From the NCBI GenBank assembly GCA_903847915.1, contig CAINEW010000022.1:1268-65267 (forward strand): DNA of 64,000 bases, written 5' to 3'. The position numbers were made by a program, and so were the translations under genes. Under the pieces are notes generated by a model. That model saw only the letters and a list, made by a program, of their open reading frames with translations. It was not told the origin of the DNA and did no database searches. Positions within the stretch are counted from its first letter, which is position 1, and every line of letters begins with the position of its first letter. Shown piece by piece: positions 1 to 64,000 of this stretch. The stretch is from an uncultured bacterium. GTDB lineage: Bacteria > Patescibacteriota > Minisyncoccia > UBA6257 > GWB1-50-10.

Positions 1-12
1 TTAACCGGAACG

Positions 13-771
13 ATGTGGGTAGTGCTTAGTGCGTGTATTGTGGCAATATTTGTCGTAATATTAACACTTCACTCCTCTATCAATCCACAAATCAGTCCAG
101 TACTTGTAGCGGGCGCTGTTATTTTACCAGATGACGCCAAAAACATTTTCCAAGGGATTGTGTTTGCAATCGGTGCTGAATTAGTTTTTGGACTTGTGCT
201 TGGCATCTTATGTGTGATTGATATCCATATAGGATTCGGCGGAACTCTGCTTTATTTGTTAGTTTTCTATATACTCATCTTTTTAGGAATGAGTAGAAAA
301 GGAGATCATCAAAAAACAGCAGGATTCATGATAGCAATGGTGATAATTACATTGATTATATTTACTGGTGTATATATTACAAAAGAATATTTCCCAGAAA
401 TTCTTCAACGAAAATCAACCGCGACGGTCAATGCGGAAACGCAGACGGCAATCGGAGATGTGACAAATATGCAGGAGCATGTAATTTCTTTTCAGAAAGG
501 TGTTCCTAAAAGAATTCTTTTGCCTCCGTTAGAATCTTCTCGTTTCGTTCCTACATATACGATAGAGATGATGGTAAAGGACTATAACGGTTCATGGCTA
601 TCTTACGAGATCGATTCTGATGGAAAGATCTATAGGATGAATAACGGGACAAGAATATTGGCAGTAGACGAAAATGGTCGGAATGCTATTGGTACCCTTG
701 CGGAACCAGCAGTAACGATCATTCCGAAAGAAGATTGCGAAGTACACGTTTTTACTTGGCGTAAAAGTTAA
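13..771 (+). CDS. hypothetical polytopic membrane protein
   Basis: 252-aa ORF; N-terminal half has several hydrophobic helices and the C-terminal half is soluble. No recognisable motif. Confidence 0.5.
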   Translation: MWVVLSACIVAIFVVILTLHSSINPQISPVLVAGAVILPDDAKNIFQGIVFAIGAELVFGLVLGILCVIDIHIGFGGTLLYLLVFYILIFLGMSRKGDHQKTAGFMIAMVIITLIIFTGVYITKEYFPEILQRKSTATVNAETQTAIGDVTNMQEHVISFQKGVPKRILLPPLESSRFVPTYTIEMMVKDYNGSWLSYEIDSDGKIYRMNNGTRILAVDENGRNAIGTLAEPAVTIIPKEDCEVHVFTWRKS

Positions 772-855
772 GGAAAAAACAACGATGAATAACAAAAATC
801 CGTAAAGAACAACTTTACGGATTTTTTTGTTGACCGAAATGATCGTGAGACCACA

Positions 856-1170
856 TTATCGTCCCCTCAAAATATTTGTGACGAGTGTTTTAATGCCAGT
901 AGAGATTAAAACTATTGCGGCGGCAGAAAAGGTATAAAGTAGGATTTTTTGTGCTTGTGATACTTTATCAGTATTATCTCCTGCTGTCACAAAAAGATAC
1001 GCAGCATAGAGAAGAGAAACTACTGTTGCAAGCCAAAAGAACGTAAATGCATATCCTACAATTCTTACAAAAACACTCTCCGCTTCCCCAAGAGTGCCAA
1101 ACACTGCAGCAGAAGAAATAAGGGGAAAAATAACTACGATTCCAACAATGATTATCAAAAACCACTTCAT
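856..1170 (-). CDS. TrbC/VirB2-like (T4SS-type) pilin family small membrane protein, paralog 1
   Basis: 104 aa; signal/TM helix, then a second TM carrying the motif LLYAAYLFVTAGDN...LISTGIKTL shared with the 1172-1537 ORF. 1-nt spacing to the neighbouring ORF. Confidence 0.6.
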   Translation of the reverse strand: MKWFLIIIVGIVVIFPLISSAAVFGTLGEAESVFVRIVGYAFTFFWLATVVSLLYAAYLFVTAGDNTDKVSQAQKILLYTFSAAAIVLISTGIKTLVTNILRGR

Positions 1171-1171
1171 T

Positions 1172-1537
1172 TTATTGGCCGCTCAAAACATTGCCTGCAA
1201 GACCCTTTAACCCAGTGGAAAGCAGGGCGACGCCCGCACCAATAAGACCATACATAAGATAATCCTTTGCTTTCTTTGTGGCATCTTCATCTCCTCCAGA
1301 GGTTACATATAAGTAAGCTGCATAAAGAAGCATAACAACCGTAAGAATCCAAAACGCGGTAATAAGATATCCAAGAATCGTTCTTACCCATCCCATAAAG
1401 CTACCAATACTCTGAAAGTTTTCACTCGGAGTTTCTGTATTAGGAATAGTACCGCCAAATTGAGCAGACACGAATGAAGGAACAATAAGTATTGCTAAAA
1501 AAGCAATTAATGCAAACGAAGATAATATTTTTTTCAT
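1172..1537 (-). CDS. TrbC/VirB2-like pilin family small membrane protein, paralog 2
   Basis: 121 aa; signal peptide (…SFVSAQ); motif LLYAAYLYVTSGGDED...LLSTGLKGL nearly identical to paralog 1. Confidence 0.6.
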   Translation of the reverse strand: MKKILSSFALIAFLAILIVPSFVSAQFGGTIPNTETPSENFQSIGSFMGWVRTILGYLITAFWILTVVMLLYAAYLYVTSGGDEDATKKAKDYLMYGLIGAGVALLSTGLKGLAGNVLSGQ

Positions 1538-1645
1538 AATTTAAGTATATTTATTTTTTTACACTATCATCTCTTATTCTAAATAGAGTATAAATCTATA
1601 AAGAAAAGAGCATACTCGACCTTTCGCAATGGGGAAATGATGTCC

Positions 1646-2062
1646 TCACGGAGTGAGAATACTCGTAATCAGTGAGGCAAAACCCCATCCAACCAATATT
1701 ATAGCATATCCTATCACGGTATACTGAATTGTCTTTAATCCGTCCTTATATTTCGTTTCATTGCCTCCCGCAAAGATCATCTGAAACGCGCCATAGAGGA
1801 TCATCGCAACGGCAATCGGTGTCGCGATTTCCGTCATCCACTTGATTATCTTTTGGAGCAAGTCAGGAATCGTATCTGCATCTGATCCCAAGGGATTAGG
1901 GATGGTGACTACATTTCCCGGTTGATTCATCTGCTCATCCGGCTGATTAGTATGTTCATCTGGGGCATCTTGAGCTAGGGAATGTTTGATGAGTGACGCA
2001 GAAGAAAAAGCAAGAGGAGTGAGAATGAGTATTGCAAGAGATAGCGAGAGAAGTAATTTCAT
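1646..2062 (-). CDS. TrbC/VirB2-like pilin family small membrane protein, paralog 3
   Basis: 138 aa; signal peptide, acidic Pro/Gln-rich spacer, then the same two-helix C-terminal module (MILYGAFQMIFAGGNET...VGWGFASL). Confidence 0.55.
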   Translation of the reverse strand: MKLLLSLSLAILILTPLAFSSASLIKHSLAQDAPDEHTNQPDEQMNQPGNVVTIPNPLGSDADTIPDLLQKIIKWMTEIATPIAVAMILYGAFQMIFAGGNETKYKDGLKTIQYTVIGYAIILVGWGFASLITSILTP

Positions 2063-2125
2063 CTGATTTATTTTAGTATACTTCTGATTATTATTTATGC
2101 AACAATACTGAAAAATATAACAAAA

Positions 2126-3208
2126 CTATTTCGTCACGCTTGCGGGATTATTAGAGGCAGAAACAGTAGGTGTGGGGCAAGAAATCTGTTGCCAAGGAAA
2201 CTTAAAGCCATCACTCACAAGGAAATGCATCACGGTGTTGATAATCGTCCACGAAAGGAGCACTACGGCAATTCCTTTCACCGCATTCCAAATCGTTTTT
2301 TGTGCGTCGCTCAATTTTCCACTTGCGCCAGAGATCATAAGATTCAAGGCGCCCCAGACAATATAGCCGACCGCGATAAAGAGTGTGCCATACGTCAATA
2401 TATTAATAATGTTGCGGACGACAATAAGCGCATCACATAATCCGCAAGGAATCGCCGTGGTTGGAGTACCCATGCCTGTGGCACCCTCTTCTCTACTTGG
2501 TCCCCCGCTCGGGCCCTGACAGAGCGTACCATTCCAGATATTAAACGCCCCCCCACTATTTAGAGGTTGTAGCCCCCCTGGTTGAATACCTGTGCCTATT
2601 ACAAATTGCTGGAGTGGTCCAACAAATTTTCTCCCGTATGGAGTGTATCCAAATACTCCAAGATTCTTAATCATAAATGATCCGCCAAGAGTAGTAGAGA
2701 AATATCCATCCGCGTCTGTTTGTGTTGACCCCACGACATTTTTCTGATCGTCTTGAAAATCAATGCGCGTGTTGCTAAAACCACGCCCAAGCTGACCTCT
2801 AACCATTTGTCCTCTATTTCCTCTTCCATCGTCAGTGGGGGTAGGCGTCATGATGAAATTTGCAATATGATACGGCGCACTCACAATCACCGCTTGTGAA
2901 GCATCCGTCGGTCCCTCCCCTCCGCCACTATAGAACGTGGTTTTAAACCCTGTGCCAGAAAATTGCAATTGATAGAGCCCGCCTGCAACAAGATTATCAA
3001 TCGCAAAATGACCTTGTGCGTCTGTGGTTGCCGATCCTTGAGGATTAGCACCTTGAGGGATCGCCGTAACACTTATTTGTGCGGCAGGCGTAGACCCACT
3101 ACGATAGACTGTACCGTCAATTGATGCGGGAGAGGCAAAGGCGCTCAAAGAGAAAAGAAGAAAACCAAAAATGAAAACAATGTGGGGAATTAAAAATTTT
3201 TTTTTCAT
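2126..3208 (-). CDS. secreted carboxypeptidase-regulatory-like beta-sandwich domain fused to a pilin-type C-terminal membrane module
   Basis: Signal peptide MKKKFLIPHIVFIFGFLLFSLSAFA, so the start is probably at 3208 rather than 3259. N-terminal DGTVYRSGSTPAAQISVTAI...GHFAIDNLVAGGLYQLQF resembles CarboxypepD_reg. The C-terminus (CGLCDALIVV...IVWGALNLMISGASGKLSDAQKTIWNAVKGIAVVLLSWTI) is homologous to the three small pilins. Confidence 0.55.
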   Translation of the reverse strand: MKKKFLIPHIVFIFGFLLFSLSAFASPASIDGTVYRSGSTPAAQISVTAIPQGANPQGSATTDAQGHFAIDNLVAGGLYQLQFSGTGFKTTFYSGGGEGPTDASQAVIVSAPYHIANFIMTPTPTDDGRGNRGQMVRGQLGRGFSNTRIDFQDDQKNVVGSTQTDADGYFSTTLGGSFMIKNLGVFGYTPYGRKFVGPLQQFVIGTGIQPGGLQPLNSGGAFNIWNGTLCQGPSGGPSREEGATGMGTPTTAIPCGLCDALIVVRNIINILTYGTLFIAVGYIVWGALNLMISGASGKLSDAQKTIWNAVKGIAVVLLSWTIINTVMHFLVSDGFKFPWQQISCPTPTVSASNNPASVTK

Positions 3209-3209
3209 A

Positions 3210-4505
3210 TTATTGAGTGAGTAATGAAGTAATTGTTTGTGCGGCATGAGAAAGCGCATCCGAAGGATTGGATTGATTGGAAATGACGAGCCCTATCACA
3301 CGAGAAAATGTTTCAGCAACGGATTCAGCACTCGGCTGTAGCCACGAGCGCGCAATAAGCGCTTGGCGCGCAAACACGCCCGTGTGCGGATCGTTCAAAT
3401 GTTTTGCAATCAATGCACGAAGTGCAGGAGGATTTTTAGTGATCGCAAAAGAGGCGTCGGCCACTTGGGTGTTCGTCGTCATCATACGAATGAACTCCCA
3501 CGCAAGCGAAGGATTCACACTTGTGCGTGAAACGGTATAACCCCAATAATTTGCTACACTCAAAGGTTTGTTTGCGCTTTCCACTTGTGGCACAGGCGCG
3601 ATATCAAAATTAAGAAACGCATTCTTTTTTATAAGTGATGCTTCTGCGGAGGCATAATCAAGCACCATCGCCACTTTTTCTCCGGCAAAATCCTCACGCG
3701 AACGCATTCCCTCATTCCATGTATAACTTTCTGTGCGCGTATCGGCAAATTGAGTATAAAAACGGAGAGCGTCTGCTCCTTGACTGGTACTAAAGCTCGC
3801 TTGTGTGCCTTCAGGATTCGTCATCGGCACACCATTTTGCATCATGAGGAGCGTAAGAATATCCGAGGCGTTTGCCACACTTTCTTCGGTGCCTCCAAGC
3901 GCAATAGCTGAACGGCGAAGCACACGCGAGGCATCGGTGAGAGTAAGACGTGGAACGGCACGTGTGAGCTCCGTCCATGTGGTAGGAACAGTAAGCGCGG
4001 ATTGGTCTAATAAATCACGATTGTAATAAAGGGCGAGAGTATCTATGGAAAGTGGAAGAGCGATAATCTGTCCTTGTGAAATAAAATCGTGTTCAACCAC
4101 TTGCGGAAATGAGGCGCGGAGCATCGCGGGAGTAAACAGTGCTTGAGGAATCGGGGTTATTTTATTGAGCCATTTTCGCGTGCCCCTATGCGAGAGCATA
4201 AATAAATCGGGGCTATTGCCAGAGGCGAGCGCATCAAGCAGCGCGGATTCGTATTGAGACACACTAGGAAATCCGCGATACGTAATCTCTACCCCCGGAT
4301 ACGTTTTTTTAAATTCTTGAAACGCGGGCTCATACCCTTTTGCATTCTCGCTCACTCCCCAGAACGAAAGTTTTGCGGTAATTTTTGCGGCAGGTGTGTT
4401 GCAGGATTGCAACCCCGGTGCGATGCATGTAAAAAGAAGCGCGCCATAAATAACAACAAGAGCGACACACGCAAATACAATTAATTGAGATGTGGTAAGA
4501 CGCAT
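3210..4505 (-). CDS. extracellular solute-binding protein (family 1, sugar-type ABC substrate-binding protein)
   Basis: 431 aa; N-terminal TM/lipo-signal and overall SBP_bac_1-like sequence. The stop is 1 nt from the start of the downstream pilin-fusion gene. No permease or ATPase genes lie nearby. Confidence 0.6.
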   Translation of the reverse strand: MRLTTSQLIVFACVALVVIYGALLFTCIAPGLQSCNTPAAKITAKLSFWGVSENAKGYEPAFQEFKKTYPGVEITYRGFPSVSQYESALLDALASGNSPDLFMLSHRGTRKWLNKITPIPQALFTPAMLRASFPQVVEHDFISQGQIIALPLSIDTLALYYNRDLLDQSALTVPTTWTELTRAVPRLTLTDASRVLRRSAIALGGTEESVANASDILTLLMMQNGVPMTNPEGTQASFSTSQGADALRFYTQFADTRTESYTWNEGMRSREDFAGEKVAMVLDYASAEASLIKKNAFLNFDIAPVPQVESANKPLSVANYWGYTVSRTSVNPSLAWEFIRMMTTNTQVADASFAITKNPPALRALIAKHLNDPHTGVFARQALIARSWLQPSAESVAETFSRVIGLVISNQSNPSDALSHAAQTITSLLTQ

Positions 4506-4550
4506 AAATCAATCTAAACAAGTCACCTCTCTATAATACACTATGAGAAG

Positions 4551-4655
4551 ATGAAGCTCCACAACCTTATGTTGTATCTTCTGCGGAATCCGCCGAAGCA
4601 CCCTCCTTCGCTCTTCAAATTATGGAGGGTTCACCTTCATATGTATTCATGGACT
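4551..4655 (+). repeat. conserved ~100-nt motif copy 1 (ATGAAGCTCCACAAC...TTCTGCGGAATCCGCCGAA...CTTCAAATTATGGAGGG)
   Basis: About 75% identical to 22070-22175. Starts 14 nt after a TATAAT at 4532-4537 and begins with the mini-ORF MKLHNLML. Lies in the gyrA-SBP intergenic region on the strand opposite both genes. Confidence 0.5.
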
Positions 4656-4688
4656 TACGCCCATAGTACCTTGCGAAGGTGGATAAAA

Positions 4689-7115
4689 TTAGAGACACAC
4701 AATACCAATCAACGAGTCATCGTTATTGATATTCATGATGCGGACACCTTGTGTTGCGCGTCCTGTGATGCGCACATCAGAAAGAGCGGTGCGAATCGCC
4801 TGCCCTTTTGAAGAAAAGGCAATGAGTTCTTGAATAGTGTCATTCACTAAATGTGCCGCCATCACCTTTCCTGTTTTCGTGGTCACATTCGCCGTTTTGA
4901 CTCCTCCTCCTCCCCTCTTTTGCGATTTATATTCTTTAAGTGGTGTCTGTTTTCCGAATCCTTTAGACATCACCACAAGAAAACGATCGTTCATGCTCTC
5001 TTTCTCTATAATATCAAGGCCTGCCACGATATCATCTTTTTTCAAACGAATCGCGCGAATGCCCGCGGCCGTGCGTCCCGTCGGACGAATTTCTTTTTCT
5101 TTAAAACGAATAGATTGACCGTTCGTACTCACTAAAATAATTTGATCATCACCATGCGACAATTTTACCCATTTCAAGACATCATCATTATTAAGTGAAA
5201 GCGCGATAATGCCATTCCGTCGCACATTGGCAAAATCTTTGAGTGGCGTTTTCTTAATCAATCCTTTTGTCGTCGCCATAAGGAGATACCCTTCCGCATC
5301 CTTAGGATAGCTCACAATGCCGGTAATCAAATCATTCGGAGGAAGTTCAATAAAGTTATGTACTGAACGTCCTTTGGATGTACGGCTCGCGACAGGGATT
5401 TCATACGCCTTGGTCTGAAACACTTTTCCGCGATTGGTGAAAAAGAGCACATTGTCGTGCGAGTGGGCAATCATAATTTGGCGAATTTGGTCATCTTCTT
5501 TGAGTTCTGATCCGATAAGCCCCTTTCCTCCCCTTCGCTGCGACTTAAACGTGCCCGGAGGCATTCGTTTGATATACCCGTCTTCAGATAAGGTCACAAT
5601 TACATCCTCTTCAGGAATCAAATCTTCTTCGTTAAAATCTTTGAGTCCTGATTTTACCATCTTCGTTTTGCGCGGACTTGAATAGGTTGCCTTAAGATCA
5701 GAAAGTTCGCCGACAATAATCTCCGTAATTTTTTTCGGATGTTTTAAAATAAATTGCAATTCCGCAATCAGTTTCTTTTTCTCTTTTAATTCGTCTTCTA
5801 ATTTTCCGCGTTCCAACGCCGCAAGTGTTTGGAGCTTCATTTCCAAAATCGCAATCGCCTGCAATTCGGAAAGGCCGAATTTTTTCATCAAATTCTTTTT
5901 CGCGTCATCACGATCTTGCGATTTCTTAATGGTGGCAATCACCGCGTCAATAGAATCAAGCGCAGTGACGAGCCCTTCAAGAATATGCGCGCGTTCCTCT
6001 GCTTTTTTCAAATCAAATTGTGTGCGGCGACGCACCATAATCGTGCGGTGTTCAAGATATTCGCTCAACACCTCTTTTAATGAAAGCACTTGGGGCTGAA
6101 TGCCTTTTACAAGCGCCAACATATTAAAATAAAAATTCTTTTGAAGCTCGGTATATTCGTAGAGCTGATTCAAAATTTTCTGTGGTGCGCCATCTTGTTT
6201 CAATTCCACCACAATGCGCAATCCGTCGCGATCTGATTCGTCGCGAATATCACGAATTCCTTCAATTTTTTTCTCTTGTACCAATTCCGCCATTTTCACA
6301 ATCAAATCGGACTTATTCACTTGGTACGGAATCTCGGTAATAATAATTTGAAAACTTCCGCTCTTCCGTTCTTCAATATCCGCAACTGCGCGAATCGTCA
6401 CCGACCCCTTGCCGGTTGTGTAGGCCTCTTCAAGCGCGCGCGCATCAAAAATCGTGCCTCCGGTTGGAAAATCTGGTCCCGGAATAAATTTCATAAGGTC
6501 TTTCACCGTCGCATCAGGGTTATCGGAAAGATGCGCAATCGCATTTGCCACTTCCACAAAATTATGAGGAGGAATAGACGTTGCCATACCGACCGCAATA
6601 CCCACCGTCCCGTTCAAAAGAAGGTGAGGAAGTTTTGCAGGAAGATACTGGGGCTCTACGCGCGAGGCGTCATAGTTTGGGATCCACTCCACTGTTTCTT
6701 TTTCAATGTCAGTAAGGAGTTCTTCGGCAATATGAGTGAGACGCGCCTCAGTATAACGCATCGCGGCAGGCGCATCGCCGTCAATAGACCCCCAGTTTCC
6801 CTGCCCGTCTACCAATGGATAACGGAGCGAAAAATCTTGTGCCATGCGCGCCATAGAATCATAAATCGCCTGATCGCCGTGAGGGTGATACTTACCCATC
6901 ACTTCTCCGACCACATTCGCTGATTTTTTAAATTTTGTGCCGTGCGTAAGCCCCATGTCCCACATCCCCCACAAAATTCTCCTCTGCACCGGTTTTAAGC
7001 CGTCGCGTACATCGGGAATCGCGCGCGAGACGATTACCGACATCGCGTAATCAAGGTAGGACTCGCGGAGCTCTTTCGTAATTTCTTGAGGAATGATATT
7101 GATATGGTCTTCCAT
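4689..7115 (-). CDS. gyrA: DNA gyrase subunit A
   Basis: 808 aa; N-terminal ...[18 protein letters not shown]... and a C-terminal beta-pinwheel region. Classic GyrA/ParC, and the length with C-terminal repeats favours GyrA. Confidence 0.9.
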
Positions 7116-7122
7116 AAAATAA

Positions 7123-7488
7123 TTATTGTGAGATGGTTGACGGTGTGGTGCTCGGCGTCACAGAAATAGTGTTGCGCGATGAGAGCCGTTCTTCAAGGGT
7201 AGAAAATTGATCTTTGACGCGCGAAAATTGAGTGGCGGTATCTTGTTTAATTTTTGCAAATCCGCGTGAAAAGGTCTCAAAAAAAGAATCTTCTGATGAA
7301 GAAGCGTCTTTCGTCTCTGCGACCGCTGGTGCGGGACGAAGTGCGGGAAAAAGTGCGTCAGAAGAAAAAAACCATACGACGACCAAAAACGCAGTGAAAC
7401 AGAACGCGCCCCCGAGCACCCATCGTTGTTTTGATCGTTCGTCTTTGTGTTGAAGTGCGTGAATAAATTGAGAGAAGGAAAATGCCAT
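7123..7488 (-). CDS. hypothetical membrane-anchored protein
   Basis: 121 aa with a single TM helix and a Ser/Thr-rich tail. Confidence 0.4.
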
Positions 7489-7496
7489 AATAAAAA

Positions 7497-8159
7497 TTAT
7501 TCGTGTGCGAGCACCACGACCCTCATTGCTCCCGGGGTAATTTCTTTTTTCTTAATCACTAATTTTTCTTCTTCGGTGCGGTCTACCTGATTCATTTCTT
7601 TAAGGAAATTTGCAAGAGTTTTTTTATCAAATAAGGTAGGAATCACGACTCCCGGCTCAATCTGACGGATGAGTTTTGCACACGGATGGGGCGCAAGATA
7701 TTCTTCTGAGCCACCCGGTACCACAAGAATATCAACCCCCTGAAGTGCCTCTTGAATATCTGGATTAGGCTCTTTTGAAAGATGTCCCAAAATACCAATA
7801 GAAATATCATCCATCACCATATGATAAATAGTGTATTCTTTTCCATTCGTATGCGCGCTCTGCCACCCCTTAATCGGAATCCCATTCACTTCATATTCTC
7901 CCTGATGTTCAATCTGAAATGGCTCACGGGTTTCAAGTGCCGAAAAAGGAGAGGGTGAAATCGTAGAAAGCACCGCATTCGCACCCTTGAATGAGCGTTG
8001 ATTAAGCGGATCAATAAGGACGACCTGACTCCCTGTTTGGATTTTGAGTGAATTCTCTCCCTGAAAAGTAATAATCATAAGTAAAAAACAACCTCGTCTA
8101 TACGTTCCTCTAAGTATACCTTGATTTCTCTTGCAATTCAATACGATTTCATGGTACAC
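7497..8159 (-). CDS. hypothetical protein, Lactamase_B_3-like (MBL-fold related) without the HxHxDH motif
   Basis: 220 aa. The pattern ITFQGENSLKIQTGSQVVLIDP...GVDILVVPGG resembles metal-dependent hydrolase UPF0173-type proteins, but the canonical metal ligands are not obvious. Confidence 0.3.
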   Translation of the reverse strand: MYHEIVLNCKRNQGILRGTYRRGCFLLMIITFQGENSLKIQTGSQVVLIDPLNQRSFKGANAVLSTISPSPFSALETREPFQIEHQGEYEVNGIPIKGWQSAHTNGKEYTIYHMVMDDISIGILGHLSKEPNPDIQEALQGVDILVVPGGSEEYLAPHPCAKLIRQIEPGVVIPTLFDKKTLANFLKEMNQVDRTEEEKLVIKKKEITPGAMRVVVLAHE

Positions 8160-8170
8160 TCCCCAGTACT

Positions 8171-9256
8171 ATGGCAGATGAAGTGCAAACAATAGACATC
8201 GCACAACTCCTCAAAAACTCTCCCGGGGCGTTTTCGCGTCTCAAAGTGGGCGATTTGGTGGAAGGGACAATTATTGAAAAAGGGGCAAGCCGCATCACGG
8301 TAGACCTTGGCAAAAACGGCACGGGGGTCATGTACCGTGGTGAGATTCAAAATGCCCGCGAACTCGTCCGCGACTTGAAACTCGGCGATGTGGCGCACGG
8401 CAAAGTGGTCTCGTTAGACAACGAAGAGGGCTATGTGGAACTTTCGCTCTCCGAAGCAGGCAAGCAAAAATCATGGGACGAGATTAAAGAAATGTATGAA
8501 AAAGGTGATCCGATTACCGTCAAGGTAAATGGATGTAATAAGGGAGGGCTCACCGCCCCCTTGGCTGGGCTTCTCGCGTTTATTCCAATCTCCCAACTTG
8601 CAAACGATAACTATCCTCAAGTGGAAGACGGCGATAAAGATAAAATTATCGCAGAGCTCACCAAACTAATTGGAAAAGATATTACGGTAAAAATTATTGA
8701 TGCAAATCCCCGCACGAATAAATTAATTGTCTCCGAACGCGATGCAGTGCAAATTAATCCAGAAGAATTACTCAAAAATTATCAAGTGGGTCAAACGATT
8801 GAAGGTATTGTTTCCGGTATTGCGGACTTCGGCGTGTTTGTGCAATTTACCGATAATCCCGCCGTGGAAGGATTGGTGCACGTCTCCGAACTCTCCTATC
8901 GCCTCGTGGATAATCCGAAGGAAATGGTGAAAGTGGATCAAGTAGTGAACGCAAAAATTACAGAAATCAAAGACGGCAAAATCGCGCTCTCCATGAAGGC
9001 GTTAGAGGCGGATCCGTGGCCTGCGATTGCAGAGCGCTATCAAAACGGACAGGAAGTAAAAGGCACGGCATATAGCTTCAATCAATTCGGCGCGATTGTG
9101 AATTTAGATGCGACCGCACAAGGCATGGTGCATGTCACAGAATTCGGTGGATTGGACGAAATGAAAAAACAACTCTCCTTGGGTAAAGAATATAATTTTA
9201 CCATTGAATCCGTGAACCTCCCCCAAAAACGCATCACTCTCAAACTTAAGAAATGA
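8171..9256 (+). CDS. rpsA: 30S ribosomal protein S1 (short, four S1 domains)
   Basis: 361 aa with repeated S1-fold motifs (GDLVEGTII..., GQTIEGIVSGIADFGVFVQF..., GQEVKGTAYSFNQFGAIV...). Confidence 0.8.
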   Translation: MADEVQTIDIAQLLKNSPGAFSRLKVGDLVEGTIIEKGASRITVDLGKNGTGVMYRGEIQNARELVRDLKLGDVAHGKVVSLDNEEGYVELSLSEAGKQKSWDEIKEMYEKGDPITVKVNGCNKGGLTAPLAGLLAFIPISQLANDNYPQVEDGDKDKIIAELTKLIGKDITVKIIDANPRTNKLIVSERDAVQINPEELLKNYQVGQTIEGIVSGIADFGVFVQFTDNPAVEGLVHVSELSYRLVDNPKEMVKVDQVVNAKITEIKDGKIALSMKALEADPWPAIAERYQNGQEVKGTAYSFNQFGAIVNLDATAQGMVHVTEFGGLDEMKKQLSLGKEYNFTIESVNLPQKRITLKLKK

Positions 9257-9318
9257 GTCCGCTAGGATTCATGCGCCTTGGGCGCATAAGATGATTCCCT
9301 ATTCCTCTTAATGTCAGA

Positions 9319-9344
9319 AAAACCCTCATAAAATGAGGGTTTTA
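9319..9344 (+). terminator. rho-independent terminator after rpsA
   Basis: AAACCCTCAT-AAA-ATGAGGGTTTT hairpin followed by a T-run. Confidence 0.6.
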
Positions 9345-9435
9345 GCCACTTGCCATTAGTGATTAGAAGGGACTTGACAAATTTATTATTAAAATAGCGA
9401 CTTTTAGTTCTGGTGGCGCAGGAGGATTTGGGCCA

Positions 9436-9573
9436 GTGATATCGTACAAAATATTATTGAAAGATGGAAATGATTCCAAAAGTTTTGAGGAGGTAGGAAA
9501 ATCTAAAGAAGGAACACCTCTAAGAAATTTTATTGAAAAGAATCTCAACGTACTTTTTGAAAGGATTGGTTAG
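9436..9573 (+). CDS. possible small protein (45 aa), GTG start
   Basis: GGAGGA Shine-Dalgarno sits 9 nt upstream of a GTG. Reads VISYKILLKDGNDSKSFEEVGKSKEGTPLRNFIEKNLNVLFERIG. Below the ORF-track cutoff and has no homology support. Confidence 0.25.
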   Translation: MISYKILLKDGNDSKSFEEVGKSKEGTPLRNFIEKNLNVLFERIG

Positions 9574-9653
9574 TATAATCCTTTTATAAAAAAAATAAAA
9601 AACGCCTCCACGAAAATTTGTGTGGGTGTTTTTATTCCCACACTTATGCATAA

Positions 9654-11585
9654 GTGTGGGGATTTATTTTACATTTCCGTCTTCCTCAAGTACCATTAAG
9701 AAGAATAAAAAAACTACTTATGAAAATGAAAAAGAATGGACAACAAACAGGTCAATTAGCGCGCCAAATCGTATGGGCGGTGGGCGTGCTTTTTTTGGTG
9801 GCACTCCTCTTCTCGGGAGTGTTGGAAAATAAAGGAAAAACAGAAGTGCTCACATGGGATGCGCTCGCGAAGAAAATAGAATTAAGCGAAGTAAAAAATA
9901 TTACTGTTTCAGGTGACGCAGTACAAGTAACGCTAAAAAATGACACGAAGGCGACGCTAGAAAAAGAAACGGAATCAAGTGTGAGTGAAATGTTGGCGCG
10001 CTATGGCGTGACTCCTGAAGGCCTCAAGGGTTTTGAATACACGGTAGAAAGCGAAAGCGGAGGAAAATATTGGATGGGGATGCTCTTGCCAATCCTTTTG
10101 CCAATCGTGCTTATGCTCGGCGTGCTCTGGTGGGTATTCCGTCAGGCAAAAACCGGCGCAAACCAAGCATTCACCTTCGGAAAAATCAACGTGCGCCTTT
10201 TTGCCCAACCGAAAGATAAAACCACCTTCAAAGATGTGGCGGGTTTAAAAGAAGCGAAAGAAGAGCTTGATGAAGTAGTAGATTTTTTGAAAAATCCAAA
10301 AAAGTTTTTAGATATGGGAGCAAAAATTCCTCGTGGCGTGCTCTTGATGGGCCAGCCAGGCACGGGGAAAACCTTACTCGCGCGTGCAGTCGCAGGAGAA
10401 TCCAATGTCCCCTTCTTTCATCTCTCTGCCTCTGAATTTGTGGAAATGTTTGTAGGTGTCGGTGCCTCACGCGTCCGCGATTTATTTGCGACGGCAAAAA
10501 AAGCCGCGCCGGCAATTATTTTCGTAGATGAAATTGATGCGGTGGGACGCGAGCGAGGCACGGGCTTGGGCGGAGGCCATGATGAGCGCGAACAAACATT
10601 AAATCAAATCTTAGTAGAGATGGACGGTTTTGACCGCACGACGAATGTGATTGTAATGGCAGCCACCAATCGCCCCGATGTATTAGACGCCGCCCTTCTC
10701 CGTCCGGGACGTTTTGATCGGCGCGTGGTGCTCGATATGCCCGACATAAAAGATCGCGAAGAAATTTTGAAGATTCATGCACAGGGAAAACCGATGGCGG
10801 ACGACATAGATATGCGCGTGATTGCCGTGCGCACGCCGGGATTTGCAGGCGCGGATCTCGCGAATTTAGTAAACGAAGGAGCGATTTTTGCCGCGCGTCA
10901 GGGACATCCGAAAATCACACAAGAAAATTTATTAAACTCTATTGAAAAAGTATTATTGGGTCCCGCGCGCCGTGGACGCGTCATCTCCGATAAAGAAAAA
11001 GAAGTGACGGCATATCACGAAGCAGGTCACGCATTAGTCGCGGCAGGATTAAAAGACGCCGACCCGGTGCACAAAATTTCCATCATCAGCCGTGGCATGG
11101 CAGGAGGATATACATTGAAGTTGCCGATTGAAGAGCGACGACTCAACACTCGCGCGCAATTTGTGGCAGATCTCGCGGTGGCTTTCGGGGGGTACGTTGC
11201 AGAACTTTTGATGTTTAAAGATATCACGACCGGTTCATCAAACGACATTAAAAACGCGACTGAACTTGCTCATAGAATGGTGATGCAATATGGCATGAGC
11301 GATAAATTAGGTCCTCGCGCATTTGGAAAAGTGCACGACGCGATATTCTTAGGACGCGAACTTTCTACTGAAAAAGATTATTCAGAAAATCTCGGCACGG
11401 TGATTGATGAAGAAGTAAATCAATTTATGAATCGCGCCTTGCAAGCGGCGAAGCGAATTGTCGCGACAAATAAAGATGCGCTTCATACGATTGCACGCCG
11501 ATTGATGGAAAAAGAAACGATTGAACAAGAAGAATTTGAAAAAATCGTACGCGGTTTTCAATTAAAGCCCGCCGTGATACGATAG
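9654..11585 (+). CDS. ftsH: ATP-dependent zinc metalloprotease FtsH
   Basis: Walker [23 protein letters not shown], an AAA second region of homology, and the HEAGHALVA zinc motif. The true start may be the internal MKMKKNG near 9720. Confidence 0.92.
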
Positions 11586-12001
11586 AATTTCGGGAGGATC
11601 AGGATCAGTAGTCCGCCCGGCTGACGCTAGTCGGACAGGCTTAGTGGAAGCTTTAGCGAAGGCAGGTACCTCGGTGTTGATGATTTCGTTTATATTAGGT
11701 CTGGATCAGTAGCTTAGTGGTTAAAGCTCCGAGCTTATACCTCGGCGACCGAAGGTTCAAATCCTTCCTGATCCACAAGCGTCTTACTTGCCTCGCCGAA
11801 GCTTTAGCGAAGGCAGGTACACGCTAGGTTCCAGGTTCGAATCCCGGCATGCCCACACGAGCACATAGCTCGTATTATCTAATTAGGGCGGTTAGCTTCG
11901 GCCCAAGGCCGATCCGCCTAGGGCGGACAGCGGTACCCGCCAGAATGACTTGTCGGGCTGGAGTCGGGCAGGGAGCAACTTTTTTACACGTTATCTAATT
12001 A
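11586..12001 (+). repeat. mosaic tRNA-fragment / repeat region surrounding tRNA-Ile and tRNA-Val
   Basis: The first 10 nt of tRNA-Ile (GGATCAGTAG) are duplicated at 11604. The 23-mer TATCTAATTAGGGCGGTTAGCT (Val-tRNA 5' flank plus start) is duplicated at 11874 and 11988. There are two copies of GAAGCTTTAGCGAAGGCAGGTAC (11648, 11799) and a partial copy of the GTACCCGCCAGAATGACTTGTCGGGCTGG core also seen at 53.4 and 57.7 kb. Confidence 0.6.
11703..11775 (+). tRNA. tRNA-Ile (anticodon TAT/UAU)
   Basis: Hand-folded. Acceptor GGATCAG/CTGATCC, D-stem GCTT/AAGC, anticodon stem CCGAG/CTCGG with loop CTTATAC (U33, A37), T-arm GAAGG-TTCAAAT-CCTTC, discriminator A. No encoded CCA. Confidence 0.7.
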
Positions 12002-12076
12002 GGGCGGTTAGCTCAGTGGTAGAGCAACACTTTTACACAGTGAAGGTCATAGGTTCAAATCCTATACCGCCCACCA
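12002..12076 (+). tRNA. tRNA-Val (anticodon TAC)
   Basis: Acceptor GGGCGGT/ACCGCCC, D-arm GCTC-AGTGGTA-GAGC, anticodon loop TTTACAC, T-arm ATAGG-TTCAAAT-CCTAT, discriminator A and encoded CCA. Confidence 0.8.
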
Positions 12077-12083
12077 AAACATT

Positions 12084-13907
12084 ATGTGTGGCATTGTTGG
12101 ATATATAGGCAAAGAGCAATCACTCCCCATTCTTCTGAATGGGTTGAAAGCGCTTGAATATCGTGGATATGACTCTGCGGGCGTGGCAATAGGAGACAAA
12201 GGAACAATAACTATCAAAAAAGCAGTGGGACAAGTAAAAGTATTAGAGTCGTCATTAGCTACCGACCATCCTATCCAAGGAACTATTGGTATTGGTCACA
12301 CTCGTTGGGCAACACACGGAGTGCCGAATGAACTGAACGCACATCCGCACAGTGATTGTAAAGGACGCATCGCAGTCGTGCATAATGGCATTATTGAAAA
12401 TTACAAAGAACTCAAAACATATTTAGAGAATCATGGACATATATTTAGATCAGACACGGATACCGAAATAGTGCCTCATCTTATTGAAGATTTTTTAAAC
12501 AAAAGAAATAATTTCGATTCCGCGCTTTTTGATGCATTGAAAATGATACGAGGCGCCTATGCACTCGTGATTATGGACGCAGAAAATCCTACCACGCTTT
12601 ATGCAACCAAACGCTCAAGTCCGTTAGTTATCGGCGTGGGAAATAACGAAAATTTTTTAGCGTCTGACCCTTCTGCGCTCATCGGAAAAACAAAAGACGT
12701 AATTTATTTAAACGATGGAGAGGTGGCAACCATCACAAGTGAAAATATTAGTGTGGTAAATATTGAACAACAAAAAACGTCATTTGAAATTGTCCGTTTA
12801 GAATGGGATTTGGAACAATCACAAAAAGGCAACTTCCCTCATTTTATGTTGAAAGAAATTTTTGAAGGACCGGAAGTAGTGCGCTCTACCTTTAGAGGAA
12901 GAATAAAAAGTGAAGATAATTTGGTGAAATTAGGAGGATTGGATCAAGTGAGAGATAAGTTAAAAGACACAAAAAGAATACTCATTCTTGCCTGTGGGAC
13001 GTCCTACTATGCCGGGCTCGTGGGCGAATATCTTTTTGAAGAAATTGCAGGCATTCCTACCGAAGTGCATTTTGCTTCAGAATTTCGTTATCGCGAAGAA
13101 CCGTTTGATGAAGGAACGATAGCGATTGTGATTTCGCAATCAGGAGAAACTGCCGATACCCTTGCCGCACTCCATAAAGCCAAAGAGTATGGATTGATGA
13201 CTTTAAGTGTAGTGAATACTGTGGGGTCTACCATTGCACGTGAATCAGATGCGGGGGTCTACAATCACGCAGGCCCAGAAATTGGTGTGGCATCCACGAA
13301 ATCATTTCTCTCACAGTTAACCGTACTTGTGATGATAGCGATTTATTTTTCAAAAGATAAATCAAAAACACAGCTTATTTTGGAAGAACTTGAAAAGATT
13401 CCAGAAAAAATAGAAAAGATTTTGGCGCAATCTGAATTATTGAAAAAGCTCGCAGAAAAGTACAATCACTACGAACACTTCCTTTTTCTTGGGCGACGTT
13501 ACAATTATCCAGTCGCATTAGAAGGCGCATTAAAATTAAAAGAAATATCCTATATGCACGCCGAGGGCTATGGCGCGGGTGAGATGAAACACGGTCCGAT
13601 TGCGATGATCAGTCCCGACTTCCCTACGATGGCAATCGTGCCCCATAATAGTGTGTCAGAAAAAATGATGTCTAACCTCGAAGAAATAAAAGCGCGTAAA
13701 GGAACTCTATTTGCCATCGCAACCGAAGGAGACACAACCATCGCCTCACTCGCAAACGACGTGTTCTATATTCCAAAAACGATAGAGCCACTAGAACCCC
13801 TTTTGACCGTAGTCCCCCTCCAGCTGTTTGCTTATTATGTGGGCACACAACGAGGATTTGATGTAGATAAGCCAAGAAACCTCGCAAAATCCGTCACAGT
13901 GGAATAG
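12084..13907 (+). CDS. glmS: glutamine--fructose-6-phosphate aminotransferase
   Basis: Begins MCGIVGYIG with an N-terminal nucleophile Cys and has two SIS domains; 607 aa. Confidence 0.93.
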   Translation: MCGIVGYIGKEQSLPILLNGLKALEYRGYDSAGVAIGDKGTITIKKAVGQVKVLESSLATDHPIQGTIGIGHTRWATHGVPNELNAHPHSDCKGRIAVVHNGIIENYKELKTYLENHGHIFRSDTDTEIVPHLIEDFLNKRNNFDSALFDALKMIRGAYALVIMDAENPTTLYATKRSSPLVIGVGNNENFLASDPSALIGKTKDVIYLNDGEVATITSENISVVNIEQQKTSFEIVRLEWDLEQSQKGNFPHFMLKEIFEGPEVVRSTFRGRIKSEDNLVKLGGLDQVRDKLKDTKRILILACGTSYYAGLVGEYLFEEIAGIPTEVHFASEFRYREEPFDEGTIAIVISQSGETADTLAALHKAKEYGLMTLSVVNTVGSTIARESDAGVYNHAGPEIGVASTKSFLSQLTVLVMIAIYFSKDKSKTQLILEELEKIPEKIEKILAQSELLKKLAEKYNHYEHFLFLGRRYNYPVALEGALKLKEISYMHAEGYGAGEMKHGPIAMISPDFPTMAIVPHNSVSEKMMSNLEEIKARKGTLFAIATEGDTTIASLANDVFYIPKTIEPLEPLLTVVPLQLFAYYVGTQRGFDVDKPRNLAKSVTVE

Positions 13908-13931
13908 TAAAAAATTGGAACAAATAAAATA

Positions 13932-13961
13932 TTGACATTTTATCATCTATTATGCTATAAT
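13932..13961 (+). promoter_or_regulatory. sigma70-type promoter (TTGACA at 13932-13937, 18-nt spacer, TATAAT at 13956-13961)
   Basis: Consensus -35 and -10 hexamers about 60 nt upstream of the 14019 ORF. The RBS AAAGAAAGGG precedes the ATG. Confidence 0.6.
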
Positions 13962-14018
13962 AGAAGAAGATATTAGAGTAATTTTTATTAACAATTCAAT
14001 TAAAGAAAGGGTTCAGAA

Positions 14019-15638
14019 ATGAAACATCTTTTGGTATTTTTGATGCTTTTTATGGGTGTCACTCTCAACGCACAGTGGGTTTCAGATCCCACCGTGAATA
14101 CTCCACTTGTGACAGGTAATTATGATGAGTTCTCGCCTATCATGGTTCCGTGCGCAGGAGGGTTTTATGTCGTGTACAAGAGAGATAATTTTCTTGTCCC
14201 CGCATATTTCGTTCAAAGATTTAATGTGTTGGGTTATCCGTGTTGGCAAGCGCCGATACGGATTATAGACACACTCTACGAACAGGATGATAACGCCGTG
14301 GCGTTCTCTGATGGAAAGCAAGGTGTCGTAATCGGCATGGGAGTGTGGCTAGATCGCGAACGGATTATTGCGCAACGTATTGATTCAAACGGCGCACGTC
14401 GCTTTGGCAATAATGGCACACTACTTTGCACCGCATCATCTACACAAAAAAATCCGGAAGGCATCATTCTTGATGACTCTCTCATTTTTTTCGCATGGGA
14501 AGATTATCGTGCGAGTGAAAATGATGTGTACGGTGCAATGCTTGATATGAACGGCAATCTCAAATGGTCATCTTCCGGCAAGGCGCTATGCACTGCAGGA
14601 GGAACACAAAGAGATATCGCACTCGCACGCGGGAACAATTCAATTATTCTTGTGTGGCGCGACGAACGTTCGTCTGCTCCTGGTATCTACGCACAAAGAG
14701 TTTCTGCAGAAGGAACGACGATGTGGCAGATAAACGGAAATAAAGTGGGGCTTGATTACAATCCTTACAATGTACATGTTCTTGCGACCACATTTGGAAT
14801 CTATATCGGATGGACGGGAATCACCGATTTCGGTTCGTATCCCGATATACGATTCAGAAAAACAACATGGAATGGAGATACGCTTTTAGAAAGGCGTTTT
14901 GTGACTCACGGCGTGCAAAAGAATATTCAATTCTTTTTTGTGCCGGACAGTACTTTGCGATTCCTCGCGTTGTACGAACAAAATGATTCTCTAATGGCAG
15001 GATCGTTCTATGACGATACGGTGACGCAATTACATTCGTCATTACTCGTAAAGCAAAGTGAACCGCATTACGCGTTCGCGCGAAGCGATACGGCGCTTAC
15101 GGTGGTATGGGAAGATACGCGATTTGGAGGAAAAGATATCTATGGACAATCGTTCAATTTATTTTCATTACAACGATTATGGGAGCAAGGTGGTGTGCCA
15201 ATTTCCTTACGAAGTGGCAACCAAACAAACCCAGCAATCGTGCCAATAGAAAATGGATATGTGGTAGTATTTCAAACGCCAACCAATCTTCAGTCCGATA
15301 TTTATGGTCAAAAACTAAATCAGGACGGAACGTTGGGTATGATAACAAATGTGAATGGTGAAGAAAATAAACCACGTACATCTGAATTATTGCAAAATTA
15401 TCCGAATCCATTCAATCCCATCACTACCATTCACTATGTCCTCCCCCGCACCACATTTGTCACACTTAAGGTGTTTAATGTGATAGGTCAGGAAGTAGCG
15501 ACGTTGGTACGCGAGCAAAAAGAGTCAGGAAATCAGAGTGTAGTATTTGATGCCTCACTCCTTACTTCCGGAATCTATTATTATTGTTTAAGCACTGATT
15601 ATTTCACCGAAACCAAAAAAATGGTGCTGGTGAAATAA
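14019..15638 (+). CDS. secreted beta-propeller-repeat protein with T9SS type-A C-terminal sorting domain
   Basis: Signal peptide MKHLLVFLMLFMGVTLNAQ. Five or six repeats of roughly VxWxDxRxxxxxIYAQR...G (PD40/TolB-like). The C-terminus LLQNYPNPFNPITTIHYVLPRTTFVTLKVFNVIGQEVATLV matches the Por_Secre_tail consensus. Confidence 0.7.
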   Translation: MKHLLVFLMLFMGVTLNAQWVSDPTVNTPLVTGNYDEFSPIMVPCAGGFYVVYKRDNFLVPAYFVQRFNVLGYPCWQAPIRIIDTLYEQDDNAVAFSDGKQGVVIGMGVWLDRERIIAQRIDSNGARRFGNNGTLLCTASSTQKNPEGIILDDSLIFFAWEDYRASENDVYGAMLDMNGNLKWSSSGKALCTAGGTQRDIALARGNNSIILVWRDERSSAPGIYAQRVSAEGTTMWQINGNKVGLDYNPYNVHVLATTFGIYIGWTGITDFGSYPDIRFRKTTWNGDTLLERRFVTHGVQKNIQFFFVPDSTLRFLALYEQNDSLMAGSFYDDTVTQLHSSLLVKQSEPHYAFARSDTALTVVWEDTRFGGKDIYGQSFNLFSLQRLWEQGGVPISLRSGNQTNPAIVPIENGYVVVFQTPTNLQSDIYGQKLNQDGTLGMITNVNGEENKPRTSELLQNYPNPFNPITTIHYVLPRTTFVTLKVFNVIGQEVATLVREQKESGNQSVVFDASLLTSGIYYYCLSTDYFTETKKMVLVK

Positions 15639-15717
15639 TAAAAACGTATATTAACGTAAAAAGCTGTCAGAATATTGGCAGCTTTTTTAATATAAAAAAG
15701 ACAATAATAAGGTTTTT

Positions 15718-16236
15718 TTGACAAACAGCACGAGCACGAGTATTTTGAGAGGAATGGATAATCTGTTTTGTAACGCAGTGGGGTTAAAAATAAACGTAGA
15801 AAGCGTGGTACGCGAAATTATTGACTTTATGGCGATGCAACCGAATCGTCACTATACGATTGTGGTCGGCACCGATTCCCAACTCCTCCCTTCAAAACAT
15901 GCGGATTTTGTAAGTGCGATTGTGGTGCATCGTGTGGGCAACGGAGGAAAATATTTTTGGCGCGGATTTGAGTTAGGGATGTTCCATACACTCCGCGATC
16001 GTATTATCAAAGAAGTGCTCCTCTCGCTTGAAGTGGCGCACGATCTCCTTACGCGTTTGAAAGAAGCGGGAGCCGCCTATCAATGGGATTTTGAAATTCA
16101 TGCAGACGTGGGTGAACATGGCCCCACAAAAGCATTAATTCAGGAAGTTACAGGAATGGTGCGCGCACATCGTTTTGAAGTAAAAACAAAACCGGGGAGC
16201 TACGCAGCGACGAATGTGGCAGATCGACATGTGTAG
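15718..16236 (+). CDS. hypothetical protein, possible RNase H-like fold (YkuK/DUF458-like)
   Basis: 172 aa; motifs TIVVGTDSQ and EIHADVGEHG. Assigned from memory of the family, not from a search. Confidence 0.3.
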   Translation: MTNSTSTSILRGMDNLFCNAVGLKINVESVVREIIDFMAMQPNRHYTIVVGTDSQLLPSKHADFVSAIVVHRVGNGGKYFWRGFELGMFHTLRDRIIKEVLLSLEVAHDLLTRLKEAGAAYQWDFEIHADVGEHGPTKALIQEVTGMVRAHRFEVKTKPGSYAATNVADRHV

Positions 16237-16283
16237 AAATAGATATTGGTTACTCGCCACTAATGCTCTAGTGGCAAATACCT

Positions 16284-16853
16284 ATGGCTGATAAATTAGT
16301 ATTTGATATAGAAACAAAAAATTCGTTTGCGGATGTCGGGGGCCAGCAAAACCTCCGTGATTTAGAGGTGTCTGTGGTAGGCGTCTACTCGTATAATGAA
16401 GACACGTATTATTGTTTTGACGAACACGAAATGGATAAGTTGGGGGCGATGTTACAAAACGCCTATCTCCTCATCGGATTTTATAGTAAAAAATTTGATA
16501 TTCCGGTGTTAGAAAAATATTTTAATTTTAATATCACCAAAATCCCCCACTGTGACATTTTAGAAGAAATTGAAAAAGTGATGAAAAAAAGAATTGGGCT
16601 GGGATTACTCGCAGAGGCGAATGTTGGTGCAGGAAAAACAGGTCATGGATTAGAATCGATTGATCTCTACAAACAAGGGAAGATACAAGAGCTCAAGGAT
16701 TATTGTGTGAATGACGTAAAGATTACAAAACAGATTTATGATATTATAATAACGAAGGGTGAATTGTGGATCCCTCAAAAAAATACCTCCACGATGGCAA
16801 AAATCACCATTCCTTATAGAGAAATCAACGCCCCACAGGCACAACTTATATAA
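16284..16853 (+). CDS. DnaQ-like 3'-5' exonuclease domain protein
   Basis: LVFDIETKN (Exo I, DxE), FYSKKFDIPVL (Exo II) and YCVNDVKITKQIYD (Exo III, YxxxD); 189 aa. Confidence 0.6.
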   Translation: MADKLVFDIETKNSFADVGGQQNLRDLEVSVVGVYSYNEDTYYCFDEHEMDKLGAMLQNAYLLIGFYSKKFDIPVLEKYFNFNITKIPHCDILEEIEKVMKKRIGLGLLAEANVGAGKTGHGLESIDLYKQGKIQELKDYCVNDVKITKQIYDIIITKGELWIPQKNTSTMAKITIPYREINAPQAQLI

Positions 16854-16858
16854 ACACC

Positions 16859-17140
16859 ATGAAAGCCAATAATCCTATTATAAAAACAGTTGTCTATGTC
16901 ACTATTGCAGGTACCGTGCTAGCCTACGTTCCCCTCCTTTTCACTCCTAAAACGTCTACGCCTACCAATCAACCCCCTGCACCCCTAGAAGCGCAGACAA
17001 AACAGGTGGTAGTACCTTTTTTAGATAAAGAGAAATCATCTGAAACAACAACATCTACACCTACATCTACCAAACAAATTCCCACATTAGAAGGATTTTC
17101 TGATTTAGGGAAAGAAGCGGAGTTATTAAACGGACGATAA
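16859..17140 (+). CDS. small secreted Thr/Pro-rich protein
   Basis: 93 aa; N-terminal TM/signal and a TSTPT-rich low-complexity region. Ends at a bidirectional terminator. Confidence 0.4.
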   Translation: MKANNPIIKTVVYVTIAGTVLAYVPLLFTPKTSTPTNQPPAPLEAQTKQVVVPFLDKEKSSETTTSTPTSTKQIPTLEGFSDLGKEAELLNGR

Positions 17141-17145
17141 TAGCA

Positions 17146-17173
17146 ATAAAAACCCCTTCATGCGAAGGGGGTT
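17146..17173 (-). terminator. bidirectional rho-independent terminator (CCCCTTC-ATGC-GAAGGGG)
   Basis: GC-rich hairpin flanked by an A-run on the plus strand and a T-run on the minus strand, immediately after the stops of 16859-17140(+) and 17172-17465(-). Confidence 0.6.
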
Positions 17174-17465
17174 AGTCGTAGTTGATTCCCATATCTTTTT
17201 TCTTTGCTCTCTGAACGACGTCAGAATCAACAAAACCTCTCCAAAGATTAATTTCTCCATTATCAGTGATAATATAATAATGATGATAGAGAGCGATCTC
17301 ATTATTCACTTCCACTTGTGGCGGATAAGATTCCCCTCGCCTCCTTTTTTCTTGAAGCGTTTTCCATTCATTAAGAAATTGAAGAAAAACTTTTTTAGGA
17401 AGAAGCGGCCTATTTTCGATAAAACAAAGAATATCAAAAGCGTTTTTTTGGTTAATACAAACCAT
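17172..17465 (-). CDS. hypothetical protein
   Basis: 97-aa ORF ending at the terminator. Preferred over the overlapping low-complexity + ORF 17160-17489. Confidence 0.4.
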   Translation of the reverse strand: MVCINQKNAFDILCFIENRPLLPKKVFLQFLNEWKTLQEKRRRGESYPPQVEVNNEIALYHHYYIITDNGEINLWRGFVDSDVVQRAKKKDMGINYD

Positions 17466-17733
17466 TATCTATTTCCTTTCTATTGTTAAAGATGAGGGAA
17501 TGATAGAGGAAAAATAAACGCATGTCAATTTTTCAATAGAAAAAATGATAGAGAGAAAAGAAAAGTTGAGTGAACGTCCATTGTTATAAAGATATTCCAT
17601 GGCAAATTGCCCGCACACAAGAAGGGATATTACGTTGTGTAATTAATCCTACCAATATTAACATTCCTCACTATGAAGTGTGGTGGTTTTAAAAAGTAAA
17701 CATAAAAATCGTCTATTTTATTCGGCGATTTTT

Positions 17734-18768
17734 TTATTCTGGTTCTGCGAGCACTCCTCCTTTTTCTGCTGCTTCAGTCGTTTTCTTTTTAATTTCTTGA
17801 AGTATTTTTCTATCCTCCTTTAATTTCATGCGCACATTTTCAAATCCCACACCTAATTTTTCTGCTCCAAAACTGTAACTCGCGCCCGACTTCGTAATCA
17901 CATTATATTTGAGCGCGGTATTAAAAATATCTGCTTCATAGGAAATCCCTTCACCGTACATAATATCAAACTCTGCAATCTTAAACGGAGGAGCTACTTT
18001 GTTTTTTACTACTTTTGCTTTCGTGCGATTCCCTACAATTTCCTCGCCCTTCTTTATTTGTGCTAATCGACGTACATCGATACGAACGGATGCATAAAAT
18101 TTAAGTGCCATACCTCCCGGCGTCGTTTCCGGATTACCAAACATAATGCCGATCTTCATACGAATTTGGTTAATGAAAATAACAATCGTGCCTGATTTTG
18201 CTGAAATAGCAGTGAGTTTTCGTAATGCTTGGGAAAGGAGGCGTGCTTGAAGACCCATATGCGAGGCGCCCATCTCCCCTTCAATTTCAGCGCGTGGGGT
18301 AAGAGCGGCCACAGAGTCCACTACTACCAAACTAATCATGCCTGAACGCACCAAGCTTTCTACAATATTAAGCGCTTCCTCTCCATTATCTGGTTGAGAG
18401 ATTACCAATTCTTTCACTTTAACCCCAATGCGGGCGGCATATTCAGGATCAAGGGCGTGCTCTGCATCAATAAATGCTGCCTTTCCTCCCCTCTTTTGAA
18501 CTTCAGCAACCGCATGGAGAGCGAGGGTAGTTTTCCCGGAGCTTTCTGGTCCAAAAATTTCAATAACACGTCCCTTAGGAAGTCCACCGCCAAGTGCAAG
18601 ATCAAGCGAAAATGATCCAGAGGGAATGGTTTCCACACGCGCATGGTGTTCATCGCCCATCTTCATGATAGACCCCTCTCCAAAACGTTCTTGGAGGGAA
18701 GCAATAAGCGAGGCGAGGTCGCGATCGGGCTCTTTTTCTTTAGTTGTTTTCTTCGATTGAGGAGGCAT
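17734..18768 (-). CDS. recA: recombinase RecA
   Basis: GSIMKMG, Walker [13 protein letters not shown], and the L1/L2 loops. The start is set at the internal Met (MPPQSKK...) because the upstream part of the ORF-track model overlaps the next gene. Confidence 0.92.
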
Positions 18769-19447
18769 TGGTGGTAGTGGTACGAGAAGTTGAGGTGGAA
18801 GTAGATGAGGCGGGACGATACGAAATTTGATAAATCGTTTCACGTGATTTTCCAAACTTTTTTTCAACGTGAAATGTAAAGGTGTTGAGCCCCGGCTCCA
18901 GCGTCACTTGTTTTTCAAAATCACCCTTCTCATCAGAATAAACGACTTCGCCATTGACCGTCAATTGGTCGTGTGGGGATATTGTTCCTTTAAGAATAAA
19001 AGAGGGATTCGTCACCACTGCAGTCGTTTCAATAGGACGAAGAGAGAGGAGGGGTTCTTGAGTAAAATATGGGAGACGAAAAAAAATATAACCAAGAATA
19101 AGGATAATAATACTTCCTGCAATATACCAACGGAGAGAAGAACGAAGAAATCTATTTTGAGGAATTATATCTTGTTCTCCAGAGCGTCGAAGAAGGGGGT
19201 GATTTTTAAAATAATTATTCCACACTTCCTCGCCTTCAAGTGAAAGTGCGTCAGCTATTTTGAGAATATAACCATGCATATAAGGTGCTGCCGGAAGTTC
19301 CTTAAAACGCTCTTCAAGAAGAAGGGTGATAAAACGATCAGAAATACCAGTTATTTGAGCAAGTTTTTCTTGGTTTATTCCTTTTGCACGAAGCGCACTA
19401 TTAAGAAGTGCACCAAGACCATGTTCGTTTATCTGTTCGGGAGGCAT
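18740..19447 (-). CDS. RodZ-like membrane protein (N-terminal HTH, TM helix, C-terminal DUF4115-like domain)
   Basis: [20 protein letters not shown], a single [19 protein letters not shown], and a beta-rich C-terminal domain followed by a Ser/Thr tail. Confidence 0.5.
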
Positions 19448-19465
19448 AATATTTTTAAGTATACA

Positions 19466-21544
19466 CTATAAAAGAATGTCTCGTGGTTTCGCTCCTTCGC
19501 CCTTCCCCACTACGCCTCGTTCCTCCATCATATCAATAAGACGTGCCGCACGTGCATAGCCAACCTTAAGTCTTCGCTGAAGAAGCGAAGCAGATGCTTT
19601 TTGCGCGGAGCGAACCACCTCAACCGCTTCTTCATATAATTCATCGTCATCACCTGATGCTTCATAATTATCAAACGAAAGAGGCAAAGGACCAGAATCT
19701 TCGTCGCCACTTTCTCCATTGGTTTGTGCACCTAAACTAATCAACCCCTCCGCAATATCATTATTTTTCAAAATAAACGTAGACACTTTTTTAATCTCTT
19801 CTTCTGTAATGAATGAACCTTGAATACGTGTGGGTTTTGATTTGTCTGCGGACACAAAAAGCAAATCACCATGTCCTAATAATTTTTCTGCGCCCGCGCT
19901 ATCCAAAATAGTGCGCGAGTCAATTTGACTTGCTACTTGGAGTGCAATGCGCGTAGTAATGTTCGCCTTAATAAGTCCTGTAATAACTTCCACCGAAGGA
20001 CGCTGTGTGGAGACAATCATATGAATCCCTGTTGCGCGTGCCATCTGCGCTAATCGAATAATCGCAGCTTCCACTTCCCTGCCATAAGTGGACATCAAAT
20101 CTGCAAGTTCATCAATCACAATAAGAATAAATGGAAGCGGCTCTTTAGAAGATTTATTAAAGCTTTTAATATCACGTGAACCTGCTTCAAGAAGAAGTTG
20201 ATAACGACGGTCCATTTCTTCAATCGCCCATCGTAATGCCCCCATCGCTTTTTTATTTTCTTTCACAACCGGCGCAATCAAATGAGGAATATTGTCATAT
20301 ACAGAAAGTTCTACACGTTTCGGATCAATCATGATCATACGTAACATATCAGGAGAGTTTCTATAAAGAAGAGAAATAATAATAGAATGAATGGTAATAG
20401 ATTTTCCTGAACCAGTGGCACCCGCGATAAGCATGTGAGGCATCTTGGTAATATCAGGCATCACCGGATCGCCATTTACATTACGTCCTAACATGAAACT
20501 TAATCCTTCTGATTTTTGAAATTCTGGATAAAGTAGTAAGCTGCCAAGGCGCACCACTGCTGCAGCTTTGTTGGGTACTTCAATGCCGACCAGTGATTTG
20601 CCGGGGATTGGTGCTTCAATACGAATAGGATGTGCGGCGAGCGCTAATGAAAGATCTTGACCTAACACCGTGATGCGCGAAAGTTTTACGCCCTCCGCGG
20701 GTTTCAACGTATAACGAGTAACGGTCGGACCCACATTAATCTCCCCCATCTCCACTGAAATACCAAAACTTTCTAGTGTGCGTTTAATAATATTTGCGTT
20801 TGCATGAAGATCGCCAATGGTGGGTTTTTCAATAGAAGAAACAAGAAGTGAAAGGGGCGGTGGAACATAATTACGAATTGGTTTTTGATCTTGGGGAGTG
20901 ATAGGCTCAAATCCTTTCGCGTCAACCGCCATTTCTTTTTTGTGATCATCTTTTTGTGGTTTTTTAATTTCATCTACAATGGGCGCTTGAGGCAAAGGTT
21001 CGGAAGGAAGCTTGATAGTCATAGCGTCCTTCATCATCTTTTTTTCTTCACGTTCTTCATTACGTCGAAAGATCGGTAATGCAAGTGGTTTATTAATCGT
21101 CACAAGAAATGAAGCGGCAAGAATACTGAACGTGATGACGAGTGACGCGGGCGTGCCAAAAGGATAACGAAGTGATCCCATCGCGACGCCGGTAAGTCCC
21201 CCACTGCCCGGTGAAATAATATCAATAAATCCCAAACTCGCGAGCACAAACAATCCCCCACTCACAAACGTGAGCCACAAGAGTTGCTTCCGTTCGGGAG
21301 AAAAAAAAGAAAACGCGATAAGAAAACTAGTAATCGGTAATAAGTAATAACCGATACCAAACAATTTTTCAAATAATGTATAAAATTGTTCTCCCAAAGG
21401 TCCTGCTTGACCTGCAGCGGCAAGGAGGAAAATTACTGTGAGTGCAAAAAATACCACGATCCATACACTCTTTTTAATATCAGGATGAAGATTCAATTCA
21501 AAATGAGTTTCTTCTGAATTATTTTTTTTATTCTTTTTTGCCAT
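19466..21544 (-). CDS. ftsK: DNA translocase FtsK/SpoIIIE
   Basis: N-terminal TM helices, Walker A MLIAGATGSGKS, a C-terminal gamma winged-helix domain; 692 aa. Confidence 0.88.
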   Translation of the reverse strand: MAKKNKKNNSEETHFELNLHPDIKKSVWIVVFFALTVIFLLAAAGQAGPLGEQFYTLFEKLFGIGYYLLPITSFLIAFSFFSPERKQLLWLTFVSGGLFVLASLGFIDIISPGSGGLTGVAMGSLRYPFGTPASLVITFSILAASFLVTINKPLALPIFRRNEEREEKKMMKDAMTIKLPSEPLPQAPIVDEIKKPQKDDHKKEMAVDAKGFEPITPQDQKPIRNYVPPPLSLLVSSIEKPTIGDLHANANIIKRTLESFGISVEMGEINVGPTVTRYTLKPAEGVKLSRITVLGQDLSLALAAHPIRIEAPIPGKSLVGIEVPNKAAAVVRLGSLLLYPEFQKSEGLSFMLGRNVNGDPVMPDITKMPHMLIAGATGSGKSITIHSIIISLLYRNSPDMLRMIMIDPKRVELSVYDNIPHLIAPVVKENKKAMGALRWAIEEMDRRYQLLLEAGSRDIKSFNKSSKEPLPFILIVIDELADLMSTYGREVEAAIIRLAQMARATGIHMIVSTQRPSVEVITGLIKANITTRIALQVASQIDSRTILDSAGAEKLLGHGDLLFVSADKSKPTRIQGSFITEEEIKKVSTFILKNNDIAEGLISLGAQTNGESGDEDSGPLPLSFDNYEASGDDDELYEEAVEVVRSAQKASASLLQRRLKVGYARAARLIDMMEERGVVGKGEGAKPRDILL

Positions 21545-22069
21545 TATCTCTATATTAAAGACGAAAAACTGGTATGGTGCAAGGTAAATTATTAATGAGT
21601 ATAAAATTATATAAGCAAATTTTAAAAAACATCTTCATGCAAAACTAGTGATAACCAACCTAAAAGATTCAAAGGAAGAAAAAATAGAACAATAGAGAGC
21701 GTCTATATTTTCCAGAAGACATAACCTTTATAAAATACATACCTTAAGCCATATTAACCAAAAAATCATCGCTCGACATAAAAGAACATTTTTATATACA
21801 TACCAATAATTTGAATGTATTAGGATATATAAAATAAATCAAAAAAGTGGAAAAACTCAATAAACCCGATAAAGTGGGAAAACCAGCTTTCAATGTTGAA
21901 AAATCGGATAAGTAGATAAAACCTACACTTTTCAAAAAATCCTTGTTAAACACTCAAAATTGTTTCACAAGCCGATAAGCTATATAAAACCTAGCTTATC
22001 GGGTTTTTGAGGTATGTATAATGTTTCACGTTAAACATTTTTAAATGAAATATTTCAGATATTTTTGAA

Positions 22070-22175
22070 TATTTTATGAAGCTACACAACACTATGTTGT
22101 GATTTTTCTGCGGAATCCGCCGAAACATAATCCTTATTTCTTCAAGTTATAGAAGAGTGTAAATCATATACATTG
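22070..22175 (+). repeat. conserved ~100-nt motif copy 2 (ATGAAGCTACACAAC...TTCTGCGGAATCCGCCGAA...CTTCAAGTTATAGAAGAG)
   Basis: Homologous to 4551-4655; contains the mini-ORF MKLHNTML-stop. About 60 nt upstream of yraN. An extended -10 (TGTATAAT) lies at 22014-22021. Confidence 0.5.
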
Positions 22176-22234
22176 AAGAATATACGTCTACGGTCTTCTG
22201 TGAAGGCGGAGACAAAAAGAGTAGAATTAAGAGG

Positions 22235-22603
22235 ATGAACAAAAAGAGCGAATTAGGGAAAATAGGGGAAGATATCGCATCAGAATTCTTGAAAAAGAGA
22301 GGATTTAAAATAATAGAAAGGAATAATTGGGAGAAATGGGGAGAGCTTGATATTGTGGCAAAGGCAAAAGATAAGACATTGATATTAGTAGAAGTGAAGA
22401 CGATGAGGGAGGGAAGTTTAAAACCAGAAGATCAGATGAGTGGGGGAAAGATGGAAAGATTCATGCGCGCCGCAGAGGTCTACGCGAATGCACATCCGGA
22501 ACATATTGATGAGAAAAAAGGATGGCGACTGGACGCAATAATGATTGTCATCTCCGATTCAGAATCACCAAAAATCACACATTACGAAAATATTATAAGA
22601 TAA
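22235..22603 (+). CDS. yraN: YraN family (UPF0102) predicted endonuclease
   Basis: GEDIASEFLKKRGFKIIERNNWEKWGELDIVA...LILVEVKT matches the YraN/UPF0102 signature; 122 aa. Confidence 0.7.
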   Translation: MNKKSELGKIGEDIASEFLKKRGFKIIERNNWEKWGELDIVAKAKDKTLILVEVKTMREGSLKPEDQMSGGKMERFMRAAEVYANAHPEHIDEKKGWRLDAIMIVISDSESPKITHYENIIR

Positions 22604-22764
22604 TAAATGAATTATATTAAAACATTTTATATAAAAGATAACAAGTGTTAATTGACAGATTAATTTTTAGTATGATACACTAAAAACATTGAATGCCGCT
22701 CCGTTGTGAGCGGTCATTTGCTAAAAAAGTCGAAAGAAAAAAAATAAATAAAAATAATTTAAGT

Positions 22765-24000
22765 ATGGATCTCAAAGCACTGAACGCAGCGATGCAACAA
22801 ATCGCCGGAGAAAAAAGTATTACGCCAGAACAGGTCTTGAATGCGATTGAAACGGCCATTGCGGCGGCATATAAAAAAGAATATCGCGAACGTTCAGAAA
22901 TTATTCGCGCAAAGTTTGATACAAAAACAGGCGAACTTTTATTTTCGCAAATAAAAACAGTGGTGAATCCTGATGAGGTGCGTATCATTACAGAAGAAGA
23001 ACAAACTGCAGAAGAAGAGGAAAAGAAAACAAACTATGAAAAAAGAGAATTGCCGGAAGAAGAGGAAGCGCTTCCGCGGTATAATCCGCAACGCCATATT
23101 TTTCTTGAAGAAGCACGTGCGATAAAAAAAGATGCGCAAGTGGGAGAAGAAATTATTTTTCCGCTTCCGATGCATGCAGAGTTCGGACGCATTGCCGCAC
23201 AAACCGCAAAGCAAGTCGTGCTCCAAGGATTGCGCGATGCGGAACGTTCATCGGTGCGCGAAGAATTTGCAGGAAAAGAGGGGACCGTGATGAGTGGAAT
23301 CATCCAGCGATTTGAACGAGGAAATGTATATGTGGATGTGGGACGCGCGGTCGGTATTATGTTTCACAACGAAAGTATTCCGGGAGAACATTATCGTGTT
23401 GGTGAACGTATGCGATTTTATGTACTCGCAGTACAAGACGATCCGCGCCGTCCGGGTATTATCCTTTCTCGTGCGCATCCAAAATTTGTAGAAAAATTAT
23501 TTGAAATGGAAGTGCCTGAAATTACAGAAGGAATTGTAGAAGTAAAAAGTATTGCGCGCGAAGCGGGGAATCGTACCAAGATTGCAGTTGGTACTAAAGT
23601 GGAAGGAGTAGATCCAGTAGGGTCAGCAGTTGGTCAGCGGGGGACACGAGTTATGGCGGTGACCAACGAATTAGGTAACGAAAAGATTGATATTATTGAG
23701 TGGTCAGAAGATATGGCAGAATACATTGGTCATTCGCTTTCGCCCGCACAAGTAAAACTTGTTGAAATAATGCCACGAAGAGAAGCGCGTGCGTTGGTGC
23801 CCGAAGATCAATTAAGTTTAGCGATCGGGAAGGGCGGACAAAATGTGCGATTAGCAGCAAAATTAACAGGATGGAAAATTGATGTGCGATCACAATCAAA
23901 TCCTGATCAAGTGCAAGAAGGAGGTATTGCGGTATCTGCTCCCGAAGAAGGAGAAGAAACACAATTTATCCCTCCACCTGAAGACGAAGCAAAATCATAA
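22765..24000 (+). CDS. nusA: transcription termination/antitermination factor NusA
   Basis: N-terminal domain plus S1 and two KH domains (GQNVRLAAKLTGWKIDV) and an acidic tail. Start placed at MDLKALN by alignment to the typical NusA N-terminus. Confidence 0.88.
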   Translation: MDLKALNAAMQQIAGEKSITPEQVLNAIETAIAAAYKKEYRERSEIIRAKFDTKTGELLFSQIKTVVNPDEVRIITEEEQTAEEEEKKTNYEKRELPEEEEALPRYNPQRHIFLEEARAIKKDAQVGEEIIFPLPMHAEFGRIAAQTAKQVVLQGLRDAERSSVREEFAGKEGTVMSGIIQRFERGNVYVDVGRAVGIMFHNESIPGEHYRVGERMRFYVLAVQDDPRRPGIILSRAHPKFVEKLFEMEVPEITEGIVEVKSIAREAGNRTKIAVGTKVEGVDPVGSAVGQRGTRVMAVTNELGNEKIDIIEWSEDMAEYIGHSLSPAQVKLVEIMPRREARALVPEDQLSLAIGKGGQNVRLAAKLTGWKIDVRSQSNPDQVQEGGIAVSAPEEGEETQFIPPPEDEAKS

Positions 24001-24024
24001 GTCGAATTATTTTTATTATTAAAA

Positions 24025-26034
24025 TTGTATATGAATATACTTTATGTTATTTTTGGCCCTGTCGTATTTGCGACAGTTTATACCATCTTTATTATGAGAT
24101 GGTTGAAAAAGCAACCAGATGGAAATGAAAAAATGAAAGAAATTGCGCGTGCTATTCAAGATGGTTCGTCAGCGTATTTAAATCGTCAATATCGTACAGT
24201 AGCATATGTGGCACTCCCACTCTTTCTTTTAATCGGATATTTTCTGAATTGGACAGCAGGAATCGGATTTTTAGTGGGCGCAAGTGCATCGGCGCTTGCA
24301 GGATATATCGGAATGTATGTAGCAGTGCATTCAAATGTGAAAACAACCGAAGCGGCACATAAAGGACTAAAAAGTGCGCTCGGAGTTGCGTTCAAAGCAG
24401 GATCAGTCACAGGGTTTTTAGTGGTCGCACTCGGACTTCTTTCGGTGGCGCTTATGTATTTACTTACAGGAGAAGTATCAGGACTTATCGGATTGGGATT
24501 TGGTGCAAGTTTAATTTCTATTTTTGCTCGCCTTGGTGGAGGTATTTTTACGAAAGCTGCGGACGTAGGAACTGATTTGGTAGGAAAAGTAGAAGCAGGA
24601 ATCCCTGAAGACGATCCACGTAACCCGGGAGTAATTGCCGACAACGTAGGAGATAATGTGGGCGACTGTGCAGGCATGGCAGCAGATTTATTTGAAACCT
24701 ATGCAGTGACACTCACCGCGGCAATGTTATTGGGATCGCTTATTTTTACAAGTGCGCAATTATTATTTCCGTTGGTACTTGGAGGACTCGCAATTATCGC
24801 ATCTCTTATTGGAGTTCTGTTTGTAAAACTTGGTAAAAAAGAAAATATTATGGGCGCGCTCTACAAAGGACTTATTGCATCACTTGGAATATCCGCAATA
24901 TTATTTTATTTTGCTTCGCAATATTATTTTGGCACAGAATATTTACGTGTGTTTGGAAGTGCGTGCATCGGACTTATCGTGACCGCGCTTATGGTGATCG
25001 TCACTGATTACTACACCGCAAAAAAATATCGTCCGGTACGTTCTATCGCCGCAGCATCAGAATCAGGTCACGGCACGAATATTATTATGGGACTTTCGGT
25101 AGGGATGGAATCAACTTTTCTACCCATCATTATTATTACTGGAGGTATTTTAGGTGCCTATATGCTCGCAGGTATTTATGGTATTGCGCTCGCGGCAGTA
25201 GGTATGCTTTCGGTTGCGGGAATTGTGGTGGCAATTGATTCATTTGGTCCTATTACCGACAATGCGGGAGGAATTGCAGAAATGACAAACGCGCCAAAAG
25301 AAGTGAGAGAAATTACCGATGCGCTTGACGCGGTAGGGAACACCACAAAAGCAGTGACAAAAGGATATGCAATCGCATCCGCAGGACTTGCGGCGTTGGT
25401 ACTCTTCGGAGGTTATGTGGGAGAGTTTGCAAAACTTTCACGTCAACTCTCTTTCGATCTCCAAAATCCATTAGTACTCATCGGACTTTTCTTGGGCGCA
25501 GCAGTACCAAATCTCTTTGCTGCAATCGCGATGAAATCAGTGGGGCGTGCCGCAAGTGCGATTGTGGACGAAATTCGAAGACAATTCCGTGAAATCCCTG
25601 GATTGCTAATGTCCACTCAAAGCGGATCCGCCTTGGGCGGGGAAGGAACCGCACGACCAGAATATGGAAGGGCGGTGGATATTGTAACAAAAGCCGCGCT
25701 TCGTGAAATGGTAGTGCCAGCGCTTTTACCCGTGGTTTCAGTGATTTTTATAGGATTTATGTTTGGTGCTGAAGCGCTCGGCGGATTCCTCATTGGGGTG
25801 ATTCTTTCTGGAATGTTTGTGGCGATCTCAATGACTTCAGGAGGCGCCGCATGGGATAATGCGAAAAAACACGTGGAAGACGGTCACCACGGAGGCAAGG
25901 GATCAGATAGTCACAAGGCGGCGGTGACGGGGGATACGGTGGGTGATCCTTATAAAGACACTGCAGGTCCTGCTATCAATCCTCTTATTAAGGTAATTAA
26001 TATCATTGCACTTCTTTTAGTGCCATTCCTCTAA
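24025..26034 (+). CDS. hppA: membrane-bound proton-translocating pyrophosphatase (H+-PPase)
   Basis: [19 protein letters not shown] and [21 protein letters not shown] motifs; about 16 TM helices. Confidence 0.92.
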
Positions 26035-26054
26035 TCTTATTGATTATAGAAAAA

Positions 26055-26090
26055 CCTCAAAAGCCGTCAGAAATGGCGGTTTTGAGTTAT
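26055..26090 (+). terminator. rho-independent terminator after hppA
   Basis: CTCAAAAGCCG...CGGTTTTGAG hairpin followed by a T-run. Confidence 0.5.
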
Positions 26091-26311
26091 CCACAGGAGA
26101 GGGTGTTGTGAGAGATCTTAAATGTTCTATAATAATCATACGTTCGTTGAAATAAGTATGTAAATAAAAAACCAACAGGAGCTTCCTGTAATACTTGTTC
26201 CATAACGAACAAAAGAGTTTCTCTATATTTGTCCCGCGGTATCCGCGGGACATTTCCTTTTTATAAGGAGTATCCTATACTCATATCAGCAATTTAAGAA
26301 AGGAATTTATT

Positions 26312-26728
26312 ATGTCTAAAATAACGTTGGATGTTTCCGGTAATCTTACCGCAATCGATGTGGTACATAATACAGTTTTTATAAAAGAAAGTGTATTAAG
26401 GCAATTATATCGTCCACAACATCTCAAGGCCTCCGATGTATTGCCAAAACTCTTTGAAAGTGAAAAAGAGGGGGCACTTACTAAAGAAGAAGTATTAAAA
26501 TGTATATGTGCAATAATATTTGATTTAAATTATAGTTCGAACGACGAGGAATATATTCGAAAATGTAGTGAATATATGATTCCTAAAGCACTTCAAATTT
26601 TACCACTCTTTTTAAATAGTAAGTCATTGTATAACAAAGAAGATGCGCAACAAATAAGAGTGTTATTAGAAGAGGGAAAAAGTTTTGAATATATTGAAAA
26701 ATATTTTCACAAAAATCCACCGGACTAA
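26312..26728 (+). CDS. hypothetical protein
   Basis: 138 aa; RBS AAAGGAA upstream. No recognisable domain. Confidence 0.5.
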   Translation: MSKITLDVSGNLTAIDVVHNTVFIKESVLRQLYRPQHLKASDVLPKLFESEKEGALTKEEVLKCICAIIFDLNYSSNDEEYIRKCSEYMIPKALQILPLFLNSKSLYNKEDAQQIRVLLEEGKSFEYIEKYFHKNPPD

Positions 26729-26760
26729 CGGTGGATTTTTTAATATGTTAAAATTTTTTA

Positions 26761-27201
26761 CTAATCACTTTTTACCTTAAGTTTTTTTGCTTTTGCGCGC
26801 GAGAGGCGAGGCATTCGCACGGTAAGTACGCCGTGTTTTAAATGCGCGTGGGATAATTCAGGATCCACTTCGTAGGGAAGAATAATAGAGCGAGAAAATC
26901 TTCCCCAAAAACATTCTTGGTAGAAAAAATCTTTATCTTGAATTTCTTGTGTCTTTTCACGTTCGCCACTAATCGTCACTGATTCGGTCGTAATGTTAAT
27001 ATCTAGATCCTCTTCTTTCACGCCTGCTACTGTGGATTGTACGACAAGATCATCACCGTCTTGATAGACGTCAACTGTAAGTTTGCCTTCACCATCTTCA
27101 TCCCGTGGAGAAAGATCAGTATGTTCAATGGTAATCGGCGTTGGCTGACTTTTTACTTTTGCAAGTTCCACAAACACCTCTTTATTAGTACGTTCATCCA
27201 T
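26761..27201 (-). CDS. Hsp20/alpha-crystallin family small heat-shock protein
   Basis: Alpha-crystallin domain: TVDVYQDGDDLVVQSTVAGVKEEDLDINI...ILPYEVDPELSHAHLKHGVLTVRMPR. Confidence 0.85.
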   Translation of the reverse strand: MDERTNKEVFVELAKVKSQPTPITIEHTDLSPRDEDGEGKLTVDVYQDGDDLVVQSTVAGVKEEDLDINITTESVTISGEREKTQEIQDKDFFYQECFWGRFSRSIILPYEVDPELSHAHLKHGVLTVRMPRLSRAKAKKLKVKSD

Positions 27202-27239
27202 ATAAGAAAGTATATCATATGAACGCCAGAGAATAAATA

Positions 27240-27992
27240 TTATATAGGAAGCGCTTTTTTAGGTTTTAGTTTTTCAAAATCATAGAGAATAATTACGAGG
27301 TTTAAGACAAGAAACGCGGTGGGGTAGAGAAGATTGGTGTCTTGAAAAATAAAGATGAGATAATTAAATCCGCTGTGAATGATTGTGGCGAGGAGAAGTC
27401 CAAAAGCAAAAAGGACACGTGGTGCATGGAGAAATTTTTCGCGTGCCCAGTAATAACCAATAGTGCCGGAAGAAAGAGTGTGGAGAAATGTCGCGCCTGC
27501 AAAACGGAGAAAAAGGGTTTGGCCAAGGAGAGAGAGATTTGCGAGAAGGAGTGAGGGGACTGCAGGGACGGAAGTGGGATAGAGAATATTGAGCGCCACA
27601 AAAAAGTTTTCTATGGTTGCAAATCCAAGAGAGGCAGCAATCATATAAATCATCGCGTCTACTGGCTCGTCAAATTCTTTATGTTTTTTAGTCGCCCAAA
27701 ATGCAGCGCAAAATTTAAAGAATTCTTCAATAAGCGCAAGACCAATAATAAGACCAATACGTGCGCCATCTGCGCCCATATCTCCCATCGCGCGTTGAAA
27801 AATCATTTGAAACGCGAGCACGGGCACGCTCATCAACATGCCGATGTTGAACGTGTAAAGGAGTAATCGTTTCGGTTCGGGGTGCAAATCCTCGCGCAAA
27901 TAAAAAAGAATCCAAAGAAATCCAGGAATGAGAGGACCAATACAAAGAGCGAGAGGGGAAAGCGAGTTCATGATTCTATTATAACTCTTCAA
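27240..27992 (-). CDS. PrsW family intramembrane metalloprotease
   Basis: EExxK (LIEEFFKF), FATIENF and HSGFN motifs within a polytopic membrane protein. Confidence 0.7.
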   Translation of the reverse strand: MKSYNRIMNSLSPLALCIGPLIPGFLWILFYLREDLHPEPKRLLLYTFNIGMLMSVPVLAFQMIFQRAMGDMGADGARIGLIIGLALIEEFFKFCAAFWATKKHKEFDEPVDAMIYMIAASLGFATIENFFVALNILYPTSVPAVPSLLLANLSLLGQTLFLRFAGATFLHTLSSGTIGYYWAREKFLHAPRVLFAFGLLLATIIHSGFNYLIFIFQDTNLLYPTAFLVLNLVIILYDFEKLKPKKALPI

Positions 27993-30147
27993 TCATTAAG
28001 AATCTCTTTTTCTTACCGGGAAGTTCTTGATAAATTGCTTCGGTCACAAACGGCATAAACGGATGAAGAAGTTTGAGAAATTGAAGAAGAGTAGAAGAAA
28101 GAATCGTGCGAGTATTTTGTACGAGTTTCACGTCATCAAGTTGATGTTTTGAAATTTCAAGATAGATATCACAAAAATCATGCCAGAAAAAATCATAAAG
28201 CGTATGAAGTGCTTTTGAAAACGCAAAGGATTCAATATCACGTGCAACACTTTTCTTTGTTTTTGTAAGCGCGCTTAATATTTTTTTATCTGCGGAAGTT
28301 TTTGCGCGCGGTACAGAAGTTTTTTTGGTAGATAAAGTCGCATCAGTGCGTATTTGAATAAATCGTGCTGCATTCCAAATCTTGTTGCAGAATTTCTGAC
28401 CTGCAATAACAGCCGCTTCGTCCCAGCGAATGTCTTGTCCTCCCATCTGCCAAATTACCGCAAAGCGGGTAGCGTCTGCGCCGTTTTTATTAATATACAT
28501 AAGTGGATCAATTCCTGTGCCTAAGCTTTTAGACATTCTTCGTCCGTCTTTCGCAAGTACTGTGCCGTGAATAAACACGCGTGCAAAAGGCACTTTTTTC
28601 ATAGTAGAAAGTCCTGAAAAAATCATCCGCGCAACCCAGAGATTTAAAATATCGCGCGCAGTGATAAGCGCACTACCAGGGTAATAATTATTAAGATCAT
28701 TTTTTGAAAGTCCTGCAAAAGGCCAAAGTGCAGAAGAAAACCACGTATCTAACACATCAGGCGATTGCTCCATTGTGCACTTTTTACAAAAAGGACAGCG
28801 TACAGGTTTTTTATTCGCAACAACAAACAATTCTTTTTTATTCTTATCTTCTTTATTATGAGCGCAAAACCACACGGGTAATTGATGTCCCCACCAAATT
28901 TGACGTGAGATAGTCCAGTCGTGAATATGAGCGAGCCAATCTTTATACACTTTTTCAAAACGTGAAGGGAAGATAGAAGTTTTTTTCTTCGTCACTGCCT
29001 GAAGAGCGCTTTTGGCGAGAGTATTCATTTTTAAAAACCATTGTGCGGAAGGAATGGGTTCAATCACATGCGCGCAACGATAACAAATCGCCACACGATG
29101 TGTATACGCTTCTTCTTTGGTAATTAATCCGAGTGCTTTCAAGTCATCAACCACTTTTTTACGGGCATCAATCACATTCATGCCCGCATATTTTCCTGTG
29201 CGCTCATTCATCTTCCCGCGCTCGTCAATAATTTGAATAAGGGGGAGTGTGTGGCGCTCTGCAATTTGAAAATCCACGCTGTCGTGTGCAGGTGTCACTT
29301 TAATCACGCCTGTGCCAAATTTTGAATCCACCGCATTGTCTGCAACAATTTTTAAAGTAATGGTAGCACGCATAGGCGTTTCAAGTGTACCTTCTGTAGA
29401 GATAGATTCTATCTGAAGTGTCTTGCCGACATACTGTTTGTAACGTGCATCGCGAGGATTAACCGCAAGGGCAGTATCGCCAAATTTTGTTTCAGGGCGC
29501 ACGGTGGCGACCGTAAAAGAGCCATACTGCATATAGTAGAGTGTCGCGGGTTCTTCTTTATATTCAAGTTCTAGTTCAGAAAGTGAGGTTTGGCAACGGG
29601 GACACCAATTGACCGTACGCACTCCACGATAGATAAGCCCCTTTTTGTGATAAGCAATAAACGCGTTTGTTACATCTTTTGCGTACGTAGGATCCATCGT
29701 AAAACGAGTACGTGACCAGTCCGCCGAGATACCAATCTTTCTCAATTGAGCATAGATCAGGTTGCCGTACTGCTCTTTCCACTCCCATACTTTTTTGATA
29801 AACTCCTCCCGCCCTAACACAAAGCGGTTGGTACCCTGTTTTTTCAATTCTTTTTCCACCACATATTGAGTGGCAATGCCCGCATGATCAGTGCCAGGTA
29901 AATAAAGCGCGCGGAATCCACGAAGACGATGATAGCGTACCAAAATATCTTGAATAGTATTATTAAGCAAATGCCCCATGTGGAGTGTGCCAGTCACATT
30001 CGGAAGAGGCATGTATACAATGTATTTTTTTGCCCTTTTCCCTTTCGCGCGTGGGAGGTTATCAGGATTAAAATAACCAGAACGTTCCCATGCGTCATAA
30101 AGTGTCGGCTCTGTCTTTAGGGGATCATAAGGTCCTTCGGGAATCAT
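27979..30147 (-). CDS. valS: valine--tRNA ligase (short form)
   Basis: PLPNVTGTLHMGHLLN (HIGH) and KMSKSLGT (KMSKS) with a CP1 editing region. Start moved to MIPEGPYDP (30147); the upstream ORF-track extension is hydrophobic junk. Confidence 0.88.
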   Translation of the reverse strand: MIPEGPYDPLKTEPTLYDAWERSGYFNPDNLPRAKGKRAKKYIVYMPLPNVTGTLHMGHLLNNTIQDILVRYHRLRGFRALYLPGTDHAGIATQYVVEKELKKQGTNRFVLGREEFIKKVWEWKEQYGNLIYAQLRKIGISADWSRTRFTMDPTYAKDVTNAFIAYHKKGLIYRGVRTVNWCPRCQTSLSELELEYKEEPATLYYMQYGSFTVATVRPETKFGDTALAVNPRDARYKQYVGKTLQIESISTEGTLETPMRATITLKIVADNAVDSKFGTGVIKVTPAHDSVDFQIAERHTLPLIQIIDERGKMNERTGKYAGMNVIDARKKVVDDLKALGLITKEEAYTHRVAICYRCAHVIEPIPSAQWFLKMNTLAKSALQAVTKKKTSIFPSRFEKVYKDWLAHIHDWTISRQIWWGHQLPVWFCAHNKEDKNKKELFVVANKKPVRCPFCKKCTMEQSPDVLDTWFSSALWPFAGLSKNDLNNYYPGSALITARDILNLWVARMIFSGLSTMKKVPFARVFIHGTVLAKDGRRMSKSLGTGIDPLMYINKNGADATRFAVIWQMGGQDIRWDEAAVIAGQKFCNKIWNAARFIQIRTDATLSTKKTSVPRAKTSADKKILSALTKTKKSVARDIESFAFSKALHTLYDFFWHDFCDIYLEISKHQLDDVKLVQNTRTILSSTLLQFLKLLHPFMPFVTEAIYQELPGKKKRFLMIEEL

Positions 30148-30271
30148 ATAAAAGAAGTATAAGACGCAAAGAGTGGTTTGTATAGATTCAAAAGAAAAAT
30201 AGTTGATAAAAAAAGAGAAGGGGAGTAGGGTAAAACAGGCATGTTTCACAATTTAATCAAGGACAAGAGCT

Positions 30272-30889
30272 ATGTTATATTACAAAAAAATAGTGTCGCG
30301 ATGGGCAATCATAGGACTTATATTGCATATCTTATGTATGCCTTTATTTACTTCTCAAAGAAACGAAATAGTGCTTCTATTTACTAGTTTCACGCTTCCA
30401 TTTTCAACCCCTCTTTTGTTGGATTTCTTGATTGTTCCTTTATCGTTTTTTTTATTCTATCTTATAGTTTTAAAAAGAGACGACAAAGAGGAATATCTTT
30501 CTCAACCGACATTTTTGGGGAACGTGATAGAAAATATCTGTTTCACATTATTTTTTGGAGTATTGGCAGGGATAATCATCAGTACAGTATTATACGGAGT
30601 TTTCTTCCAATATCTTCAGTTTAAGAACACATTTTTATTGGTAAGTATTATATGTTCTTTATTAATTGCCTATAGAGAAGAGTATGATACATATCCGCCT
30701 TACGGCATTATTGTGTGTGGATGTATAGGAATGATGTGGGGAATTGTGAATGGGATATTTTCTAGCATCATTTTTTTCGGAGAGATCACGCTCGTAAATT
30801 ATGTGATGAGAGGCGCGGTCTCTATAATAAGGATAGTAGTGGGTGCGATATTATATATCCACACGCTCGATTTTTACGAAGAAGAGTAG
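30272..30889 (+). CDS. hypothetical polytopic membrane protein
   Basis: 205 aa with five or six hydrophobic helices; followed by a terminator at 30897-30927. Confidence 0.5.
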   Translation: MLYYKKIVSRWAIIGLILHILCMPLFTSQRNEIVLLFTSFTLPFSTPLLLDFLIVPLSFFLFYLIVLKRDDKEEYLSQPTFLGNVIENICFTLFFGVLAGIIISTVLYGVFFQYLQFKNTFLLVSIICSLLIAYREEYDTYPPYGIIVCGCIGMMWGIVNGIFSSIIFFGEITLVNYVMRGAVSIIRIVVGAILYIHTLDFYEEE

Positions 30890-30896
30890 TGTTACA

Positions 30897-30927
30897 AAAA
30901 CCTGTTTAAGAATAAACAGGTTTTTAT
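30897..30927 (+). terminator. rho-independent terminator (AAACCTGTTTA...TAAACAGGTTT + T-run)
   Basis: Perfect 11-bp stem followed by TTTTTAT. Confidence 0.65.
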
Positions 30928-31020
30928 ATTAAAAGATCTCTACTTGCACGAGAAGGGGTGTTTGGGGTAGGGTAGAGGAAGAATAATTTACATATTTAAT
31001 AATTTTATAGAAAGGATTTT

Positions 31021-31152
31021 ATGACATTTGGCGTAGTGATGCTCCTGATGGGAGAGCTGCTCGGGGTCGTTTTGCTTTATCTGTTTATTAAAAAAGAACA
31101 GAAAAAGCAAAAAAAGAAAAAAGAAGAAGAAGAAATAAAAGCGAAAGGATAA
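31021..31152 (+). CDS. small membrane protein (43 aa), lysine/glutamate-rich tail
   Basis: Strong RBS GAAAGGATTTT before the ATG. Reads MTFGVVMLLMGELLGVVLLYLFIKKEQKKQKKKKEEEEIKAKG. Followed by an AAAGGATA/ATATCCTTT hairpin and a T-run at 31139-31165. Confidence 0.45.
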   Translation: MTFGVVMLLMGELLGVVLLYLFIKKEQKKQKKKKEEEEIKAKG

Positions 31153-31331
31153 TATCCTTTCGTTTTTTTGTCCGTCTTCGCAGAAGATCGTGGGTGTAAG
31201 CTCGTGAATGAATGTGAAGGTTGTGGAGCTTCATAATAAAAAAACAGCGTTCCTATTTTCATGTTTCAGGTACGCTGTCTAATTTATCGAGTTTTCTTCT
31301 CGCCGAGATTATTTACTCGGAAAAGCATGCA

Positions 31332-31826
31332 TTACGTAAGAAATTCATTATTACTGATAGAATTTCCTTGCACCAAATATAAAGATTCGCTTGCAATCAC
31401 TGCTCGAGTATGATTATCGACCCTCCGAATCAAGGTTGCATCGCTTTCGTTCAAATCGTTGTCGCTATAAGAAAAACCAAATCCACTCTTGTTGTCGATT
31501 CTGGTTGTAGGGGTAATTGCATCTGAAATTCTGTAATTGTTGTTACAATTTTGAGGCGATATATCAATACTGAAGGCAACTTCTGCGTTCATAGCGGGCG
31601 TAAAAACCGGAGAGAAAACGGCAGTGTGAGTTTTCTGGTTGTCAAAAGAAGAAAGATTCAAAACGGCAATGTCGGTAGTAAAGCTACCTCCAGGAGCTTG
31701 AATAACAATGCAATTCAACGATGTGTTTTTTCTTTCTGATCCTGATTGTGATGACTGCGTGCATGCCAGTGCCAAAGAGGTACTGACAAGAGTAAGCAAA
31801 ACGAATAAAGCGATGAGGTTTCTCAT
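31332..31826 (-). CDS. hypothetical lipoprotein
   Basis: Signal peptide with lipobox LALAC; 164 aa. Confidence 0.5.
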   Translation of the reverse strand: MRNLIALFVLLTLVSTSLALACTQSSQSGSERKNTSLNCIVIQAPGGSFTTDIAVLNLSSFDNQKTHTAVFSPVFTPAMNAEVAFSIDISPQNCNNNYRISDAITPTTRIDNKSGFGFSYSDNDLNESDATLIRRVDNHTRAVIASESLYLVQGNSISNNEFLT

Positions 31827-31985
31827 GACAGAATTCCTTTCCTAAATTTAAATTGTGAAAAAAACATAATCATTCAAGAAATATCTTTTCAGTGATTACT
31901 TAGTAAGTATTACAAAAGAGAAAATTTTGTCAAGCAAGAAAGTTATCCACAATTTTATAAACAAAGAGGCATTTTATACTCTTTT

Positions 31986-33125
31986 TTAAAGATTCAAATT
32001 CCCATTCGCTTTCATAGGATACTTCTTCTTTTGTAAATAAGCGATGTGGCCTGCAACACCAATCATGGCGGCATTGTCCGTGTTATATTCCATCGCGGGC
32101 GCAAAAAATCGTGCGCCTATTTTTTTACTTGCAGATTCAAGTTGTGTGCGCAGTGCTTTGTTGGCCGCAACGCCTCCGGAGAGCATTACCGAGCGTGCAC
32201 AATAGTGTTCTGCGGCACGAATCGTTTTTTTAATTAATGTTTCACATGCGGCTTCTTGAAAACTTGCAGCAACATCATTCATATTTGCCTTTGGGTGATC
32301 ACGAAGATAATAAAGTACGGCAGTTTTGAGTCCCGAAAAACTGAAACGGAAATTCTTTTCATGCATCAAAGGGCGTGGGAAGGGAATCGCGTGAGAACTG
32401 CCTTTCTGTGCTGATTTTTCAATTTCGGGGCCTCCGGGATAGGGGAGGTTTAACATCCGCGCCACCTTATCAAATGCTTCGCCGACCGCATCGTCCACCG
32501 TCTCACCAAGTTTGTGTACGTGATAGAGCGAATCCATTTTGAGGAGAATAGTATGTCCTCCACTTACAATAAGCGCGATGGCAGGAAATAGTTTGATGTT
32601 GTTCGTTATAGTTTTTTGATCTTTTGTTTTGTGAGGCAACAAAAAACTATAAAGATGACCCTCTAAATGATTGGCGCCCACAAGTTTTATTTTTTTATTT
32701 TTAATCTTTAATTTCTTATAAATCTCTTTTACAAATCCAATGCCTGTCCACAGCGCGGGCTCAAGTCCGGGACCAACGGTGACCGCAATCAAGTCAGGAA
32801 CAAATTTCGAATTTGTAATGTTGAATTTTGATTGATTTTTTAATTTAGAATTCTTTAATTCATTCGAAATTGGAAATTCCTTGCCCGTCGAAGTCTTGAC
32901 GAAGGTGGGAGAATTCAAAATTTTCTCATAAAGAATCGGAAGATTTTTTAAATGTTCTCGTTTTGCCAAATTAGGCACCACGCCACCAAAAGGGCGGTGA
33001 ATCGCAATTTGCGAAGACACAAAATTTTCTAACACGGTATATTTTGGCGCGTGATTCGTTCCCGCTGTTTTAAGAAGCGCTATTGAAGTTTCGTCACATG
33101 ATGTCTCAATGGCTAAAATGTTCAT
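31986..33125 (-). CDS. tsaD: tRNA N6-adenosine threonylcarbamoyltransferase TsaD (Kae1/YgjD family)
   Basis: Begins MNILAIETSCDETSIALL and has an ASKH-fold with metal-binding His motifs; 379 aa with a low-complexity insertion. Confidence 0.85.
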   Translation of the reverse strand: MNILAIETSCDETSIALLKTAGTNHAPKYTVLENFVSSQIAIHRPFGGVVPNLAKREHLKNLPILYEKILNSPTFVKTSTGKEFPISNELKNSKLKNQSKFNITNSKFVPDLIAVTVGPGLEPALWTGIGFVKEIYKKLKIKNKKIKLVGANHLEGHLYSFLLPHKTKDQKTITNNIKLFPAIALIVSGGHTILLKMDSLYHVHKLGETVDDAVGEAFDKVARMLNLPYPGGPEIEKSAQKGSSHAIPFPRPLMHEKNFRFSFSGLKTAVLYYLRDHPKANMNDVAASFQEAACETLIKKTIRAAEHYCARSVMLSGGVAANKALRTQLESASKKIGARFFAPAMEYNTDNAAMIGVAGHIAYLQKKKYPMKANGNLNL

Positions 33126-33148
33126 AAATAGTATGAGGTCTTTACCCC

Positions 33149-33219
33149 GTCACCAAAAGAATATTTTTTATATTCACACTTCGGCGAAAGCCGTAAAGTG
33201 ATATTCTTTTTGGTGCGGG
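33149..33219. promoter_or_regulatory. 71-nt nested perfect palindrome in the tsaD/doxX divergent intergenic region
   Basis: CACCAAAAGAATATT...CACTT-CGGC-GAAA-GCCG-TAAAGTG...ATATTCTTTTTGGTG. The outer 15-bp arms and inner 5+4-bp arms are perfectly complementary. Confidence 0.5.
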
Positions 33220-33354
33220 GTTATCACATGAGGTTTCAATTGCAAGGATTATCATAGAAGAATACTAGCAAAAATAAGTGTATTGATAAATACCATAAAA
33301 GCGTTACATTGTATAACGCTTTATTTTTTTATATAAAGAGTATAAAGTAGGGCT

Positions 33355-33756
33355 ATGATTACTACCTTATTTGTATTCGGGGATTGGGCGCTTTTTGCGC
33401 TTCGGGTCGTGTTGGGGGCAATTATGATTACACACGGATGGCAGAAAGCGAAAGGAATTAAGGGCACCGCAGGATGGCTCGGCTCGCTAGGATTTAAGCC
33501 CGCAATAATGTGGGCGTATATCGCGACATATGTAGAATTATTAGGGGGATTATGTCTTGTGTTTGGATTTCTCACACAATATGCCTCAATTCTCATTGCG
33601 CTCCAATTTATTGTCATTCTTTTAAAAATCAAAAAGTTTCAAAAATTCATGGGCGAAGGGGGTTACGAACTTGATCTCTTAATTCTTGTGGGGATGTTAG
33701 TACTTCTTACGGTAGGAAGTGGGGCGCTTTCATTAGATACCACACTTTTCTTTTAA
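33355..33756 (+). CDS. DoxX family membrane protein
   Basis: 133 aa, four TM helices, DoxX-like LGSLGFKPAIMWAYIATYVELLGGLCLVFG. Confidence 0.7.
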   Translation: MITTLFVFGDWALFALRVVLGAIMITHGWQKAKGIKGTAGWLGSLGFKPAIMWAYIATYVELLGGLCLVFGFLTQYASILIALQFIVILLKIKKFQKFMGEGGYELDLLILVGMLVLLTVGSGALSLDTTLFF

Positions 33757-33785
33757 TATTTATGTGCGCTCTATAAAAATAGAGC

Positions 33786-35300
33786 GTGCGTTTCTTTATG
33801 ACACGTTTTTTTGAAATGCTTCCTGCGATAAGTTCGTGGGGAACATTACTTATTCTTATTTTTTTTTCATGGCAAGCACCTGCATGGGTCGCGGTCTTTA
33901 TCGTGCTCTACGATCTCTATTGGTTTTTAAAAACGCTCTATCTTTTTTTCTATTTACGCTATTCCTTTAAAACGCTCAAAGTGCATACAGCAATGGATTG
34001 GCGCGCACGCCTTATTGGCGAGCAGTTGAAATGGGAACATCTTCACCATCTCATCATCCTTCCAATGTATCATGAGCCGTATGAAGTGGTGCGAGAAACG
34101 TTTCAAGATCTTGCGCGTACGAATTATCCGCGTGAAAAAATGCACGTGGTGCTCGCGACCGAAGAGCGAGGAGGGGAGAATGATATAAAAACTGCGGAAC
34201 GTATCGCGCAAGAATTTGGTAACATCTTCGGGGGATTTTTAGTGACCGTGCATCCGAAAGATATTGAAGGCGAACTTCCCGGAAAAGGATCAAATGAAAC
34301 CTATGCGGCACGTGAAGCGGTGCGGGTATTGATTGACGCGAATCATATTGCGTATGAAGAGGTATTGGTTTCCGTGTTTGATAGTGACACGCGCGCAGGA
34401 CGGGAATATTTCGGTGTGCTTGCGTACCATTTTCTCACCGCGCCACACCCGATGCGTTCCAGTTATCAACCCGTGCCACTGTTTGTTAATCGGATTTATA
34501 GTGTACCTCTTTTTGCGCGCCTCATTTCATTTTCCGCAAGTTTTTGGCAATTTATGCAACAAGCGCGCCCCGAGCAGCTCGTCACTTTTTCATCACATAG
34601 TATGCCTTTGAAGCCACTTATAGAAATTGGTTTTTGGCATACAGGGATGGTTTCAGAGGATTCGCGCATTTTTTTTCAATGTTTTATTCATTACAAAGGT
34701 GACTGGCGCGCCGTCCCTCTTTTTTATCCTGTGGAAATGGATCCAGTGGATGGTACTACGGCGTGGGAGACATTAAAAAATCTCTACAAACAACAGCGAC
34801 GATGGGCATGGGGGGTGGAAAATATTCCCTATGTACTCACCTCGTTTGTAAAAGAAAAAGGAATCGCGTTCAGAAAAAAGTGTTATTGGGTGTGGCTTCT
34901 CTTTGATGGATTTCATTCGTGGGCAACGAGCTCGTTTATCATTTTTCTTTTTGGTGTATTGCCAAATATTATCGGAGGAGAGGTGTTTACCACCAGTGTG
35001 CTTTCTTATAACCTCCCGCGTCTCACCGGCACGCTCATTAATATGAGCGTGATTGGGATTGTGACTTCAGCGCTCTTAAGCGTAATTCTTATTCCTCCTC
35101 ATACACGCAAAGAGCCTCATCAACCCTATATTTATCTTTTTTATACTCTTCAATGGTTTCTCATTCCGATTACTTTTGTGATGTTTAGCGCGATTCCTGC
35201 GCTTGAGTCACAAACTCGTCTTATGTTAGGAGGAAAATTTCGTCTTGGATTTTGGAAAACGCCAAAAAGAGAATTGAGAGAAGCGCCACGGGAGGCGTAA
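33786..35300 (+). CDS. processive family-2 glycosyltransferase (cellulose-synthase-like, QxxRW motif)
   Basis: FDSDT (DxD) and QQRRWAWG (QxxRW) motifs with flanking TM helices; 504 aa. Confidence 0.65.
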   Translation: MRFFMTRFFEMLPAISSWGTLLILIFFSWQAPAWVAVFIVLYDLYWFLKTLYLFFYLRYSFKTLKVHTAMDWRARLIGEQLKWEHLHHLIILPMYHEPYEVVRETFQDLARTNYPREKMHVVLATEERGGENDIKTAERIAQEFGNIFGGFLVTVHPKDIEGELPGKGSNETYAAREAVRVLIDANHIAYEEVLVSVFDSDTRAGREYFGVLAYHFLTAPHPMRSSYQPVPLFVNRIYSVPLFARLISFSASFWQFMQQARPEQLVTFSSHSMPLKPLIEIGFWHTGMVSEDSRIFFQCFIHYKGDWRAVPLFYPVEMDPVDGTTAWETLKNLYKQQRRWAWGVENIPYVLTSFVKEKGIAFRKKCYWVWLLFDGFHSWATSSFIIFLFGVLPNIIGGEVFTTSVLSYNLPRLTGTLINMSVIGIVTSALLSVILIPPHTRKEPHQPYIYLFYTLQWFLIPITFVMFSAIPALESQTRLMLGGKFRLGFWKTPKRELREAPREA

Positions 35301-35316
35301 GAGGTATAATAAACAT

Positions 35317-35853
35317 ATGAAAGAATATGTGGCGCAAGGGATCGTATTAGGAAGGCGTCCGCGAGGCATTGCGGATGAAACAATTGACCTTTTCACAAAA
35401 GAATTGGGGAGGATTGAAGTGCGTGCGGTAGGATCACGTCAGCCTCGCTCAAAATTTTCGTCACATCTTGATGTATTGAATTGCGTCCATATTCGCCTCG
35501 CACATAAAAGCGCCTATACACTCACCGACGCACTCACTTCAGCACGAGTACACGGAGGAACAAAAAAAGGCATCCGTCTTTTTACACTTCTTGAGTGTGC
35601 CTATGCGCTTCGTCACCTTCTTGCATTTGCGATGCCTGACGCACGGGTATGGTATTATCTTCGCGATATGATTCAAAAAGGTGGAGGAACTATTCGTGCA
35701 TTTCTTGTGCTCCTTGGTTATAACCCACTCCATGCATCATGTATCCACTGTAAGGCAAAAAAAGTGGCGTGGTTTGATTGCGCGAATCATAACTTTGTAT
35801 GTGCAACGTGTGCTACCAGAATTTCTCAAAATACGTTAATCTATATTCTATAA
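35317..35853 (+). CDS. recO: DNA repair protein RecO
   Basis: N-terminal OB-fold (GIVLGRRPRGIADETIDLFTKELGRIEVRAVG) and a C-terminal zinc finger CIHC...CATC. Confidence 0.75.
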   Translation: MKEYVAQGIVLGRRPRGIADETIDLFTKELGRIEVRAVGSRQPRSKFSSHLDVLNCVHIRLAHKSAYTLTDALTSARVHGGTKKGIRLFTLLECAYALRHLLAFAMPDARVWYYLRDMIQKGGGTIRAFLVLLGYNPLHASCIHCKAKKVAWFDCANHNFVCATCATRISQNTLIYIL

Positions 35854-35854
35854 T

Positions 35855-37645
35855 ATGCAACACGAACAAGAAGCTACTCCTTCGTCATGGGGAGATGAAG
35901 CGCAAAAATATTCACCTTCACTTTTTAGTCATAAGGGAATCTGGATAGGGATGAGTGTGGTAGCACTTTTAGTTATTGGAGGAGGATTGATAATGTTTCG
36001 CGGAGGGAGTACACAAGATCAATCAATAACCCTTTCACTTCACGGTGCCGATAAAGTGGCGCGTGGTGTACCATTTGATCTTGAAGTGGCGATGCAAAAC
36101 ATAGGCCAAAGTGCAGTGCGTGATGCAATTATTCGCTTAAATCTTCCCGCATCAGTAATTGCGCTTAACGCGCTAGGACAACAGTCAATGATCGTGAACG
36201 ATTCGCTGGGTGATATTGGTGGAGGGACCACCGCAAAAAGAGTATTCACACTAGTCGCAGTGGGGGAAGTGCGTAGCGTAGCGTCTCTTGAGGCAACACT
36301 CTCGTATACCAAAGAAGGAAAAAATCGTTTTGAAGCCACAGAAAAAAAAGAATTAACGATTAAAGAATCCGCCATTCGTCTTGAGGTTTCGGCGCCAGAT
36401 CATGTAGTGCTCGGCTCTCAATTTACCGTGACAGTGAATTATCAAAATGCAGAAGATTTTAATTTTCAAGGAGTGACGCTCCAAGCAGAATATCCTTCTG
36501 CGTTCAAGTTTATATCAGCAAGTTTTTCGCCCGACTCATTAAATAATTATTGGCGTCTTGGAGAATTACGAAAAGGATCAAAAGGAGAATTACAAATAAA
36601 AGGATCGCTTGAAGGGACGAGTGAAACAACGGTCGGAATGCCGATCAAGCTTTCGGTGCGTTTTGGGAGTACGGATTATATACTTGCAGAATCACATCTT
36701 TCAATCGCCTTAGCGCCTCCACCAATTACACTGACCACAAACGTCAATGGAAGAGATGATTATGTGGCACGTGTGGGAGATCGTCTTATCTATAGAATCC
36801 ATTATGAAAATAAAAGTGGTATTGCCCTTGCCGACGCAGTAATAAAAACAGAGTTAATGGGCGAACTATTTGATGTAGGGACTCTTTCCACAAATGGAGA
36901 TATCAATCTTCAATCACGCACTATTATATGGAATGCGTCAAAAGTGCCTGCGCTCAAAACAATTGATCCGGGGAGTTCGGGAGATGTGGGATTTGAAATC
37001 AATCTCTTATCTACATTTCCGCTTAAACGGTTAAGTGATAAAAATTATCTCGTACGTATGCGCGCGACTATGGAGTCGCCTTCAGTGCCGTATTATCTCA
37101 CTGCCTCAAAAACCACCGCGTCAATGCTTTCTGAAATAAAAGTAGCGGGGCTTATCAGTGTAGATGCGCAAGCATTCTATCGTGATCTTGCCGCATTTGT
37201 AGTCAATAAAGGAACAATGCCTCCGAAGGTGGGAATGCCAACAGAATACACCGTGCACTGGAATGTGCGTAATTATGGTACGGACGTAAGTCAGGTAGTT
37301 CTTCGAGCAACTCTTGCAAGCGGGGTGCGTTTTGTGGGAGCGGTGAAAAGTACGAACGATGTGGTTCCCCTTTACAACGAAAACACTCAAGAAGTTTCAT
37401 GGACAATTCCTACAGTGCTCGCAGGGCGGGGAGTGGTAGGGAGCCCACTCGAGGCAGTGTTCAAAATAGAGGCAACGCCCTCGGCAAATCAAGTGGGACA
37501 ATTTCAGCCATTGATGGGAGAAACGATATTGACCGCTACCGATTCGTTCACTGAAAGCAATCTTACGGCGCGTGACGTAGGGCTTACGACCGCCTTGCCA
37601 GATGATACCACAATAGGGCAAGATGGAGGGAAAGTAGTGCAATAA
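35855..37645 (+). CDS. large membrane-anchored surface protein, beta-rich repeats (DUF11-like)
   Basis: 596 aa; one N-terminal TM helix followed by repeated Ig-like beta-sandwich segments. Confidence 0.45.
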   Translation: MQHEQEATPSSWGDEAQKYSPSLFSHKGIWIGMSVVALLVIGGGLIMFRGGSTQDQSITLSLHGADKVARGVPFDLEVAMQNIGQSAVRDAIIRLNLPASVIALNALGQQSMIVNDSLGDIGGGTTAKRVFTLVAVGEVRSVASLEATLSYTKEGKNRFEATEKKELTIKESAIRLEVSAPDHVVLGSQFTVTVNYQNAEDFNFQGVTLQAEYPSAFKFISASFSPDSLNNYWRLGELRKGSKGELQIKGSLEGTSETTVGMPIKLSVRFGSTDYILAESHLSIALAPPPITLTTNVNGRDDYVARVGDRLIYRIHYENKSGIALADAVIKTELMGELFDVGTLSTNGDINLQSRTIIWNASKVPALKTIDPGSSGDVGFEINLLSTFPLKRLSDKNYLVRMRATMESPSVPYYLTASKTTASMLSEIKVAGLISVDAQAFYRDLAAFVVNKGTMPPKVGMPTEYTVHWNVRNYGTDVSQVVLRATLASGVRFVGAVKSTNDVVPLYNENTQEVSWTIPTVLAGRGVVGSPLEAVFKIEATPSANQVGQFQPLMGETILTATDSFTESNLTARDVGLTTALPDDTTIGQDGGKVVQ

Positions 37646-37651
37646 ATAAAT

Positions 37652-38770
37652 ATGTTCATAGATAAAAAACAACTTTCTTTCACAATTCTCGCACTTTGGG
37701 TATTAGTAGTGCTTATTTTTATTACGCCCAAAAACCAATCAAATATTTTTCTAGAAATAAATCCTAATGGAACAAAAATACTTCAATCTATCACAGATGA
37801 AAATAATAATCAAAAAAATTCTTTACAATCAGAAAAAAAAGAATGGATAAATTTAAAAGAAGAAGATTGTGTGATGAATCATGAAGTCACGACATATAAA
37901 AATAATGTAATCAAATTTAATATCACATTACCAAAAAACTGGTGCGTCCCTCTGTCTTCTCAAAATATTGAACCATCTTTTTATTATAATTGTTATGACG
38001 AAGAAAATTATTCAAAGCGTATTCATGAAAATTCTCGTTATTATTGTGAAACAAAAATAAGCGTTATGGGTGAAAAATACACCCCGTTTAAAGAAAATAA
38101 GGAAGTAGTAACATTAGGAAATTTACTTATAGAAAAAAGAAAAATTTATTCTGGATTTAATTACATCACACTATTTCAAAAAGAAAAAAGAACTCTTTTT
38201 ATTGAGTCAAACAACGATAGTATTATCGAGGAAAGTCTCTTAAGGAAAAGTATTGAAGAAATCTTTTAACAAAATATTGTTTTAATTCCTGATAAGGAGG
38301 AAGAATCTTACTCAAATGAAAAATATGGATTTAGTATAAAATATCCTGGTCATTATGCTCTGGTTAATGAAGTAAATTACAGCGCTCCTCAAACTGATTG
38401 GCAGGTATTTAGTGTTCATTTTATAACTCCAGAACAAGCAAAAAATTATTTCGGGAGGAGTGGTATAAATATCGCAGTGAGCACGCTAAGTTCTCATACC
38501 ACACCAGATCAATACTTTAAAGATAGAGAACAAAAATGTCGATCTCTTGCGTCTTCGTCAGAATACGAATCATATGATCCAGATGATTGTATTTCAGCAT
38601 CAAGTTATATAATAATAAAAAATTCACCACCGTCTTATAGATTGAACGAAGAAGGATTTAACGATGTGTCTGTATTTGGCAAGAACTATGTTTATGAGAT
38701 TTCTGGTGGTCGAGAGGATGAAAATGCGGTAGATTATATCTATAAGCATTTTGAATTAACTTCTGAATAA
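37652..38770 (+). pseudogene. 372-codon reading frame interrupted by a single in-frame TAA (38267-38269); AT-rich islet
   Basis: ORFs 37652-38269 and 38270/38477-38770 are in the same frame with no other stop between them. The downstream part has no ATG before a GTG at 38477. Local GC is about 30% against about 44% for the surroundings. Confidence 0.45.
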
Positions 38771-38776
38771 TATTAT

Positions 38777-40075
38777 ATGGATCTTTTTGAGAAAATAACT
38801 TCATTAGCGAAACGGCGCGGATTTGTGTATCCGGGTTCAGAAATTTATGGAGGATTCGCAGGCACATGGGATTACGGCCCACTTGGCGTAGAACTAAAAC
38901 GCAATATCAAAAACGAGTTTTGGAAAAATATGGTGACGATGCGGGAAAATATTGTAGGACTTGATGCGGCGATTGTGATGCACCCGCGCGTGTGGGAAGC
39001 ATCAGGTCATGTGGAATCGTTTGCAGATCCGCTTGTAGAATGTAAAAAATGCCATAAGCGTTTTCGCGCAGATCAAGTGGGGGAGAAATGCGGAGAATGT
39101 GGAGGCGAGTTCACTGGAGCAAAACAATTTAATTTATTGATGGAAACTGCCGTGGGGGTAGTGGAGGGATCAAAACAAAAAACATATTTACGCGGAGAAA
39201 TCACACAAGGGGTGCACGTCAATTTCAAAAATGTGGTGGACTCTACGCGCGTGAAGATTCCTTTTGGAATTGCGCAAGTCGGGAAGGCATTTCGCAACGA
39301 AATCACCCCGGGACAATTTACTTTCCGCTCACGAGAGTTTGAGCAAATGGAAGTGCAATTTTATGTGCCCCGCGACGATCAAAAATCAATGGAATGGTTT
39401 GAGTATTGGAAAGAGGAGCGTAAAAGTTGGTATGAATCGTTGGGGATGAGAAAAGAAAATCTCCGTTTCAAAGATCACGAAGCACTTGCACACTATGCGC
39501 GTGCTGCCTGCGATATTGAATATAACGTGGGAGATGATTGGAAAGAAATGGAAGGCATTCATCATCGGGGTGATTGGGATTTGCGCCGTCATCAAGAGTT
39601 TTCAAAACAGGATTTGACCTATTTTGATGATGCGACAAAAGAAAATTATTTGCCGTATGTGATTGAAACATCGGGTGGGGTAGATCGCGCAACTCTCTTC
39701 TTTTTAATGGACGCCTATCACGAAGAAGAAGTGAAAGAAGGAGAAATGCGCACAGTGCTAAAACTTCATCCAAAACTCGCGCCTTACAAAGCAGCGGTAT
39801 TTCCTCTGCTCGCGAATAAACCAGAACTCACTGAATGCGCGCAAAAGATATACAAAGAGTTACAGAAGTCATTTATGGTGACATGGGATGATAGAGGTAA
39901 TATAGGCAAGCGTTACCGTGCACAAGATGAAATCGGCACGCCTTATTGCGTTACGGTAGATTTCGATAGTTTGGAAAAGGGAGATGTAACCGTACGTGAC
40001 AGAGATACAATGCAACAAGAAAGGGTAAAAATATCAGAACTAGAAAATTATCTTCACAAAAAGATAGCTCTATAA
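38777..40075 (+). CDS. glyQS: glycine--tRNA ligase (dimeric alpha2 type)
   Basis: Begins MDLFEKITSLAKRRGFVYPGSEIYGGFAGTWDYGPLG and has class II motifs; 432 aa. Confidence 0.9.
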   Translation: MDLFEKITSLAKRRGFVYPGSEIYGGFAGTWDYGPLGVELKRNIKNEFWKNMVTMRENIVGLDAAIVMHPRVWEASGHVESFADPLVECKKCHKRFRADQVGEKCGECGGEFTGAKQFNLLMETAVGVVEGSKQKTYLRGEITQGVHVNFKNVVDSTRVKIPFGIAQVGKAFRNEITPGQFTFRSREFEQMEVQFYVPRDDQKSMEWFEYWKEERKSWYESLGMRKENLRFKDHEALAHYARAACDIEYNVGDDWKEMEGIHHRGDWDLRRHQEFSKQDLTYFDDATKENYLPYVIETSGGVDRATLFFLMDAYHEEEVKEGEMRTVLKLHPKLAPYKAAVFPLLANKPELTECAQKIYKELQKSFMVTWDDRGNIGKRYRAQDEIGTPYCVTVDFDSLEKGDVTVRDRDTMQQERVKISELENYLHKKIAL

Positions 40076-40083
40076 TAAAAGAA

Positions 40084-40110
40084 CGCCCCTAAGGGGCTGT
40101 TTCTTTTTTT
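40084..40110 (+). terminator. rho-independent terminator after glyQS
   Basis: GCCCC-TAA-GGGGC hairpin followed by TGTTTCTTTTTTT. Confidence 0.65.
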
Positions 40111-40134
40111 AAATCAACAGGGTATGATAAAACT

Positions 40135-40971
40135 ATGCAAAAAAGAAGGGTAAAAGGAATAATAACTCTTGTGGTGACATTGATTATTCCTTTATTAGGT
40201 GTAGCAAAAACAAGCCTTCCTCCAACAGTGACAGAAAAAGAAGGCGTCATAACCGTCGATCCTCTTGCGCCCATCGTAACTCTTGAAGAAAAGAAAGACA
40301 TACAGGTCAATCCAAATTGCGACACAAGAATGCTTTTCTGTGCTGATCCCACAATATGGTTTTTAGAGGTGAAAATAAAAAATACAAAACAATTAGCGAT
40401 AGCAGGGACTATTAATTGGGGAAGAGGAGAACAAGATAGTACGCCTTTTCCATGGCATGAGGGGGCAAACATAATTAGAATTCCTTATCCCTATCGCTTA
40501 GTAGATAGTGGTGCCAAAACAATTACAGTAAACCTAAAGAGTGTTGACGAAAAGGGAAATGAACACAGTGCAAATCAAGCCACACAAACTGTCACAATAA
40601 GCCCAAAGAAAGAAAACAAAAACTCAACAATACGTCTTATCGCGCCTAATGGAAAAGAAAGATGGCGCGCGGGAACAACGCATACAATAAGATGGAGCGT
40701 TGAAAAAACGATAAATAAAAATCAAAAAATCTCTCTCCTACTTCTTAAAAGTGACGATACCTCTCAAATACTTTTTGAGAATCTTAAAAACAATGGTACT
40801 CAACAGTGGAAGATCCCTAAAACCATCGCCCCGGGAAATTATACTATCCGTCTCCAGTGCACACTTGAAAATGTTTCATGTGGAGAAGACGTAAGCGACG
40901 CCTCGTTCCAAATCACCGCCCCACTTTCAGGATTGCTCATTGAAGCATTTGAATCCATTTTCGGAAAATAA
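40135..40971 (+). CDS. secreted protein with two Kre9/KNH-like (Ser-Thr-rich GPI-anchored-family-like) Ig domains
   Basis: Signal peptide, then two repeats of the pattern I.W......(K).I.L......TIAPGNYTIRL. Confidence 0.35.
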   Translation: MQKRRVKGIITLVVTLIIPLLGVAKTSLPPTVTEKEGVITVDPLAPIVTLEEKKDIQVNPNCDTRMLFCADPTIWFLEVKIKNTKQLAIAGTINWGRGEQDSTPFPWHEGANIIRIPYPYRLVDSGAKTITVNLKSVDEKGNEHSANQATQTVTISPKKENKNSTIRLIAPNGKERWRAGTTHTIRWSVEKTINKNQKISLLLLKSDDTSQILFENLKNNGTQQWKIPKTIAPGNYTIRLQCTLENVSCGEDVSDASFQITAPLSGLLIEAFESIFGK

Positions 40972-41043
40972 CCCCTACATTAACACAAAACAAAAACAGC
41001 ACATAACACAAGTTGCTGTTTTTGATTGTGTCTTCTATGATGG

Positions 41044-42330
41044 GTGCATATGGCAACAAAAAAGATAACAGCGAAGCGGATGATATTAAAGAATGGGATG
41101 CGAGTCATTGTAGTGCCCCTTAAAGAGAGTTTGGCGACGACGGTGATGGTGCTTGTAGAAGCAGGATCAAAATATGAGCAAAAACGTATCAGCGGAATTT
41201 CTCATTTTTTGGAGCATATGTGTTTCAAGGGCACAGAAAAACGTCCGCGTCCGATTGATATTGCGGGAGAATTGGATGGATTGGGGGCTGAATATAATGC
41301 ATTTACGACAGAAGAGTACACAAGCTATTTTGTAAAAGGAAATAATAATATCGCCTCGCGCGGGTTAGAAATCGTGGCGGATATGTATCTCCACTCCACA
41401 TTCCCCGATGCGGAAATTGAAAAAGAAAAAGGAGTGATTGTAGAAGAGATTAATATGTATGAAGATAACCCACGATGGAAAGTGCAGGAATTGTTTATGA
41501 AATTGGTGTATGGCGATCAGCCCGCAGGATGGGGTGTGGCAGGCAACAAAGAAATGATTAAAAAAATGACACGAGACGACTTTCTTGCCTATCGCAAGCT
41601 ACACTATTGTCCGCAGGCAACGACAATGGTGGTTGCAGGAGGATTTAATGAGCGCGCAATCACAAAGGAAATTGAGCGGTATTTCGGAAGCGTCGCGCGA
41701 AGGAAAAAAGGAGGCAAATTAAAAGTAATTGAAGCGCAAAAAACACCACAGGAAAAAGTCCATTTCAAAGAATCCGACCAAACACATCTTATGATGGGGT
41801 ATCGAGCGTTTAGCGCGCACGACAAACGTCGGTATACACTTGAGGTGCTTGCCAACATTCTTGGGGGCACTATGAGCTCGCGATTATTCCAAGTGATTCG
41901 TGAGGAAATGGGTGCGGCGTATTATGTGAGCGCAGGAACTGATGCCTATTCAGATCACGGGCTTTTGATGATGCGTGCGGGTGTGCAACATGCAAAAGTA
42001 AAAGACGTAATTCGTGCGGGACTTAAAGAATTTCAAAAATTAACGAAAGAAAAAGTAACAAAAGAAGAATTAAATCGCGCGAAAGATAATCTAGTGGGGC
42101 ACCTTTTCCTTTCGCTAGAAACGTCAGACGAAATTGGCTATTACTACGGGGGACAAGAGGTGATGGGAATGAAATTAGAGAATCCATACGATCTTGTAAA
42201 GAAAATAAAAGCGGTCACCGCAGAAGATATCCAAAAAGTTGCAAAAAAGATCATTCGCCCAGAGGGGCTCAATCTCGCAGTTATTGGTCCTTATAAAAAT
42301 ATATCGTTTCGTGATATACTAAAAGGATAA
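41044..42330 (+). CDS. M16 family (insulinase/pitrilysin-like) zinc peptidase
   Basis: Inverted zinc motif HFLEHMCFKGT (HxxEH) with the downstream Glu; 428 aa. Confidence 0.8.
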   Translation: MHMATKKITAKRMILKNGMRVIVVPLKESLATTVMVLVEAGSKYEQKRISGISHFLEHMCFKGTEKRPRPIDIAGELDGLGAEYNAFTTEEYTSYFVKGNNNIASRGLEIVADMYLHSTFPDAEIEKEKGVIVEEINMYEDNPRWKVQELFMKLVYGDQPAGWGVAGNKEMIKKMTRDDFLAYRKLHYCPQATTMVVAGGFNERAITKEIERYFGSVARRKKGGKLKVIEAQKTPQEKVHFKESDQTHLMMGYRAFSAHDKRRYTLEVLANILGGTMSSRLFQVIREEMGAAYYVSAGTDAYSDHGLLMMRAGVQHAKVKDVIRAGLKEFQKLTKEKVTKEELNRAKDNLVGHLFLSLETSDEIGYYYGGQEVMGMKLENPYDLVKKIKAVTAEDIQKVAKKIIRPEGLNLAVIGPYKNISFRDILKG

Positions 42331-42332
42331 TT

Positions 42333-43355
42333 ATGCCGGAACTTCATCGCTTTGATATGAGCTGGCAAACCTTATGGCGCATCGCGATTTTTGGCGCGCT
42401 CATTGTACTCATTCTCACTGCGGGAAAGGTGGTGGGAGTGTTTCTTATTAGTATTGTAGTATCTTTAGGCCTTGATCCTGCAGTAAGTTTTTTAGAGCGG
42501 AATCATATCCCGCGTCTTTTAGGGACATTGATGGTATTTCTTACAGGTATTGTCATCTTTACCGCAATGGTTTATTTTATCATTCCTATAGTCATCAATG
42601 AATTAGGTGGATTTTTGAGTCATTTTAATCAAGCGCTCTCGTCATTTGTGAACACAGATATTTCAAAGGCAACACTCAAAGATTTACAAATGAATTATCA
42701 ATCAGTGATGAGTACATTGTCGTTTGCAGGAACATCAGTGGGTGTGGCAGTAAGTACAGTAGCGGCAAAGCTTATTTTCATTCTCGCTGCATTTCTTGTT
42801 TCTTTTTATCTTACAGTAGAAAAAAATGGGCCCGAACGGTTATTAAAAATTATTTTACCGAATTCCTACGAGCATCCCGTGATGAGTGTGTTTGAGCAAT
42901 TTAAATTAAAAATCCGTTATTGGTTTGCCGCGCAACTTGCGATGAGCGTAGTGGTGGGACTTATTGTGGGGATAGGAATGTGGGTATTGGGTGTGCGCTA
43001 TGCGATTATTTTAGGATTGCTTGCAGGCATTTTTGAAATTGTGCCAATGATTGGCCCGATTATCACTGGCGTGGCCGCGTTTGTGATTGCCGTGTCAGAT
43101 TCATTTTCATTGGGATTGTACGCGGTTATTTTCTTTATGGTAGTGCAACAAGTAGAAAATCACCTTCTCCTTCCTTTAGTGATGGGGAAATCAATGAAAG
43201 TGCATCCAGTCGTTGTGATTATCGCGCTTCTTGCGGGAGGAGAAATTGCCGGTCTTATCGGAGTCGTGCTTGCGGTGCCCATTGCAGTGCTTGCACAAGA
43301 GTCATTCAACTACCTCTCTGAAGCAAAAAACGCAAAGCCAGCGTTAGGAATTTAA
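42333..43355 (+). CDS. AI-2E family transporter (UPF0118/PerM-like)
   Basis: 340 aa, seven or eight TM helices, family-typical C-terminal GxxGxxLAVPI motif (IAGLIGVVLAVPIAV). Confidence 0.7.
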   Translation: MPELHRFDMSWQTLWRIAIFGALIVLILTAGKVVGVFLISIVVSLGLDPAVSFLERNHIPRLLGTLMVFLTGIVIFTAMVYFIIPIVINELGGFLSHFNQALSSFVNTDISKATLKDLQMNYQSVMSTLSFAGTSVGVAVSTVAAKLIFILAAFLVSFYLTVEKNGPERLLKIILPNSYEHPVMSVFEQFKLKIRYWFAAQLAMSVVVGLIVGIGMWVLGVRYAIILGLLAGIFEIVPMIGPIITGVAAFVIAVSDSFSLGLYAVIFFMVVQQVENHLLLPLVMGKSMKVHPVVVIIALLAGGEIAGLIGVVLAVPIAVLAQESFNYLSEAKNAKPALGI

Positions 43356-43375
43356 AAAATAAGAAATGAAAGGAT

Positions 43376-43412
43376 AAAAACAGCAAAATCATAAATTGCT
43401 GTTTTTTGTTAT
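43376..43412 (+). terminator. rho-independent terminator (AACAGCAA...TTGCTGTT + T-run)
   Basis: An 8-bp stem followed by a T-run. The sequence is related to the terminator at 40995-41026 (AACAGCAC...TTGCTGTTTTT). Confidence 0.6.
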
Positions 43413-43430
43413 CTGCGGTAGGATTTTGAT

Positions 43431-44894
43431 ATGGAAAAAGAGAAATATTACATTACGACCACTCTCCCTTACGTAAATGCAAAGCCACATATGGGGCATG
43501 CACTTGAATTTGTGCAAGCAGATGTGATTGCGCGTTATCACACATCATTAAACAAAGAGGTGTTCTTTAACACGGGTACGGACGAACACGGACAAAAAAT
43601 CTATGAAAAAGCGTTAGAGGAAAAAAAGTATCCGCAGGCATATTGTGATGAGTATGCAGAAAAGTTTAAGGTTATTCTGAATAAACTCACTATTTTCCCC
43701 AACATCCATTTTATTCGTACGACCGATTCTCATCATATAAGTGCAGCACAGGAGTTTTGGGATCGATGTAAAAAAAATGGCGATATCTATAAAAAGGTAT
43801 ATGCGGTCAAATATTGCGTGGGATGCGAATTAGAAAAAACGGATTCTGAATTAAATGACGAAGGAAAATGTTCAGTGCATCCTAATCTTCTACTTCAACA
43901 CATTGAAGAGGAAAATTATTTTTTCCGATTTTCAAAATATCAAAAACCACTGTTAGATTTATATACACGTTACTCTGATTTTGTAGTACCCACACATCGT
44001 CTTACTGAAATAAGAAACTTTGTAGAATCAGGGCTTCAAGATTTTAGCATCTCGCGTTTAAAATCAAAAATGCCGTGGGGGATTCCTGTGCCGGGCGATG
44101 AGGATCATGTGATGTATGTGTGGTTTGACGCACTCATCAACTACATTTCTACGTTGGGATGGCCCCAAAATATAGGCAATTTTGAGGAATTTTGGGGGGC
44201 ATCCGACACGCCACGTGCGGTGCAAATTGCAGGAAAAGACAATCTCCGCCAGCAGTCAGCGATGTGGCAGGCAATGCTCCTCTCTGCAGGGCTTCCTCCC
44301 TCGCGCCAGATTATTATTCATGGATTTATCACAAGTGGGGGGCAGAAAATGAGTAAAAGCTTGGGTAATGTGATTGATCCATTAGCACTTGTGGAAGAAT
44401 ATGGCACAGACGCCTTGAGATATTATTTGTTGCGTGAAATAAGTCCTTTTGAGGATGGTGATTTTACTATAGAGAAATTTAGAGAAAGCTATAATGCACA
44501 TCTTGCAAACGGATTAGGTAATTTAGTAAGTCGTGTAATCACACTTGCACGTAATAACAACATTTATCTTACCGAGGAATTATTAAGAAAAGAAAAAGAT
44601 GTATTTATTGAACAATACAATAAAAGTTTAGAATCATATGAATTTAAAAAAGCAATGGATGTAATATGGAGTATCATCGAAGAGGCGAATCTGTTCATTA
44701 CTCAAACCGAACCGTTTAAGACAATAAAGACAGATCCCGAAAAGGCACAAAAAGATATTCTCCGACTACTTTCTGATATAGAAATAATAGGGCGACTATT
44801 AAGTCCGCTTCTCCCTTGTACTAGCACACATATATTAGAGTTAGTGAGAAACAAAGATAGCGCCCTTACAAGTCTTTTCCCTCGATTAGGTTAA
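43431..44894 (+). CDS. metG: methionine--tRNA ligase (short form)
   Basis: PYVNAKPHMGHALE (HIGH), zinc knuckle CVGCELE...CSVH, and KMSKSLGN. Confidence 0.9.
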   Translation: MEKEKYYITTTLPYVNAKPHMGHALEFVQADVIARYHTSLNKEVFFNTGTDEHGQKIYEKALEEKKYPQAYCDEYAEKFKVILNKLTIFPNIHFIRTTDSHHISAAQEFWDRCKKNGDIYKKVYAVKYCVGCELEKTDSELNDEGKCSVHPNLLLQHIEEENYFFRFSKYQKPLLDLYTRYSDFVVPTHRLTEIRNFVESGLQDFSISRLKSKMPWGIPVPGDEDHVMYVWFDALINYISTLGWPQNIGNFEEFWGASDTPRAVQIAGKDNLRQQSAMWQAMLLSAGLPPSRQIIIHGFITSGGQKMSKSLGNVIDPLALVEEYGTDALRYYLLREISPFEDGDFTIEKFRESYNAHLANGLGNLVSRVITLARNNNIYLTEELLRKEKDVFIEQYNKSLESYEFKKAMDVIWSIIEEANLFITQTEPFKTIKTDPEKAQKDILRLLSDIEIIGRLLSPLLPCTSTHILELVRNKDSALTSLFPRLG

Positions 44895-44977
44895 TATGAA
44901 AAATATCACGTTTTTTGACGCGCATATTTACCCCATGAGAAACGAAGTTTCTAGCGGGGCGCACGAAAAATATTCTT

Positions 44978-45892
44978 ATGTTTATTGATTGTCATACCCA
45001 CATCCAGTTTCCCGTATACGATGAAGATCGCAAAGAAGTAATACAGCGTGCATTAAATGCGAGTGTGGGGATGATTAATGTGGGTACCCAGAAAGACACT
45101 TCACGGAAAGCAGTGGAATTAGCACACGAGTATGAAAATGAATCAATCTATGCGACTGTAGGGTTTCATCCATGCCACGTCGTGCCGTCTGATTTTCACG
45201 ACGCAGAAGAATTAGAAAGTGATGAAGCGCCAGATGGAGCATTTGATTATGAGTATTACAAAAAACTTGCGCTTGATCCTAAAGTCGTTGCAATAGGGGA
45301 ATGTGGATTAGATTATTTCAGGATAGAGTCAGAAAAATTAGAAAGCGTAAAAAAGAAACAAGAGGAGATTTTTCTCCAACAGATTCGGTTAGCGCATGAA
45401 GTCAAAAAACCACTCATGATTCATTGCCGCTCAGGTATTCCGGAGCGAGCCTCGCCTCAAAATGAGGCGGGCAGAGATGCATTTTCCGATCTGATTGATA
45501 TCCTCATCTCTCATCGCTCACTTCTCACTCCACATTCTGGCATCATCCATTTTTTTACGGGGACTAAAGAAGATGCGCAACGATTACTAGAATTAGGATT
45601 TTCGTTTACATTTGGTGGGGCAATCACCTACGAGTATAAAGAGGGGAAAGGCGTGAATTACGCGGAGCTTATAAGATATATTCCCTTAGATAAAATTCTC
45701 TCCGAAACCGATGCGCCGTATGTGGCTCCTGTGCCCTATAGAGGAAAGCGCAATGAGCCCGCATATGTGATAGAAGTAGTTAAAAAAATAGCAGAAATAA
45801 AAAATATACCATTAGAGCAAATATCTCAGCAGATTTTAGAGAATACACACATATTTTTGAATAGAGGTTCATCGAAAACGGAGTTTTACTGA
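44978..45892 (+). CDS. tatD: TatD family hydrolase
   Basis: Begins MFIDCHTHIQF and has later metal-binding His/Glu/Asp residues; 304 aa with an acidic insertion. Confidence 0.8.
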   Translation: MFIDCHTHIQFPVYDEDRKEVIQRALNASVGMINVGTQKDTSRKAVELAHEYENESIYATVGFHPCHVVPSDFHDAEELESDEAPDGAFDYEYYKKLALDPKVVAIGECGLDYFRIESEKLESVKKKQEEIFLQQIRLAHEVKKPLMIHCRSGIPERASPQNEAGRDAFSDLIDILISHRSLLTPHSGIIHFFTGTKEDAQRLLELGFSFTFGGAITYEYKEGKGVNYAELIRYIPLDKILSETDAPYVAPVPYRGKRNEPAYVIEVVKKIAEIKNIPLEQISQQILENTHIFLNRGSSKTEFY

Positions 45893-45928
45893 CCTTCATA
45901 TATATGCTTAAAGGACAATATATATACT

Positions 45929-45957
45929 TGTCATAAAATCATCTATTGTGTTATACT
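45929..45957 (+). promoter_or_regulatory. sigma70-type promoter (TTGTCA ... TATACT) for the 46011 ORF
   Basis: -35 TTGTCA at 45929-45934 and -10 TATACT about 17 nt later; RBS AAAGGA precedes the ATG. Confidence 0.5.
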
Positions 45958-46010
45958 AGAGAAAGCTAATAGTTGCTAAATTCCGTTCACAATTTAAATA
46001 AAAGGATTTT

Positions 46011-46448
46011 ATGGAAAGCGAAATATTGCTGAGAGTTGACCATTCCTGCTCCCTATACAGCATAACAAAAAAAAGTAAATATTGTTTGATAAATATAAGT
46101 GACAGTATTGCTAAAAAAATTTTTCCTATCAACCCCGATCTATCTGGAGATGTAAAAGCTAAGATTTTCCATTTCGACAAAATAATGACTTCTGAACAAG
46201 TTATTATTGAAATGAAAAAGGATGGATGGATTCCTGCAGAAGCGCCACATCTTTTTGCGTTTAGTCTTTTTTCTAATATACCAGCTATTGCGCTCGGTTC
46301 AACAGAGAAACACCCATTTAATTGTAACCGACCATGCGTTTTCGTATTCAACAATATGGATGGGGAGCGTAGGATTTGGTTGAATTTCTCCGATCAAGGT
46401 TGGGCGTCTCACTGCAATTTCCTTGCGGTGCAAGCCCCTAGTTTTTAA
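46011..46448 (+). CDS. hypothetical protein (AT-rich locus)
   Basis: 145-aa ORF with its own promoter, RBS and a terminator at 46452-46486. Preferred over the overlapping minus-strand ORF 45956-46354. Confidence 0.5.
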   Translation: MESEILLRVDHSCSLYSITKKSKYCLINISDSIAKKIFPINPDLSGDVKAKIFHFDKIMTSEQVIIEMKKDGWIPAEAPHLFAFSLFSNIPAIALGSTEKHPFNCNRPCVFVFNNMDGERRIWLNFSDQGWASHCNFLAVQAPSF

Positions 46449-46564
46449 TCGAAAACCCATTTCAGTATTGAAGTGGGTTTTTTGTTGTCCTACAAAAACC
46501 ATGAATAAAAATTCATAAAGGTTTATTTTCAAAACTCTGATTTTAGGATAGTATAGGAATATCA

Positions 46565-49000
46565 ATGAAAAAATACGATTTTACTAAAATTGAGAAAAAG
46601 TGGCAAAAAGCGTGGCAAACGAAAAAAGTGTATGAGCCCTCCTTCGTTAAAACTTCGGCGGGCAAGCCCTCCCTAAAAAAATCTAAAAAACCATTTTATA
46701 ACCTTATGATGTTCCCGTACCCCTCCGCCGAAGGGCTTCATGTGGGGAATATGTATGCGTTTACCGGTTCGGATATCTATGGGCGCATGAAGCGAATGCA
46801 AGGGCACGATGTGTTTGAACCCATCGGATTAGATGGATTCGGCATTCATTCAGAAAACTATGCGTTGAAAATCGGCACGCATCCGGCAAAACAGGCAAAA
46901 ATCTCAGAAAAGCGATTTTATAAGCAACTTGAGGCAATCGGGAATGGCTTTGCATGGAATGAACGATTAGAAACTTACGATCCCGAATACTACCAATGGA
47001 CGCAGTGGGTATTTATTCAACTTTGGAAACAAGGGCTCGTATATCGTAAAAAGCAGGCGGTCAATTGGTGCCCAAGTTGCAAAACAGTACTTGCTGACGA
47101 ACAAGTTGTCAATAATAAATGTGAGCGATGTTCAAGTGAAGTTATTCAAAAGGAATTAGAGCAGTGGTTTTTTAAAATTACAGAATATGCGGAAAAATTA
47201 TTAAAGAATTTAGACATGATTGATTGGAGCGAGAAGATAAAGATTGCTCAACGAAATTGGATTGGAAAATCCGAAGGGGCACTCATTGAGTTTCCGATCT
47301 CTGAAATCCGATCTCTGAAATCCGATATTCGACCTCCGATATCTGTCTTTACTACTCGTCCTGATACTATTTTTGGCGTCACCTTTTTAGTGGTTTCTCC
47401 GGAATATGCACAACAATGGATAAAAAGCGGGTGGAATCCGAGCGATGAGATAAAAAAATATATTGCAACCGCATTAAAAAATCGAAACAATCATGATGAG
47501 AAAAAAGAAAAAACAGGCGTGTTTTCTGGTTTTTCTGCGATTAATCCCGCGAATAAAGAAAAAATCCCTGTATGGATTTCTGATTATGTACTCCCAGGAT
47601 ATGGTACGGGTGCCATTATGGCCGTGCCCGCACATGATGAACGTGATCATGAATTTGCAGAAAAATTTCATTTGCCCGTATCTCACGCGCCACTCGTGTC
47701 ATTTGATGAAGGAGTACAAAAAAGCGGAGGGAAAAAACACACACAATATCGTTTGCGGGATTGGTTAATTTCTCGTCAACGGTATTGGGGGGCACCCATT
47801 CCGATGATTTTTTGTGCAAATTGTGCAAACAATAAGAAAGGAGAACAGAAAGGAATGGAAGGATGGTATGCGGTGCCCGAAAAAAATCTGCCAGTGAAAT
47901 TGCCGAATGTAAAAGATTTTCGTCCACAAGGAAAAGGGGAGTCGCCCCTCGCATCCGCAAAAAGTTTTTATGAAACGAAATGTCCACATTGTGGAGAAAA
48001 CGCACGACGTGAGACAGATGTATCGGATACGTTCTTAGATTCTGCGTGGTACTATCTCGCCTATGTAGGAAAGAAGAATTCGAAATTCGAAATTCGAAAT
48101 TCGAATTTTAAGCATCTCGCGCACAAATGGTTACCAGTGCATATGTACATCGGCGGTGCAGAGCACTCCGTACTCCATTTACTCTATTCTCGCTTTGTGG
48201 CGATGGCGCTGCATGATGCGGAGCACATTGATTTTGATGAACCCTTCACGAAATTTCGTGCCCACGGACTTTTGATTAAAGAAGGCGCAAAGATGTCTAA
48301 ATCAAAGGGAAATGTGGTAAATCCCGACGAATATATTAAAAAATTCGGTGCCGATGCATTGCGTATGTATTTGATGTTTTTGGCGCCGTTTGAGCAAGGA
48401 GGTGATTTCCGCGATGCGGGGATTTTGGGTGTCGTGCGATTTTTAGATAGAGTGTGGAAACTTTACACACGAATATCCACGAATAGAAGCGCGAATAATA
48501 CGAATAGCATTCGTGAAATAAGTGGGCAAATTAGTGAGTATTCGCGATTGTTGCACCGCACTATAAAAAAGGTAACAGACGATATTGAAAATTTGCAATA
48601 TAATACCGCGATCAGCGCGCTTATGATTTTTTTGAATGAAATGGAAAAAAATAAAGAACAGCAAGATTTAAAAAGTGTACTTATATTTCTCCAATTACTC
48701 GCGCCGTTTGCGCCTCATATTACAGAAGAATTGTGGTGTTCATTAGGGAAAAAGTCGTCTATTCATCTTTCTGAATGGCCTAACTACGACGAGAATGCTA
48801 TTCAAGAAGAATCAAAAACAGTAGTAGTGCAGGTCAATGGAAAACATCGGAGCACGCTCACTATAACACTCACCTCATCTCAAAAAGAGATTGAACAAAT
48901 AGCATGTGAAGATGCTCGTGTAAAAAGTGTATTAGAAGGGAAAAGTATAAAAAAAGTGATTTACATTCCGTTCAAAGTAATCAATTTTGTGACAGATTAG
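46565..49000 (+). CDS. leuS: leucine--tRNA ligase
   Basis: PYPSAEGLHVGNMY (HIGH-like), a CP1 editing domain, KMSKSKGN; 811 aa. Contains two in-frame tandem-repeat insertions (47281-47340, 48075-48105). Confidence 0.9.
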   Translation: MKKYDFTKIEKKWQKAWQTKKVYEPSFVKTSAGKPSLKKSKKPFYNLMMFPYPSAEGLHVGNMYAFTGSDIYGRMKRMQGHDVFEPIGLDGFGIHSENYALKIGTHPAKQAKISEKRFYKQLEAIGNGFAWNERLETYDPEYYQWTQWVFIQLWKQGLVYRKKQAVNWCPSCKTVLADEQVVNNKCERCSSEVIQKELEQWFFKITEYAEKLLKNLDMIDWSEKIKIAQRNWIGKSEGALIEFPISEIRSLKSDIRPPISVFTTRPDTIFGVTFLVVSPEYAQQWIKSGWNPSDEIKKYIATALKNRNNHDEKKEKTGVFSGFSAINPANKEKIPVWISDYVLPGYGTGAIMAVPAHDERDHEFAEKFHLPVSHAPLVSFDEGVQKSGGKKHTQYRLRDWLISRQRYWGAPIPMIFCANCANNKKGEQKGMEGWYAVPEKNLPVKLPNVKDFRPQGKGESPLASAKSFYETKCPHCGENARRETDVSDTFLDSAWYYLAYVGKKNSKFEIRNSNFKHLAHKWLPVHMYIGGAEHSVLHLLYSRFVAMALHDAEHIDFDEPFTKFRAHGLLIKEGAKMSKSKGNVVNPDEYIKKFGADALRMYLMFLAPFEQGGDFRDAGILGVVRFLDRVWKLYTRISTNRSANNTNSIREISGQISEYSRLLHRTIKKVTDDIENLQYNTAISALMIFLNEMEKNKEQQDLKSVLIFLQLLAPFAPHITEELWCSLGKKSSIHLSEWPNYDENAIQEESKTVVVQVNGKHRSTLTITLTSSQKEIEQIACEDARVKSVLEGKSIKKVIYIPFKVINFVTD

Positions 49001-49040
49001 ATTGTTCAGGGACTAATGAATAAAGTACAATAAATCACAT

Positions 49041-49955
49041 ATGCTCAAAACCATTCTTATTCTTCTCGCAATACTTATTATAGGAACGACGCTCTATGTA
49101 GTAATCAGTCAGGTGGTCACAAAAGTGGATTGGAAGCATATTAGCAGTTTTTTCACTATTTCTTCTCCATTGCGCTACACGCAATTTGATCAAAATCCCG
49201 CAACACGTGCTACCACGCTCCAAAACAACACATCTTCTCAAAACACACATAAAGAGCCACTTCCTGAACCGCCCTACGGATTCACATTGAGTGACCTCTC
49301 TCCTTTCTACAACAAGATAACAATAAGTTCATTCTCGCAATCTTACGATCAATACTATCCGAGTATAGTCTCGCTCCGTGTGCAGGGGGCAGTGAAAGAA
49401 GGAATCAATATAAGTGGATGGACAATCAAAGGAAAAAGAGGAGGCATGCTTACGCTCCCAAAAGGAGTGAAAGATTTTTCGGTCGGGGGGTATAACAAAG
49501 AAGAAAATATTACAATCAAAGAAGGGGAGTATATTACTGCTTCAAGCGCACGGAGTCCTGTGAATACAAACTTTCTTTTAAATGAATGTACGGGATATCT
49601 TAACGCAATGTATACATTCGTCCCCTCGCTTGGGGGGTCATGTCCCTCGTTTGATACGCGCGTTATCTCTAACTTCGGAGGCGCATGTCAGAGTTTTGCA
49701 CAATCAATGGGAGGATGTCGCGTGCCCACTTCAGAAGAATTAAATCGTTTTACGCTCCCGGAAGATGTCGCCTGCCACACTTTTTTAACCAACATTAATT
49801 ATGCAGGATGTTATCGCACACATCGCAACGACTCTAACTTTTTTGGAAAAGAATGGCGCGTATGGCTCAATACGCCATTTAACTTTAATCGCGACCACGA
49901 TCGCATATTTCTCTACGACAATAATGGTTTGATTGTAGACGAATACGCATACTAA
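49041..49955 (+). CDS. membrane-anchored protein with possible lamin-tail (LTD) domain
   Basis: N-terminal TM helix. The segment ITISSFSQSYDQYYPSIVSLRVQGAVKEGINISGWTIKGKRG resembles the LTD motif (LSGW). Confidence 0.35.
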   Translation: MLKTILILLAILIIGTTLYVVISQVVTKVDWKHISSFFTISSPLRYTQFDQNPATRATTLQNNTSSQNTHKEPLPEPPYGFTLSDLSPFYNKITISSFSQSYDQYYPSIVSLRVQGAVKEGINISGWTIKGKRGGMLTLPKGVKDFSVGGYNKEENITIKEGEYITASSARSPVNTNFLLNECTGYLNAMYTFVPSLGGSCPSFDTRVISNFGGACQSFAQSMGGCRVPTSEELNRFTLPEDVACHTFLTNINYAGCYRTHRNDSNFFGKEWRVWLNTPFNFNRDHDRIFLYDNNGLIVDEYAY

Positions 49956-49974
49956 TAAGATAAAAATAGAAAAA

Positions 49975-50006
49975 TAAAAAAGAGCTCATAATATACGAGC
50001 TCTTTT
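49975..50006. terminator. bidirectional terminator (AAGAGCTC-ATAATATAC-GAGCTCTT)
   Basis: Perfect 8-bp stem flanked by A-runs and T-runs on both sides. Confidence 0.6.
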
Positions 50007-50147
50007 TCAGTGATTGCAATTGTTATTCAAAAACCATCATTATTCCTTGCTAATTACTACGATATTACTATCCCGACGCGCATTGCGGTCGGGACTCCGA
50101 CCTCTTTGAAGCGTCGGAGTTGAATTACCACTAAATTACTATGTTAT

Positions 50148-51197
50148 TTACTTCCTCTCGGTAAGCACCACTTTCACTTTCATTTCTTTCCCATTACGAA
50201 GAAGAATAAGTGTGATGGTTTCTCCTACATTCGCATTTTGGAGAAAATCAGGAATGCTTTTATCTTCATTAATTTGTACCCCATTCCATGAGAGAACAAT
50301 ATCACTTTCCTTAATACCCGCCTTTCCAGAAGGGCTTTCAGGAATCACAGCTTGATCGAGCGGATGTTCTTTCGTGACAAACGCGCCATAGGCGACGGGA
50401 AGTTTTAATTTCTCTTGAAGATTTTTATTGAGGGTCAAGTAGCGAAGACCGAGAAGAGGGCGTTTAATATGGCCATAGCGATCAAGATCAGAAAGATCAC
50501 GTTCTGCCGCACTAATCGGAATCGCAAAGCCGATGTTTTGTGCGCCAGAGACAACGGCAGCATTAATGCCAATCGCACGTCCGAATAAATCAACTAACGG
50601 TCCGCCAGAATTGCCGGGGTTAATCGCCGCATCGGTTTGAACAAGTCCACGCATTTCTTGTGGGGGAGCAAAAGAATCCGCTTGCGCAGTTACCGCGCGA
50701 GAGAGACCAGAAATAATGCCTGAAGAAACAGTATTTTTAAAAATACCGAGCGCATTCCCAAACGCGATCACTGTTTGTCCAAGTTGAAGGTCGGAAGAAT
50801 TGCCAAGAGTGACGGTAGGAAGGGGGCGGAGAGGTGTCACTTTTAAAATAGCAACATCATTGACTGGATCGCGCGCAAGAATTGTTGCAGAAAGTGATTG
50901 GCTGTCATTTGTGATAATAGTATATTGCGCATTTGTTTCATTAATAACGTGTTTGTTGGTAAGGATGACACCATTTGCGCGCACCACAAATCCAGAACCA
51001 CCTCCCACTTCCACCATGCCACGCGCGTCTATTTTTTCTGGAGGAATTTGGAGATCTATTTTTTTCTTTCGTGGGTTTTGCGCGCGAAAATCTGCTTCTA
51101 AATCACTTATGTGTTTTGTAACAATAACCGAAACCACCGCAGGCATAACCTGCGTTACGGTACGCATCAAAGGAGACGATTCTCTTTGAGAAAACAT
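50148..51197 (-). CDS. htrA: S1C family serine protease with PDZ domain (HtrA/DegP-like)
   Basis: Catalytic triad context TNKHVI...D...GNSGGPLVD and a C-terminal PDZ domain; 349 aa. Confidence 0.85.
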   Translation of the reverse strand: MFSQRESSPLMRTVTQVMPAVVSVIVTKHISDLEADFRAQNPRKKKIDLQIPPEKIDARGMVEVGGGSGFVVRANGVILTNKHVINETNAQYTIITNDSQSLSATILARDPVNDVAILKVTPLRPLPTVTLGNSSDLQLGQTVIAFGNALGIFKNTVSSGIISGLSRAVTAQADSFAPPQEMRGLVQTDAAINPGNSGGPLVDLFGRAIGINAAVVSGAQNIGFAIPISAAERDLSDLDRYGHIKRPLLGLRYLTLNKNLQEKLKLPVAYGAFVTKEHPLDQAVIPESPSGKAGIKESDIVLSWNGVQINEDKSIPDFLQNANVGETITLILLRNGKEMKVKVVLTERK

Positions 51198-51869
51198 TTA
51201 TTTGACGATAATTGTGCCAGTATTACCAGGAGCAAGATGATCGTGATACTTCCATGTGCCAGGGAGATCAAATTGAAATGACCACGATTTTCCGGATTTT
51301 ACATCTTTACAGGCATCAAAGATGCTATTAATACATCCGCCACTTACGGGATATAAGTCATGCTTCGGATGAGGACCTGATGCAGGCCACATATCCACAT
51401 CGCTGAAATTTTTGAAAGTGACCACCTTGCCTTTTGAGACAGTAACCGTTGCAGGAGAAAAGCCATTAGTGGTATAAGTAATTTCCACATTTTCTCCTGG
51501 TTTGAAAATAGCGCTTGGAGTTTGATTAGGAAGAATTACTTCGCCATTTCCATCAATGTGCTTGCCTTCATTATTGACAGGAAAATTTTCTGCGCGCGGA
51601 ATACTATTTGGATTAAACGATGCGGGCTTTTTTGGGGTAAAAAGAATCAACCCAAGAGCGACGACTAAAACGATACCGATAAGAATGCTAATTTGTTTTT
51701 TGTTCATCATAGTATATAAATAATTATTGTTATTGTTGTGGTGAGAATGAGAGAGATGAGAATGCGTTCGACCTTTTCTCTTCCGTTGTTCAATACTCAT
51801 TGTCTTATTATACAGAAAATCCCCGGAAGGGGGGAGTGAATAAGTTTTTTTCGGTATTTGTTGAACCAA
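51198..51869 (-). CDS. hypothetical membrane-anchored protein with C-terminal beta-sandwich (cupredoxin-like?) domain
   Basis: 223 aa with a poly-Asn/His tract, one TM helix and a beta-rich C-terminus. No clear copper ligand set. Confidence 0.35.
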   Translation of the reverse strand: MVQQIPKKTYSLPPSGDFLYNKTMSIEQRKRKGRTHSHLSHSHHNNNNNYLYTMMNKKQISILIGIVLVVALGLILFTPKKPASFNPNSIPRAENFPVNNEGKHIDGNGEVILPNQTPSAIFKPGENVEITYTTNGFSPATVTVSKGKVVTFKNFSDVDMWPASGPHPKHDLYPVSGGCINSIFDACKDVKSGKSWSFQFDLPGTWKYHDHLAPGNTGTIIVK

Positions 51870-51939
51870 AATAACAAATATGAGATTTTGAGCTTAATAG
51901 GATATATGTGTAATGCATATTTTCACTAAAAATCGGCTT

Positions 51940-52136
51940 GCAATTCCGTAGCTTTAGCGAAGGATTGCGGAAGCGGAAGGAGTCGAACGTCGCTCTGCTC
52001 CTTAAAAACCCATGGTTTTCAATACATTCCTCTACGGAAGGGACGCGGTTACTTCCCTTCCGACCCATCCCTCATTCGAATCCTTCATCACTATATAACA
52101 AAAAAGAACGACATAAAGTCGTCCCTTTTTGTTATG
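51940..52136 (-). repeat. tRNA-trailing mosaic element, copy after tRNA-Ser(TGA)
   Basis: Described in tRNA orientation. Hairpin AACAAAAAGGGACGAC...GTCGTTCTTTTTGTT; inverted T-arm GAAGGATTCGAAT; GGGTCGG plus hairpin GGAAGGGA/TCCCTTCC; hairpin AAAACC-ATG-GGTTTT; AAGGAG; GACGTTCGAC; direct repeat CTCCTTCCGCTTCCGCA of the tRNA 3' end; then CTTCGCTAAAGCTACGGAATTGCAAG. Confidence 0.6.
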
Positions 52137-52223
52137 CGGAAGCGGAAGGATTCGAACCTTCGAGACCATTTCTGATCTACTTGTTTTCAAGACAAGCCCT
52201 TTCAACCACTCAGGCACGCTTCC
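52137..52223 (-). tRNA. tRNA-Ser (anticodon TGA), type II
   Basis: Reverse complement GGAAGCG-TG-CCTG...; anticodon stem CTTGT/ACAAG with loop CTTGAAA; long variable arm; T-arm GAAGG-TTCGAAT-CCTTC; discriminator G. Confidence 0.75.
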
Positions 52224-52266
52224 TTTATCGTCCGTTTAGTGTATTAAAAAACAAGAAAAAAGTAAA

Positions 52267-52593
52267 TTAGTGCGAGAAAATAGATGTCGTGATCGCTTCA
52301 CGTGCCCATAGTGTAAGTGTTTCTCTATTTTCAATAATTTCTTCAGGGACTTCATAATAATTTTTTAACACCTGTCTTTTGCTCGGGGCAAAAGGTTGCA
52401 TATTGTATTGTTCAAATTTTTTCTTGGTAATTTCATCTGTTTTAAAATAGAGATGATTATTTGAAATGATAGCAAAGAAAGTAGCACCGGCATAAAATCC
52501 ATAACCAGAAAACATTTTTCGTGCCCGCACATTCTCCAATTCGTTTAATTGATCTAGTACAAAATCACAAAAAGAATCTTGATGTGTATGCAT
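52267..52593 (-). CDS. TfoX/Sxy N-terminal domain protein (competence-regulator-like)
   Basis: RKMFSGYGFYAGATFFAIISNNHLYFKTDE matches the TfoX_N core (MFGGYGLY...LYLK). Confidence 0.6.
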   Translation of the reverse strand: MHTHQDSFCDFVLDQLNELENVRARKMFSGYGFYAGATFFAIISNNHLYFKTDEITKKKFEQYNMQPFAPSKRQVLKNYYEVPEEIIENRETLTLWAREAITTSIFSH

Positions 52594-52631
52594 TGTTAAA
52601 AGTTATTTATTTATAATCTTAAGTTGTTTTG

Positions 52632-52704
52632 TGTCCCCACTCCGAATTGAACGGAGATATGCAGCTTAGGAGTCTGCCGCTCTATCCATTTGAGCTATAG
52701 GGAC
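52632..52704 (-). tRNA. tRNA-Arg (anticodon CCT)
   Basis: Reverse complement GTCCCTA-TA-GCTC-AAATGGATA-GAGC; anticodon loop CTCCTAA; T-arm CTCCG-TTCAATT-CGGAG; acceptor 3' strand TGGGGAC-A. One A·G mismatch at the base of the anticodon stem. Confidence 0.65.
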
Positions 52705-52720
52705 CCTATTACGTTTTACT

Positions 52721-53101
52721 ATGCCTCATATTGAGCTTTTCGTAAACATGAAGTATGATAAATCTGCCGTGAACGAACATTTCTTTGAGGGTCAGCGTCT
52801 TTCAGATAAAACGTGTAAAAAAATAGAACGAACCCTGCAACAGCTTCGTGAAGAATTGGGTAATGTAGAGTGGACAGACGTGCACGATCACGGGTCAAGT
52901 GTATTTACCGTCACGTTTACTGATAATGCAGGTACGCGGCATACGCTTGGGTTTACAAAAATAGGCGATAGTTTGCCTGTGGATGGGGGTTTTTATCCGA
53001 TTGAAGAAGTGGTAGAGGCGAGTGTTCGTTTTCCCGATAATCTCGAAGAAGGAATTAAAATAATCCACAAAACACACCAAGAAGAAAAAGAGGGCGTTTA
53101 G
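52721..53101 (+). CDS. hypothetical protein
   Basis: 126-aa ORF; the 3' end overlaps the start of tRNA-Val(GAC) by about 10 nt. Confidence 0.4.
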   Translation: MPHIELFVNMKYDKSAVNEHFFEGQRLSDKTCKKIERTLQQLREELGNVEWTDVHDHGSSVFTVTFTDNAGTRHTLGFTKIGDSLPVDGGFYPIEEVVEASVRFPDNLEEGIKIIHKTHQEEKEGV

Positions 53102-53163
53102 TTTAGTGGTAAAACGTCACATTGACATTGTGAAGACCGCAGGTTCGATCCCTGCAACGCCCA
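53092..53163 (+). tRNA. tRNA-Val (anticodon GAC)
   Basis: GGGCGTT-TA-GTTT-AGTGGTA-AAAC; anticodon stem TCACA/TGTGA with loop TTGACAT; T-arm GCAGG-TTCGATC-CCTGC; acceptor AACGCCC-A. Confidence 0.8.
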
Positions 53164-53173
53164 CACGAAACGC

Positions 53174-53244
53174 GGGCCTATAGTAAAATGGTATTACGCG
53201 TCCATGGCATGGATGAGGTCGGGGTCCGATTCCCCGTAGGTCCA
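53174..53244 (+). tRNA. tRNA-Ala (anticodon GGC)
   Basis: G3·U70 alanine identity pair in the acceptor GGGCCTA/TAGGTCC; anticodon loop ATGGCAT; T-arm CGGGG-TCCGATT-CCCCG. Confidence 0.75.
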
Positions 53245-53259
53245 CCTACAAAGAAATAA

Positions 53260-53346
53260 GGAAGGTTGGCAGAGTGGTCTAATGCGCCGCACTCGAAATG
53301 CGGTTGGGGAGAAATCCCCTCGGAGGTTCAAATCCTCCACCTTCCG
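53260..53346 (+). tRNA. tRNA-Ser (anticodon CGA), type II
   Basis: GGAAGGT...; anticodon stem CCGCA/TGCGG with loop CTCGAAA; long variable arm GGGGAGAAATCCCC; T-arm GGAGG-TTCAAAT-CCTCC; discriminator G. Confidence 0.8.
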
Positions 53347-53535
53347 CAGGAGGATTTGAACAAGGAGTGGGGTCGGGAGAACACTTGATCTCCCGTGTCG
53401 GAAACCCGCCCGAACGTACCCCGCCAGAATGACTTGTCGGGCTGGCGTTCGGTACGGGCGGGCATTAAAACCGAAGGGTTTTAAAAAATATGCATTCGCA
53501 TATTTTGTTTAACTCCTCCACCTTCCGCCTTTGCT
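53347..53535 (+). repeat. tRNA-trailing mosaic element, copy after tRNA-Ser(CGA)
   Basis: Inverted T-arm GGAGGATTTGAAC immediately after the tRNA; GGGGTCGG plus hairpin GGGAGA-ACACTTGA-TCTCCC; palindromic core CCCGCCCGAACGTACCCCGCCAGAATGACTTGTCGGGCTGGCGTTCGGTACGGGCGGG; hairpin TTAAAACC-GAA-GGGTTTTAA; direct repeat TCCTCCACCTTCCGC of the tRNA 3' end at 53518-53533. Confidence 0.6.
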
Positions 53536-53567
53536 CGCTAGCGAGTTACAACGGACAAACCCACAAA

Positions 53568-53598
53568 TAAAAACATCTCCTAGTGAGATGTTTTTATT
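53568..53598. terminator. bidirectional terminator (AAAAACATCTC-CTAGT-GAGATGTTTTT)
   Basis: Perfect 11-bp stem; immediately downstream of the minus-strand gene 53601-54146. Confidence 0.6.
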
Positions 53599-53600
53599 TC

Positions 53601-54146
53601 TTATAATCCTTGATGACGGGATCGTTGAGTACGGTTTATAAGTTCATCGCGGATTAATTCTGCGTCTGATTGAGAAAGTCCAGGTAGTCTTCCTTCTGAC
53701 ATCGCCGCGTTAGGAGCACTATATCCTGCAGTTTGGATTTGTAAATCAGAGAGTCCTAATATGCGCGCGATGATACCACGATAAATATCCACATTTTGAA
53801 TACGATCGTAAGGAATAGTGACATAACGTTTCCAAATCACCCCTGATTCTTTTTTAAACCCTTGTTCAGTAAGTTCATAGCGATAATAGTGATAAGAAAG
53901 GCGCGCCCAACAATACGCTCCTCCCACGGTCAAAACAATCCAGAAGAAAAAGGAAGAACCAAGAAATCCAAAAATCCATGTAGGATCGCCTTGTGTATTC
54001 ATTGAGACAAAGAAAGTAACCGCTCCCATCGTAATAATAGAGCCTGCAAACCATGCAAAAATCGCAAAAAGAGGAAGAAGTTTAAGAGTAAAAAGCCACA
54101 CTGCTTTCGGATCAAGTTGTTTCATAATGAATTTATTGTAATACAC
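53601..54146 (-). CDS. bacterial PH domain (bPH_2/YdbS-like) membrane protein
   Basis: Two N-terminal TM helices followed by a PH-like domain (…GVIWKRYVTIPYDRIQNVDIYRGIIARILGLSDLQIQTAG). Confidence 0.6.
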   Translation of the reverse strand: MYYNKFIMKQLDPKAVWLFTLKLLPLFAIFAWFAGSIITMGAVTFFVSMNTQGDPTWIFGFLGSSFFFWIVLTVGGAYCWARLSYHYYRYELTEQGFKKESGVIWKRYVTIPYDRIQNVDIYRGIIARILGLSDLQIQTAGYSAPNAAMSEGRLPGLSQSDAELIRDELINRTQRSRHQGL

Positions 54147-54197
54147 TAAAAGTTAAAAAATCAAATTAGTGCTCGGGGCGGGGATCGCCGCTCAAAT

Positions 54198-54479
54198 TTA
54201 TTTGAGCGATCCTCGCCCATCTTTAATGGGCGGGAACCCGCATTGAAAATATGTTTTTAATTTTCTTCTTCCTGCGCCACTTTTCCAGTAACGCTCTCTT
54301 ATTTTTGCGGTTGCAAGATCAAAGCTCTCCTCAATAAAAAGAATAATAAATGGTCTTCGGTTACGGGTTGCATCAACCTTTCCATTCATATGTTCCTCGA
54401 ATCGAATATCAATGTTTTTGGCATATCCCACATACGTTCTTTTGTCCTTTATACTTTGTAAAATATAAACACAATACAT
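54198..54479 (-). CDS. GIY-YIG nuclease family protein (YhbQ/UPF0213-like)
   Basis: MYCVYILQSIKDKRTYVGYAKNIDIRFEEHMNGK is a GIY-YIG motif. Start set at the internal Met because the longer ORF-track model (to 54551) overlaps tRNA-Leu. The ATG shares its A with the terminal A of the tRNA's encoded CCA. Confidence 0.6.
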   Translation of the reverse strand: MYCVYILQSIKDKRTYVGYAKNIDIRFEEHMNGKVDATRNRRPFIILFIEESFDLATAKIRERYWKSGAGRRKLKTYFQCGFPPIKDGRGSLK

Positions 54480-54565
54480 GGTGCTCGGAGTGGGAGTCGA
54501 ACCCACATGACCTTTATGGTCACAACATTTTAAGTGTTGCGCGTAAACCATTCCGCCATCCGAGC
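54479..54565 (-). tRNA. tRNA-Leu (anticodon TAA), type II, CCA encoded
   Basis: Reverse complement GCTCGGA-TG-GCGG...; anticodon stem CAACA/TGTTG with loop CTTAAAA; long variable arm; T-arm GTGGG-TTCGACT-CCCAC; acceptor TCCGAGC-A-CCA. Confidence 0.8.
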
Positions 54566-54575
54566 AAGGAACATG

Positions 54576-54647
<72 letters not shown>

Positions 54648-54688
54648 ATACTTCTTCCTCAATAATTCCTTTTATTGTTTTTTAAAAT

Positions 54689-55021
54689 CTACTCACTTAC
54701 AACCTCACTTATTTCGTCGCTTACCACTTCGTCTTTGTGATCATCAGCGACGAAGGCGATATGCGGAACGGGCTTAATGCGGAGTTTTTTGACAAGCATC
54801 TGTTGAAATCGTCCACGCGCATAGTGTAGCGCGCGTAACACCTCTAGTGTATTTGCTTCAGGAATGATACCAAGTTTTACTTTAGCATGCAATAAATCTT
54901 CATCTACCTGCACACTTGTAATAGTAACTAGTGTATCTTCCACAAAAAAGTCACGTGCAAGTATTTTGCCTAATTCGTGCTCAATCAAATCAGCAATTTT
55001 AAGATTACGAAAAGGACGCAT
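54689..55021 (-). CDS. rbfA: ribosome-binding factor A
   Basis: 110 aa; KH-like RbfA signature (…RDFFVEDTLVTITSVQVDEDLLHAKVKL...); sits immediately downstream of infB. Confidence 0.8.
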   Translation of the reverse strand: MRPFRNLKIADLIEHELGKILARDFFVEDTLVTITSVQVDEDLLHAKVKLGIIPEANTLEVLRALHYARGRFQQMLVKKLRIKPVPHIAFVADDHKDEVVSDEISEVVSE

Positions 55022-55026
55022 AAAAA

Positions 55027-56508
55027 TTAAGAGTTATTCAATTCAAATACAAGACGATAACCCACTTTAATCGGCTCTTCACTTTTCACTAACATTCCCG
55101 CTTCTTGATCTTTTTCTACTAAAGCGCTATCTGCGCGACCGACTTGAAGATTTAAAATAGATCCTTTTCCGATTAATTTTTTATCATCCCATATCTCAAA
55201 CGTTTCTTGGTTGTGAATAGGACCGCAGAGTACCTTGCCTCCCACAATGCGCTCATTTTGATTTTTCCCCTGACCAAACACCGCAAGGATTTCTAAGGTG
55301 CGTGCTTCGTGGGAAACTGTCTTTTTAAAATAAACTTCTAGTTCTTTTTGGAGGGTGTAAATAACCGCAGAGGTAAAAATCATCACCTTTTTCGCGTGTG
55401 CTAGGTTGCGCGCTGCGCTATCTTCTTTGGTGCGAAAACCAACAATTATCGCACCGGTGCTTTCTGCAAGTTTTACTTCGCTTTCGTGAATATTACCAAT
55501 ACTTTCTGCAACAATCACTAAGGGGTAAATTGCATCCATTGCGCGCACCAAAGTACTCAACACCTCAAGTGAGCCAGCTTCGTCTGCTTTCAAAATAATC
55601 ATTGTGCGTTTTGAAAGTTCTTCACGGGTAAATCGTGTCCGCGCAAGCGGGGGCACCACTTCTTCTTGAGGGAGCGTTGCTCGGATGGCTTGAAGATTAT
55701 TTCCTGCAACAAATGATTCTCCCACGCGCGGCGCCGTTTCAAATCCTAATAGAATGACAGGCGCACTAGGCAGAAGTGCGGACGCGGGTTTCCCTTCGTG
55801 ATTTTCCAATATTTTTATTCTTCCTGTAGCAGAGGGGGTGATAATAAAATCGCCTTGACGTGCTGTACCATTTTTCAAAATGCCTGTCGCAATAATACCT
55901 CGTTTTTGATCAATTGCAGAAGAGAGGATAATACCAGATGTAATAACATCAGGATCATATGAAAAATTTTCTACATCTGCTGTTAATTCTATAAGATCAA
56001 GGATCGCATCAACTCCCTCACCCGTTTTTGCAGAAATACCGTGCCATGAAATTGTACCTCCCCGCCCTTCAAGATAAATACCCGCCTTTGCACAATCATT
56101 TTTCACTTTTTCAAGATCAATGCCGGACTTATCAATTTTATTGATGGCGACAATATAAGGAATTTTCGTTTCTAAAATATAAGAAAGTGCATTAAGTGTT
56201 TGGGGTTGAATACCATCATCCGCCGCAATAACCAAAATCGCAATGTCTGCCGCCCGTGCTCCTCGCGCTCGCATAACTGCAAACGCTTCATGGCCGGGCG
56301 TATCAATAAACGTCATTTTTTTGTCGTGGTGAGTAATTTCATACGCGCCTACAGATTGCGTAATCCCACCTGCTTCTTTAGGGGCGGTGTTTGATTTACG
56401 AATAAAATCCAAAAGAGTTGTTTTGCCGTGATCTACATGACCCATCACGACGACAATCGGAGGTCTTTGCATAGTGTGTAAAATCAACCATACCAGAAAA
56501 ATCGGCAT
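55027..56508 (-). CDS. infB: translation initiation factor IF-2 (N-terminally minimal form)
   Basis: The G-domain [16 protein letters not shown] starts almost at the N-terminus; domains II-IV follow. The true start may be the Met at 56472. Confidence 0.88.
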
Positions 56509-56638
56509 TATACAAGGGAAAAATGAACTTGAGAAAAATAAAAAAATAAGGTACCATTGTTTTTATACCCAATTATTTGTCTTGGTTGGTGAAACAAGAG
56601 GTAAATAACTCCACACCAACTACGGCTATAGTTAGTGT

Positions 56639-56725
56639 GGAGGCGTGTCTGAGCGGTCTAAAGAAGCATCCTGCTAAGATGTTGATCGGGAAACCGGTCC
56701 GAAGGTTCGAATCCTTCCGCCTCCG
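56639..56725 (+). tRNA. tRNA-Ser (anticodon GCT), type II
   Basis: GGAGGCG...; anticodon stem GCATC/GATGT with loop CTGCTAA; long variable arm; T-arm GAAGG-TTCGAAT-CCTTC; acceptor CGCCTCC; discriminator G. Confidence 0.75.
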
Positions 56726-56940
56726 CATAACAAAAAGGAACGACTTTATGTCGTCCTCTTTTTGTTATATGATGACGAAGGATTCGAACAAGAGAGGGGT
56801 CGGGAGAACATCTGGTCTCCCGTGTTGGAAATAGCCCAAAGGGCGTTTAGAAACCACGGGTTTCTAAGGAGCAAAGCGACGCTCGACTACCTTCCGCCTC
56901 CGCAATTCTTCGCTAAAGCTACGGAATTGCAAGACGATTT
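56726..56940 (+). repeat. tRNA-trailing mosaic element, copy after tRNA-Ser(GCT)
   Basis: About 80% identical along its full length to the copy after tRNA-Ser(TGA). Hairpin AACAAAAAGGAACGAC/GTCGTCCTCTTTTTGTT; inverted T-arm GAAGGATTCGAAC; GGGGTCGG plus hairpin GGGAGA/TCTCCC; hairpin AGAAACC-ACG-GGTTTCT; AAGGAG; GACGCTCGAC; direct repeat CTACCTTCCGCCTCCGCA; CTTCGCTAAAGCTACGGAATTGCAAG. Confidence 0.6.
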
Positions 56941-57355
56941 AGTAAGGAAGTCCGGTGTAAAACACACGACCCTGACGAAAATCGAGGGAGATTTTATACA
57001 AAAGCCAAGTGTCCAAGTTATAGCGAAAATCGCTAAAGCGTTTCGTGAAGCAGCAAAATCCAATCAGAACTACAAATTAACGGTAAAAAATGGTGGGGTA
57101 TATGGCAGATCTAACAGTGGAGAGAGAATCCAAATTAATAATCTTGGTAAATGGCTTTTTGGAGTTTCTGGTTATAGGGGTCACGTGATCTATGGTCCTA
57201 TTTCAGCGACAGAATTTCGCGTCTATTATCCGGAAGGCGCACCAATTGAAGTTGTGAAGATGCTCGAAACTATTACTGGAGAAATGGTAAAGAGTAAATG
57301 TCTCTATTGGGGTAACACCGCCTACGAAGATCATTGGATGGCAACACAAATGTAG
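56927..57355 (+). CDS. XRE-type HTH-like protein (N-terminus uncertain)
   Basis: …LVRKSGVKHTTLTKIEGDFIQKPSVQVIAKIAKAF resembles HTH_3 helices 2-4. The ORF-track model starts at 56762 (TTG) inside the repeat element; the alternative TTG at 56927 lies at the element border. Followed by a terminator at 57372-57398. Confidence 0.35.
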   Translation: MQDDLVRKSGVKHTTLTKIEGDFIQKPSVQVIAKIAKAFREAAKSNQNYKLTVKNGGVYGRSNSGERIQINNLGKWLFGVSGYRGHVIYGPISATEFRVYYPEGAPIEVVKMLETITGEMVKSKCLYWGNTAYEDHWMATQM

Positions 57356-57371
57356 GTCATCAAATTTATAA

Positions 57372-57398
57372 AAATCATATCATAAAGATATGATTTTT
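57372..57398 (+). terminator. rho-independent terminator (AAATCATATC-ATAAA-GATATGATTT + T-run)
   Basis: Perfect 10-bp stem followed by TTTTTTATTT. Confidence 0.65.
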
Positions 57399-57556
57399 TT
57401 ATTTCTTTAGGAAGAACATCTTCTTTGTGGATAACTGCGGATCATTTGTGGCTGAAGGGGTTATAGAACACGCCGGTATGTGTCTAAGGATTTATTAAAC
57501 AAAATAGACAAATAATAGAAAAAACGCTAGAATAAACACCAGTGTTTTATGAATGC

Positions 57557-57628
57557 GCTCCCATAGTCTAACGGCTAGGACATCGCCCTTTCACGGCGGG
57601 GATAGGAGTTCGATTCTCCTTGGGAGTA
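57557..57628 (+). tRNA. tRNA-Glu (anticodon TTC)
   Basis: GCTCCCA-TA-GTCT-AACGGCTA-GGAC; anticodon loop CTTTCAC; T-arm AGGAG-TTCGATT-CTCCT; acceptor TGGGAGT-A. The D-arm is typical of tRNA-Glu. Confidence 0.75.
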
Positions 57629-57852
57629 CAAGATAATATAGTAGGTTGAAAAAATTAATAAAGGAGAATCGAACACGAGGAGGAGTCGGGAGGAAACGGG
57701 AGTGTCCTCCCGCGAAGGAGATCCCGCTCGTACCGAACGCCAGCCTGACAAATCATTCCGGGCGGGGTACGTTCGGGCGGGTATTCAGAACCGTGGGTTC
57801 TGAAGGAGTCCGCCCTGGGCGGACGACGTTCGCTTCTCCTTGGGAGTACAAG
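57629..57852 (+). repeat. tRNA-trailing mosaic element, copy after tRNA-Glu
   Basis: Inverted T-arm AAGGAGAATCGAAC; hairpin GGGAGGA/TCCTCCC; the palindromic core in reverse orientation (CCGAACGCCAGCCTGACAAATCATTCCGGGCGGGGTACGTTCGGGCGGG); hairpin CAGAACC-GTG-GGTTCTG; AAGGAG; hairpin GTCCGCCCTGGGCGGAC; GACGTTCGC; 19-nt direct repeat TTCTCCTTGGGAGTACAAG of the tRNA 3' end at 57834-57852. Confidence 0.6.
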
Positions 57853-57941
57853 GAAGCTTATCACGAGTAACTGATAACAAATAACAGAAAATAGATAAAA
57901 TTGAAATAAAAAAACTTCACAATAAAGATGAAGTTTTTTGA

Positions 57942-58283
57942 TTATGGCTTTAAAAAAATATAACCGTAGTTTTGTTGTGCTATAGAATATTTTGAAAAAT
58001 TAAAAAAACCAGCTATATTTTTTGTTTCCTTATTGATCAGCGCAACACCCTTAAAACGATAGACGTGAAAAAAATCATCAGGCTGTATAGCACTGAAGTG
58101 TGTAATATAGATACACAGAGGACCATTGAGCATAATAGTAACTTTAAGCGCACCGGCAATTTTAACATCTTCATCGTGACCGTTATAAGGATAATGATTC
58201 GCTAAAAAAACAAAATGAGCGAGAGCTAATCTTTCTACAGGCGCGACTATTTCATACTTTTCTTCTAAAATTCTTTTTCTCAT
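57942..58283 (-). CDS. hypothetical protein
   Basis: 113-aa ORF with no recognisable motif. Confidence 0.35.
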   Translation of the reverse strand: MRKRILEEKYEIVAPVERLALAHFVFLANHYPYNGHDEDVKIAGALKVTIMLNGPLCIYITHFSAIQPDDFFHVYRFKGVALINKETKNIAGFFNFSKYSIAQQNYGYIFLKP

Positions 58284-58408
58284 GTTTTATTTGTTAATGA
58301 ACAAATAAACATTAACAGAATAATATTAATATGTCAAATATTTACGATGAAGTAACACAAAACACAACAAATGATTTTTAAGTCATTTTTTGATATGATG
58401 AAGTAACT

Positions 58409-58876
58409 ATGGAAAACGAGAAAAAAATTGTGTGGCGGGCAGCAGAACGGGAACATCACGATCACACGCGCGAATGGTATCTTATTTTTGGAGGTATTGC
58501 AGTAGTGTTGTTGGTTGTGAGCATTTTTCAGAAAAACTTTTTCTTTGGAGTATTTGTGGTAATAGGCGTATTTACTCTTTTGATGTTTCATAAAGAAATT
58601 CCTCATATACGCGAATATGCACTCGGAAAAGAAATAATAACCATTGACGCAATAACGTATCATTACGAAGATTTTACGCGCTTTGCAGTGCGTGAACGGA
58701 AAGACACGCTTGATGAAATTGTGCTTTATCATGTGTCAAAAATAAATCCTCCATTGCGTTTGCCGATTGACCACGTCCTTGCTGAAAAAGTGCGCGCGGC
58801 ACTCAAAGAAAAATTAGAAGAAATAGAATACGACGAATCACTAACGGATGTAATGAAAGATATTTTCAAACTCTAA
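58409..58876 (+). CDS. hypothetical membrane protein
   Basis: 155 aa; two TM helices followed by a charged C-terminal domain. Confidence 0.45.
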   Translation: MENEKKIVWRAAEREHHDHTREWYLIFGGIAVVLLVVSIFQKNFFFGVFVVIGVFTLLMFHKEIPHIREYALGKEIITIDAITYHYEDFTRFAVRERKDTLDEIVLYHVSKINPPLRLPIDHVLAEKVRAALKEKLEEIEYDESLTDVMKDIFKL

Positions 58877-58998
58877 AAATTGCGAAATCGGATTATTTGA
58901 GATATAGTATAAGAGAATTTAATTATTCATTTCGGAAGGATAAGTTTTTAAATAAAAGCGAAAGAGGGCTGTGCCCTTCGTAGCTTGAGCGAAGAAGG

Positions 58999-59070
58999 GC
59001 CCTTGTCGTTCAAAGGATAGGACGCGAGATTGCGGATCTCGTAATAGAGGTTCGATTCCTCTCGAGGGCA
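58999..59070 (+). tRNA. tRNA-Arg (anticodon GCG)
   Basis: GCCCTTG-TC-GTTC-AAAGGATA-GGAC; anticodon stem CGAGA/TCTCG with loop TTGCGGA (G37); T-arm AGAGG-TTCGATT-CCTCT; acceptor CGAGGGC-A. Preceded 18 nt upstream by a GTAGCTTGAGCGAAG box. Confidence 0.65.
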
Positions 59071-59116
59071 CATAATAACTAGAAACAAATAACTACTAAC
59101 TTATAACTATTAAGAA

Positions 59117-59434
59117 ATGGATAATGTAAAACTTGTTATATTTGTGCCACTCACGCACACCGATATAGTACGCAAAACACTTGGAGAAGCGGGCGCAGGG
59201 AAAATAGGAAATTATGATTTTTGTTCTTTTTCTTCTCGGGGCATAGGACGTTTTCGTGGAAATGAAAAAGCGCATCCCGCGATTGGAGAGGCGGAAAATT
59301 ATGAAGCTATTGAAGAAGAAAGAGTTGAAGTGGTGGTACCACGATCAATACTAAAAGAAGTTATTGAAAAAGTAAAAGCAGTACATCCTTATGAGGAAGT
59401 TGCTTTTGATGTGTATCCATTGGAAAATTACTAA
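59117..59434 (+). CDS. small conserved protein resembling the PII-like insert domain of Nif3/YqfO proteins (stand-alone)
   Basis: VIFVPLTHTDIVRKTLGEAGAGKIGNYDFCSFSSRGIGRFRG...HPYEEVAFDVYPLE. Assignment is from memory of the family; 105 aa. Confidence 0.35.
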   Translation: MDNVKLVIFVPLTHTDIVRKTLGEAGAGKIGNYDFCSFSSRGIGRFRGNEKAHPAIGEAENYEAIEEERVEVVVPRSILKEVIEKVKAVHPYEEVAFDVYPLENY

Positions 59435-59638
59435 ACAATACGTTATAGTAAAACCATGAAAGGGGAGTGGAAATATGTGTATTTAATAGGGCTTGTGGTC
59501 ATATTAGGAGTAGTGTACCTCCTCCTTCGTGCGGTCGCGCCAAAAAATAGTACTACACCCTCCTTATTTAAGGGACCGGAAGGGACGCCGTTTGTGAAAG
59601 GCCCCACGGAGCCACCGCCAGCGGAACAATAGTAAAAT

Positions 59639-59712
59639 GCGAGATTAGTATAGTGGTAGTACGTAACATTGCCAATGTTAAGGCACCGGTTCGATCCCGG
59701 TATCCCGCACCA
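59639..59712 (+). tRNA. tRNA-Gly (anticodon GCC), CCA encoded
   Basis: GCGAGAT-TA-GTAT-AGTGGTA-GTAC; anticodon stem TAACA/TGTTA with loop TTGCCAA; T-arm ACCGG-TTCGATC-CCGGT; acceptor ATCCCGC-A-CCA. One A·C mismatch in the acceptor stem. Confidence 0.7.
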
Positions 59713-59771
59713 AAATAAAAAATCGAAAAAGGAAAGTTCCCTGCCCGACGGCAGGCGGGGATTCTCCTTAC
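59713..59771 (+). repeat. minimal tRNA-trailing element after tRNA-Gly
   Basis: Hairpin CCTGCC-CGAC-GGCAGG, then CGGGGATTCTCCTT, then TACCCGCACA, a near-copy of the tRNA-Gly 3' end ATCCCGCACCA. Confidence 0.4.
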
Positions 59772-59812
59772 CCGCACAGATAAAAAGATATGACACAAGG
59801 TCATATCTTTTT
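59772..59812. terminator. bidirectional terminator (AAAGATATGAC-ACAAG-GTCATATCTTT)
   Basis: Perfect 11-bp stem flanked by A-runs and T-runs; immediately downstream of the tyrS stop. Confidence 0.65.
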
Positions 59813-59820
59813 ATTTTATG

Positions 59821-60981
59821 CTATATAATTTTCCAAAAACGTTTCTTGCCAATTTTAAGAACCTCGCCACCTTTGAGTGATAACAATTCGGTCACATCAG
59901 TTTTTAACACTTCATTAATTTCCACGGCGCGTTGATCGATAAGCCGTCGCGCATCACTCTTACTTCCTTCGGTGGCACTACACACCAAATCAAGAAGAGT
60001 AATTAATTGTCCGCGATGATGCAAAAGAGGCATCTCTTGAGGCGTCTGTTTTTTTGAGAACACGCGCACAAATTCTTCTCGAGCTTCAAGCGCTTTTTTT
60101 TCTCCATGATACAGAGCGGTGATGGTTTCTGCGAGAAGCATTTTAGATTCATAAGGGCCAAAGTTTTCCGGAGCATCAAGAAAGGTAAGAAGCGTAAAAT
60201 ATTTCGGGACGAGTGAATCGGGGATGGACATTATTTTTCCAAACATAATTTCAGGTGCTTCGGTGAGCCCTACATAATTTCCAATACTCTTACTCATTTT
60301 CTTCACTCCATCAAGTCCCTCTATAATCGGCACAGTGAGCACGTCTTGTTCAGACATATTAAATGCGCGCTGAACACGGCGTCCCATAAGCATATTAAAT
60401 GTCTGATCAGTGCCTCCTAGCTCCACATCCGCGCGTATCGCAACCGAATCATACCCTTGAAGCAAGGGATAGAGCAGTTCAAGAAGAGCAATATCCGTGC
60501 CGGCACCAAGACGTTTTTCAAAATCATCACGTTTGAGCACTTGTTGCACGGTTGCGGTTTGCGCAAGCATAAGGAGTGCCGAAAGCCCCTTTTTCTCATG
60601 CCATTCGCTATTATGATGCACTTCTGTTTTTTTAACATCAATGATTTTTGACGCCTGTTTCAAGTATGTTTTTTCATTCTGTTTTACTTCTTGTACGGTG
60701 AGTGTTTTACGTGTTTCAGTACGCCCCGAAGGATCACCAATTCGGGCGGTAAAGTCGCCAATAATAAGAACGATTTTATGGCCCAAATCCTGAAACTGAC
60801 GAAGTTTACGGAGCACAACCGTATGTCCCAAATGAATATCGGGAGAGGTCGGATCAATGCCAAATTTCACGCGCAGTTTTTTACCGCTCCGAAGTGCTGA
60901 TTCAAGATGCTCGCGCACAATAACATCTTCAACTCCACGCGTAAGCACGCTCATAATTTTCTGCTCGTCTAATTTCTTCAT
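59821..60981 (-). CDS. tyrS: tyrosine--tRNA ligase
   Basis: PTSPDIHLGHTV (HIGH), KMSKSIGN, and a C-terminal S4-like domain; 386 aa. Confidence 0.9.
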   Translation of the reverse strand: MKKLDEQKIMSVLTRGVEDVIVREHLESALRSGKKLRVKFGIDPTSPDIHLGHTVVLRKLRQFQDLGHKIVLIIGDFTARIGDPSGRTETRKTLTVQEVKQNEKTYLKQASKIIDVKKTEVHHNSEWHEKKGLSALLMLAQTATVQQVLKRDDFEKRLGAGTDIALLELLYPLLQGYDSVAIRADVELGGTDQTFNMLMGRRVQRAFNMSEQDVLTVPIIEGLDGVKKMSKSIGNYVGLTEAPEIMFGKIMSIPDSLVPKYFTLLTFLDAPENFGPYESKMLLAETITALYHGEKKALEAREEFVRVFSKKQTPQEMPLLHHRGQLITLLDLVCSATEGSKSDARRLIDQRAVEINEVLKTDVTELLSLKGGEVLKIGKKRFWKII

Positions 60982-61123
60982 AAACCTATCTTACCACGAG
61001 TAACTAAAATGCAAAATCACAAGAATTCAATTTTCCTTGACTCTTATAAAAGAGAGGAGTATAACAATATCAGTAATTCGGCAATTATTTATTCACAATT
61101 TAACAAAAAAGAAAGGGATTCAT

Positions 61124-61777
61124 ATGCAAATCCAATTTGATGCATATATTACACAACGTCTTTTTGCTCGATCATTTCAGGAAATATTTCTTCTTCTTGA
61201 ACATTATGAAGTGGATCAAGAAGAAGTAATAAAAATAATGCAAAAAAAATTATGGAAAGATTTTGTATGGAATATAGACCTATTTCGCATTATAGACGAA
61301 ATAGGATTCAGCAAAATCAACAAAGCATTGTCATCAAAATCTCCTCCATTACTCAAAAGGTTAATTGATCACAATTGGGAAAGGGGATTTTATCCTCATA
61401 ACGATTCAGGGAACCATTCGGGCGTTCAAGAAGTATTAAAAGTGTGGTATCCGGAACGCAAGAACATGGACGCAAAAGAATTTGCAGAGAGAATTGTTTC
61501 GGTGTTTCTTGTCGAGGCACTTCTTATGGTGAGTGATGGTATTGATCGTTACGAAATTGACAAAACAATGGCGGCATTGTCATTTCCTTGTGGTGGACCA
61601 CTCCATACTATTGATTACATTACACCGCAGGTGTTAATGAATAATATGATTAATTGGTATGGGAAAAAGGATCCAGATCCGAAAAAAAGGGATATGATCA
61701 TGATAGCTCCGGAGTATTGTCCCAGTCTTTTGCAGCGATATGGGCATCCCTCTTCGGGTCCCATATTCGGTATGTAA
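61124..61777 (+). CDS. hypothetical protein with 3-hydroxyacyl-CoA dehydrogenase C-terminal-domain-like segment
   Basis: Start set at the MQIQF ATG, preceded by RBS AAGGGA. The segment FLVEALLMVSDGIDRYEIDKTMAALSFPCGGPLHTIDYI resembles 3HCDH_C (…EDIDKAMKLGAGMPMGPFEL.D.VGLD). No NAD-binding N-domain is present. Confidence 0.4.
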   Translation: MQIQFDAYITQRLFARSFQEIFLLLEHYEVDQEEVIKIMQKKLWKDFVWNIDLFRIIDEIGFSKINKALSSKSPPLLKRLIDHNWERGFYPHNDSGNHSGVQEVLKVWYPERKNMDAKEFAERIVSVFLVEALLMVSDGIDRYEIDKTMAALSFPCGGPLHTIDYITPQVLMNNMINWYGKKDPDPKKRDMIMIAPEYCPSLLQRYGHPSSGPIFGM

Positions 61778-61848
61778 AAAAGAAAAAACAGCTCGTGATG
61801 GGCTGTTTTTATATTGTGATGATATCTTACGATTGTGAGATATAATAG

Positions 61849-62433
61849 CTATTTTTTTGTTTTAATAATCTCGTCAATGAGACCATATTTTTTTGCTTCA
61901 TCTGCAGAAAGGTAAAAATCGCGATCGGTGTCTTTTTCAATCTGTGCTGATTTTTGACCAGTGTGTTTCACAAGAATCTGATTCAATTTGTCCTTAATTT
62001 TCAAGATCTGTCGCGCAGTAATTTCTATCTCGGTTGCTTGACCTTCAGCGCCTCCCATCACTTGGTGCAGGAGAATTTCGGCATTCGGAAGCGCAAACCG
62101 CTTTCCTTTGGCACCTGCAGTTAAAAGCACCGCACCCATAGAGGCCGCCATACCGACACAAATGGTGGAAACAGGGGATTTGACGTGTTGCATCGTATCA
62201 TAAATCGCAAGCCCCGCCGTCACCGATCCTCCTGGGGTGTTCAAATAAAGTTTAATATCTTTTTTATTGTCCTCATGATCTAAAAACAATAACTGTGCAA
62301 TCACGCTGTTTGCGACATCGTCCATAATCGGCCCGCCCAAAAAAATAATACGTTCTTTTAAAAGTCGCGAATAAATATCATACGCCCGCTCGCCGTACGA
62401 GGATTTTTCAATAACGGTAGGGATTAAATTCAT
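61849..62433 (-). CDS. clpP: ATP-dependent Clp protease proteolytic subunit
   Basis: …[20 protein letters not shown]… with catalytic Ser/His/Asp context; 194 aa. Confidence 0.92.
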
Positions 62434-62481
62434 ATTATAAAATCGCTAATATACACTAATATACCACGAATAGCACCAATA

Positions 62482-62886
62482 TTAAAGCAAAACCCGCTTA
62501 GATTCAAGTCTCATATGCTGAAAATTTACAATAATCGCGAGTTTTAATTGAGTGGCTTCAAGATAGCGAAGTACTTGCTTTACATCACTTGCGCCAATTC
62601 GCCACACTTTCTTCACCTCAAGAATTATCTTGTCGTCAATAATAAAATCAGCAAAGAATCTTCCAAGGGGCATGTGTTCAAATTGTACAGGAATATACAC
62701 CTCGCGTTTAAATGGAATACTCGTTTCTTGTAATTTTATTTCAATCGCGCGCTGATAGTGTTTCTCTTGATATTTTGTACCAAGTTTATTATGGATTTCA
62801 AAAAGAATGCCGGTAAGTGTATAGCTTAATTCAGGATAAACTAATTGAGCAATATTTGTGTTATTAGTGCTCTTATTCGCGTCCAT
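62482..62886 (-). CDS. GxxExxY family protein (PD-(D/E)XK-like)
   Basis: TGILFEIHNKLGTKYQEKHYQRAI...FIIDDKIILEVKKV carries the GxxExxY signature; 134 aa. Confidence 0.65.
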   Translation of the reverse strand: MDANKSTNNTNIAQLVYPELSYTLTGILFEIHNKLGTKYQEKHYQRAIEIKLQETSIPFKREVYIPVQFEHMPLGRFFADFIIDDKIILEVKKVWRIGASDVKQVLRYLEATQLKLAIIVNFQHMRLESKRVLL

Positions 62887-62892
62887 TAGAGA

Positions 62893-63378
62893 TTAGGATC
62901 TAACGAGCTCGATAGATACTACGTCAAACTTCTTCATATCTCTAATGTTCTGTTTACTTCGTACGGTAATTTGCATACCTGCCTTGAGTGAGCTTGCAGG
63001 AAGAATGGTAATCGTCGGATTGCCTTGCGCGTCTATTTTAATGTAGTCGGTCAAGGTGATGGAGGTGTTGTTAAGGAGCGAGGCGAAGCGGATTTCTTTT
63101 GCGCGCGCGGTACCGTCCGTGTGGGGAAGATAATCATCTACACGCTCAATTTCTAAATCAATCGTCGCGCCATAGAGTGCTTTAATGGTGCCAGTCAATA
63201 CATGCAATTCATCCGGCGGTTTAGGAAAAGCGAGGTTTACGAGCGGATCAAGATTTTTCTTTGTCTCATCCACCCCCGTTTTATTCCCTTTTGAGTGACC
63301 TAAAGAATACGCGACGGCGCCCACAAGGGCAAGAAGCGCGATGCTTACCAACCCCCGAATAATCTTTTGTGTATCCAT
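62893..63378 (-). CDS. hypothetical membrane-anchored protein
   Basis: 161 aa; N-terminal TM helix and a beta-rich periplasmic domain. Confidence 0.45.
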   Translation of the reverse strand: MDTQKIIRGLVSIALLALVGAVAYSLGHSKGNKTGVDETKKNLDPLVNLAFPKPPDELHVLTGTIKALYGATIDLEIERVDDYLPHTDGTARAKEIRFASLLNNTSITLTDYIKIDAQGNPTITILPASSLKAGMQITVRSKQNIRDMKKFDVVSIELVRS

Positions 63379-63444
63379 ATAGCCCTATTATATCACAAAA
63401 GACTGTGGATGGTGTTTAAAAAGCGCGTTTGGTATAATAAAAAC

Positions 63445-63783
63445 ATGAGAGCAAAAGGAGAGAAAACAACATTAGATGGATTAGCTAAAATGATAGATAA
63501 GTTGGCAATATCAGTGCAGGAAGGATTTCAAGATAATGAAAAAAGATTTGACAAAATAGACGCAAGATTTCTTCAAATAGACGAAAAATTCATTGAAATA
63601 GATAATCGTCTCAATAAAATAGACGACGATATTAATTATGTAAATAACAATACGGAATACATGAGAGAAGAATTGCAAGAAATAAAAAAGAAATTAGGGA
63701 ATGTGGTATATCGTCACGAATACGAATTGTTAGAGAGTCGCGTAGGTGCATTGGAAAAGAAAATAAAACTCGCACGATCATAA
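63445..63783 (+). CDS. coiled-coil protein with KID/EID repeats
   Basis: Start placed at the MRAKGEK ATG. Internal repeats FDKIDARFLQIDEKFIEIDNRLNKIDDDI. A TATAAT sits 8 nt upstream of the ATG with no Shine-Dalgarno, so possibly leaderless. Confidence 0.45.
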   Translation: MRAKGEKTTLDGLAKMIDKLAISVQEGFQDNEKRFDKIDARFLQIDEKFIEIDNRLNKIDDDINYVNNNTEYMREELQEIKKKLGNVVYRHEYELLESRVGALEKKIKLARS

Positions 63784-63800
63784 TATGGTATACTAAAATC

Positions 63801-64000
63801 AATGAAGAAAAACTTTTTGAAAAATCCGTTTTTTTATATCGCGCTCGTAAGTGTCATCGGAATTGGAATCATCGGTATTCTACCCGCAAGTGCAGGATGG
63901 ACAGCACCGACACAACCATTTCCGAACGGCAACACCGAAGCCCCGCTTGATACAAGTAATATTACCCAAAAAAAATTAGGAAGAATTATTTTTGATAAGG
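63801..64000 (+). CDS. secreted protein, 5' partial (runs off window)
   Basis: Begins MKKNFLKNPFFYIALVSVIGIGIIG with a signal/TM helix. The ORF is open to the end of the window. Confidence 0.4.

What the first reader, a model, noticed from the sequence alone, without database searches (positions are those of the whole stretch)
856..4505. Five-gene minus-strand operon: solute-binding protein, beta-sandwich/pilin-anchor fusion and three paralogous TrbC/VirB2-like pilins
All five genes are separated by 1-110 nt on the same strand (SBP 4505→3210, fusion 3208→2126, pilins 2062→1646, 1537→1172, 1170→856). The three small proteins share a two-helix module (…LLYAAYLYVT(S/A)GG(D/N)…L(I/L)STG(L/I)K(G/T)L). 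The 360-aa protein carries a CarboxypepD_reg-like beta-sandwich and Cys-containing linker upstream of the same module. This looks like a minor pilin or tip adhesin built on the pilin scaffold. No secretion ATPase or other T4SS machinery is encoded nearby. A sugar-type SBP with no permease or ATPase partner leads the operon, which is an odd association and could indicate a surface appendage with a ligand-capture subunit.
Basis: partly seen in the sequence, partly recalled or inferred. Interest (0 to 1): 0.55.

Follow-up and report, generated by a model that had tools for sequence, protein, structure and literature searches.

The report
Sugar-binding protein leads pilin gene cassette
An ultrasmall (Patescibacteria-type) bacterium carries a conserved operon in which a membrane-tethered sugar-binding protein is followed by four differentiated VirB2-like secretion-system pilins, the first decorated with an adhesin-like domain; the link may help explain what these bacteria's essential but unexplained pilus system does.

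Summary
Five co-oriented minus-strand genes lie at 856-4505, bounded by a gyrA-proximal intergenic region and a strong terminator hairpin.

The three small proteins and the C-terminus of the 360-aa protein are true homologues of the Patescibacteria VirB2-like pilin family (Pfam PF18895 and TrbC). Tandem arrays of such pilins are already published (Wang 2023; Quinonero-Coronel 2025).

I did not find the following points in those papers:
- **Conserved SBP lead gene.** An oligosaccharide-type solute-binding protein (SBP) immediately precedes a pilin array in 14 of 16 distant Patescibacteria loci and in all 10 closer relatives examined. None has an ABC permease or ATPase, or a recognisable VirB4, nearby.
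- **Fixed subunit order.** The order is SBP, then a "4-Cys" pilin, then an "NPLG" pilin, then generic pilins. The copies are therefore differentiated subunits, not interchangeable paralogues.
- **The 360-aa protein is the 4-Cys pilin.** This subfamily carries varied ectodomains: CarboxypepD_reg here, and CARDB, SLT lysozyme or Cys-rich modules elsewhere.
- **A natural fusion.** One metagenomic contig encodes SBP and 4-Cys pilin as a single ORF.

Best reading: the SBP acts as a glycan receptor coupled to a heteromeric pilin assembly that a T4SS encoded elsewhere would build. I rate this a new variant of a known kind, of moderately high interest.

The parts
4506..4688 (-). Intergenic region between the gyrA stop and the SBP start. 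It contains a possible extended -10 element (TGTATTATA, 4540->4532), about 28 nt upstream of the ATG.
   Evidence: Read directly from the sequence. The consensus promoter scan did not list it, so this is weak evidence.
3210..4505 (-). Membrane-tethered solute-binding protein of the oligosaccharide (MalE-like, CUT1) type, 431 aa. It has an N-terminal hydrophobic helix (aa 5-26), a flexible linker, then a complete SBP fold.
   Evidence: SBP_bac_1 111.8 bits. AF2 pLDDT 93.1. The best Foldseek PDB hits are oligosaccharide SBPs, E 5e-26 to 1e-22, TM 0.7-0.83. More than 950 homologues at E<=1e-10; those that carry a source name are labelled Patescibacteria, or just 'bacterium'. 11 invariant residues, 8 of them aromatic.
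2126..3208 (-). Decorated 4-Cys pilin, 360 aa: signal peptide, two beta-sandwich domains, then a complete 4-Cys VirB2-like pilin unit. Its start lies 1 nt after the SBP stop codon.
2930..3124 (-). CarboxypepD_reg-like beta-sandwich domain (aa 29-93 of the 360-aa protein).
   Evidence: Pfam PF13620, 51.6 bits against a cut-off of 32.3. Homologous repeats occur in very large multi-repeat proteins. AF2 did not resolve it.
2651..2896 (-). Second beta-strand-rich domain (aa ~105-186).
   Evidence: AF2 predicts strands E105-186 at pLDDT 66-76. There are only faint Big_6/Big_1 Pfam hits and non-significant Ig-like Foldseek matches.
2171..2545 (-). 4-Cys pilin unit (aa ~222-346): NIWxGTxC, variable segment, PCxLCD, helix 1, polar loop, helix 2, FPWxxIxC. 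The cysteines are at aa 230, 255, 258 and 344.
   Evidence: Alignment A2, with C255, C258 and C344 and three Trp invariant in 20 sequences. About 130 of the top 150 representative hits match this region at 29-49% identity. The AF2 helical hairpin H257-292/H298-330 has block-mean pLDDT of about 81-96.
1646..2062 (-). Position-2 'NPLG' VirB2-like pilin (p3), 138 aa. It has a signal peptide, the motif IPNPLGS near the mature N-terminus, and two hydrophobic helices.
   Evidence: T4SS_pilin 48.7 bits, TrbC 26.9 bits. An NPLG-type pilin holds the second position in most related loci. 45% identical to the position-2 pilin of L036.
1172..1537 (-). Generic VirB2-like pilin (p2), 121 aa.
   Evidence: T4SS_pilin 25.2 bits, just below the cut-off. 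BLASTP 3e-06 to p3 and 8e-22 to p1.
856..1170 (-). Generic VirB2-like pilin (p1), 104 aa. It is a paralogue of p2 (40% identity) and starts 1 nt after the p2 stop.
794..826 (-). Intrinsic-terminator-like hairpin (14-bp stem followed by a T run) ending the operon. It is palindromic, so it could also serve the convergent gene 13-771.
   Evidence: sequence.

Best explanation
This is a chromosomal 'SBP-led VirB2-like pilin cassette' of a Patescibacteria (Paceibacteria-type) genome. It appears to be one transcription unit encoding five exported, membrane-associated proteins.

**The parts**
- **SBP:** an oligosaccharide-type solute-binding protein tethered to the outer face of the membrane.
- **4-Cys pilin:** its extracytoplasmic N- and C-terminal tails carry four conserved cysteines. 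It serves as a scaffold for displaying ectodomains, here two beta-sandwich, adhesin-like domains.
- **NPLG pilin,** followed by two generic pilins.

**Shown here**
- The family memberships.
- The topology elements (signal peptides and two-helix hairpins).
- The conserved gene order.
- The absence of local ABC or T4SS partners.
- The existence of a single-ORF SBP::4-Cys-pilin fusion.

**Inferred mechanism**
1. The pilins are inserted by Sec.
2. A VirB4/VirB6 T4SS encoded elsewhere extracts and assembles them into a heteromeric surface fibre or stalk.
3. The generic and NPLG pilins form the body. The 4-Cys pilin is a low-copy adaptor or tip subunit that presents binding or lytic domains.
4. The SBP docks on, or sits beside, the 4-Cys pilin. 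There it acts as the glycan receptor of the apparatus, either recognising host-surface oligosaccharide or capturing a host-derived sugar at the conduit. It does not feed a local ABC importer.
For: **Pilin membership:**

**SBP fold:**

**Conserved adjacency, starting from the SBP**
- 14 of 16 Patescibacteria loci with SBPs only 29-34% identical carry 1-11 pilin-module genes immediately downstream on the same strand. Of the other two, one contig ends at the SBP and the other, the most divergent SBP, has no pilins.
- Six relatives at 38-47% identity (L030, L031, L032, L034, L038, L039) show the synteny GyrA-SBP-pilins.

**Conserved adjacency, starting from the 4-Cys pilin:** 5 of 5 homologues examined have the SBP directly upstream.

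**Tight coupling:** SBP stop and pilin start overlap or lie no more than about 30 nt apart in most loci, and 1 nt apart in the window.

**Flanks differ while the cassette persists:** gyrA lies upstream in the window's clade, and a GalU-like NTP_transferase in four distant loci scanned; eight more have a same-sized ORF there. This argues for selection on the cassette itself.

**Rosetta-stone fusion:** P0143 (568 aa) is SBP_bac_1 plus T4SS_pilin in one ORF within the same synteny. No hidden signal peptide or frameshift is visible in the other frames.

**Fixed positional order:** Cys-rich/CxxC pilin, then NPLG pilin, then generic pilins, seen in 23 loci.

**The 4-Cys pilin as a display scaffold:** of 131 top homologues, 75 are plain, 41 have a C-terminal extension, 6 an N-terminal extension and 9 both. 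The extensions include CARDB, SLT lytic transglycosylase and the SBP.

**No local partners:** no ABC permease or ATPase and no VirB4 in the window or in the +/-10 kb flanks of relatives.

**Literature:** the pilin array of Southlakia is essential (PMC10633639). T4SS pilins are among the most highly expressed secreted genes in Paceibacteria co-cultures (PMC10936435).
Against: - No pilus, SBP-pilin contact or ligand has been observed; everything mechanistic is inferred from synteny and one fusion.
- The fusion rests on a single 3.9-kb contig assembled from a public sequencing run (Logan assembly).
- The genome's T4SS could not be located. The window sits at a contig end and whole genomes could not be scanned.
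- Orphan SBPs may be common in Patescibacteria. The Shapirobacteria locus L017 has an orphan SBP with no pilins, so lacking a local permease is not by itself special.
- In Saccharimonadia (Southlakia) the essential array has no SBP, so the SBP is not a universal component.
- The fusion's first beta-sandwich was not resolved by AF2, and fold search gave nothing significant.
- Glycosylation genes (PMT/PMT_2, GalU-like) recur near the cassette. This could point to a different, envelope-glycan role for the SBP.
Confidence: 0.5

Rival explanations
1. The SBP is an ordinary receptor of a sugar ABC importer whose permease and ATPase genes lie elsewhere in a scrambled, reduced genome. It sits next to the pilins only because both are abundant envelope proteins expressed from a strong promoter region. 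There is no physical or functional coupling.
For: The SBP has a complete, well-conserved MalE-like fold with invariant aromatic residues typical of sugar pockets. Orphan SBPs exist elsewhere in Patescibacteria without pilins (L017). Southlakia's pilin array lacks an SBP.
Against: The adjacency survives across lineages with 29-47% SBP identity and different flanking genes. The genes are translationally coupled or abutting. All 5 of 5 4-Cys pilin homologues examined have the SBP upstream. A single-ORF SBP::pilin fusion exists. No permease was seen in any of more than 20 loci.
Confidence: 0.2
2. The pilin-like proteins never form an extracellular fibre. They remain in the membrane as two-helix subunits of a hetero-oligomeric complex that is the SBP's cognate membrane partner. 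This would be an SBP-dependent channel or signal transducer, possibly independent of a T4SS. SBP-to-membrane-domain fusions in known ABC importers offer an analogy.
For: The SBP::pilin fusion resembles known fusions of SBPs to their translocator domains (established knowledge of the OpuA and GlnPQ types; fusion). No T4SS genes lie near the cassette in any locus. Monoderm T4SSs generally lack pili (PMC12102498, PMC12857230). The closest curated family is the mycoplasma ICE 'pilin-like' protein, for which no pilus is known.
Against: No energising component is encoded in the cassette. In Southlakia the homologous array sits inside the T4SS cluster (PMC10633639). Large ectodomains and lytic SLT domains on the 4-Cys pilin fit surface display better than a channel.
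Confidence: 0.15
3. The array is a set of interchangeable major-pilin variants used for antigenic or host-range variation, as proposed for Patescibacteria arrays and known for Bartonella and Anaplasma VirB2 paralogues. On this reading the decorated protein is just one variant.
For: Pairwise identity within the array is low (25-40%), matching the 25% mean reported in PMC12102498. Copy number varies from 1 to 11 among loci.
Against: Positions 1 and 2 are orthologous across distant lineages, with their own conserved motifs: 4-Cys/CxxC and NPLG. This indicates differentiated, simultaneously required subunits. Only the distal generic copies vary in number.
Confidence: 0.1

Closest known systems
VirB2-like pilin arrays of Patescibacteria T4SS (Southlakia epibionticum SEML1_0014-0019; 441 arrays surveyed by Quinonero-Coronel et al. 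2025)
   Same: Same Pfam family (PF18895, with weak TrbC). Tandem co-oriented genes, low pairwise identity, chromosomal location, Sec signal peptide plus a two-helix hairpin.
   Different: Here the array is detached from any T4SS genes. It is led by an SBP_bac_1 protein and has a fixed subunit order with a decorated 4-Cys first pilin. The papers I could read mention neither an SBP nor a Cys-pilin class.
Canonical VirB2/TrbC conjugative pilins with the VirB5 tip protein (Agrobacterium VirB, RP4 Trb)
   Same: Small pilin with a long signal peptide and two hydrophobic helices. The idea of a minor or tip subunit with an adhesive role applies to both. T-pilin and TrbC are head-to-tail cyclised (established knowledge); the four conserved Cys on the N- and C-tails of the 4-Cys pilin could join the two ends by disulfides instead (inference).
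   Different: The organism is a monoderm. The TrbC HMM score is just below its cut-off (26.9 vs 27.9 bits). Profile search found no solved VirB2 structure and no VirB5 homologue was detected. The putative minor subunit is itself a pilin paralogue, unlike VirB5.
Mbov_0395 / MMCAP2_0565 pilin-like conjugal transfer proteins of Mollicutes ICEs (NCBIfam NF045849)
   Same: This is the closest curated family by NCBIfam. It weakly hits p2, p3 and 13 of 20 4-Cys pilins. A tblastn hit falls on the Mesomycoplasma hyopneumoniae gene. It also belongs to a monoderm, MPF-FATA-type context.
   Different: All scores are below the curated cut-off of 40 bits. Those proteins are not known to occur as arrays or with an SBP.
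Orphan SBPs attached to T4SS biology: PrgZ/TraC pheromone-binding proteins of enterococcal conjugative plasmids, and ChvE of Agrobacterium (established knowledge, recalled, not tested here)
   Same: In each case a solute-binding protein is encoded without its own permease, or acts apart from one, and links an external ligand to a T4SS-related process.
   Different: PrgZ and TraC are family-5 peptide binders that use the chromosomal Opp permease. ChvE is a monosaccharide binder that signals through VirA. Neither is encoded with pilin genes or fused to one.
SBP-translocator fusions in ABC importers (OpuA and GlnPQ type; established knowledge)
   Same: The SBP is covalently fused to the membrane component it works with, as in the SBP::4-Cys-pilin ORF P0143.
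   Different: The membrane partner here is a two-helix pilin-like protein, not an ABC permease, and no ATPase is present.
Minor-pilin or pseudopilin operons of type IV pili and T2SS (FimU-PilVWXE, GspHIJK; established knowledge)
   Same: An ordered operon of differentiated pilin paralogues, one of which carries a large extra domain.
   Different: The fold family and assembly machinery are unrelated.

Membership tests
T4SS_pilin (PF18895) / TrbC-VirB2 (PF04956) pilin family | Significant match to the family HMM | tested here: met
   p3 scores 48.7 bits against a cut-off of 26.6, and TrbC 26.9 against 27.9. p2 scores 25.2, just under the cut-off. p1 has no Pfam pilin hit but is 40% identical to p2 (E 8e-22). 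The fusion scores 17.5 bits in Pfam but 46.4 bits against an independent 40-sequence pilin profile, versus at most 8.2 for 1000 shuffles.
T4SS_pilin (PF18895) / TrbC-VirB2 (PF04956) pilin family | Sec signal peptide followed by two hydrophobic helices joined by a short polar loop | tested here: met
   Hydropathy scan. AF2 hairpin H257-292/H298-330 at high pLDDT. AXA-like cleavage motifs read from the sequences.
T4SS_pilin (PF18895) / TrbC-VirB2 (PF04956) pilin family | Encoded with, or dependent on, a VirB4-containing T4SS | tested here: not met
   No VirB4, VirD4 or VirB6 in the 64-kb window or in the +/-10 kb flanks of relatives. Presence elsewhere in the genome could not be tested. The literature reports pilin genes away from virB4 in about 40% of assemblies (PMC12102498).
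T4SS_pilin (PF18895) / TrbC-VirB2 (PF04956) pilin family | Polymerises into an extracellular pilus | not testable with these tools
   Requires cryo-ET, EM or biochemistry.
Patescibacteria VirB2 arrays (Quinonero-Coronel 2025 definition) | 2-11 pilin genes in tandem or separated by one non-pilin gene, with low pairwise identity (mean 25%, maximum 54%) | tested here: met
   Four pilin-module genes in tandem at 25-40% identity. The definition is quoted.
ABC-importer solute-binding protein, family 1 (CUT1 / MalE-like) | HMM match and two-lobed SBP fold | tested here: met
   SBP_bac_1 111.8 bits. AF2 pLDDT 93. Foldseek E down to 5e-26 against oligosaccharide SBPs.
ABC-importer solute-binding protein, family 1 (CUT1 / MalE-like) | Encoded with cognate permease pair and ATPase | tested here: not met
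   None in the window or in any of more than 20 related loci. Distal partners cannot be excluded.
ABC-importer solute-binding protein, family 1 (CUT1 / MalE-like) | Binds a sugar ligand and delivers it to a permease | not testable with these tools
   Only conservation of aromatic residues was seen.
VirB5-type pilus-tip protein | Sequence or fold similarity to VirB5/TraC | tested here: not met
   No VirB5-type family appeared among the Pfam or NCBIfam hits at E<=1, and there was no significant fold match. The resemblance is functional only.
CarboxypepD_reg (PF13620) beta-sandwich domain | HMM match above the gathering score | tested here: met
   51.6 bits against 32.3, at aa 46-110 of the 377-aa frame. 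The fold was not confirmed, because AF2 pLDDT is below 50 there.
4-Cys pilin subfamily (defined here) | NIWxGTxC ... PCxLCD - helix 1 - loop - helix 2 - FPWxxIxC, as the first gene after the SBP | tested here: met
   All the motifs are present in the window protein. C255, C258 and C344 and three Trp are invariant in alignment A2. The position is confirmed.

The most novel reading that the evidence does not exclude
The SBP-led cassette is the receptor end of a T4SS-derived import or contact conduit. An oligosaccharide-binding SBP docks on a disulfide-stapled adaptor pilin and gates or targets a VirB2-like fibre that takes up, or senses, host-derived glycans. That would make it a new class of SBP-dependent, non-ABC surface apparatus, and it would give the essential Patescibacteria T4SS pilus a concrete ligand.
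Probability: 0.15. Interest if true: 0.9.

Novelty: new variant of a known kind. Interest (0 to 1): 0.62.

Why it matters
Patescibacteria make up a large share of bacterial diversity. Their T4SS with a VirB2-like pilin array is essential in the one genetically tractable species, yet its function is unknown.

A conserved sugar-type binding protein that is genetically coupled to the array, and occasionally fused to it, offers a concrete and testable handle:
- The SBP can be expressed and screened on glycan arrays.
- The SBP and 4-Cys-pilin pair can be modelled or pulled down.
- The varied ectodomains on the 4-Cys pilin (adhesin-like, lytic) point to where host contact occurs.

The fixed positional order also argues against viewing the arrays merely as antigenic-variation sets.

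Tried and rejected
- **Word-indexed homologue searches.** Searches with the whole fusion and with its C-terminal 154 aa found only the protein itself, or nothing. The exhaustive representative search was needed.
- **Structure of the fusion.** Overall confidence was low (pLDDT 62), domain 1 was unresolved, and Foldseek against the PDB returned nothing at E<=0.001. The fold-level VirB2 test therefore failed technically.
- **Profile of 4-Cys pilins against PDB sequences.** No VirB2 or TraA structure was found.
- **tblastn of p3 against plasmids.** Only two hits, both at E=0.3.
- **Looking for VirB4 in large unannotated flank ORFs of related loci.** None was found. L010's 684-aa ORF is a multi-TM protein of unknown family.
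- **The ~287-aa ORF upstream of the SBP in distant loci.** I tested whether it was an ABC permease. It is a GalU-like NTP_transferase.
- **The Shapirobacteria SBP (L017).** I tested whether it had canonical permease neighbours. It does not: they are methyltransferases and an ABC-F ATPase.
- **Replication origin at the ~8.16-kb strand switch.** There is no cluster of DnaA boxes.
- **Frameshift artefact in the SBP::pilin fusion.** The other reading frames are full of stop codons and contain no signal peptide.
- **Lipoprotein status of the SBP.** A lipobox-like LF[TS]C occurs only in the window's nearest relatives (12 of 53), so the family-wide tether is a Cys-less hydrophobic helix.

Full report
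**1. Observation**

- SBP, 3210-4505 (431 aa)
- a 360-aa protein, 2126-3208 (the open frame extends to 3259, but independent gene calls on identical metagenome contigs use the 360-aa start)
- p3, 1646-2062 (138 aa)
- p2, 1172-1537 (121 aa)
- p1, 856-1170 (104 aa)

The gaps are 1, 63, 108 and 1 nt. A 14-bp-stem hairpin followed by a T run (826->794) comes directly after the last gene. Upstream lies the 183-nt gyrA-SBP spacer, which contains a TGTATTATA element that I read as a possible extended -10 (weak evidence).

**2. Family assignments** (Pfam)

| Protein | Result |
|---|---|
| SBP | SBP_bac_1, 111.8 bits |
| 360-aa protein | CarboxypepD_reg 51.6 bits; sub-threshold T4SS_pilin 17.5 bits at the C-terminus |
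| p3 | T4SS_pilin 48.7 bits (cut-off 26.6); TrbC/VirB2 26.9 bits (cut-off 27.9) |
| p2 | T4SS_pilin 25.2 bits |
| p1 | no Pfam pilin hit; 40% identical to p2 (E 8e-22) |

- p2 vs p3 gives 3e-06, and the fusion C-terminus vs p3 gives 8e-07.
- To avoid circularity I built a profile from 40 generic pilins of other genomes. It scores the fusion's C-terminal 155 aa at 46.4 bits, while 1000 shuffles reach at most 8.2 bits.
- All four pilin-module proteins have an N-terminal Sec-type signal peptide and two hydrophobic helices.
- AF2 predicts a confident helical hairpin, H257-292/H298-330, with block-mean pLDDT of about 81-96.

The observation and the pilin assignment therefore stand.

**3. Genomic setting**

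- The window is housekeeping chromosome of a reduced genome. It carries gyrA, S1, FtsH, GlmS, RecA, FtsK, NusA, H+-PPase, many aminoacyl-tRNA synthetases and 13 tRNAs.
- SBP homologues that carry a source name are labelled Jorgensenbacteria, Brennerbacteria, Paceibacterota or Patescibacteria, or just 'bacterium'. I infer a Paceibacteria-type organism.
- The 64 kb contain no VirB4, VirD4 or VirB6, no type IV pilus genes, no ABC permease or ATPase, and no further pilin module.

**4. What is already known**

Tandem arrays of VirB2-like pilins are published for Patescibacteria:
- 441 arrays of 2-11 genes with a mean identity of 25% (PMC12102498).
- The six-gene array of Southlakia epibionticum lies inside the T4SS cluster and is essential (PMC10633639; review PMC12857230).
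- T4SS pilins are among the most highly expressed secreted genes in Paceibacteria-methanogen co-cultures (PMC10936435).

The 'three pilins' part of the finding is therefore a new member of a known kind. None of these papers mentions a solute-binding protein with the arrays, and Southlakia's array has none.

**5. The SBP link is conserved**

*Starting from the SBP*
- A scan of one genome per species found 16 Patescibacteria loci whose SBPs are only 29-34% identical to the window's SBP.
- In 14 of them, 1-11 pilin-module genes follow immediately on the same strand. In one the contig ends at the SBP. In one (Shapirobacteria, the most divergent SBP) there are no pilins.
- Six closer relatives (38-47% identity) reproduce the window's whole neighbourhood, FtsH-S1 <> Lactamase_B_3-small ORF-GyrA-SBP-pilins x2-5.
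- In the distant loci gyrA is replaced upstream by a ~287-aa ORF; the four scanned are a GalU-like nucleotidyltransferase. The flanks change while the SBP-pilin junction persists.

*Starting from the pilin*
- All five homologues of the fusion's pilin unit whose contigs I could read have the SBP directly upstream.
- SBP stop and pilin start overlap or lie within a few nucleotides in most loci.
- No locus shows a permease, an ABC-importer ATPase or a recognisable VirB4 within the flanks.

**6. A natural fusion**

- P0143 (568 aa; a 3.9-kb contig assembled from the public sequencing run SRR12113384) is a single ORF with SBP_bac_1/SBP_bac_8 followed by T4SS_pilin (49 bits).
- GyrA lies upstream and an NPLG pilin downstream.
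- At the junction only the tail of the pilin signal peptide remains (…LMQRR-VSRFNIFPVAEAQ-VLNIWRNT…).
- The other two frames are full of stop codons and hold no hidden signal peptide.
- The topology is consistent: the SBP's N-terminal anchor, the SBP outside, then the pilin hairpin.
- This is a single example and needs read-level confirmation. It is nevertheless the kind of Rosetta-stone event expected for proteins that work in contact.

**7. The array has ordered, differentiated subunits**

The exhaustive representative search shows that residues ~220-350 of the fusion belong to a large subfamily: about 130 of the top 150 hits, at 29-49% identity.

The subfamily signature (alignment A2) is:
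signal peptide - NIWxGTxC - variable - PCxLCD - helix 1 - GG(S/N) loop - helix 2 (W..IVNT) - FPWxxIxC.
- Three invariant Cys and three invariant Trp.
- A fourth Cys after NIWxGT in most members.
- In the window protein the cysteines are at 230, 255, 258 and 344.

Both tails are extracytoplasmic in the VirB2 topology. I infer that disulfides staple the N- and C-tails together, which would be functionally reminiscent of the head-to-tail cyclisation of T-pilin and TrbC (established knowledge). This could not be checked because model coordinates are not exposed.

Across 23 loci the order is SBP, then a Cys-rich/CxxC pilin, then a pilin with an NP(L)G motif at its mature N-terminus (p3 here), then Cys-poor generic pilins in variable number. 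p1 and p2 are the only paralogous pair in the window. This pattern argues against the array being merely a set of interchangeable antigenic variants.

**8. The 4-Cys pilin is a display scaffold**

- Of 131 top homologues, 75 are plain (~130-150 aa), 41 have C-terminal extensions, 6 have N-terminal extensions and 9 have both.
- Identified add-ons:
  - CARDB plus SLT lytic transglycosylase (P0176)
  - SLT (P0183)
  - long Cys-rich modules (for example P0138, the positional orthologue in L034)
  - the SBP itself (P0143)
- The window protein inserts about 200 aa between the signal peptide and the NIW motif: a CarboxypepD_reg domain plus a second beta-strand domain.
- No other representative combines CarboxypepD_reg with this pilin. 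The exact architecture is unique so far, but the design principle is common.

**9. The SBP itself**

- AF2 gives a confident model, pLDDT 93.1: helix 5-26, a disordered linker, then a complete two-lobed fold.
- Foldseek's best PDB matches are oligosaccharide binders: Tlet_1705, cycloalternan-binding Lmo0181, GacH, mannobiose-binding protein (CpMnBP1), and maltodextrin, sophoro-, cello- and chito-oligosaccharide binders. E ranges from 5e-26 to 1e-22 and TM from 0.7 to 0.83. The sequence search agrees.
- The family is strongly conserved, with 49% mean column identity and 8 of its 11 invariant residues aromatic. This suggests a functional pocket.
- The membrane tether is a Cys-less hydrophobic helix in most members. 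A lipobox-like LF[TS]C appears only in the window's close relatives.

**10. Mechanism**

*Shown:* the family memberships, the topology elements, the conserved operon and its order, the absence of local ABC or T4SS partners, and one fusion.

*Inferred (confidence about 0.5 that the SBP and pilins are functionally and physically coupled):*
1. The pilins are Sec-inserted.
2. A T4SS encoded elsewhere assembles them into a heteromeric fibre or stalk.
3. The 4-Cys pilin is a low-copy adaptor or tip subunit that presents binding or lytic domains.
4. The SBP, tethered next to it or docked on it, supplies oligosaccharide recognition, for host-surface targeting or capture of host-derived glycan.

*Rivals:*
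- An ordinary ABC receptor with distal partners (0.2).
- A membrane-resident, SBP-dependent complex that forms no fibre (0.15).
- An antigenic-variation array (0.1).

*Unexplained:* glycosylation genes recur near the cassette. PMT follows the array directly in L030 and L038, PMT_2 occurs in L009 and L011, and a GalU-like gene sits upstream in four distant loci scanned. This might point instead to pilin glycosylation or an envelope-glycan role.

**11. Verdict**

The pilin array is a known kind. The SBP-led, positionally ordered cassette with a decorated 4-Cys adaptor pilin appears undescribed in the literature I could search, which is limited to open-access full text. I rate it a new variant of a known kind, interest about 0.6.

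Noticed in passing
L003 7119-7982, L008 7037-7906, L009 6996-7856, L016 2146-3030 (and same-sized ORFs in L004, L006, L007, L010-L013, L018): A ~287-aa ORF sits immediately upstream of the SBP-pilin cassette on the same strand in 12 distant Patescibacteria loci. The four scanned are a GalU-like sugar-1-phosphate nucleotidyltransferase (NTP_transferase); the others are judged by size and position only. In the window's clade gyrA takes that place.
   Followed up: partly
L030 12968-14521; L038 12739-14115; L009 15188-16849 (-); L011 4034-5557: PMT/PMT_2-family (GT39-like) glycosyltransferases directly follow the pilin array or lie a few kb from it in several relatives. L011 also has a Polysacc_synt flippase nearby. 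This may link the cassette to protein or envelope glycosylation.
   Followed up: partly
window ~8160 (between 7497-8159 minus and 8171-9256 plus): Gene orientation switches here, and the cumulative GC skew reaches its minimum around 6-8 kb and rises steadily to ~52 kb, as expected near a replication origin. However, the intergenic gap is only 11 nt, there is no cluster of DnaA boxes, and dnaA is not in the window.
   Followed up: partly
window 14019-15638 (+): A 539-aa protein carries a Por_Secre_tail (T9SS C-terminal sorting) domain at 37.9 bits. The genome otherwise looks like a monoderm Patescibacterium, where no T9SS is expected.
   Followed up: no
window 11703-11776 (+): A tRNA-Ile with anticodon TAT (UAU), an uncommon way for bacteria to decode AUA, lies next to a tRNA-Val just downstream of ftsH.
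   Followed up: no
L034 1774-5418: GyrA in this relative (GCA_018896875.1) is 1214 aa and contains an intein (Intein_splicing), directly upstream of its SBP-pilin cassette.
   Followed up: no
L005 5879-7000 and 8001-9401: Two SBP homologues lie close together on the same strand upstream of the pilin array in this locus.
   Followed up: no
window 13-771 (+); L002 826-1719: A convergent multi-TM protein (297 aa on the longer contig) with a C-terminal soluble domain has no significant family match. It shares the palindromic terminator with the pilin operon and is not conserved next to the cassette in relatives.
   Followed up: partly
window 1-2000 vs 2001-4000: The region holding p1, p2 and most of p3 is markedly more AT-rich (GC 0.389) than the region holding most of the SBP and fusion genes (GC 0.465). 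An AT-rich 108-nt spacer before p2 could hold an internal promoter.
   Followed up: no
P0168 (aa ~400-490), P0138, P0139, P0171, P0179, P0227, P0240, P0266: Many extended 4-Cys pilins share long, repetitive Cys-rich modules (motifs such as CGxSGxGxC and NTSDCxPPKxCC) on both sides of the pilin unit. These have no Pfam match. P0168 ends in a segment that looks like a metallopeptidase (HEAGTYSHANGYKID), judged by eye only.
   Followed up: no
L010 11512-13566 (-): A 684-aa protein with about 7 predicted TM segments in its C-terminal half and no Pfam match lies 1.6 kb downstream of the pilin array. It could be a divergent VirB6-like protein.
   Followed up: no

Follow-up and report, generated by a model that had tools for sequence, protein, structure and literature searches.

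Hairpin-split copies of tRNA 5' halves upstream of tRNA-Ile and tRNA-Val in a Patescibacterium and their possible origin from a GIY-YIG nuclease cassette

The spacer between ftsH and glmS

The window, i.e. the whole stretch of 64 kb that was analysed, contains a spacer of 498 nt between ftsH and glmS. It contains two functional tRNA genes and, in addition, three dead tRNA fragments. The features of 11586-12001 and the adjoining tRNA-Val are listed below (positions in the window).

11599-11610, plus strand: pseudo-5' end of tRNA-Ile, 3-nt leader and nt 1-9 (TCA GGATCAGTA), 9/9 identical to 11703-11711
11611-11638, plus strand: GC-rich insert of 28 nt, GTCCGCCCGGCTGACGCTAGTCGGACAG, between nt 9 and 10 of pseudo-Ile
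11639-11652, plus strand: nt 10-18 of pseudo-Ile, GCTTAGTGG (9/9), then AAGCT (D-stem 3' strand and nt 26)
11647-11669, plus strand: box copy 1, GAAGCTTTAGCGAAGGCAGGTAC, in place of the pseudo-Ile anticodon stem-loop; CTCGG follows at 11670-11674
11703-11776, plus strand: functional tRNA-Ile(UAU), 74.6 bits
11785-11820, plus strand: box hairpin of 5' arm TACTTGCCTCGC, loop and box copy 2 (11798-11820)
11826-11856, plus strand: orphan tRNA 3' fragment, T-arm (one mismatch) and acceptor 3' strand, tRNA-Pro-like
11875-11897, plus strand: pseudo-5' end of tRNA-Val, 11-nt leader and nt 1-12, 23/23 identical to 11991-12013
11898-11927, plus strand: insert 1 of pseudo-Val, 30 nt, at the border of D-stem 5' strand and D-loop, hairpins TCGGCCCAAGGCCGA and TCCGCCTAGGGCGGA
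11928-11935, plus strand: D-loop of pseudo-Val, nt 13-20, CAGCGGTA, 7/8
11936-11972, plus strand: insert 2 of pseudo-Val, 37 nt, at the border of D-loop and D-stem 3' strand, half core CCCGCCAGAATGACTTGTCGGGCTGG and AGTCGGGCAGG
11973-11989, plus strand: nt 21-37 of pseudo-Val, GAGCAACTTTTTTACAC, to the end of the anticodon loop, 15/17
11990-12001, plus strand: G and second copy of the 11-nt leader, TTATCTAATTA
12002-12076, plus strand: functional tRNA-Val(UAC), 73 bits

The region had been described in a first-pass annotation as a mosaic of tRNA fragments, but its anatomy is more ordered. The 23-mer at the flank and start of tRNA-Val (TTATCTAATTAGGGCGGTTAGCT) was found exactly duplicated at 11875 and 11991, at a spacing of 116 nt instead of the reported 114 nt. 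It opens a pseudo-tRNA-Val with the order leader and nt 1-12, insert, nt 13-20, insert, nt 21-37, which shows three changes in 48 nt. Thus, leader and nt 1-37 are present and the copy reaches the anticodon loop, which had been missed before. The two GC-rich inserts mark the two borders of the D-loop. They interrupt a longer pseudo-copy, which covers the 5' half of the tRNA, and do not lie between a duplicated end and the tRNA, as had been supposed. The TCCGCC-TAG-GGCGGA hairpin between the Val copies was recovered as TCCGCCTAGGGCGGA at 11913-11927, and 12 nt separate pseudo-Val from the real tRNA-Val. An assignment of GAGCAAC..TTTACAC to a GGGTCGGGAG-type hairpin was dropped, since this segment fits nt 21-37 of tRNA-Val better (15/17, in the right order).

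The pseudo-tRNA-Ile consists of nt 1-9, the 28-nt insert and nt 10-18, and ends 55 nt upstream of the real tRNA-Ile. The reported duplication of the tRNA-Ile 5' end was confirmed, as TCAGGATCAGTAG at 11599 equals TCTGGATCAGTAG at 11700, with a spacing of 101 nt instead of 99 nt. An insert followed by a TTAGTGG-type segment was also found; the insert has 28 nt and not 29 nt, and the segment is GCTTAGTGG, nt 10-18 of tRNA-Ile. The box GAAGCTTTAGCGAAGGCAGGTAC occurs exactly at 11647 and 11798, as had been noted. In general, the earlier statements on the sequence hold with offsets of 1-2 nt. Pairing of the 5' arm of the box hairpin with box copy 1, on the other side of tRNA-Ile, is possible as well. 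Ahead of pseudo-Ile an extra GGATCA is located at 11596-11601. For the orphan 3' fragment, tRNA-Pro of Patescibacteria was the closest match (24/27 to the tRNA-Pro 3' end in locus L223; comparison loci are numbered with L). Ile and Val were rejected as its partners, because the acceptor strand matches neither.

The collinear similarity of the upstream region reached a score of 65 with tRNA-Val (shuffles 14 +/- 2.3) and of 29 with tRNA-Ile (shuffles 13.5 +/- 2.3); in both cases 0/2000 shuffles attained the observed value. Among the 13 tRNAs of the window, such upstream self-similarity is confined to Val and Ile (z = 12.6 and 5.8). With ARAGORN and Rfam, the downstream tRNA genes were called, but the upstream copies gave no call. 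From the gathering threshold down to E = 10, Rfam returned tRNAs only for the region, the tRNA island at 51.8-59.9 kb and three comparison loci. A tmRNA, SRP or other tRNA-like RNA was rejected as identity of the upstream Val segment. For a split or intron-containing tRNA, neither a matching 3' half nor a complete tRNA was found; the copies extend no further than nt 37 in Val and nt 18-26 in Ile. The upstream region folds stably, and no promoter-like or terminator-like site was found between the pseudo-copies and the tRNAs.

Exact repeats at the locus comprise 23-mers, a 13-mer and a 26-mer. Genes neighbouring the tested loci are ftsH, glmS, a release factor and ftsEX. The closest GlmS homologues are only 79% identical and the order ftsH-tRNA-tRNA-glmS is not kept in the nearest relatives. 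Hence, no empty site was available for comparison.

Hairpin modules and related layouts in other bacteria

Two full copies of the palindromic core are located in the tRNA island.

53405-53462, plus strand: full 58-nt palindromic core, in the element after tRNA-Ser(cga), source family of insert 2
57723-57782, minus strand: second full core, inverted, in the element after tRNA-Glu

As had been stated, a partial core lies near tRNA-Val: CCCGCCAGAATGACTTGTCGGGCTGG at 11936-11961 is identical to 53420-53445 and is found inverted at 57723-57782. The 64-kb window holds three copies of the core and five of the box, together with GC-rich palindromes. The reported occurrence of the box elsewhere was reproduced with AGCTTKAGCGAAG, present five times (11649, 11800, 51950, 56908 on the minus strand and 58982) against 0.14 expected; 0/100 shuffles reach five. 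An insertion of the same element family on the 5' side of tRNAs had been proposed. This holds in part. The inserts (core, TCCGCC..GGCGGA hairpin, box) belong to the hairpin pool of the 3' elements at 52-58 kb, but the region is no mirror image of these, and their conserved backbone hairpin GGGTCGGGAGA..TCTCCCG is absent here.

The core at 53.4 kb is identical (58/58) to Flavobacteriaceae copies (L154, L157). In this family it occurs free-standing, within longer mosaic repeats and in tandem 26-nt arrays, and the majority of the 58-nt cores lie away from tRNAs. Thus, an unrelated mechanism may account for the spread of the hairpins. The core was found in both orientations at one and the same tRNA site, which favours a palindromic insert at the DNA level over a strand-specific RNA. 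The D-loop inserts abut tRNA nt 12/13, 20/21 and 9/10 and show no target-site duplication; the combination of terminal inverted repeats and short target-site duplication that marks MITEs was likewise not found there. The insert content varies among loci from 20 to 70 nt of unrelated hairpins. Mini-hairpins like insert 1 fill variable positions of a widespread Patescibacteria element, and the 28-nt Ile insert is related to the E4 hairpin GTCCGCCCTGGGCGGAC. The core was absent from viral contigs, where a loose hairpin pattern gave unspecific GC-rich matches only. In the literature searched, no paper contains the core sequence.

Flavobacteriaceae, Olivibacter, Saccharibacteria and many Patescibacteria contigs show the same layout ahead of tRNAs. 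A pseudo 5' half ends at nt 35-41, with GC hairpins behind nt 9-13, nt 20-22 or both. A hairpin-split pseudo-half precedes tRNA-Met in a Flavobacteriaceae MAG (L142), and two tandem pseudo-halves precede tRNA-Met in the isolate Gelidibacter salicanalis PAMC21136 (L143), where the second unit has gathered substitutions and internal deletions. Further examples are metagenome contigs with tRNA-Met (L222), tRNA-Pro (L188) and tRNA-Cys (L257). In these five loci, 10-31 nt separate the pseudo-half from the real tRNA downstream. The position of insert 2 is shared with the core in L142, L143 and L222 and with a hairpin in L213 and L296. The 28-nt Ile insert equals the insert of the Gelidibacter tRNA-Met pseudo-halves in length and position, with similar ends (CCGCC...CGGRCAG). 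Shorter or looser versions, in which the copy ends at nt 21-28, are located upstream of tRNA-Arg (L206) and tRNA-Gln (L176), and similar ones with longer spacers ahead of tRNA-Ala and tRNA-Thr of Saccharibacteria. A homologue of the box hairpin has the same place in the pseudo-3' half of a Saccharibacteria tRNA-Ala (L131).

Pseudo-halves that end in the anticodon loop were found for eight tRNA types in three phyla. A 12-nt 5' probe recurs upstream in 14/144 tRNAs, with 1 and 0 in the controls; this set is biased, as the loci from two of the searches were chosen by element motifs, and frequencies derived from them are biased likewise. In L213 and at tRNA-Thr of L131, the upstream 5' and downstream 3' fragments have acceptor strands that are complementary to each other and differ from the live tRNA. 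This indicates that an older gene was split and replaced. The literature searched on tRNA fragments, REPs and GIY-YIG proteins holds no description of this layout, the SegB precedent aside.

GIY-YIG nuclease genes at tRNA genes

One ORF in the window is the sole autonomous-looking member.

54198-54479, minus strand: minimal GIY-YIG nuclease ORF (Pfam GIY-YIG, 1.8e-13), start immediately at the tRNA-Leu(taa) 3' end

Behind this ORF lie a T-arm copy, split in the T-loop by two hairpins, and then a 3'-end copy of the tRNA. Exact copies of the segment from T-loop to 3' end (19/19 and 18/18) were also detected behind the ORF in L285 and L287. In four loci the nuclease ORF is located exactly between pseudo-half and real tRNA: at tRNA-Asn in L213, at tRNA-Ile(GAT) in L174, where the pseudo D-loop carries the full 58-nt core, and at tRNA-Arg in Olivibacter (L296) and Flavobacterium (L300). 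The nucleases of L213 (Patescibacteria) and L296 (Bacteroidota) are 63% identical, and both loci have the 20-nt hairpin CCTGCCTGCCGG(C/T)AGGCAGG at the same D-loop border. All GIY-YIG ORFs in the compared loci (8/8) lie less than 300 nt from a tRNA or tmRNA. In an independent sample, five of six homologues start 2-140 nt after a tRNA.

The proteins have 79-97 aa and comprise the Pfam GIY-YIG catalytic domain only; a separate DNA-binding domain was not found in them. The closest solved structure is UPF0213 BH0048 (1zg2), followed by SLX1. Neither the ORF list nor tblastn gave a GIY-YIG ORF or remnant in 11586-12001. Hence, this region is callable only as a relic or an ORF-less derivative. The Flavobacteriaceae loci L142 and L143 contain no GIY-YIG ORF within 8 kb, and no recombinase or integrase was found near the loci of the window or L131.

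Origin and meaning of the pseudo-halves

The layout described here adjoins a tiny nuclease gene in distant bacteria, and the pseudo-halves thus look like scars, at the DNA level, of a mobile element with tRNA genes as targets. Judged from sequence comparison, a tRNA-targeting GIY-YIG nuclease cassette is the likely driver. We lean, by a narrow preference, towards the view that 11586-12001 contains relics, lacking an ORF, of a GIY-YIG cassette system directed at tRNA loops, together with portable hairpin modules. The autonomous form, known from related loci, carries a gene of about 250 nt for a minimal Slx1/UPF0213-type nuclease inside a tRNA gene, where the tRNA promoter could transcribe the nuclease; a duplicated tRNA piece keeps one gene intact. 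In the 5' type, an old 5' part with a hairpin in the D-loop is followed by the nuclease ORF and the intact tRNA; in the 3' type, the intact tRNA is followed by the ORF, a T-arm split by hairpins and a 3'-end copy. Breaks made by the nuclease at loops of tRNA genes, with recombinational repair, would lead to partial tandem duplications. The hairpin modules (core, box, CCGCC..GGCGG units) behave like portable, orientation-independent palindromes that finally lodge in loops of the copy which is dispensable. The pseudo-copy of leader and 5' half is split at the D-loop borders by short GC-rich palindromic modules, and pseudo-Ile probably also in the anticodon arm. The sequences show the anatomy, its recurrence across phyla and the linkage of nuclease and tRNA genes, whereas cleavage of tRNA genes by the nuclease, its role in making these duplications and the way in which the hairpins move are inferred.

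Several observations speak against the cassette. The region has no GIY-YIG ORF or recognisable remnant and spacers of just 12 and 55 nt, such an ORF is also missing within 8 kb in L142 and L143, the predicted nucleases consist of a catalytic domain only, and most Flavobacteriaceae cores lie away from tRNAs. Pseudo-Val and the real gene share the 11-nt leader, for which plain tandem duplication suffices. An ordinary tandem duplication of leader and 5' half by replication slippage, with later and independent colonisation by REP- or MITE-like palindromes, would indeed need no tRNA-targeting nuclease. The palindromes would have been moved into the only neutral DNA of a dense genome by another enzyme, for instance a RAYT/IS200-type transposase, or by repair copying. 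The leader was copied with the Val segment, the junction is a single G, and a duplication overlapping one gene end yields exactly a 5' part followed by the whole gene. The core occurs free-standing in many non-tRNA contexts of Flavobacteriaceae, in mosaics and in 26-nt arrays, and the pseudo-Ile insert is preceded by GTAG, which serves as tag in one REP superfamily (PMC3733652). This GTAG is, however, simply nt 7-10 of the tRNA. Tandem duplication leaves unexplained that the pseudo-halves of eight tRNA types in three phyla stop in the anticodon loop, that inserts occupy the same two D-arm positions, that a homologous nuclease ORF lies at the junction in L213, L174, L296 and L300, and that old acceptor pairs are compensatory; colonisation is also at odds with D-loop inserts without target-site duplication. 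We regard this explanation as a serious one, although unlikely.

A role as functional leader RNA appears improbable. The pseudo-halves would be transcribed with the tRNA and act in precursor stabilisation, as processing signal, as decoy for anticodon nucleases or tRNA-binding factors, or as regulator of tRNA output. The stable fold, the lack of a promoter- or terminator-like site before the tRNAs and a tRNA-Met layout kept in two Flavobacteriaceae genera (L142, L143; similar in L222) are compatible with this. The core is nevertheless found in either orientation at the same site, the inserts differ between loci (unrelated hairpins, 20 to 70 nt), substitutions and internal deletions build up in the copies (second unit of L143; 3/48 nt in Val), Rfam gives no match and only 2/13 tRNAs of the window have pseudo-copies. 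Integrases that target tRNA genes classically leave partial tRNA duplicates behind, and crossover in the anticodon loop is known as one of the sublocations. The copies could be att duplicates left by a phage or integrative element, deleted since, whose attachment site was the tRNA 5' half. This is very improbable: integrases normally duplicate the tRNA 3' part, 1-55 nt between copy and gene would not accommodate an element, the inserts lie within the copy and not between copies, and no integrase is located near any examined locus. An assembly artefact might be suspected in a repeat-rich spot of a metagenome-assembled contig with short exact repeats. A contig from another sample carries the identical 498-nt spacer between ftsH and glmS. 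Thus, the repeats are no artefact of assembly; the second contig speaks against the collapse or expansion considered in the first-pass annotation. Moreover, 23-nt repeats are below typical k-mer or read size, and the architecture is also found in independent assemblies including the Gelidibacter isolate (L143), which leaves this explanation practically negligible.

Among known systems, SegB of phages T4/T6 is the closest relative of the proposed cassette. It is a free-standing GIY-YIG homing endonuclease in a tRNA gene cluster. Its cleavage motif within tRNA genes, RAWTSGAAC, corresponds to the T-loop in reverse complement, and SegB was shown experimentally to drive tandem amplification of tRNA and segB (PMC2330249; PMC13096335). 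In both cases a GIY-YIG nuclease gene is embedded among tRNA genes, and breaks with recombination would give tandem tRNA-nuclease units, as in the array of L300. SegB, in contrast, is a phage protein of about 220 aa that includes a DNA-binding domain, whereas here catalytic domains of about 80-95 aa are encoded on cellular chromosomes, the ORF lies inside a split tRNA gene with GC-rich hairpin modules, and 11586-12001 itself is without an ORF. REP/BIME sequences are short GC-rich imperfect palindromes with species-specific families (PMC3733652; PMC3184786). They share with our inserts the palindromic structure, the absence of ORF and target-site duplication, the assembly into mosaics and, for one insert, the preceding GTAG. 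Unlike REPs, the 58-nt core is identical between Flavobacteriaceae and a Patescibacterium, and the inserts hold defined positions in tRNA-like sequence.

Disrupted and split tRNA genes of Archaea were attributed to insertion of mobile elements (PMC3293823, PMC3218864). There, too, inserted DNA interrupts tRNA genes at their loops, and the halves remain in the genome. The archaeal halves are, however, functional and joined by a splicing endonuclease, whereas here an intact gene stands beside dead halves and nothing implies a splicing system. With att duplicates of tyrosine integrases the locus shares a duplicated tRNA piece, one surviving intact gene and loops as breakpoints, but the piece is the 5' half instead of the 3' part and is itself interrupted, and integrase and cargo are lacking. 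The mobile GC clusters and double-hairpin elements of fungal mitochondria are small GC-rich palindromes of a compact, AT-rich genome, where they often lie close to tRNA genes and next to genes for GIY-YIG or LAGLIDADG endonucleases. Their spread resembles that of our modules, but they belong to an organelle and to unrelated sequence families, and fixed positions inside tRNA copies are not known for them.

More tentatively, and with more doubt than confidence, an undescribed class of selfish elements common to Patescibacteria and Bacteroidota can be proposed. A minimal Slx1-like nuclease gene would split a tRNA gene at a loop, ride on the tRNA promoter, carry or create the replacement piece and travel with portable GC-rich hairpins by which the dead copy is marked or neutralised. 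Derivatives without an ORF, such as those of this window, would persist as hairpin-filled pseudo-halves, and the 58/58 core and the nucleases of about 60% identity would record recent exchange between phyla, possibly between episymbiont and host.

Genes for tRNAs are the most conserved targets of any genome. A mobile system homing to tRNA loops could cross phylum boundaries. That it does so is suggested by the 58-nt core, which is the same in Flavobacteriaceae and in a Patescibacterium. If the link to the nuclease is false, the locus is still a clean case of dispensable gene fragments as sinks for small palindromic repeats. If it is true, SegB-type biology would extend from phages to chromosomes of ultra-small bacteria, and the large uncharacterised family of minimal bacterial GIY-YIG proteins (UPF0213) would gain a testable role. 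Furthermore, a source would be found for the tRNA pseudo-fragments that confuse tRNA annotation, as well as a marker for DNA exchange of candidate-phyla bacteria with their possible hosts.

Pseudo-copies of tRNA-Ile and tRNA-Val in the ftsH-glmS spacer

The genome of the window belongs to the Patescibacteria (candidate phyla radiation, CPR), and the best non-self matches of its GlmS (79% identity) are found in Patescibacteria, Campbellbacteria and Azambacteria. The following genes frame the region:

9654-11585, ftsH
11703-11776, tRNA-Ile(UAU), inside the 498-nt ftsH-glmS spacer
12002-12076, tRNA-Val(UAC), inside the same spacer
12084-13907, glmS

All repeats that the first-pass annotation had listed here were found, with positions shifted by 1-2 nt. 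The tRNA-Val 23-mer TTATCTAATTAGGGCGGTTAGCT occurs in exact copies at 11875 and 11991, the box GAAGCTTTAGCGAAGGCAGGTAC, a short repeat near both tRNAs, exactly at 11647 and 11798, and the tRNA-Ile start, TC(A/T)GGATCAGTAG, at 11599 and 11700. The partial copy of the 58-nt palindromic core corresponds to the 26-mer CCCGCCAGAATGACTTGTCGGGCTGG, common to 11936 and 53420, with an inverted copy at 57.7 kb. For the box core AGCTTKAGCGAAG five copies were counted in the window vs. 0.14 expected. A contig from a second sample encodes the same proteins with a spacer of likewise 498 nt. Since this contig matches and the layout recurs at other loci, an assembly artefact is very unlikely.

Each upstream region was aligned to its own downstream tRNA with long insertions permitted. 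The upstream sequences are ordered pseudo-copies, not scattered fragments. Pseudo-Val consists of, in order:

11-nt leader and tRNA nt 1-12, 23/23 identical
30-nt insert with two mini-hairpins
nt 13-20, CAGCGGTA, 7/8 identical
37-nt insert, half of the palindromic core plus AGTCGGGCAGG
nt 21-37, 15/17 identical, stopping at the anticodon-loop end
single G, the leader repeated, then the real tRNA-Val gene

Pseudo-Ile comprises 3 nt of leader with nt 1-9, a 28-nt insert, nt 10-18 with AAGCT, and box copy 1, which occupies the expected place of the anticodon arm. The collinear scores were 65 (Val) and 29 (Ile); shuffled sequences scored about 14 ± 2.3, and 0 of 2000 reached either value. The two inserts with the common ends TCCGCC... 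and AGTCGG(A/G)CAGG therefore seem to be one kind of module in a shorter and a longer form. Upstream self-similarity was detected only for tRNA-Ile and tRNA-Val among the 13 tRNAs of the window, and for five others the 3' end is copied downstream. The stretch between both genes contains a strong hairpin with box copy 2 as its 3' arm, as well as an orphan fragment of T-arm plus acceptor, best matched by a Patescibacteria tRNA-Pro. The UAU anticodon of tRNA-Ile implies that AUA is decoded without a lysidine-modified CAU tRNA, the usual means; this is uncommon in bacteria.

Elements on the 3' side of tRNAs and distribution of the core

Four elements at 52-58 kb are located 3' of tRNA-Ser (three genes) and tRNA-Glu:

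51930-52135 (-), 3'-side element
53348-53530, 3'-side element
56770-56945, 3'-side element
57660-57850, 3'-side element

All four share a conserved GGGTCGGGAGA..TCTCCCG hairpin; at the start of each stands the local T-loop in reverse complement, at the end a T-loop-to-3'-end copy of the tRNA. The full core is present in two of the four, in opposite orientations (53405-53462 (+) and 57723-57782 (-)). At 11.6-12.0 kb this backbone hairpin is absent; only the core, the TCCGCC..GGCGGA hairpin and the box are common to both regions. The earlier assignment to one element family, inserted at the 5' side of tRNAs, holds for the shared modules and the 5' duplications, which are real, but its geometry was wrong and the extent of the copies was missed.

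The backbone has the order GGGTCGGGAGAAC..GTTCTCCCGTG hairpin, GGAAA, TTAGAAACCGWGGGTTTCTAA hairpin, GAGCG..CGCGAC. It has no Rfam entry and is very widespread: its exact 22-nt pattern was found at at least 120 metagenome loci (e.g. L165-L244 and beyond). It occurs either 3' of tRNAs, with the T-loop reverse complement first and the tRNA 3'-end copy last, or between protein genes, ending right before start codons (..GTATTACCACTATG); direct repeats of 7-9 nt accompany this second form. The left end of the backbone and the T-loop of the adjacent tRNA covary.

The tRNA-Ser(gct) unit at 56639-56940, with terminator, element and box, repeats the tRNA-Ser(tga) unit at 52223-51930 in inverted orientation at 76% identity; these elements were therefore copied with their tRNA, not inserted twice. 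Right upstream of tRNA-Arg(gcg), at 58973-58998, the box loop GTAGCTTGAGCGAA is closed by a perfect 7-bp stem (GCCCTTC/GAAGGGC), with the first 6 nt of this tRNA (GCCCTT) repeated in the 5' arm. This loop recurs in the boxes at 51.95 and 56.9 kb, but on other 7-bp stems (GCAATTC/GAATTGC). A gene with a TfoX N-terminal domain (competence regulator; 52267-52593 (-)) lies within this stretch rich in tRNAs and elements. Self-comparison also revealed a 78-nt direct repeat (22076-22153 vs. 4551-4626, 79% identity), unrelated to the tRNA elements.

The core was searched in species-representative genomes, a collection that does not include the genome of the window. The 36 loci obtained were mostly from Flavobacteriaceae, with one from Saccharibacteria. 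The copy at 53405-53462 matched two copies in one Flavobacteriaceae MAG at 58/58 and another at 57/58 positions (loci L154, L157 and L142 compared). That a non-coding repeat is identical in different phyla suggests either recent transfer or very strong constraint. Flavobacteriaceae copies lie mostly away from tRNAs, in longer mosaic repeats or tandem 26-nt arrays. In such arrays the inner unit CCCGCCAGAATGACTTGTCGGGCTGG is repeated head-to-tail four to five times with variant loops (L134, 3850-3950; L158 of a Sediminicola MAG, 740-820).

Three loci of the core scan repeat the layout of the spacer. Before tRNA-Met of a Flavobacteriaceae MAG (L142), nt 1-22, core, nt 23-39 and 20 nt precede the real gene. 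The isolate Gelidibacter salicanalis (L143) has two tandem pseudo-halves, both with a 28-nt insert after nt 9, the core after nt 22 and an end at nt 36. In Saccharibacteria (L131), tRNA-Thr has a pseudo-5' start with the core in the D-loop upstream and a pseudo-3' half downstream; the acceptor strands of these fragments pair mutually (GCCGATG/CATCGGC) and differ in sequence from those of the live gene. On the same contig tRNA-Ala is flanked by two pseudo-5' halves upstream and two pseudo-3' halves downstream, one of the latter with a box-like module whose relative position matches that in the window. The metagenome scan with the backbone hairpin yielded further pseudo-5' halves with D-loop hairpins for tRNA-Met (L222), -Pro (L188), -Arg (L206), -Gln (L176) and -Cys (L257). 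In most of these pseudo-halves the inserts follow nt 9-13 and/or nt 20-22 (few at nt 15-18), and homology mostly ends at nt 35-41, earlier in L206 and L176 (nt 21-28).

GIY-YIG nuclease genes beside tRNAs

At two loci a GIY-YIG ORF separates the pseudo-copy from the live tRNA:

L213, 3700-3975, pseudo-5' tRNA-Asn nt 1-35 with hairpin CCTGCCTGCCGGTAGGCAGG after nt 20; 85-aa GIY-YIG ORF; live tRNA-Asn
L174, 720-970, tRNA-Ile(GAT) nt 1-25 with the full core in the D-loop; GIY-YIG ORF; live tRNA

The L213 ORF stops with the TAG formed by nt 8-10 of live tRNA-Asn, and in L174 the stop codon is likewise U8-A9-G10 of the tRNA. The tRNA copy that ends the downstream backbone element of L213 is complementary to the old acceptor strand and not to the new one. 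Homologues of this 5' type, 55-66% identical, were identified in the Bacteroidota Olivibacter, Pedobacter, Cyclobacterium and Flavobacterium. Olivibacter has a pseudo-tRNA-Arg with an L213-type 20-nt hairpin after the D-loop, followed by ORF and live tRNA-Arg; in a Flavobacterium MAG the unit of ORF and pseudo-tRNA is tandemly repeated. In both, the ORF begins within the old tRNA copy, with its start codon in the variable-loop region. All GIY-YIG ORFs among the loci examined (8/8) are less than 300 nt from a tRNA or tmRNA. In L217 (3670-4250) the ORF lies between smpB and the tmRNA start, followed by three copies of a repeat of about 70 nt containing CGCCCGAACATTTGCCAGTGCAAATGTTTTAGG, a hairpin also present 3' of the tRNA-linked element in L171.

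The window encodes such a protein itself (54198-54479 (-); Pfam GIY-YIG, 1.8e-13). At the tRNA-Leu(taa) locus (54130-54565 (-)) this minimal ORF of 93 aa starts immediately behind the tRNA (ACC|ATG). A T-arm copy (GCGGG TTC ... GATC CCCGC), whose stem differs from that of the live tRNA by a compensatory change, codes for the tail of the ORF. Two hairpins interrupt this copy, and behind it the tRNA 3' end is repeated as CCCGAGCAC. Homologues from six Patescibacteria lineages were chosen without repeat motifs as a second sample. Five of six start 2-140 nt past a same-strand tRNA, and four of these five ORFs run into GGGTTC and then GC-rich hairpins (exception L291). Exact T-loop-to-3'-end copies follow the ORF in L285 (19/19) and L287 (18/18). 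The tRNA-Leu locus has the same form. The proteins consist of the catalytic domain only, with UPF0213 BH0048 (1zg2) as closest solved relative and SLX1 as the next, and belong to the "minimal" Slx1-like branch (PMC1564403).

Possible origin of the pseudo-copies

The best-supported account is that the region comprises ORF-less relics of a putative tRNA-loop-targeting nuclease system. The candidate nuclease would break tRNA genes at loop borders, and recombination repair would leave a partial duplicate upstream with the gene intact. The dispensable copy could then bear palindromic modules at the loop borders. A mechanism by which a nuclease drives partial tandem duplication at tRNA genes has been tested for SegB of phages T4/T6, a free-standing GIY-YIG endonuclease in their tRNA cluster. 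Its cleavage site inside tRNA genes is RAWTSGAAC, the other strand of the T-loop, and recombinational repair leads to tandem tRNA+segB repeats (PMC13096335; PMC2330249). In contrast to SegB, the nuclease described here is a minimal domain in cellular genomes, a split tRNA gene contains its ORF, the system comes with hairpin modules, and it spans phyla.

Plain slippage duplication combined with REP-type palindromes is a serious rival to the nuclease account. Plain tandem duplication, possibly induced in trans, would account for the second copy of the 11-nt leader; the preferred insert positions and the ORFs beside tRNAs have to be weighed against this rival. A functional leader RNA is less likely, as the modules are orientation-independent, which points to insertion at the DNA level and not to a strand-specific RNA. 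MITE, integrase-att, split-tRNA and SegB-like cassette were considered as well, and each fails at least one defining test.

In the literature search no paper was found describing the layout or containing the core sequence. SegB-type association of nuclease and tRNA and small palindromic repeats are known kinds, on which the feature is a variation. Three aspects make it of interest: the insertion positions are fixed, it is linked to a minimal nuclease family that is uncharacterised, and the identity extends across phyla.

Follow-up and report, generated by a model that had tools for sequence, protein, structure and literature searches.

The window, meaning the whole 64-kb stretch of DNA that was analysed, contains 13 tRNAs according to ARAGORN and Rfam. 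An element of the same orientation lies behind four of these: tRNA-Ser(TGA) on the minus strand, and tRNA-Ser(CGA), tRNA-Ser(GCT), and tRNA-Glu(TTC), all three on the plus strand. These copies (W1 to W4, in that order) scored 76-98 bits with the covariance model, and nothing else in the 64 kb exceeded 12 bits. The right-hand motif was seen three times in the window, against an expectation of 0.03. The parts of each copy follow one order: the tRNA 3' part (X1), an optional terminator, an inverted segment (IR-L), a core of four helices, and a second tRNA 3' part (X2). IR-L is an exact reverse complement, 13-14 nt long, of G53, the T-loop, and the T-stem 3' strand of the host tRNA; its letters in the window set are GAAGGATTCGAAT/C, GGAGGATTTGAAC, and AAGGAGAATCGAAC. 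On its 3' side, each of the four copies has GGGTCGG with a hairpin, a second hairpin, AAGGAG...GACGYTCG, and then the repeat copy. Both the constant order and the inverted T-arm copy had been pointed out in the sequence-only reading and were borne out in these four copies. The direct repeat of the tRNA 3' end is also present, but it runs from G53 to the discriminator and CA and measures 22-24 nt instead of the 15-19 nt claimed.

In W1, the last 23 nt of tRNA-Ser(TGA) (52136-52223, minus strand; ARAGORN and Rfam), from G53 to CA, form X1 (52135-52157). On the same strand follow a spacer (52095-52135) that separates X1 from IR-L and carries a bidirectional terminator hairpin, IR-L GAAGGATTCGAAT, made of the inverted T-loop and T-stem 3' strand (52074-52086), the conserved core (51989-52073; 87.8 bits), and X2 GTTCGACTCCTTCCGCTTCCGCA (51966-51988). 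The core is composed of J1/2, P2 (52035-52062), J2/3, P3 (52002-52022), and P4 (51989-52001). W3, on the plus strand, follows tRNA-Ser(GCT) (56639-56726; X1, 56705-56727). Its spacer (56727-56768) has a bidirectional terminator hairpin, too, which shares 94% identity with that of W1, and the optional terminator-like hairpin described earlier is found in these two spacers. IR-L GAAGGATTCGAAC (56777-56789), the core (56790-56880; 98.5 bits), with P2 (56801-56822), J2/3 with a small hairpin, P3 (56847-56867), and P4 (56868-56880), and X2 GCTCGACTACCTTCCGCCTCCGCA (56881-56904) complete the copy. The reported identity of about 80% between the Ser-TGA and Ser-GCT regions was reproduced (80% over 243 columns); however, the similarity resides in the flanks (94%), and the cores are only 63-67% identical.

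W2 is on the plus strand behind tRNA-Ser(CGA) (53260-53347; X1, 53326-53348). Its IR-L GGAGGATTTGAAC (53349-53361) abuts the tRNA directly, without a terminator. The core (53362-53506; 76.5 bits) includes P2 (53374-53395), a 58-nt palindromic module (53405-53462), P3 (53465-53484), and a Watson-Crick variant of P4 (53485-53506), and is followed by X2 GTTTAACTCCTCCACCTTCCGC (53507-53528). In W4, also on the plus strand, tRNA-Glu(TTC) (57557-57629; X1, 57608-57630) is separated by a 30-nt AT-rich spacer from IR-L AAGGAGAATCGAAC (57661-57674). The core (57675-57827; 89 bits) has P2 (57687-57712), a nested palindromic module (57723-57781), P3 (57784-57804), and a P4 with an extra hairpin (57805-57827); X2 is GTTCGCTTCTCCTTGGGAGTACA (57828-57850). 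The palindrome of about 48 nt regarded earlier as a core thus exists, but as a separate 58-nt module nested in two copies, W2 and W4.

A fifth copy had been proposed in "minimal form" behind tRNA-Gly(GCC). This region (59713-59771, plus strand) gave no covariance-model match at E<=10, so that four of the five tRNAs stand. It contains a hairpin (CCTGCC..GGCAGG) and the tRNA-end-like TACCCGCACA. Since only about 7-10 nt are common with the tRNA end, it is a decayed remnant at best; it is possibly such a remnant, and family membership is not demonstrable.

In the family as a whole, the element measures about 130-250 bp, with an IR-L of 12-17 nt and a core of about 90-110 nt. The core has the hairpins P2, P3, and P4, and in the closing helix P1, IR-L is paired with the beginning of the gene-end copy. 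Over 101 independent copies, 96.1% of the cells in P1-P4 were paired, compared with 82.3% in shuffles, and changes on both sides of a stem occupied 359 cells, compared with 116; none of the 500 shuffles reached the observed values. The compensatory changes noticed in both hairpin stems, and the preference for a conserved structure over random decay, are therefore upheld by the covariation of a single-strand fold. G-U pairs greatly outnumber A-C mismatches in the stems (55:11), which means that the folded strand is the one with host-gene sense. The fourth helix, P4, consists of GGAGC/GCGAC with tandem G-A/A-G. AAGGAG is accordingly no free motif: its AA, together with TT, forms the base of hairpin 2, and GGAGC pairs with GCGAC in P4. 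GACGYTCG is present as described, but it is not a unit, being the end of P4 joined to the T-loop-like start of the repeat. In two of the 31 aligned copies, W2 and one L003 copy, the G-A helix is replaced by a Watson-Crick helix (AAAAT/ATTTT). Core conservation is 85-100% across distant lineages.

The covariance model and two collection scans revealed at least about 140 further copies outside the window, almost all in Patescibacteria, as the search suggested in the earlier reading was meant to find. The genome collection contributed 27 loci, nearly all from Patescibacteria, and the metagenome collection at least 120; model matches in the two collections numbered 32 and at least 108. Core subfamilies are common to unrelated targets and samples. 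No Rfam family matches the element, and no intron or ribozyme was found at E<=5. Viral contigs searched with the right-end motif, and plasmid and phage records searched with the W3 element, gave no match.

Targets were surveyed with a search pattern independent of tRNA. Among the matches listed, only 31 of 108 copies had a tRNA within 400 nt upstream; others lie at rpsI, rplL, gapA, H+-PPase, and dnaX, so that the element is not specific for tRNA genes. The host tRNAs are of many identities. Among the matches listed, the neighbouring gene was rpsI at 11 loci, dnaX at eight, and rplL at six. The protein-gene sites are in many cases 3' ends (rpsI, rplL, gapA, and others) and in a few cases 5' ends, for example dnaX. 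The orientation is that of the host gene in all tRNA cases, and 16 copies at protein 3' ends are on the same strand as the gene; the dnaX copies and the L206 copy, at a heavy-metal-associated-domain gene, are on the strand opposite to the duplicated gene. The duplicated segment, 14-90 nt long, reaches the gene end in every case and is not a target-site duplication of fixed length. In streptococci, tyrosine-integrase elements use tRNA, rplL, and rpsI 3' ends, rarely 5' ends, and have direct repeats of 12-54 bp (PMC4701971); target spectrum and repeat sizes of the present family match these.

The differences between the two repeat copies are of a coding type. Codon differences were synonymous in 54 cases and non-synonymous in 21, and nucleotide differences fell on the third, first, and second codon positions 59, 19, and 11 times, respectively. 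Synonymous arginine codons are exchanged between the copies (CGA<->AGG in rpsI, CGG<->AGG in dnaX). Judged from these substitutions, the two copies differ in the manner of two functional alleles. IR-L agrees with the upstream copy in 54 cases versus 9. It should be mentioned that in L006, L224, L005, and L027b it fits the downstream copy beyond position 7, which counts against the model proposed below.

An S9 protein (P0122) is identical across four contigs, L268, L269, L270, and L273, whose flanks are 98.8-100% identical. L268, L270, and L273 are empty, and L269 has exactly one unit of 185 bp; the empty-site comparison envisaged earlier has thus yielded a strain-level pair, and the element is mobile. 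This is one case only, and precise deletion between the repeats fits it equally, a point against the model below. In L269, the native TAG stop and native terminator are retained in the downstream repeat copy. The stop of the upstream copy is TAA, its terminator is a different one, and IR-L is the reverse complement of positions 1-12 of the repeat. At this locus, the downstream copy is the native gene end, and the upstream gene end is part of the insert. This is the pattern of target-restoring integrative elements and not of a MITE, contrary to one suggestion in the sequence-only reading. Occupancy differs at other sites too: the tRNA-Arg-GCG site is empty in the window and filled in L016, L153, and L246, and at tRNA-Phe, L174 has an element and L195 has none. 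Tandem arrays were observed at L003, L019, L173, L202, L209, L227, L253, and L259, and decayed and orphan copies are also present. Cargo is rare (a 227-aa ORF in L195 and 3.5 kb in L196), and the cargo genes of two copies are placed between X1 and the core. A terminator lies between gene and element in most copies, and a promoter search gave nothing above chance.

These observations are probably best explained by an integrative cassette without an integrase, which carries a replacement gene end and integrates into the terminal 15-90 bp of conserved genes. On the best reading, tRNA 3' ends make up most of the targets, and the rest comprise 3' ends of rpsI, rplL, gapA, etc., and occasionally a 5' end. 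As judged from the polymorphic S9 locus, the inserted unit would comprise its own gene-end copy (X1 from the crossover point on), in many cases together with a terminator of the cassette and seldom with cargo genes; then IR-L, 12-17 nt that repeat the beginning of this gene-end copy in inverted form; and then the conserved core, folded on the host-sense strand. Integration would be a recombination within sequence common to cassette and target. The cassette's copy would complete the gene, so that the host gene stays intact, and the native end with its terminator would be pushed downstream as X2, resulting in the direct repeat. By analogy with integron attC and the CTX phage attP hairpin, the intermediate may be circular or single-stranded, with P1 imitating a double-stranded target. 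The recombinase would act in trans and be encoded elsewhere in the genome. No recombinase gene adjoins any copy and no non-housekeeping neighbour recurs at 145 loci among the matches listed, and single-sequence phmmer, of limited sensitivity, gave no match to XerD, Hin, or IS200 TnpA in 1,089 ORFs. Besides this lack of a nearby enzyme, two points weigh against the cassette: no circular form or junction was observed, and cluster 48 has near-identical cores at unrelated targets with wholly different IR-L and gene-end copies, a switching of targets for which the model gives no account.

The element might instead be a functional structured RNA, transcribed with or just after highly expressed genes and acting as a 3'-end stabiliser, processing signal, or regulatory RNA. 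The closing helix would then have to pair with the host transcript end, and the duplications would be a by-product of gene spread. The sense-strand fold, the shared orientation at tRNAs and at the 16 protein 3' ends, the tandem G-A pairs of P4, as in protein-binding kink-turn-like motifs, and the absence of a mobility gene nearby agree with such a role; the G-U bias and very high core conservation would also fit it, and to that extent count against the cassette. However, the whole unit is present or absent between strains, orthologous sites are patchily occupied, and tandem, decayed, and orphan copies occur. Furthermore, a terminator usually separates gene from element, no promoter stood out, and the dnaX and L206 copies have the opposite strand, so that an RNA role seems unlikely. 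The tRNA-trailer RNA with a 3'-end mimic put forward earlier fails for the protein-gene copies and those antisense to dnaX. Even less probable is an intron-like RNA, the most doubtful of the readings considered, in which IR-L would be an internal guide for the upstream exon end and the downstream copy (group I P1/P10 logic) and the unit would be spliced out. IR-L is able to pair with the starts of both X1 and X2, the X2 substitutions are of coding type, the sense strand folds, and group I introns are abundant in Patescibacteria (PMC13011429). Nevertheless, the upstream gene copy lacks nothing and has a stop codon or tRNA 3' end of its own, in many cases also a terminator; at dnaX the copies run antisense to the gene, yet their X2 is synonymously recoded; Rfam gave no intron or ribozyme; and the core is far below the size of any group I or group II intron.

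Among DNA-based alternatives, classical integrase scars, that is, attL/attR remnants of larger prophages or islands deleted except for arm sequences, would account for the repeated gene 3' end, for a target spectrum typical of integrases (PMC4701971), and for the two copies with genes between X1 and core. This is rather improbable: the polymorphic insert is complete at only 185 bp, one compact covarying single-strand fold is common to at least about 140 copies, core subfamilies recur at unrelated targets and samples, no integrase remnant adjoins any copy among the matches listed, and the viral, plasmid, and phage searches gave no match. An ordinary MITE, derived from an IS by deletion and having terminal inverted repeats of its own as well as a target-site duplication of fixed length, is very improbable, although the copies are short, non-coding, and numerous, with inverted and direct repeats at their ends. 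The inverted repeat is host sequence, different at every target; the duplication has 14-90 nt and ends at the gene end; its copies are unlike from the outset in stop codon and terminator; and no transposase relative was found by phmmer, within its limited sensitivity.

The favoured cassette resembles tyrosine-integrase elements such as prophages, ICEs, and IMEs (PMC4701971) in its use of tRNA, rplL, and rpsI 3' ends and rarely 5' ends, in carrying a gene-end copy that keeps the gene intact and displaces the native end downstream, in direct repeats of variable length with an exact gene end, and in tandem accretion. Unlike these, nearly all cassettes lack an integrase or any gene, measure about 130-250 bp, and have a conserved four-helix single-strand core and an inverted segment complementary to the target, which classical attP sites lack. 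As in integron attC and the CTX phage attP(+) hairpin (PMC5027507, PMC4792948), a strand-specific fold and not the double-stranded sequence defines the recombination module; helix mismatches, small size, a possible promoterless ORF, and stacking in arrays are further likenesses, and the enzyme acts in trans there, as proposed for the Patescibacteria cassettes. However, the protein-gene copies have no conserved GTTRRRY/RYYYAAC boxes, and no integron integrase, attI, or Pc lies near the cassettes. The cassettes share a strongly conserved core sequence, which attC sites do not; the targets are gene ends scattered genome-wide instead of one attI site; and the closing helix, unlike that of attC, is a copy of target sequence. 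MITEs and REP/BIME-type repeats, too, are short non-coding hairpin formers that occur in many copies at gene ends and are non-autonomous, but the terminal repeats of the cassettes are host-derived and not element-derived, and their duplication is long, variable, and gene-end-restoring, at specific conserved genes. A segment that is complementary to the element's own insertion site and varies between sites is also known from the group I intron internal guide, group II EBS/IBS, and the IS110 bridge RNA. The cassettes differ in having no intron core, reverse transcriptase, IS110 transposase, or match to any Rfam family, and their guide-like segment and a sense copy span an identical stretch of the target and pair with one another.

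The class had not been recognised in the sequence-only reading either, and it is absent from Rfam and from the literature within reach. The element thus apparently represents an undescribed family of mobile DNA cassettes, small and structured, that is widespread in Patescibacteria.

The window covers a housekeeping region of a patescibacterial (CPR) genome and encodes GyrA, FtsH, RecA, FtsK, NusA, LeuRS, IF-2, RbfA, TyrRS, and ClpP. In a homology search against 5.8 billion proteins, the closest relative of its IF-2 was only 56% identical, and the named relatives were from Patescibacteria, Paceibacterota, and Jorgensenbacteria. Four of its 13 tRNA genes are followed by an element in the tRNA orientation: Ser-TGA on the minus strand (element W1), Ser-CGA (W2), Ser-GCT (W3), and Glu-TTC (W4). 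The final 23 nt of the tRNA, from G53 to CA, form the upstream copy of the gene end (X1). This is followed by a spacer of 0-50 nt, which contains a bidirectional terminator hairpin in W1 and W3, and by IR-L, a segment of 13-14 nt that is the exact reverse complement of G53, the T-loop, and the T-stem 3' strand. A purine-rich joint with the 3' end GGGGT leads to the hairpin P2 (CGG...CCG), which is connected by the joint GTGTAGGAAA, in some copies with an extra hairpin after it, to the hairpin P3 (TT-NNRAACC-GNG-GGTTYNN-AA) and the helix P4 (GGAGC...GCGAC). The tRNA sequence from G53 to CA is then repeated as the downstream copy (X2). The closing helix P1 forms between IR-L and the beginning of X2, which makes the element as a whole a four-way junction.

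The right-end motif occurs three times in the window, against 0.03 expected. With a covariance model built from 31 copies, the elements that the sequence-only reading had placed after Ser-TGA, Ser-CGA, Ser-GCT, and Glu-TTC scored 76-98 bits, and no further region of the window exceeded 12 bits. The "minimal form" proposed after tRNA-Gly-GCC gave no match to the model and is treated as unproven. W1 and W3 are 94% identical in their flanks and only about 65% identical in their cores.

Empty sites, by which the sequence-only reading had proposed to define the insertion, do exist: orthologous tRNA loci carry the element in some genomes and lack it in others. Both states were also observed at rpsI, where several strain-level contigs code for exactly the same S9 protein (P0122). 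In the empty alleles (L268, L270, and L273), the S9 stop codon TAG is followed by a terminator (AAGAAACCCCGCCACC...). The filled allele (L269) has 185 bp extra with a 62-bit model match. The flanks of the filled and empty alleles are 98.8-100% identical, with 2315 of 2315 positions identical in the right flank. The filled allele is from ERZ27237554, and the empty ones are from ERZ27237587, ERZ27237538, and GCA_021823645.1. In L269, the gene runs into ...ACAGCAATGGAGAAAAAGATAA (X1) with a TAA stop, then a terminator unlike the native one, CTCCATTGCTGT (IR-L, which is the reverse complement of positions 1-12 of the repeat), the core, ACAGCAATGGAGAAAAAGATAG (X2) with the native TAG stop, and the native terminator. 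Since the native stop and terminator are both downstream, the downstream copy is the native end; the insert consists of a gene-end copy, a terminator, IR-L, and the core. The junction of a circular form of this cassette would read P4-GCGAT + ACAGCAATGGAGAAAAAGATAA + AAGGAAACTCCCC. The same cassette, with an identical terminator, was found at rpsI in L200, and a related one, with a near-identical core and another terminator, at rpsI in L274. At the nucleotide level, the S9 genes of these two loci share only 75-76% identity with the L269 gene. The terminator of the L269 cassette is similar to the one that natively follows rpsI in the L274 lineage. In other S9 lineages the site is empty.

The family is not tRNA-specific. 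Among 87 unique classifiable copies, pooled from a genome scan biased towards tRNAs by its search pattern and a metagenome scan, 45 duplicate a tRNA 3' end, 5 follow a tRNA without a clear repeat, 16 duplicate the 3' end of a same-strand protein gene, and 16 have no detectable repeat. The remaining five duplicate something else, including the opposite-strand 5' ends of two genes, dnaX and a heavy-metal-associated-domain gene (L206). Among the matches listed, only 31 of 108 metagenome copies have a tRNA in the 400 nt upstream of them, and many others are too near contig ends to be judged. The recurrent neighbours are rpsI (11 loci), dnaX (8), rplL (6), and a 515-aa membrane protein (6), together with gapA and H+-PPase. 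The layout is constant: gene end D (X1), spacer, IR-L, core, D' (X2), and downstream flank, with IR-L being the reverse complement of the initial 12-26 nt of D for all kinds of target. D extends as far as the stop or start codon or the end of the tRNA, and in some copies includes the terminator. The sequence-only reading had suggested that the direct repeats were target-site duplications or att-site scars. Target-site duplication of a fixed length does not fit, as the repeats are 14-90 nt long, extend to the gene end, and in L269 differ in stop codon and terminator.

In the protein-gene repeats, X1 and X2 differ by 54 synonymous and 21 non-synonymous codons, and the differences at codon positions 3, 1, and 2 number 59, 19, and 11, respectively. 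Arginine is recoded as CGA versus AGG in rpsI and CGG versus AGG in dnaX, and the rplL copies have four or five silent changes in eight codons. In these substitutions, X1 and X2 behave like two functional alleles. Duplication in situ followed by neutral decay of X2 is ruled out by the mostly synonymous differences and by the foreign upstream end at the polymorphic locus.

The genome scan, in which the right-end motif was searched against 185,579 species genomes, gave 27 loci. Twenty-four of these are labelled Patescibacteria, two are chance matches within coding sequence of Gemmatimonadota, and one, labelled Micavibrio, has a full copy. At 21 of the loci, a tRNA of matching orientation precedes the motif by 100-250 nt; together these tRNAs cover 14 amino-acid identities. 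The tRNA-independent metagenome scan, which used a mid-core pattern, gave at least 120 loci, and nearly all of those among the matches listed have a strong covariance-model match. The search beyond the window, which the sequence-only reading had proposed as a check, yielded about 140 further copies among the matches listed, nearly all of them without a gene. The right-end motif had no match in viral contigs; a looser left-end pattern hit 120 viral loci, which are taken as chance matches because of its low specificity. No blastn match was obtained in plasmid and phage records. Rfam 15 at the gathering threshold detected only tRNAs, and at E<=5 over 51900-59850 it left the elements uncovered apart from weak chance matches. 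The Micavibrio copy (L021, 4059-4160) is a full element of 87.6 bits after tRNA-Leu-CAA on the 177-kb contig DYDB01000002.1. Micavibrio is an alphaproteobacterial predator; either the contig is mis-binned or the copy lies outside Patescibacteria. In the open-access literature no description of an equivalent family was found; the sole related paper deals with something else, namely group I introns located in the anticodon loops of tRNAs from Patescibacteria (PMC13011429).

Further signs of mobility were observed. Tandem arrays of two copies occur at at least nine loci, and orphan or truncated copies exist. Core subfamilies are independent of their targets: 14 near-identical cores from different samples occupy dnaX, rpsI, tRNA-Asn, tRNA-Thr, tRNA-Trp, and other sites. 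Rare cargo sits between X1 and IR-L, namely a 227-aa ORF in L195 and 3.5 kb in L196, and no recombinase domain was detected in the cargo ORFs of either. The L196 segment (4021-7517) carries genes for an LD-carboxypeptidase, a peptidase S51, and a hypothetical protein; it has inverted repeats of about 260 nt at its borders and lies inside a palindromic terminator, in the interval from tRNA-Ala-TGC to the element.

Several further features were noticed at tRNA genes. A second repeat family, a hairpin of about 29 nt with the conserved loop TTCGCYNRRGCTWCG, occurs five times in the window against 0.14 expected, at 11646-11660(-), 11797-11811(-), 51947-51961(-), 56909-56923(+), and 58979-58993(-), and also in six scan loci (L007, L008, L196, L231, L238, and L253). 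All five window copies flank tRNA genes, and one overlaps the 5' end of tRNA-Arg-GCG. The stem is made from the adjoining tRNA end, as in GCAATTC/GAATTGC after X2 of two Ser elements. A 58-nt palindromic module with a perfect stem is nested in J2/3 at 53405-53462 and 57723-57781, in opposite orientations; its loop TACCCGCCAGAATGACTTGTCGGGCTGG recurs upstream of tRNA-Val-TAC, with a related sequence at 11934-11961. The 22-nt direct repeat TATCTAATTAGGGCGGTTAGCT (11876-11897 and 11992-12013), comprising the 5' flank and initial 12 nt of tRNA-Val-TAC, lies on either side of about 95 nt of structured sequence. The arrangement resembles a further small insertion that duplicates the end of a tRNA gene, in this case the 5' one. 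Between tRNA-Ile and tRNA-Val (11831-11857), the orphan sequence CCAGGTTCGAATCCCGGCATGCCCACA is similar to the 3' half of a tRNA but has no tRNA body. A small ORF of the GIY-YIG nuclease family (54198-54551) overlaps tRNA-Leu-TAA (54479-54565) on the same strand; its true start is probably further in. In the tRNA Leu-Val-Phe-Gly cluster of L195 (4215-4560), other short structured inserts separate the tRNA genes: one of about 90 nt follows Leu and precedes Val, and a hairpin lies in the Val-Phe interval. Both are absent from L174. The tRNA clusters in these genomes appear to gather several kinds of small insertions.

The fold of the core was evaluated with 101 metagenome copies among the matches listed and 500 shuffles. 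Paired cells amounted to 96.1%, compared with 82.3% after shuffling and 36-66% with partners slid by 1-3 columns, in an alignment that leans towards the structure because it was fitted to the model. Changes on both sides were found in 17 of 23 pairs (12.6 in shuffles), and double-change cells numbered 359 (116 in shuffles). None of the 500 shuffles reached the observed pairing and covariation values, and the compensatory stem changes noticed by the sequence-only reading are thereby borne out. The same helices were obtained from an independent MAFFT/RNAalifold analysis of 31 copies. In 29 of these, P4 contains tandem G-A/A-G, which is replaced by Watson-Crick pairs in the other two. G-U pairs outnumber A-C mismatches by 55 to 11; this means that the folding strand is the sense strand of the host gene, for RNA and single-stranded DNA alike. 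A variant junction adjacent to P4 was observed in L150, L156, L167, L225, and L236: in these tRNA copies, a small GC hairpin (GGGTTCTAG-GCCGAAGGC-CGGAxTCC) interrupts the T-loop-like start of X2.

Clustering of ORFs from 25 and then 145 loci among the matches listed gave only housekeeping genes as recurrent neighbour families. Tyrosine recombinases were absent from the 145 loci and from the scanned window ORFs. Phmmer with single-sequence XerD, Hin, and IS200 TnpA queries, which is of limited sensitivity, gave no match in the locus ORFs, and Pfam revealed no mobility gene among about 40 window ORFs. An HTH_3 gene (56939-57355) directly follows the Ser-GCT element; no homologue of it was found near other copies. 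This gene seems to be N-terminally truncated, with its Pfam match beginning at profile position 17, and the open frame extends back through W3 to a TTG at 56762. A promoter scan near the elements showed no excess over shuffles.

The cassette provides the gene with a replacement end and shifts the native one downstream, which is the logic of integrase-type elements. Prophages, ICEs, and IMEs of this type are likewise flanked by repeats of the target-gene end, one of which, carried by the element, restores the gene. Similar gene-end targets, with repeats of 12-54 bp, are known for streptococcal integrase-type elements (PMC4701971). However, such elements encode their own integrase, whereas the cassettes do not, and most have no ORF at all. 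The MITE-like interpretation of the sequence-only reading holds in that the elements are non-autonomous, multi-copy, and mobile; it fails with regard to a fixed short target-site duplication and to constant terminal inverted repeats owned by the element, which are absent: IR-L and X2 copy the local gene end and are target-specific. As for integron cassettes, the RYYYAAC and GTTRRRY boxes of attC are not present at protein genes and the ends are unrelated; the tRNA copies carry CGAAC...GTTCG only because of the T-loop. No association with intI, attI, or Pc was found, the 145 listed loci being free of tyrosine recombinases.

Palindromes derived from IS200/IS605 have subterminal hairpins, insert 3' of a fixed tetra- or pentanucleotide without duplication, and have a TnpA (Y1) relative in the genome. 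The long duplication, the lack of a common target tetranucleotide, and the absence of an IS200 TnpA match in the loci speak against this origin. A group I intron has a conserved P3-P9 catalytic core and interrupts its host gene; here there is no Rfam intron match, the upstream gene copy is complete, and some copies run antisense to the gene whose end they duplicate. HDV, hammerhead, twister, and hairpin ribozymes were rejected for want of an Rfam match and of a fitting pairing. A guide RNA of the TnpB/IscB type would have its guide sequestered by IR-L, and the nuclease gene is absent. The geometry of a PBS-like primer site for reverse transcription is incompatible with the observed order of parts, and the differences are not adenine-specific, contrary to the template and variable repeats of diversity-generating retroelements. 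We class the cassettes as site-specific integrative elements that restore the target gene end. They are set apart from known integrative elements by their miniature, gene-free form, the conserved four-helix core, and the target-derived closing helix.

Recombination would take place inside the gene-end sequence common to both partners, probably close to the left edge of that sequence. This position is favoured because of the matching of IR-L and the X2 starts of the rplL, membrane-protein, and tRNA copies. IR-L agrees with the upstream copy in 54 cases and with the downstream copy in 9; in a few copies it agrees with X2 and not with X1. In the rplL and membrane-protein copies, the initial 7-8 nt of X2 are constant across hosts, whereas X1 varies. 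In the tRNA copies, X2 and X1 differ in 22% of cells in the initial 7 nt and in 4.5% beyond. In attC sites and the CTX attP hairpin, a folded single strand imitates a double-stranded target (PMC5027507, PMC4792948). P1 would similarly imitate the double-stranded target within a folded single strand, and the conserved core would be recognised by an enzyme acting in trans. It is conceivable, though rather unlikely, that P1 is a programmable address, in which IR-L and the sense copy specify the site by base pairing or by imitation of the target duplex, a host-encoded enzyme reads only the four-helix core, and a templated step at insertion rewrites the address from the new target. If so, the element would be a natural retargetable DNA-insertion module of about 100 nt without a protein gene.

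Patescibacteria have tiny genomes and are considered poor in mobile DNA. Here, several copies lie within one 8-kb tRNA cluster, and the family turns up repeatedly across the phylum, at the genes that are most conserved. Insertion at a gene end together with a spare end, and a gene-free structured core of about 100 nt, represent a minimal parasite strategy for a gene-dense genome. Annotation and assembly of metagenome-recovered genomes can go astray at the pseudo-tRNA ends and duplicated gene ends that the cassettes create, and the cassettes are usable as strain-level markers. If the target-matching helix directs integration, the family would represent a new natural means of inserting DNA at specific sites.
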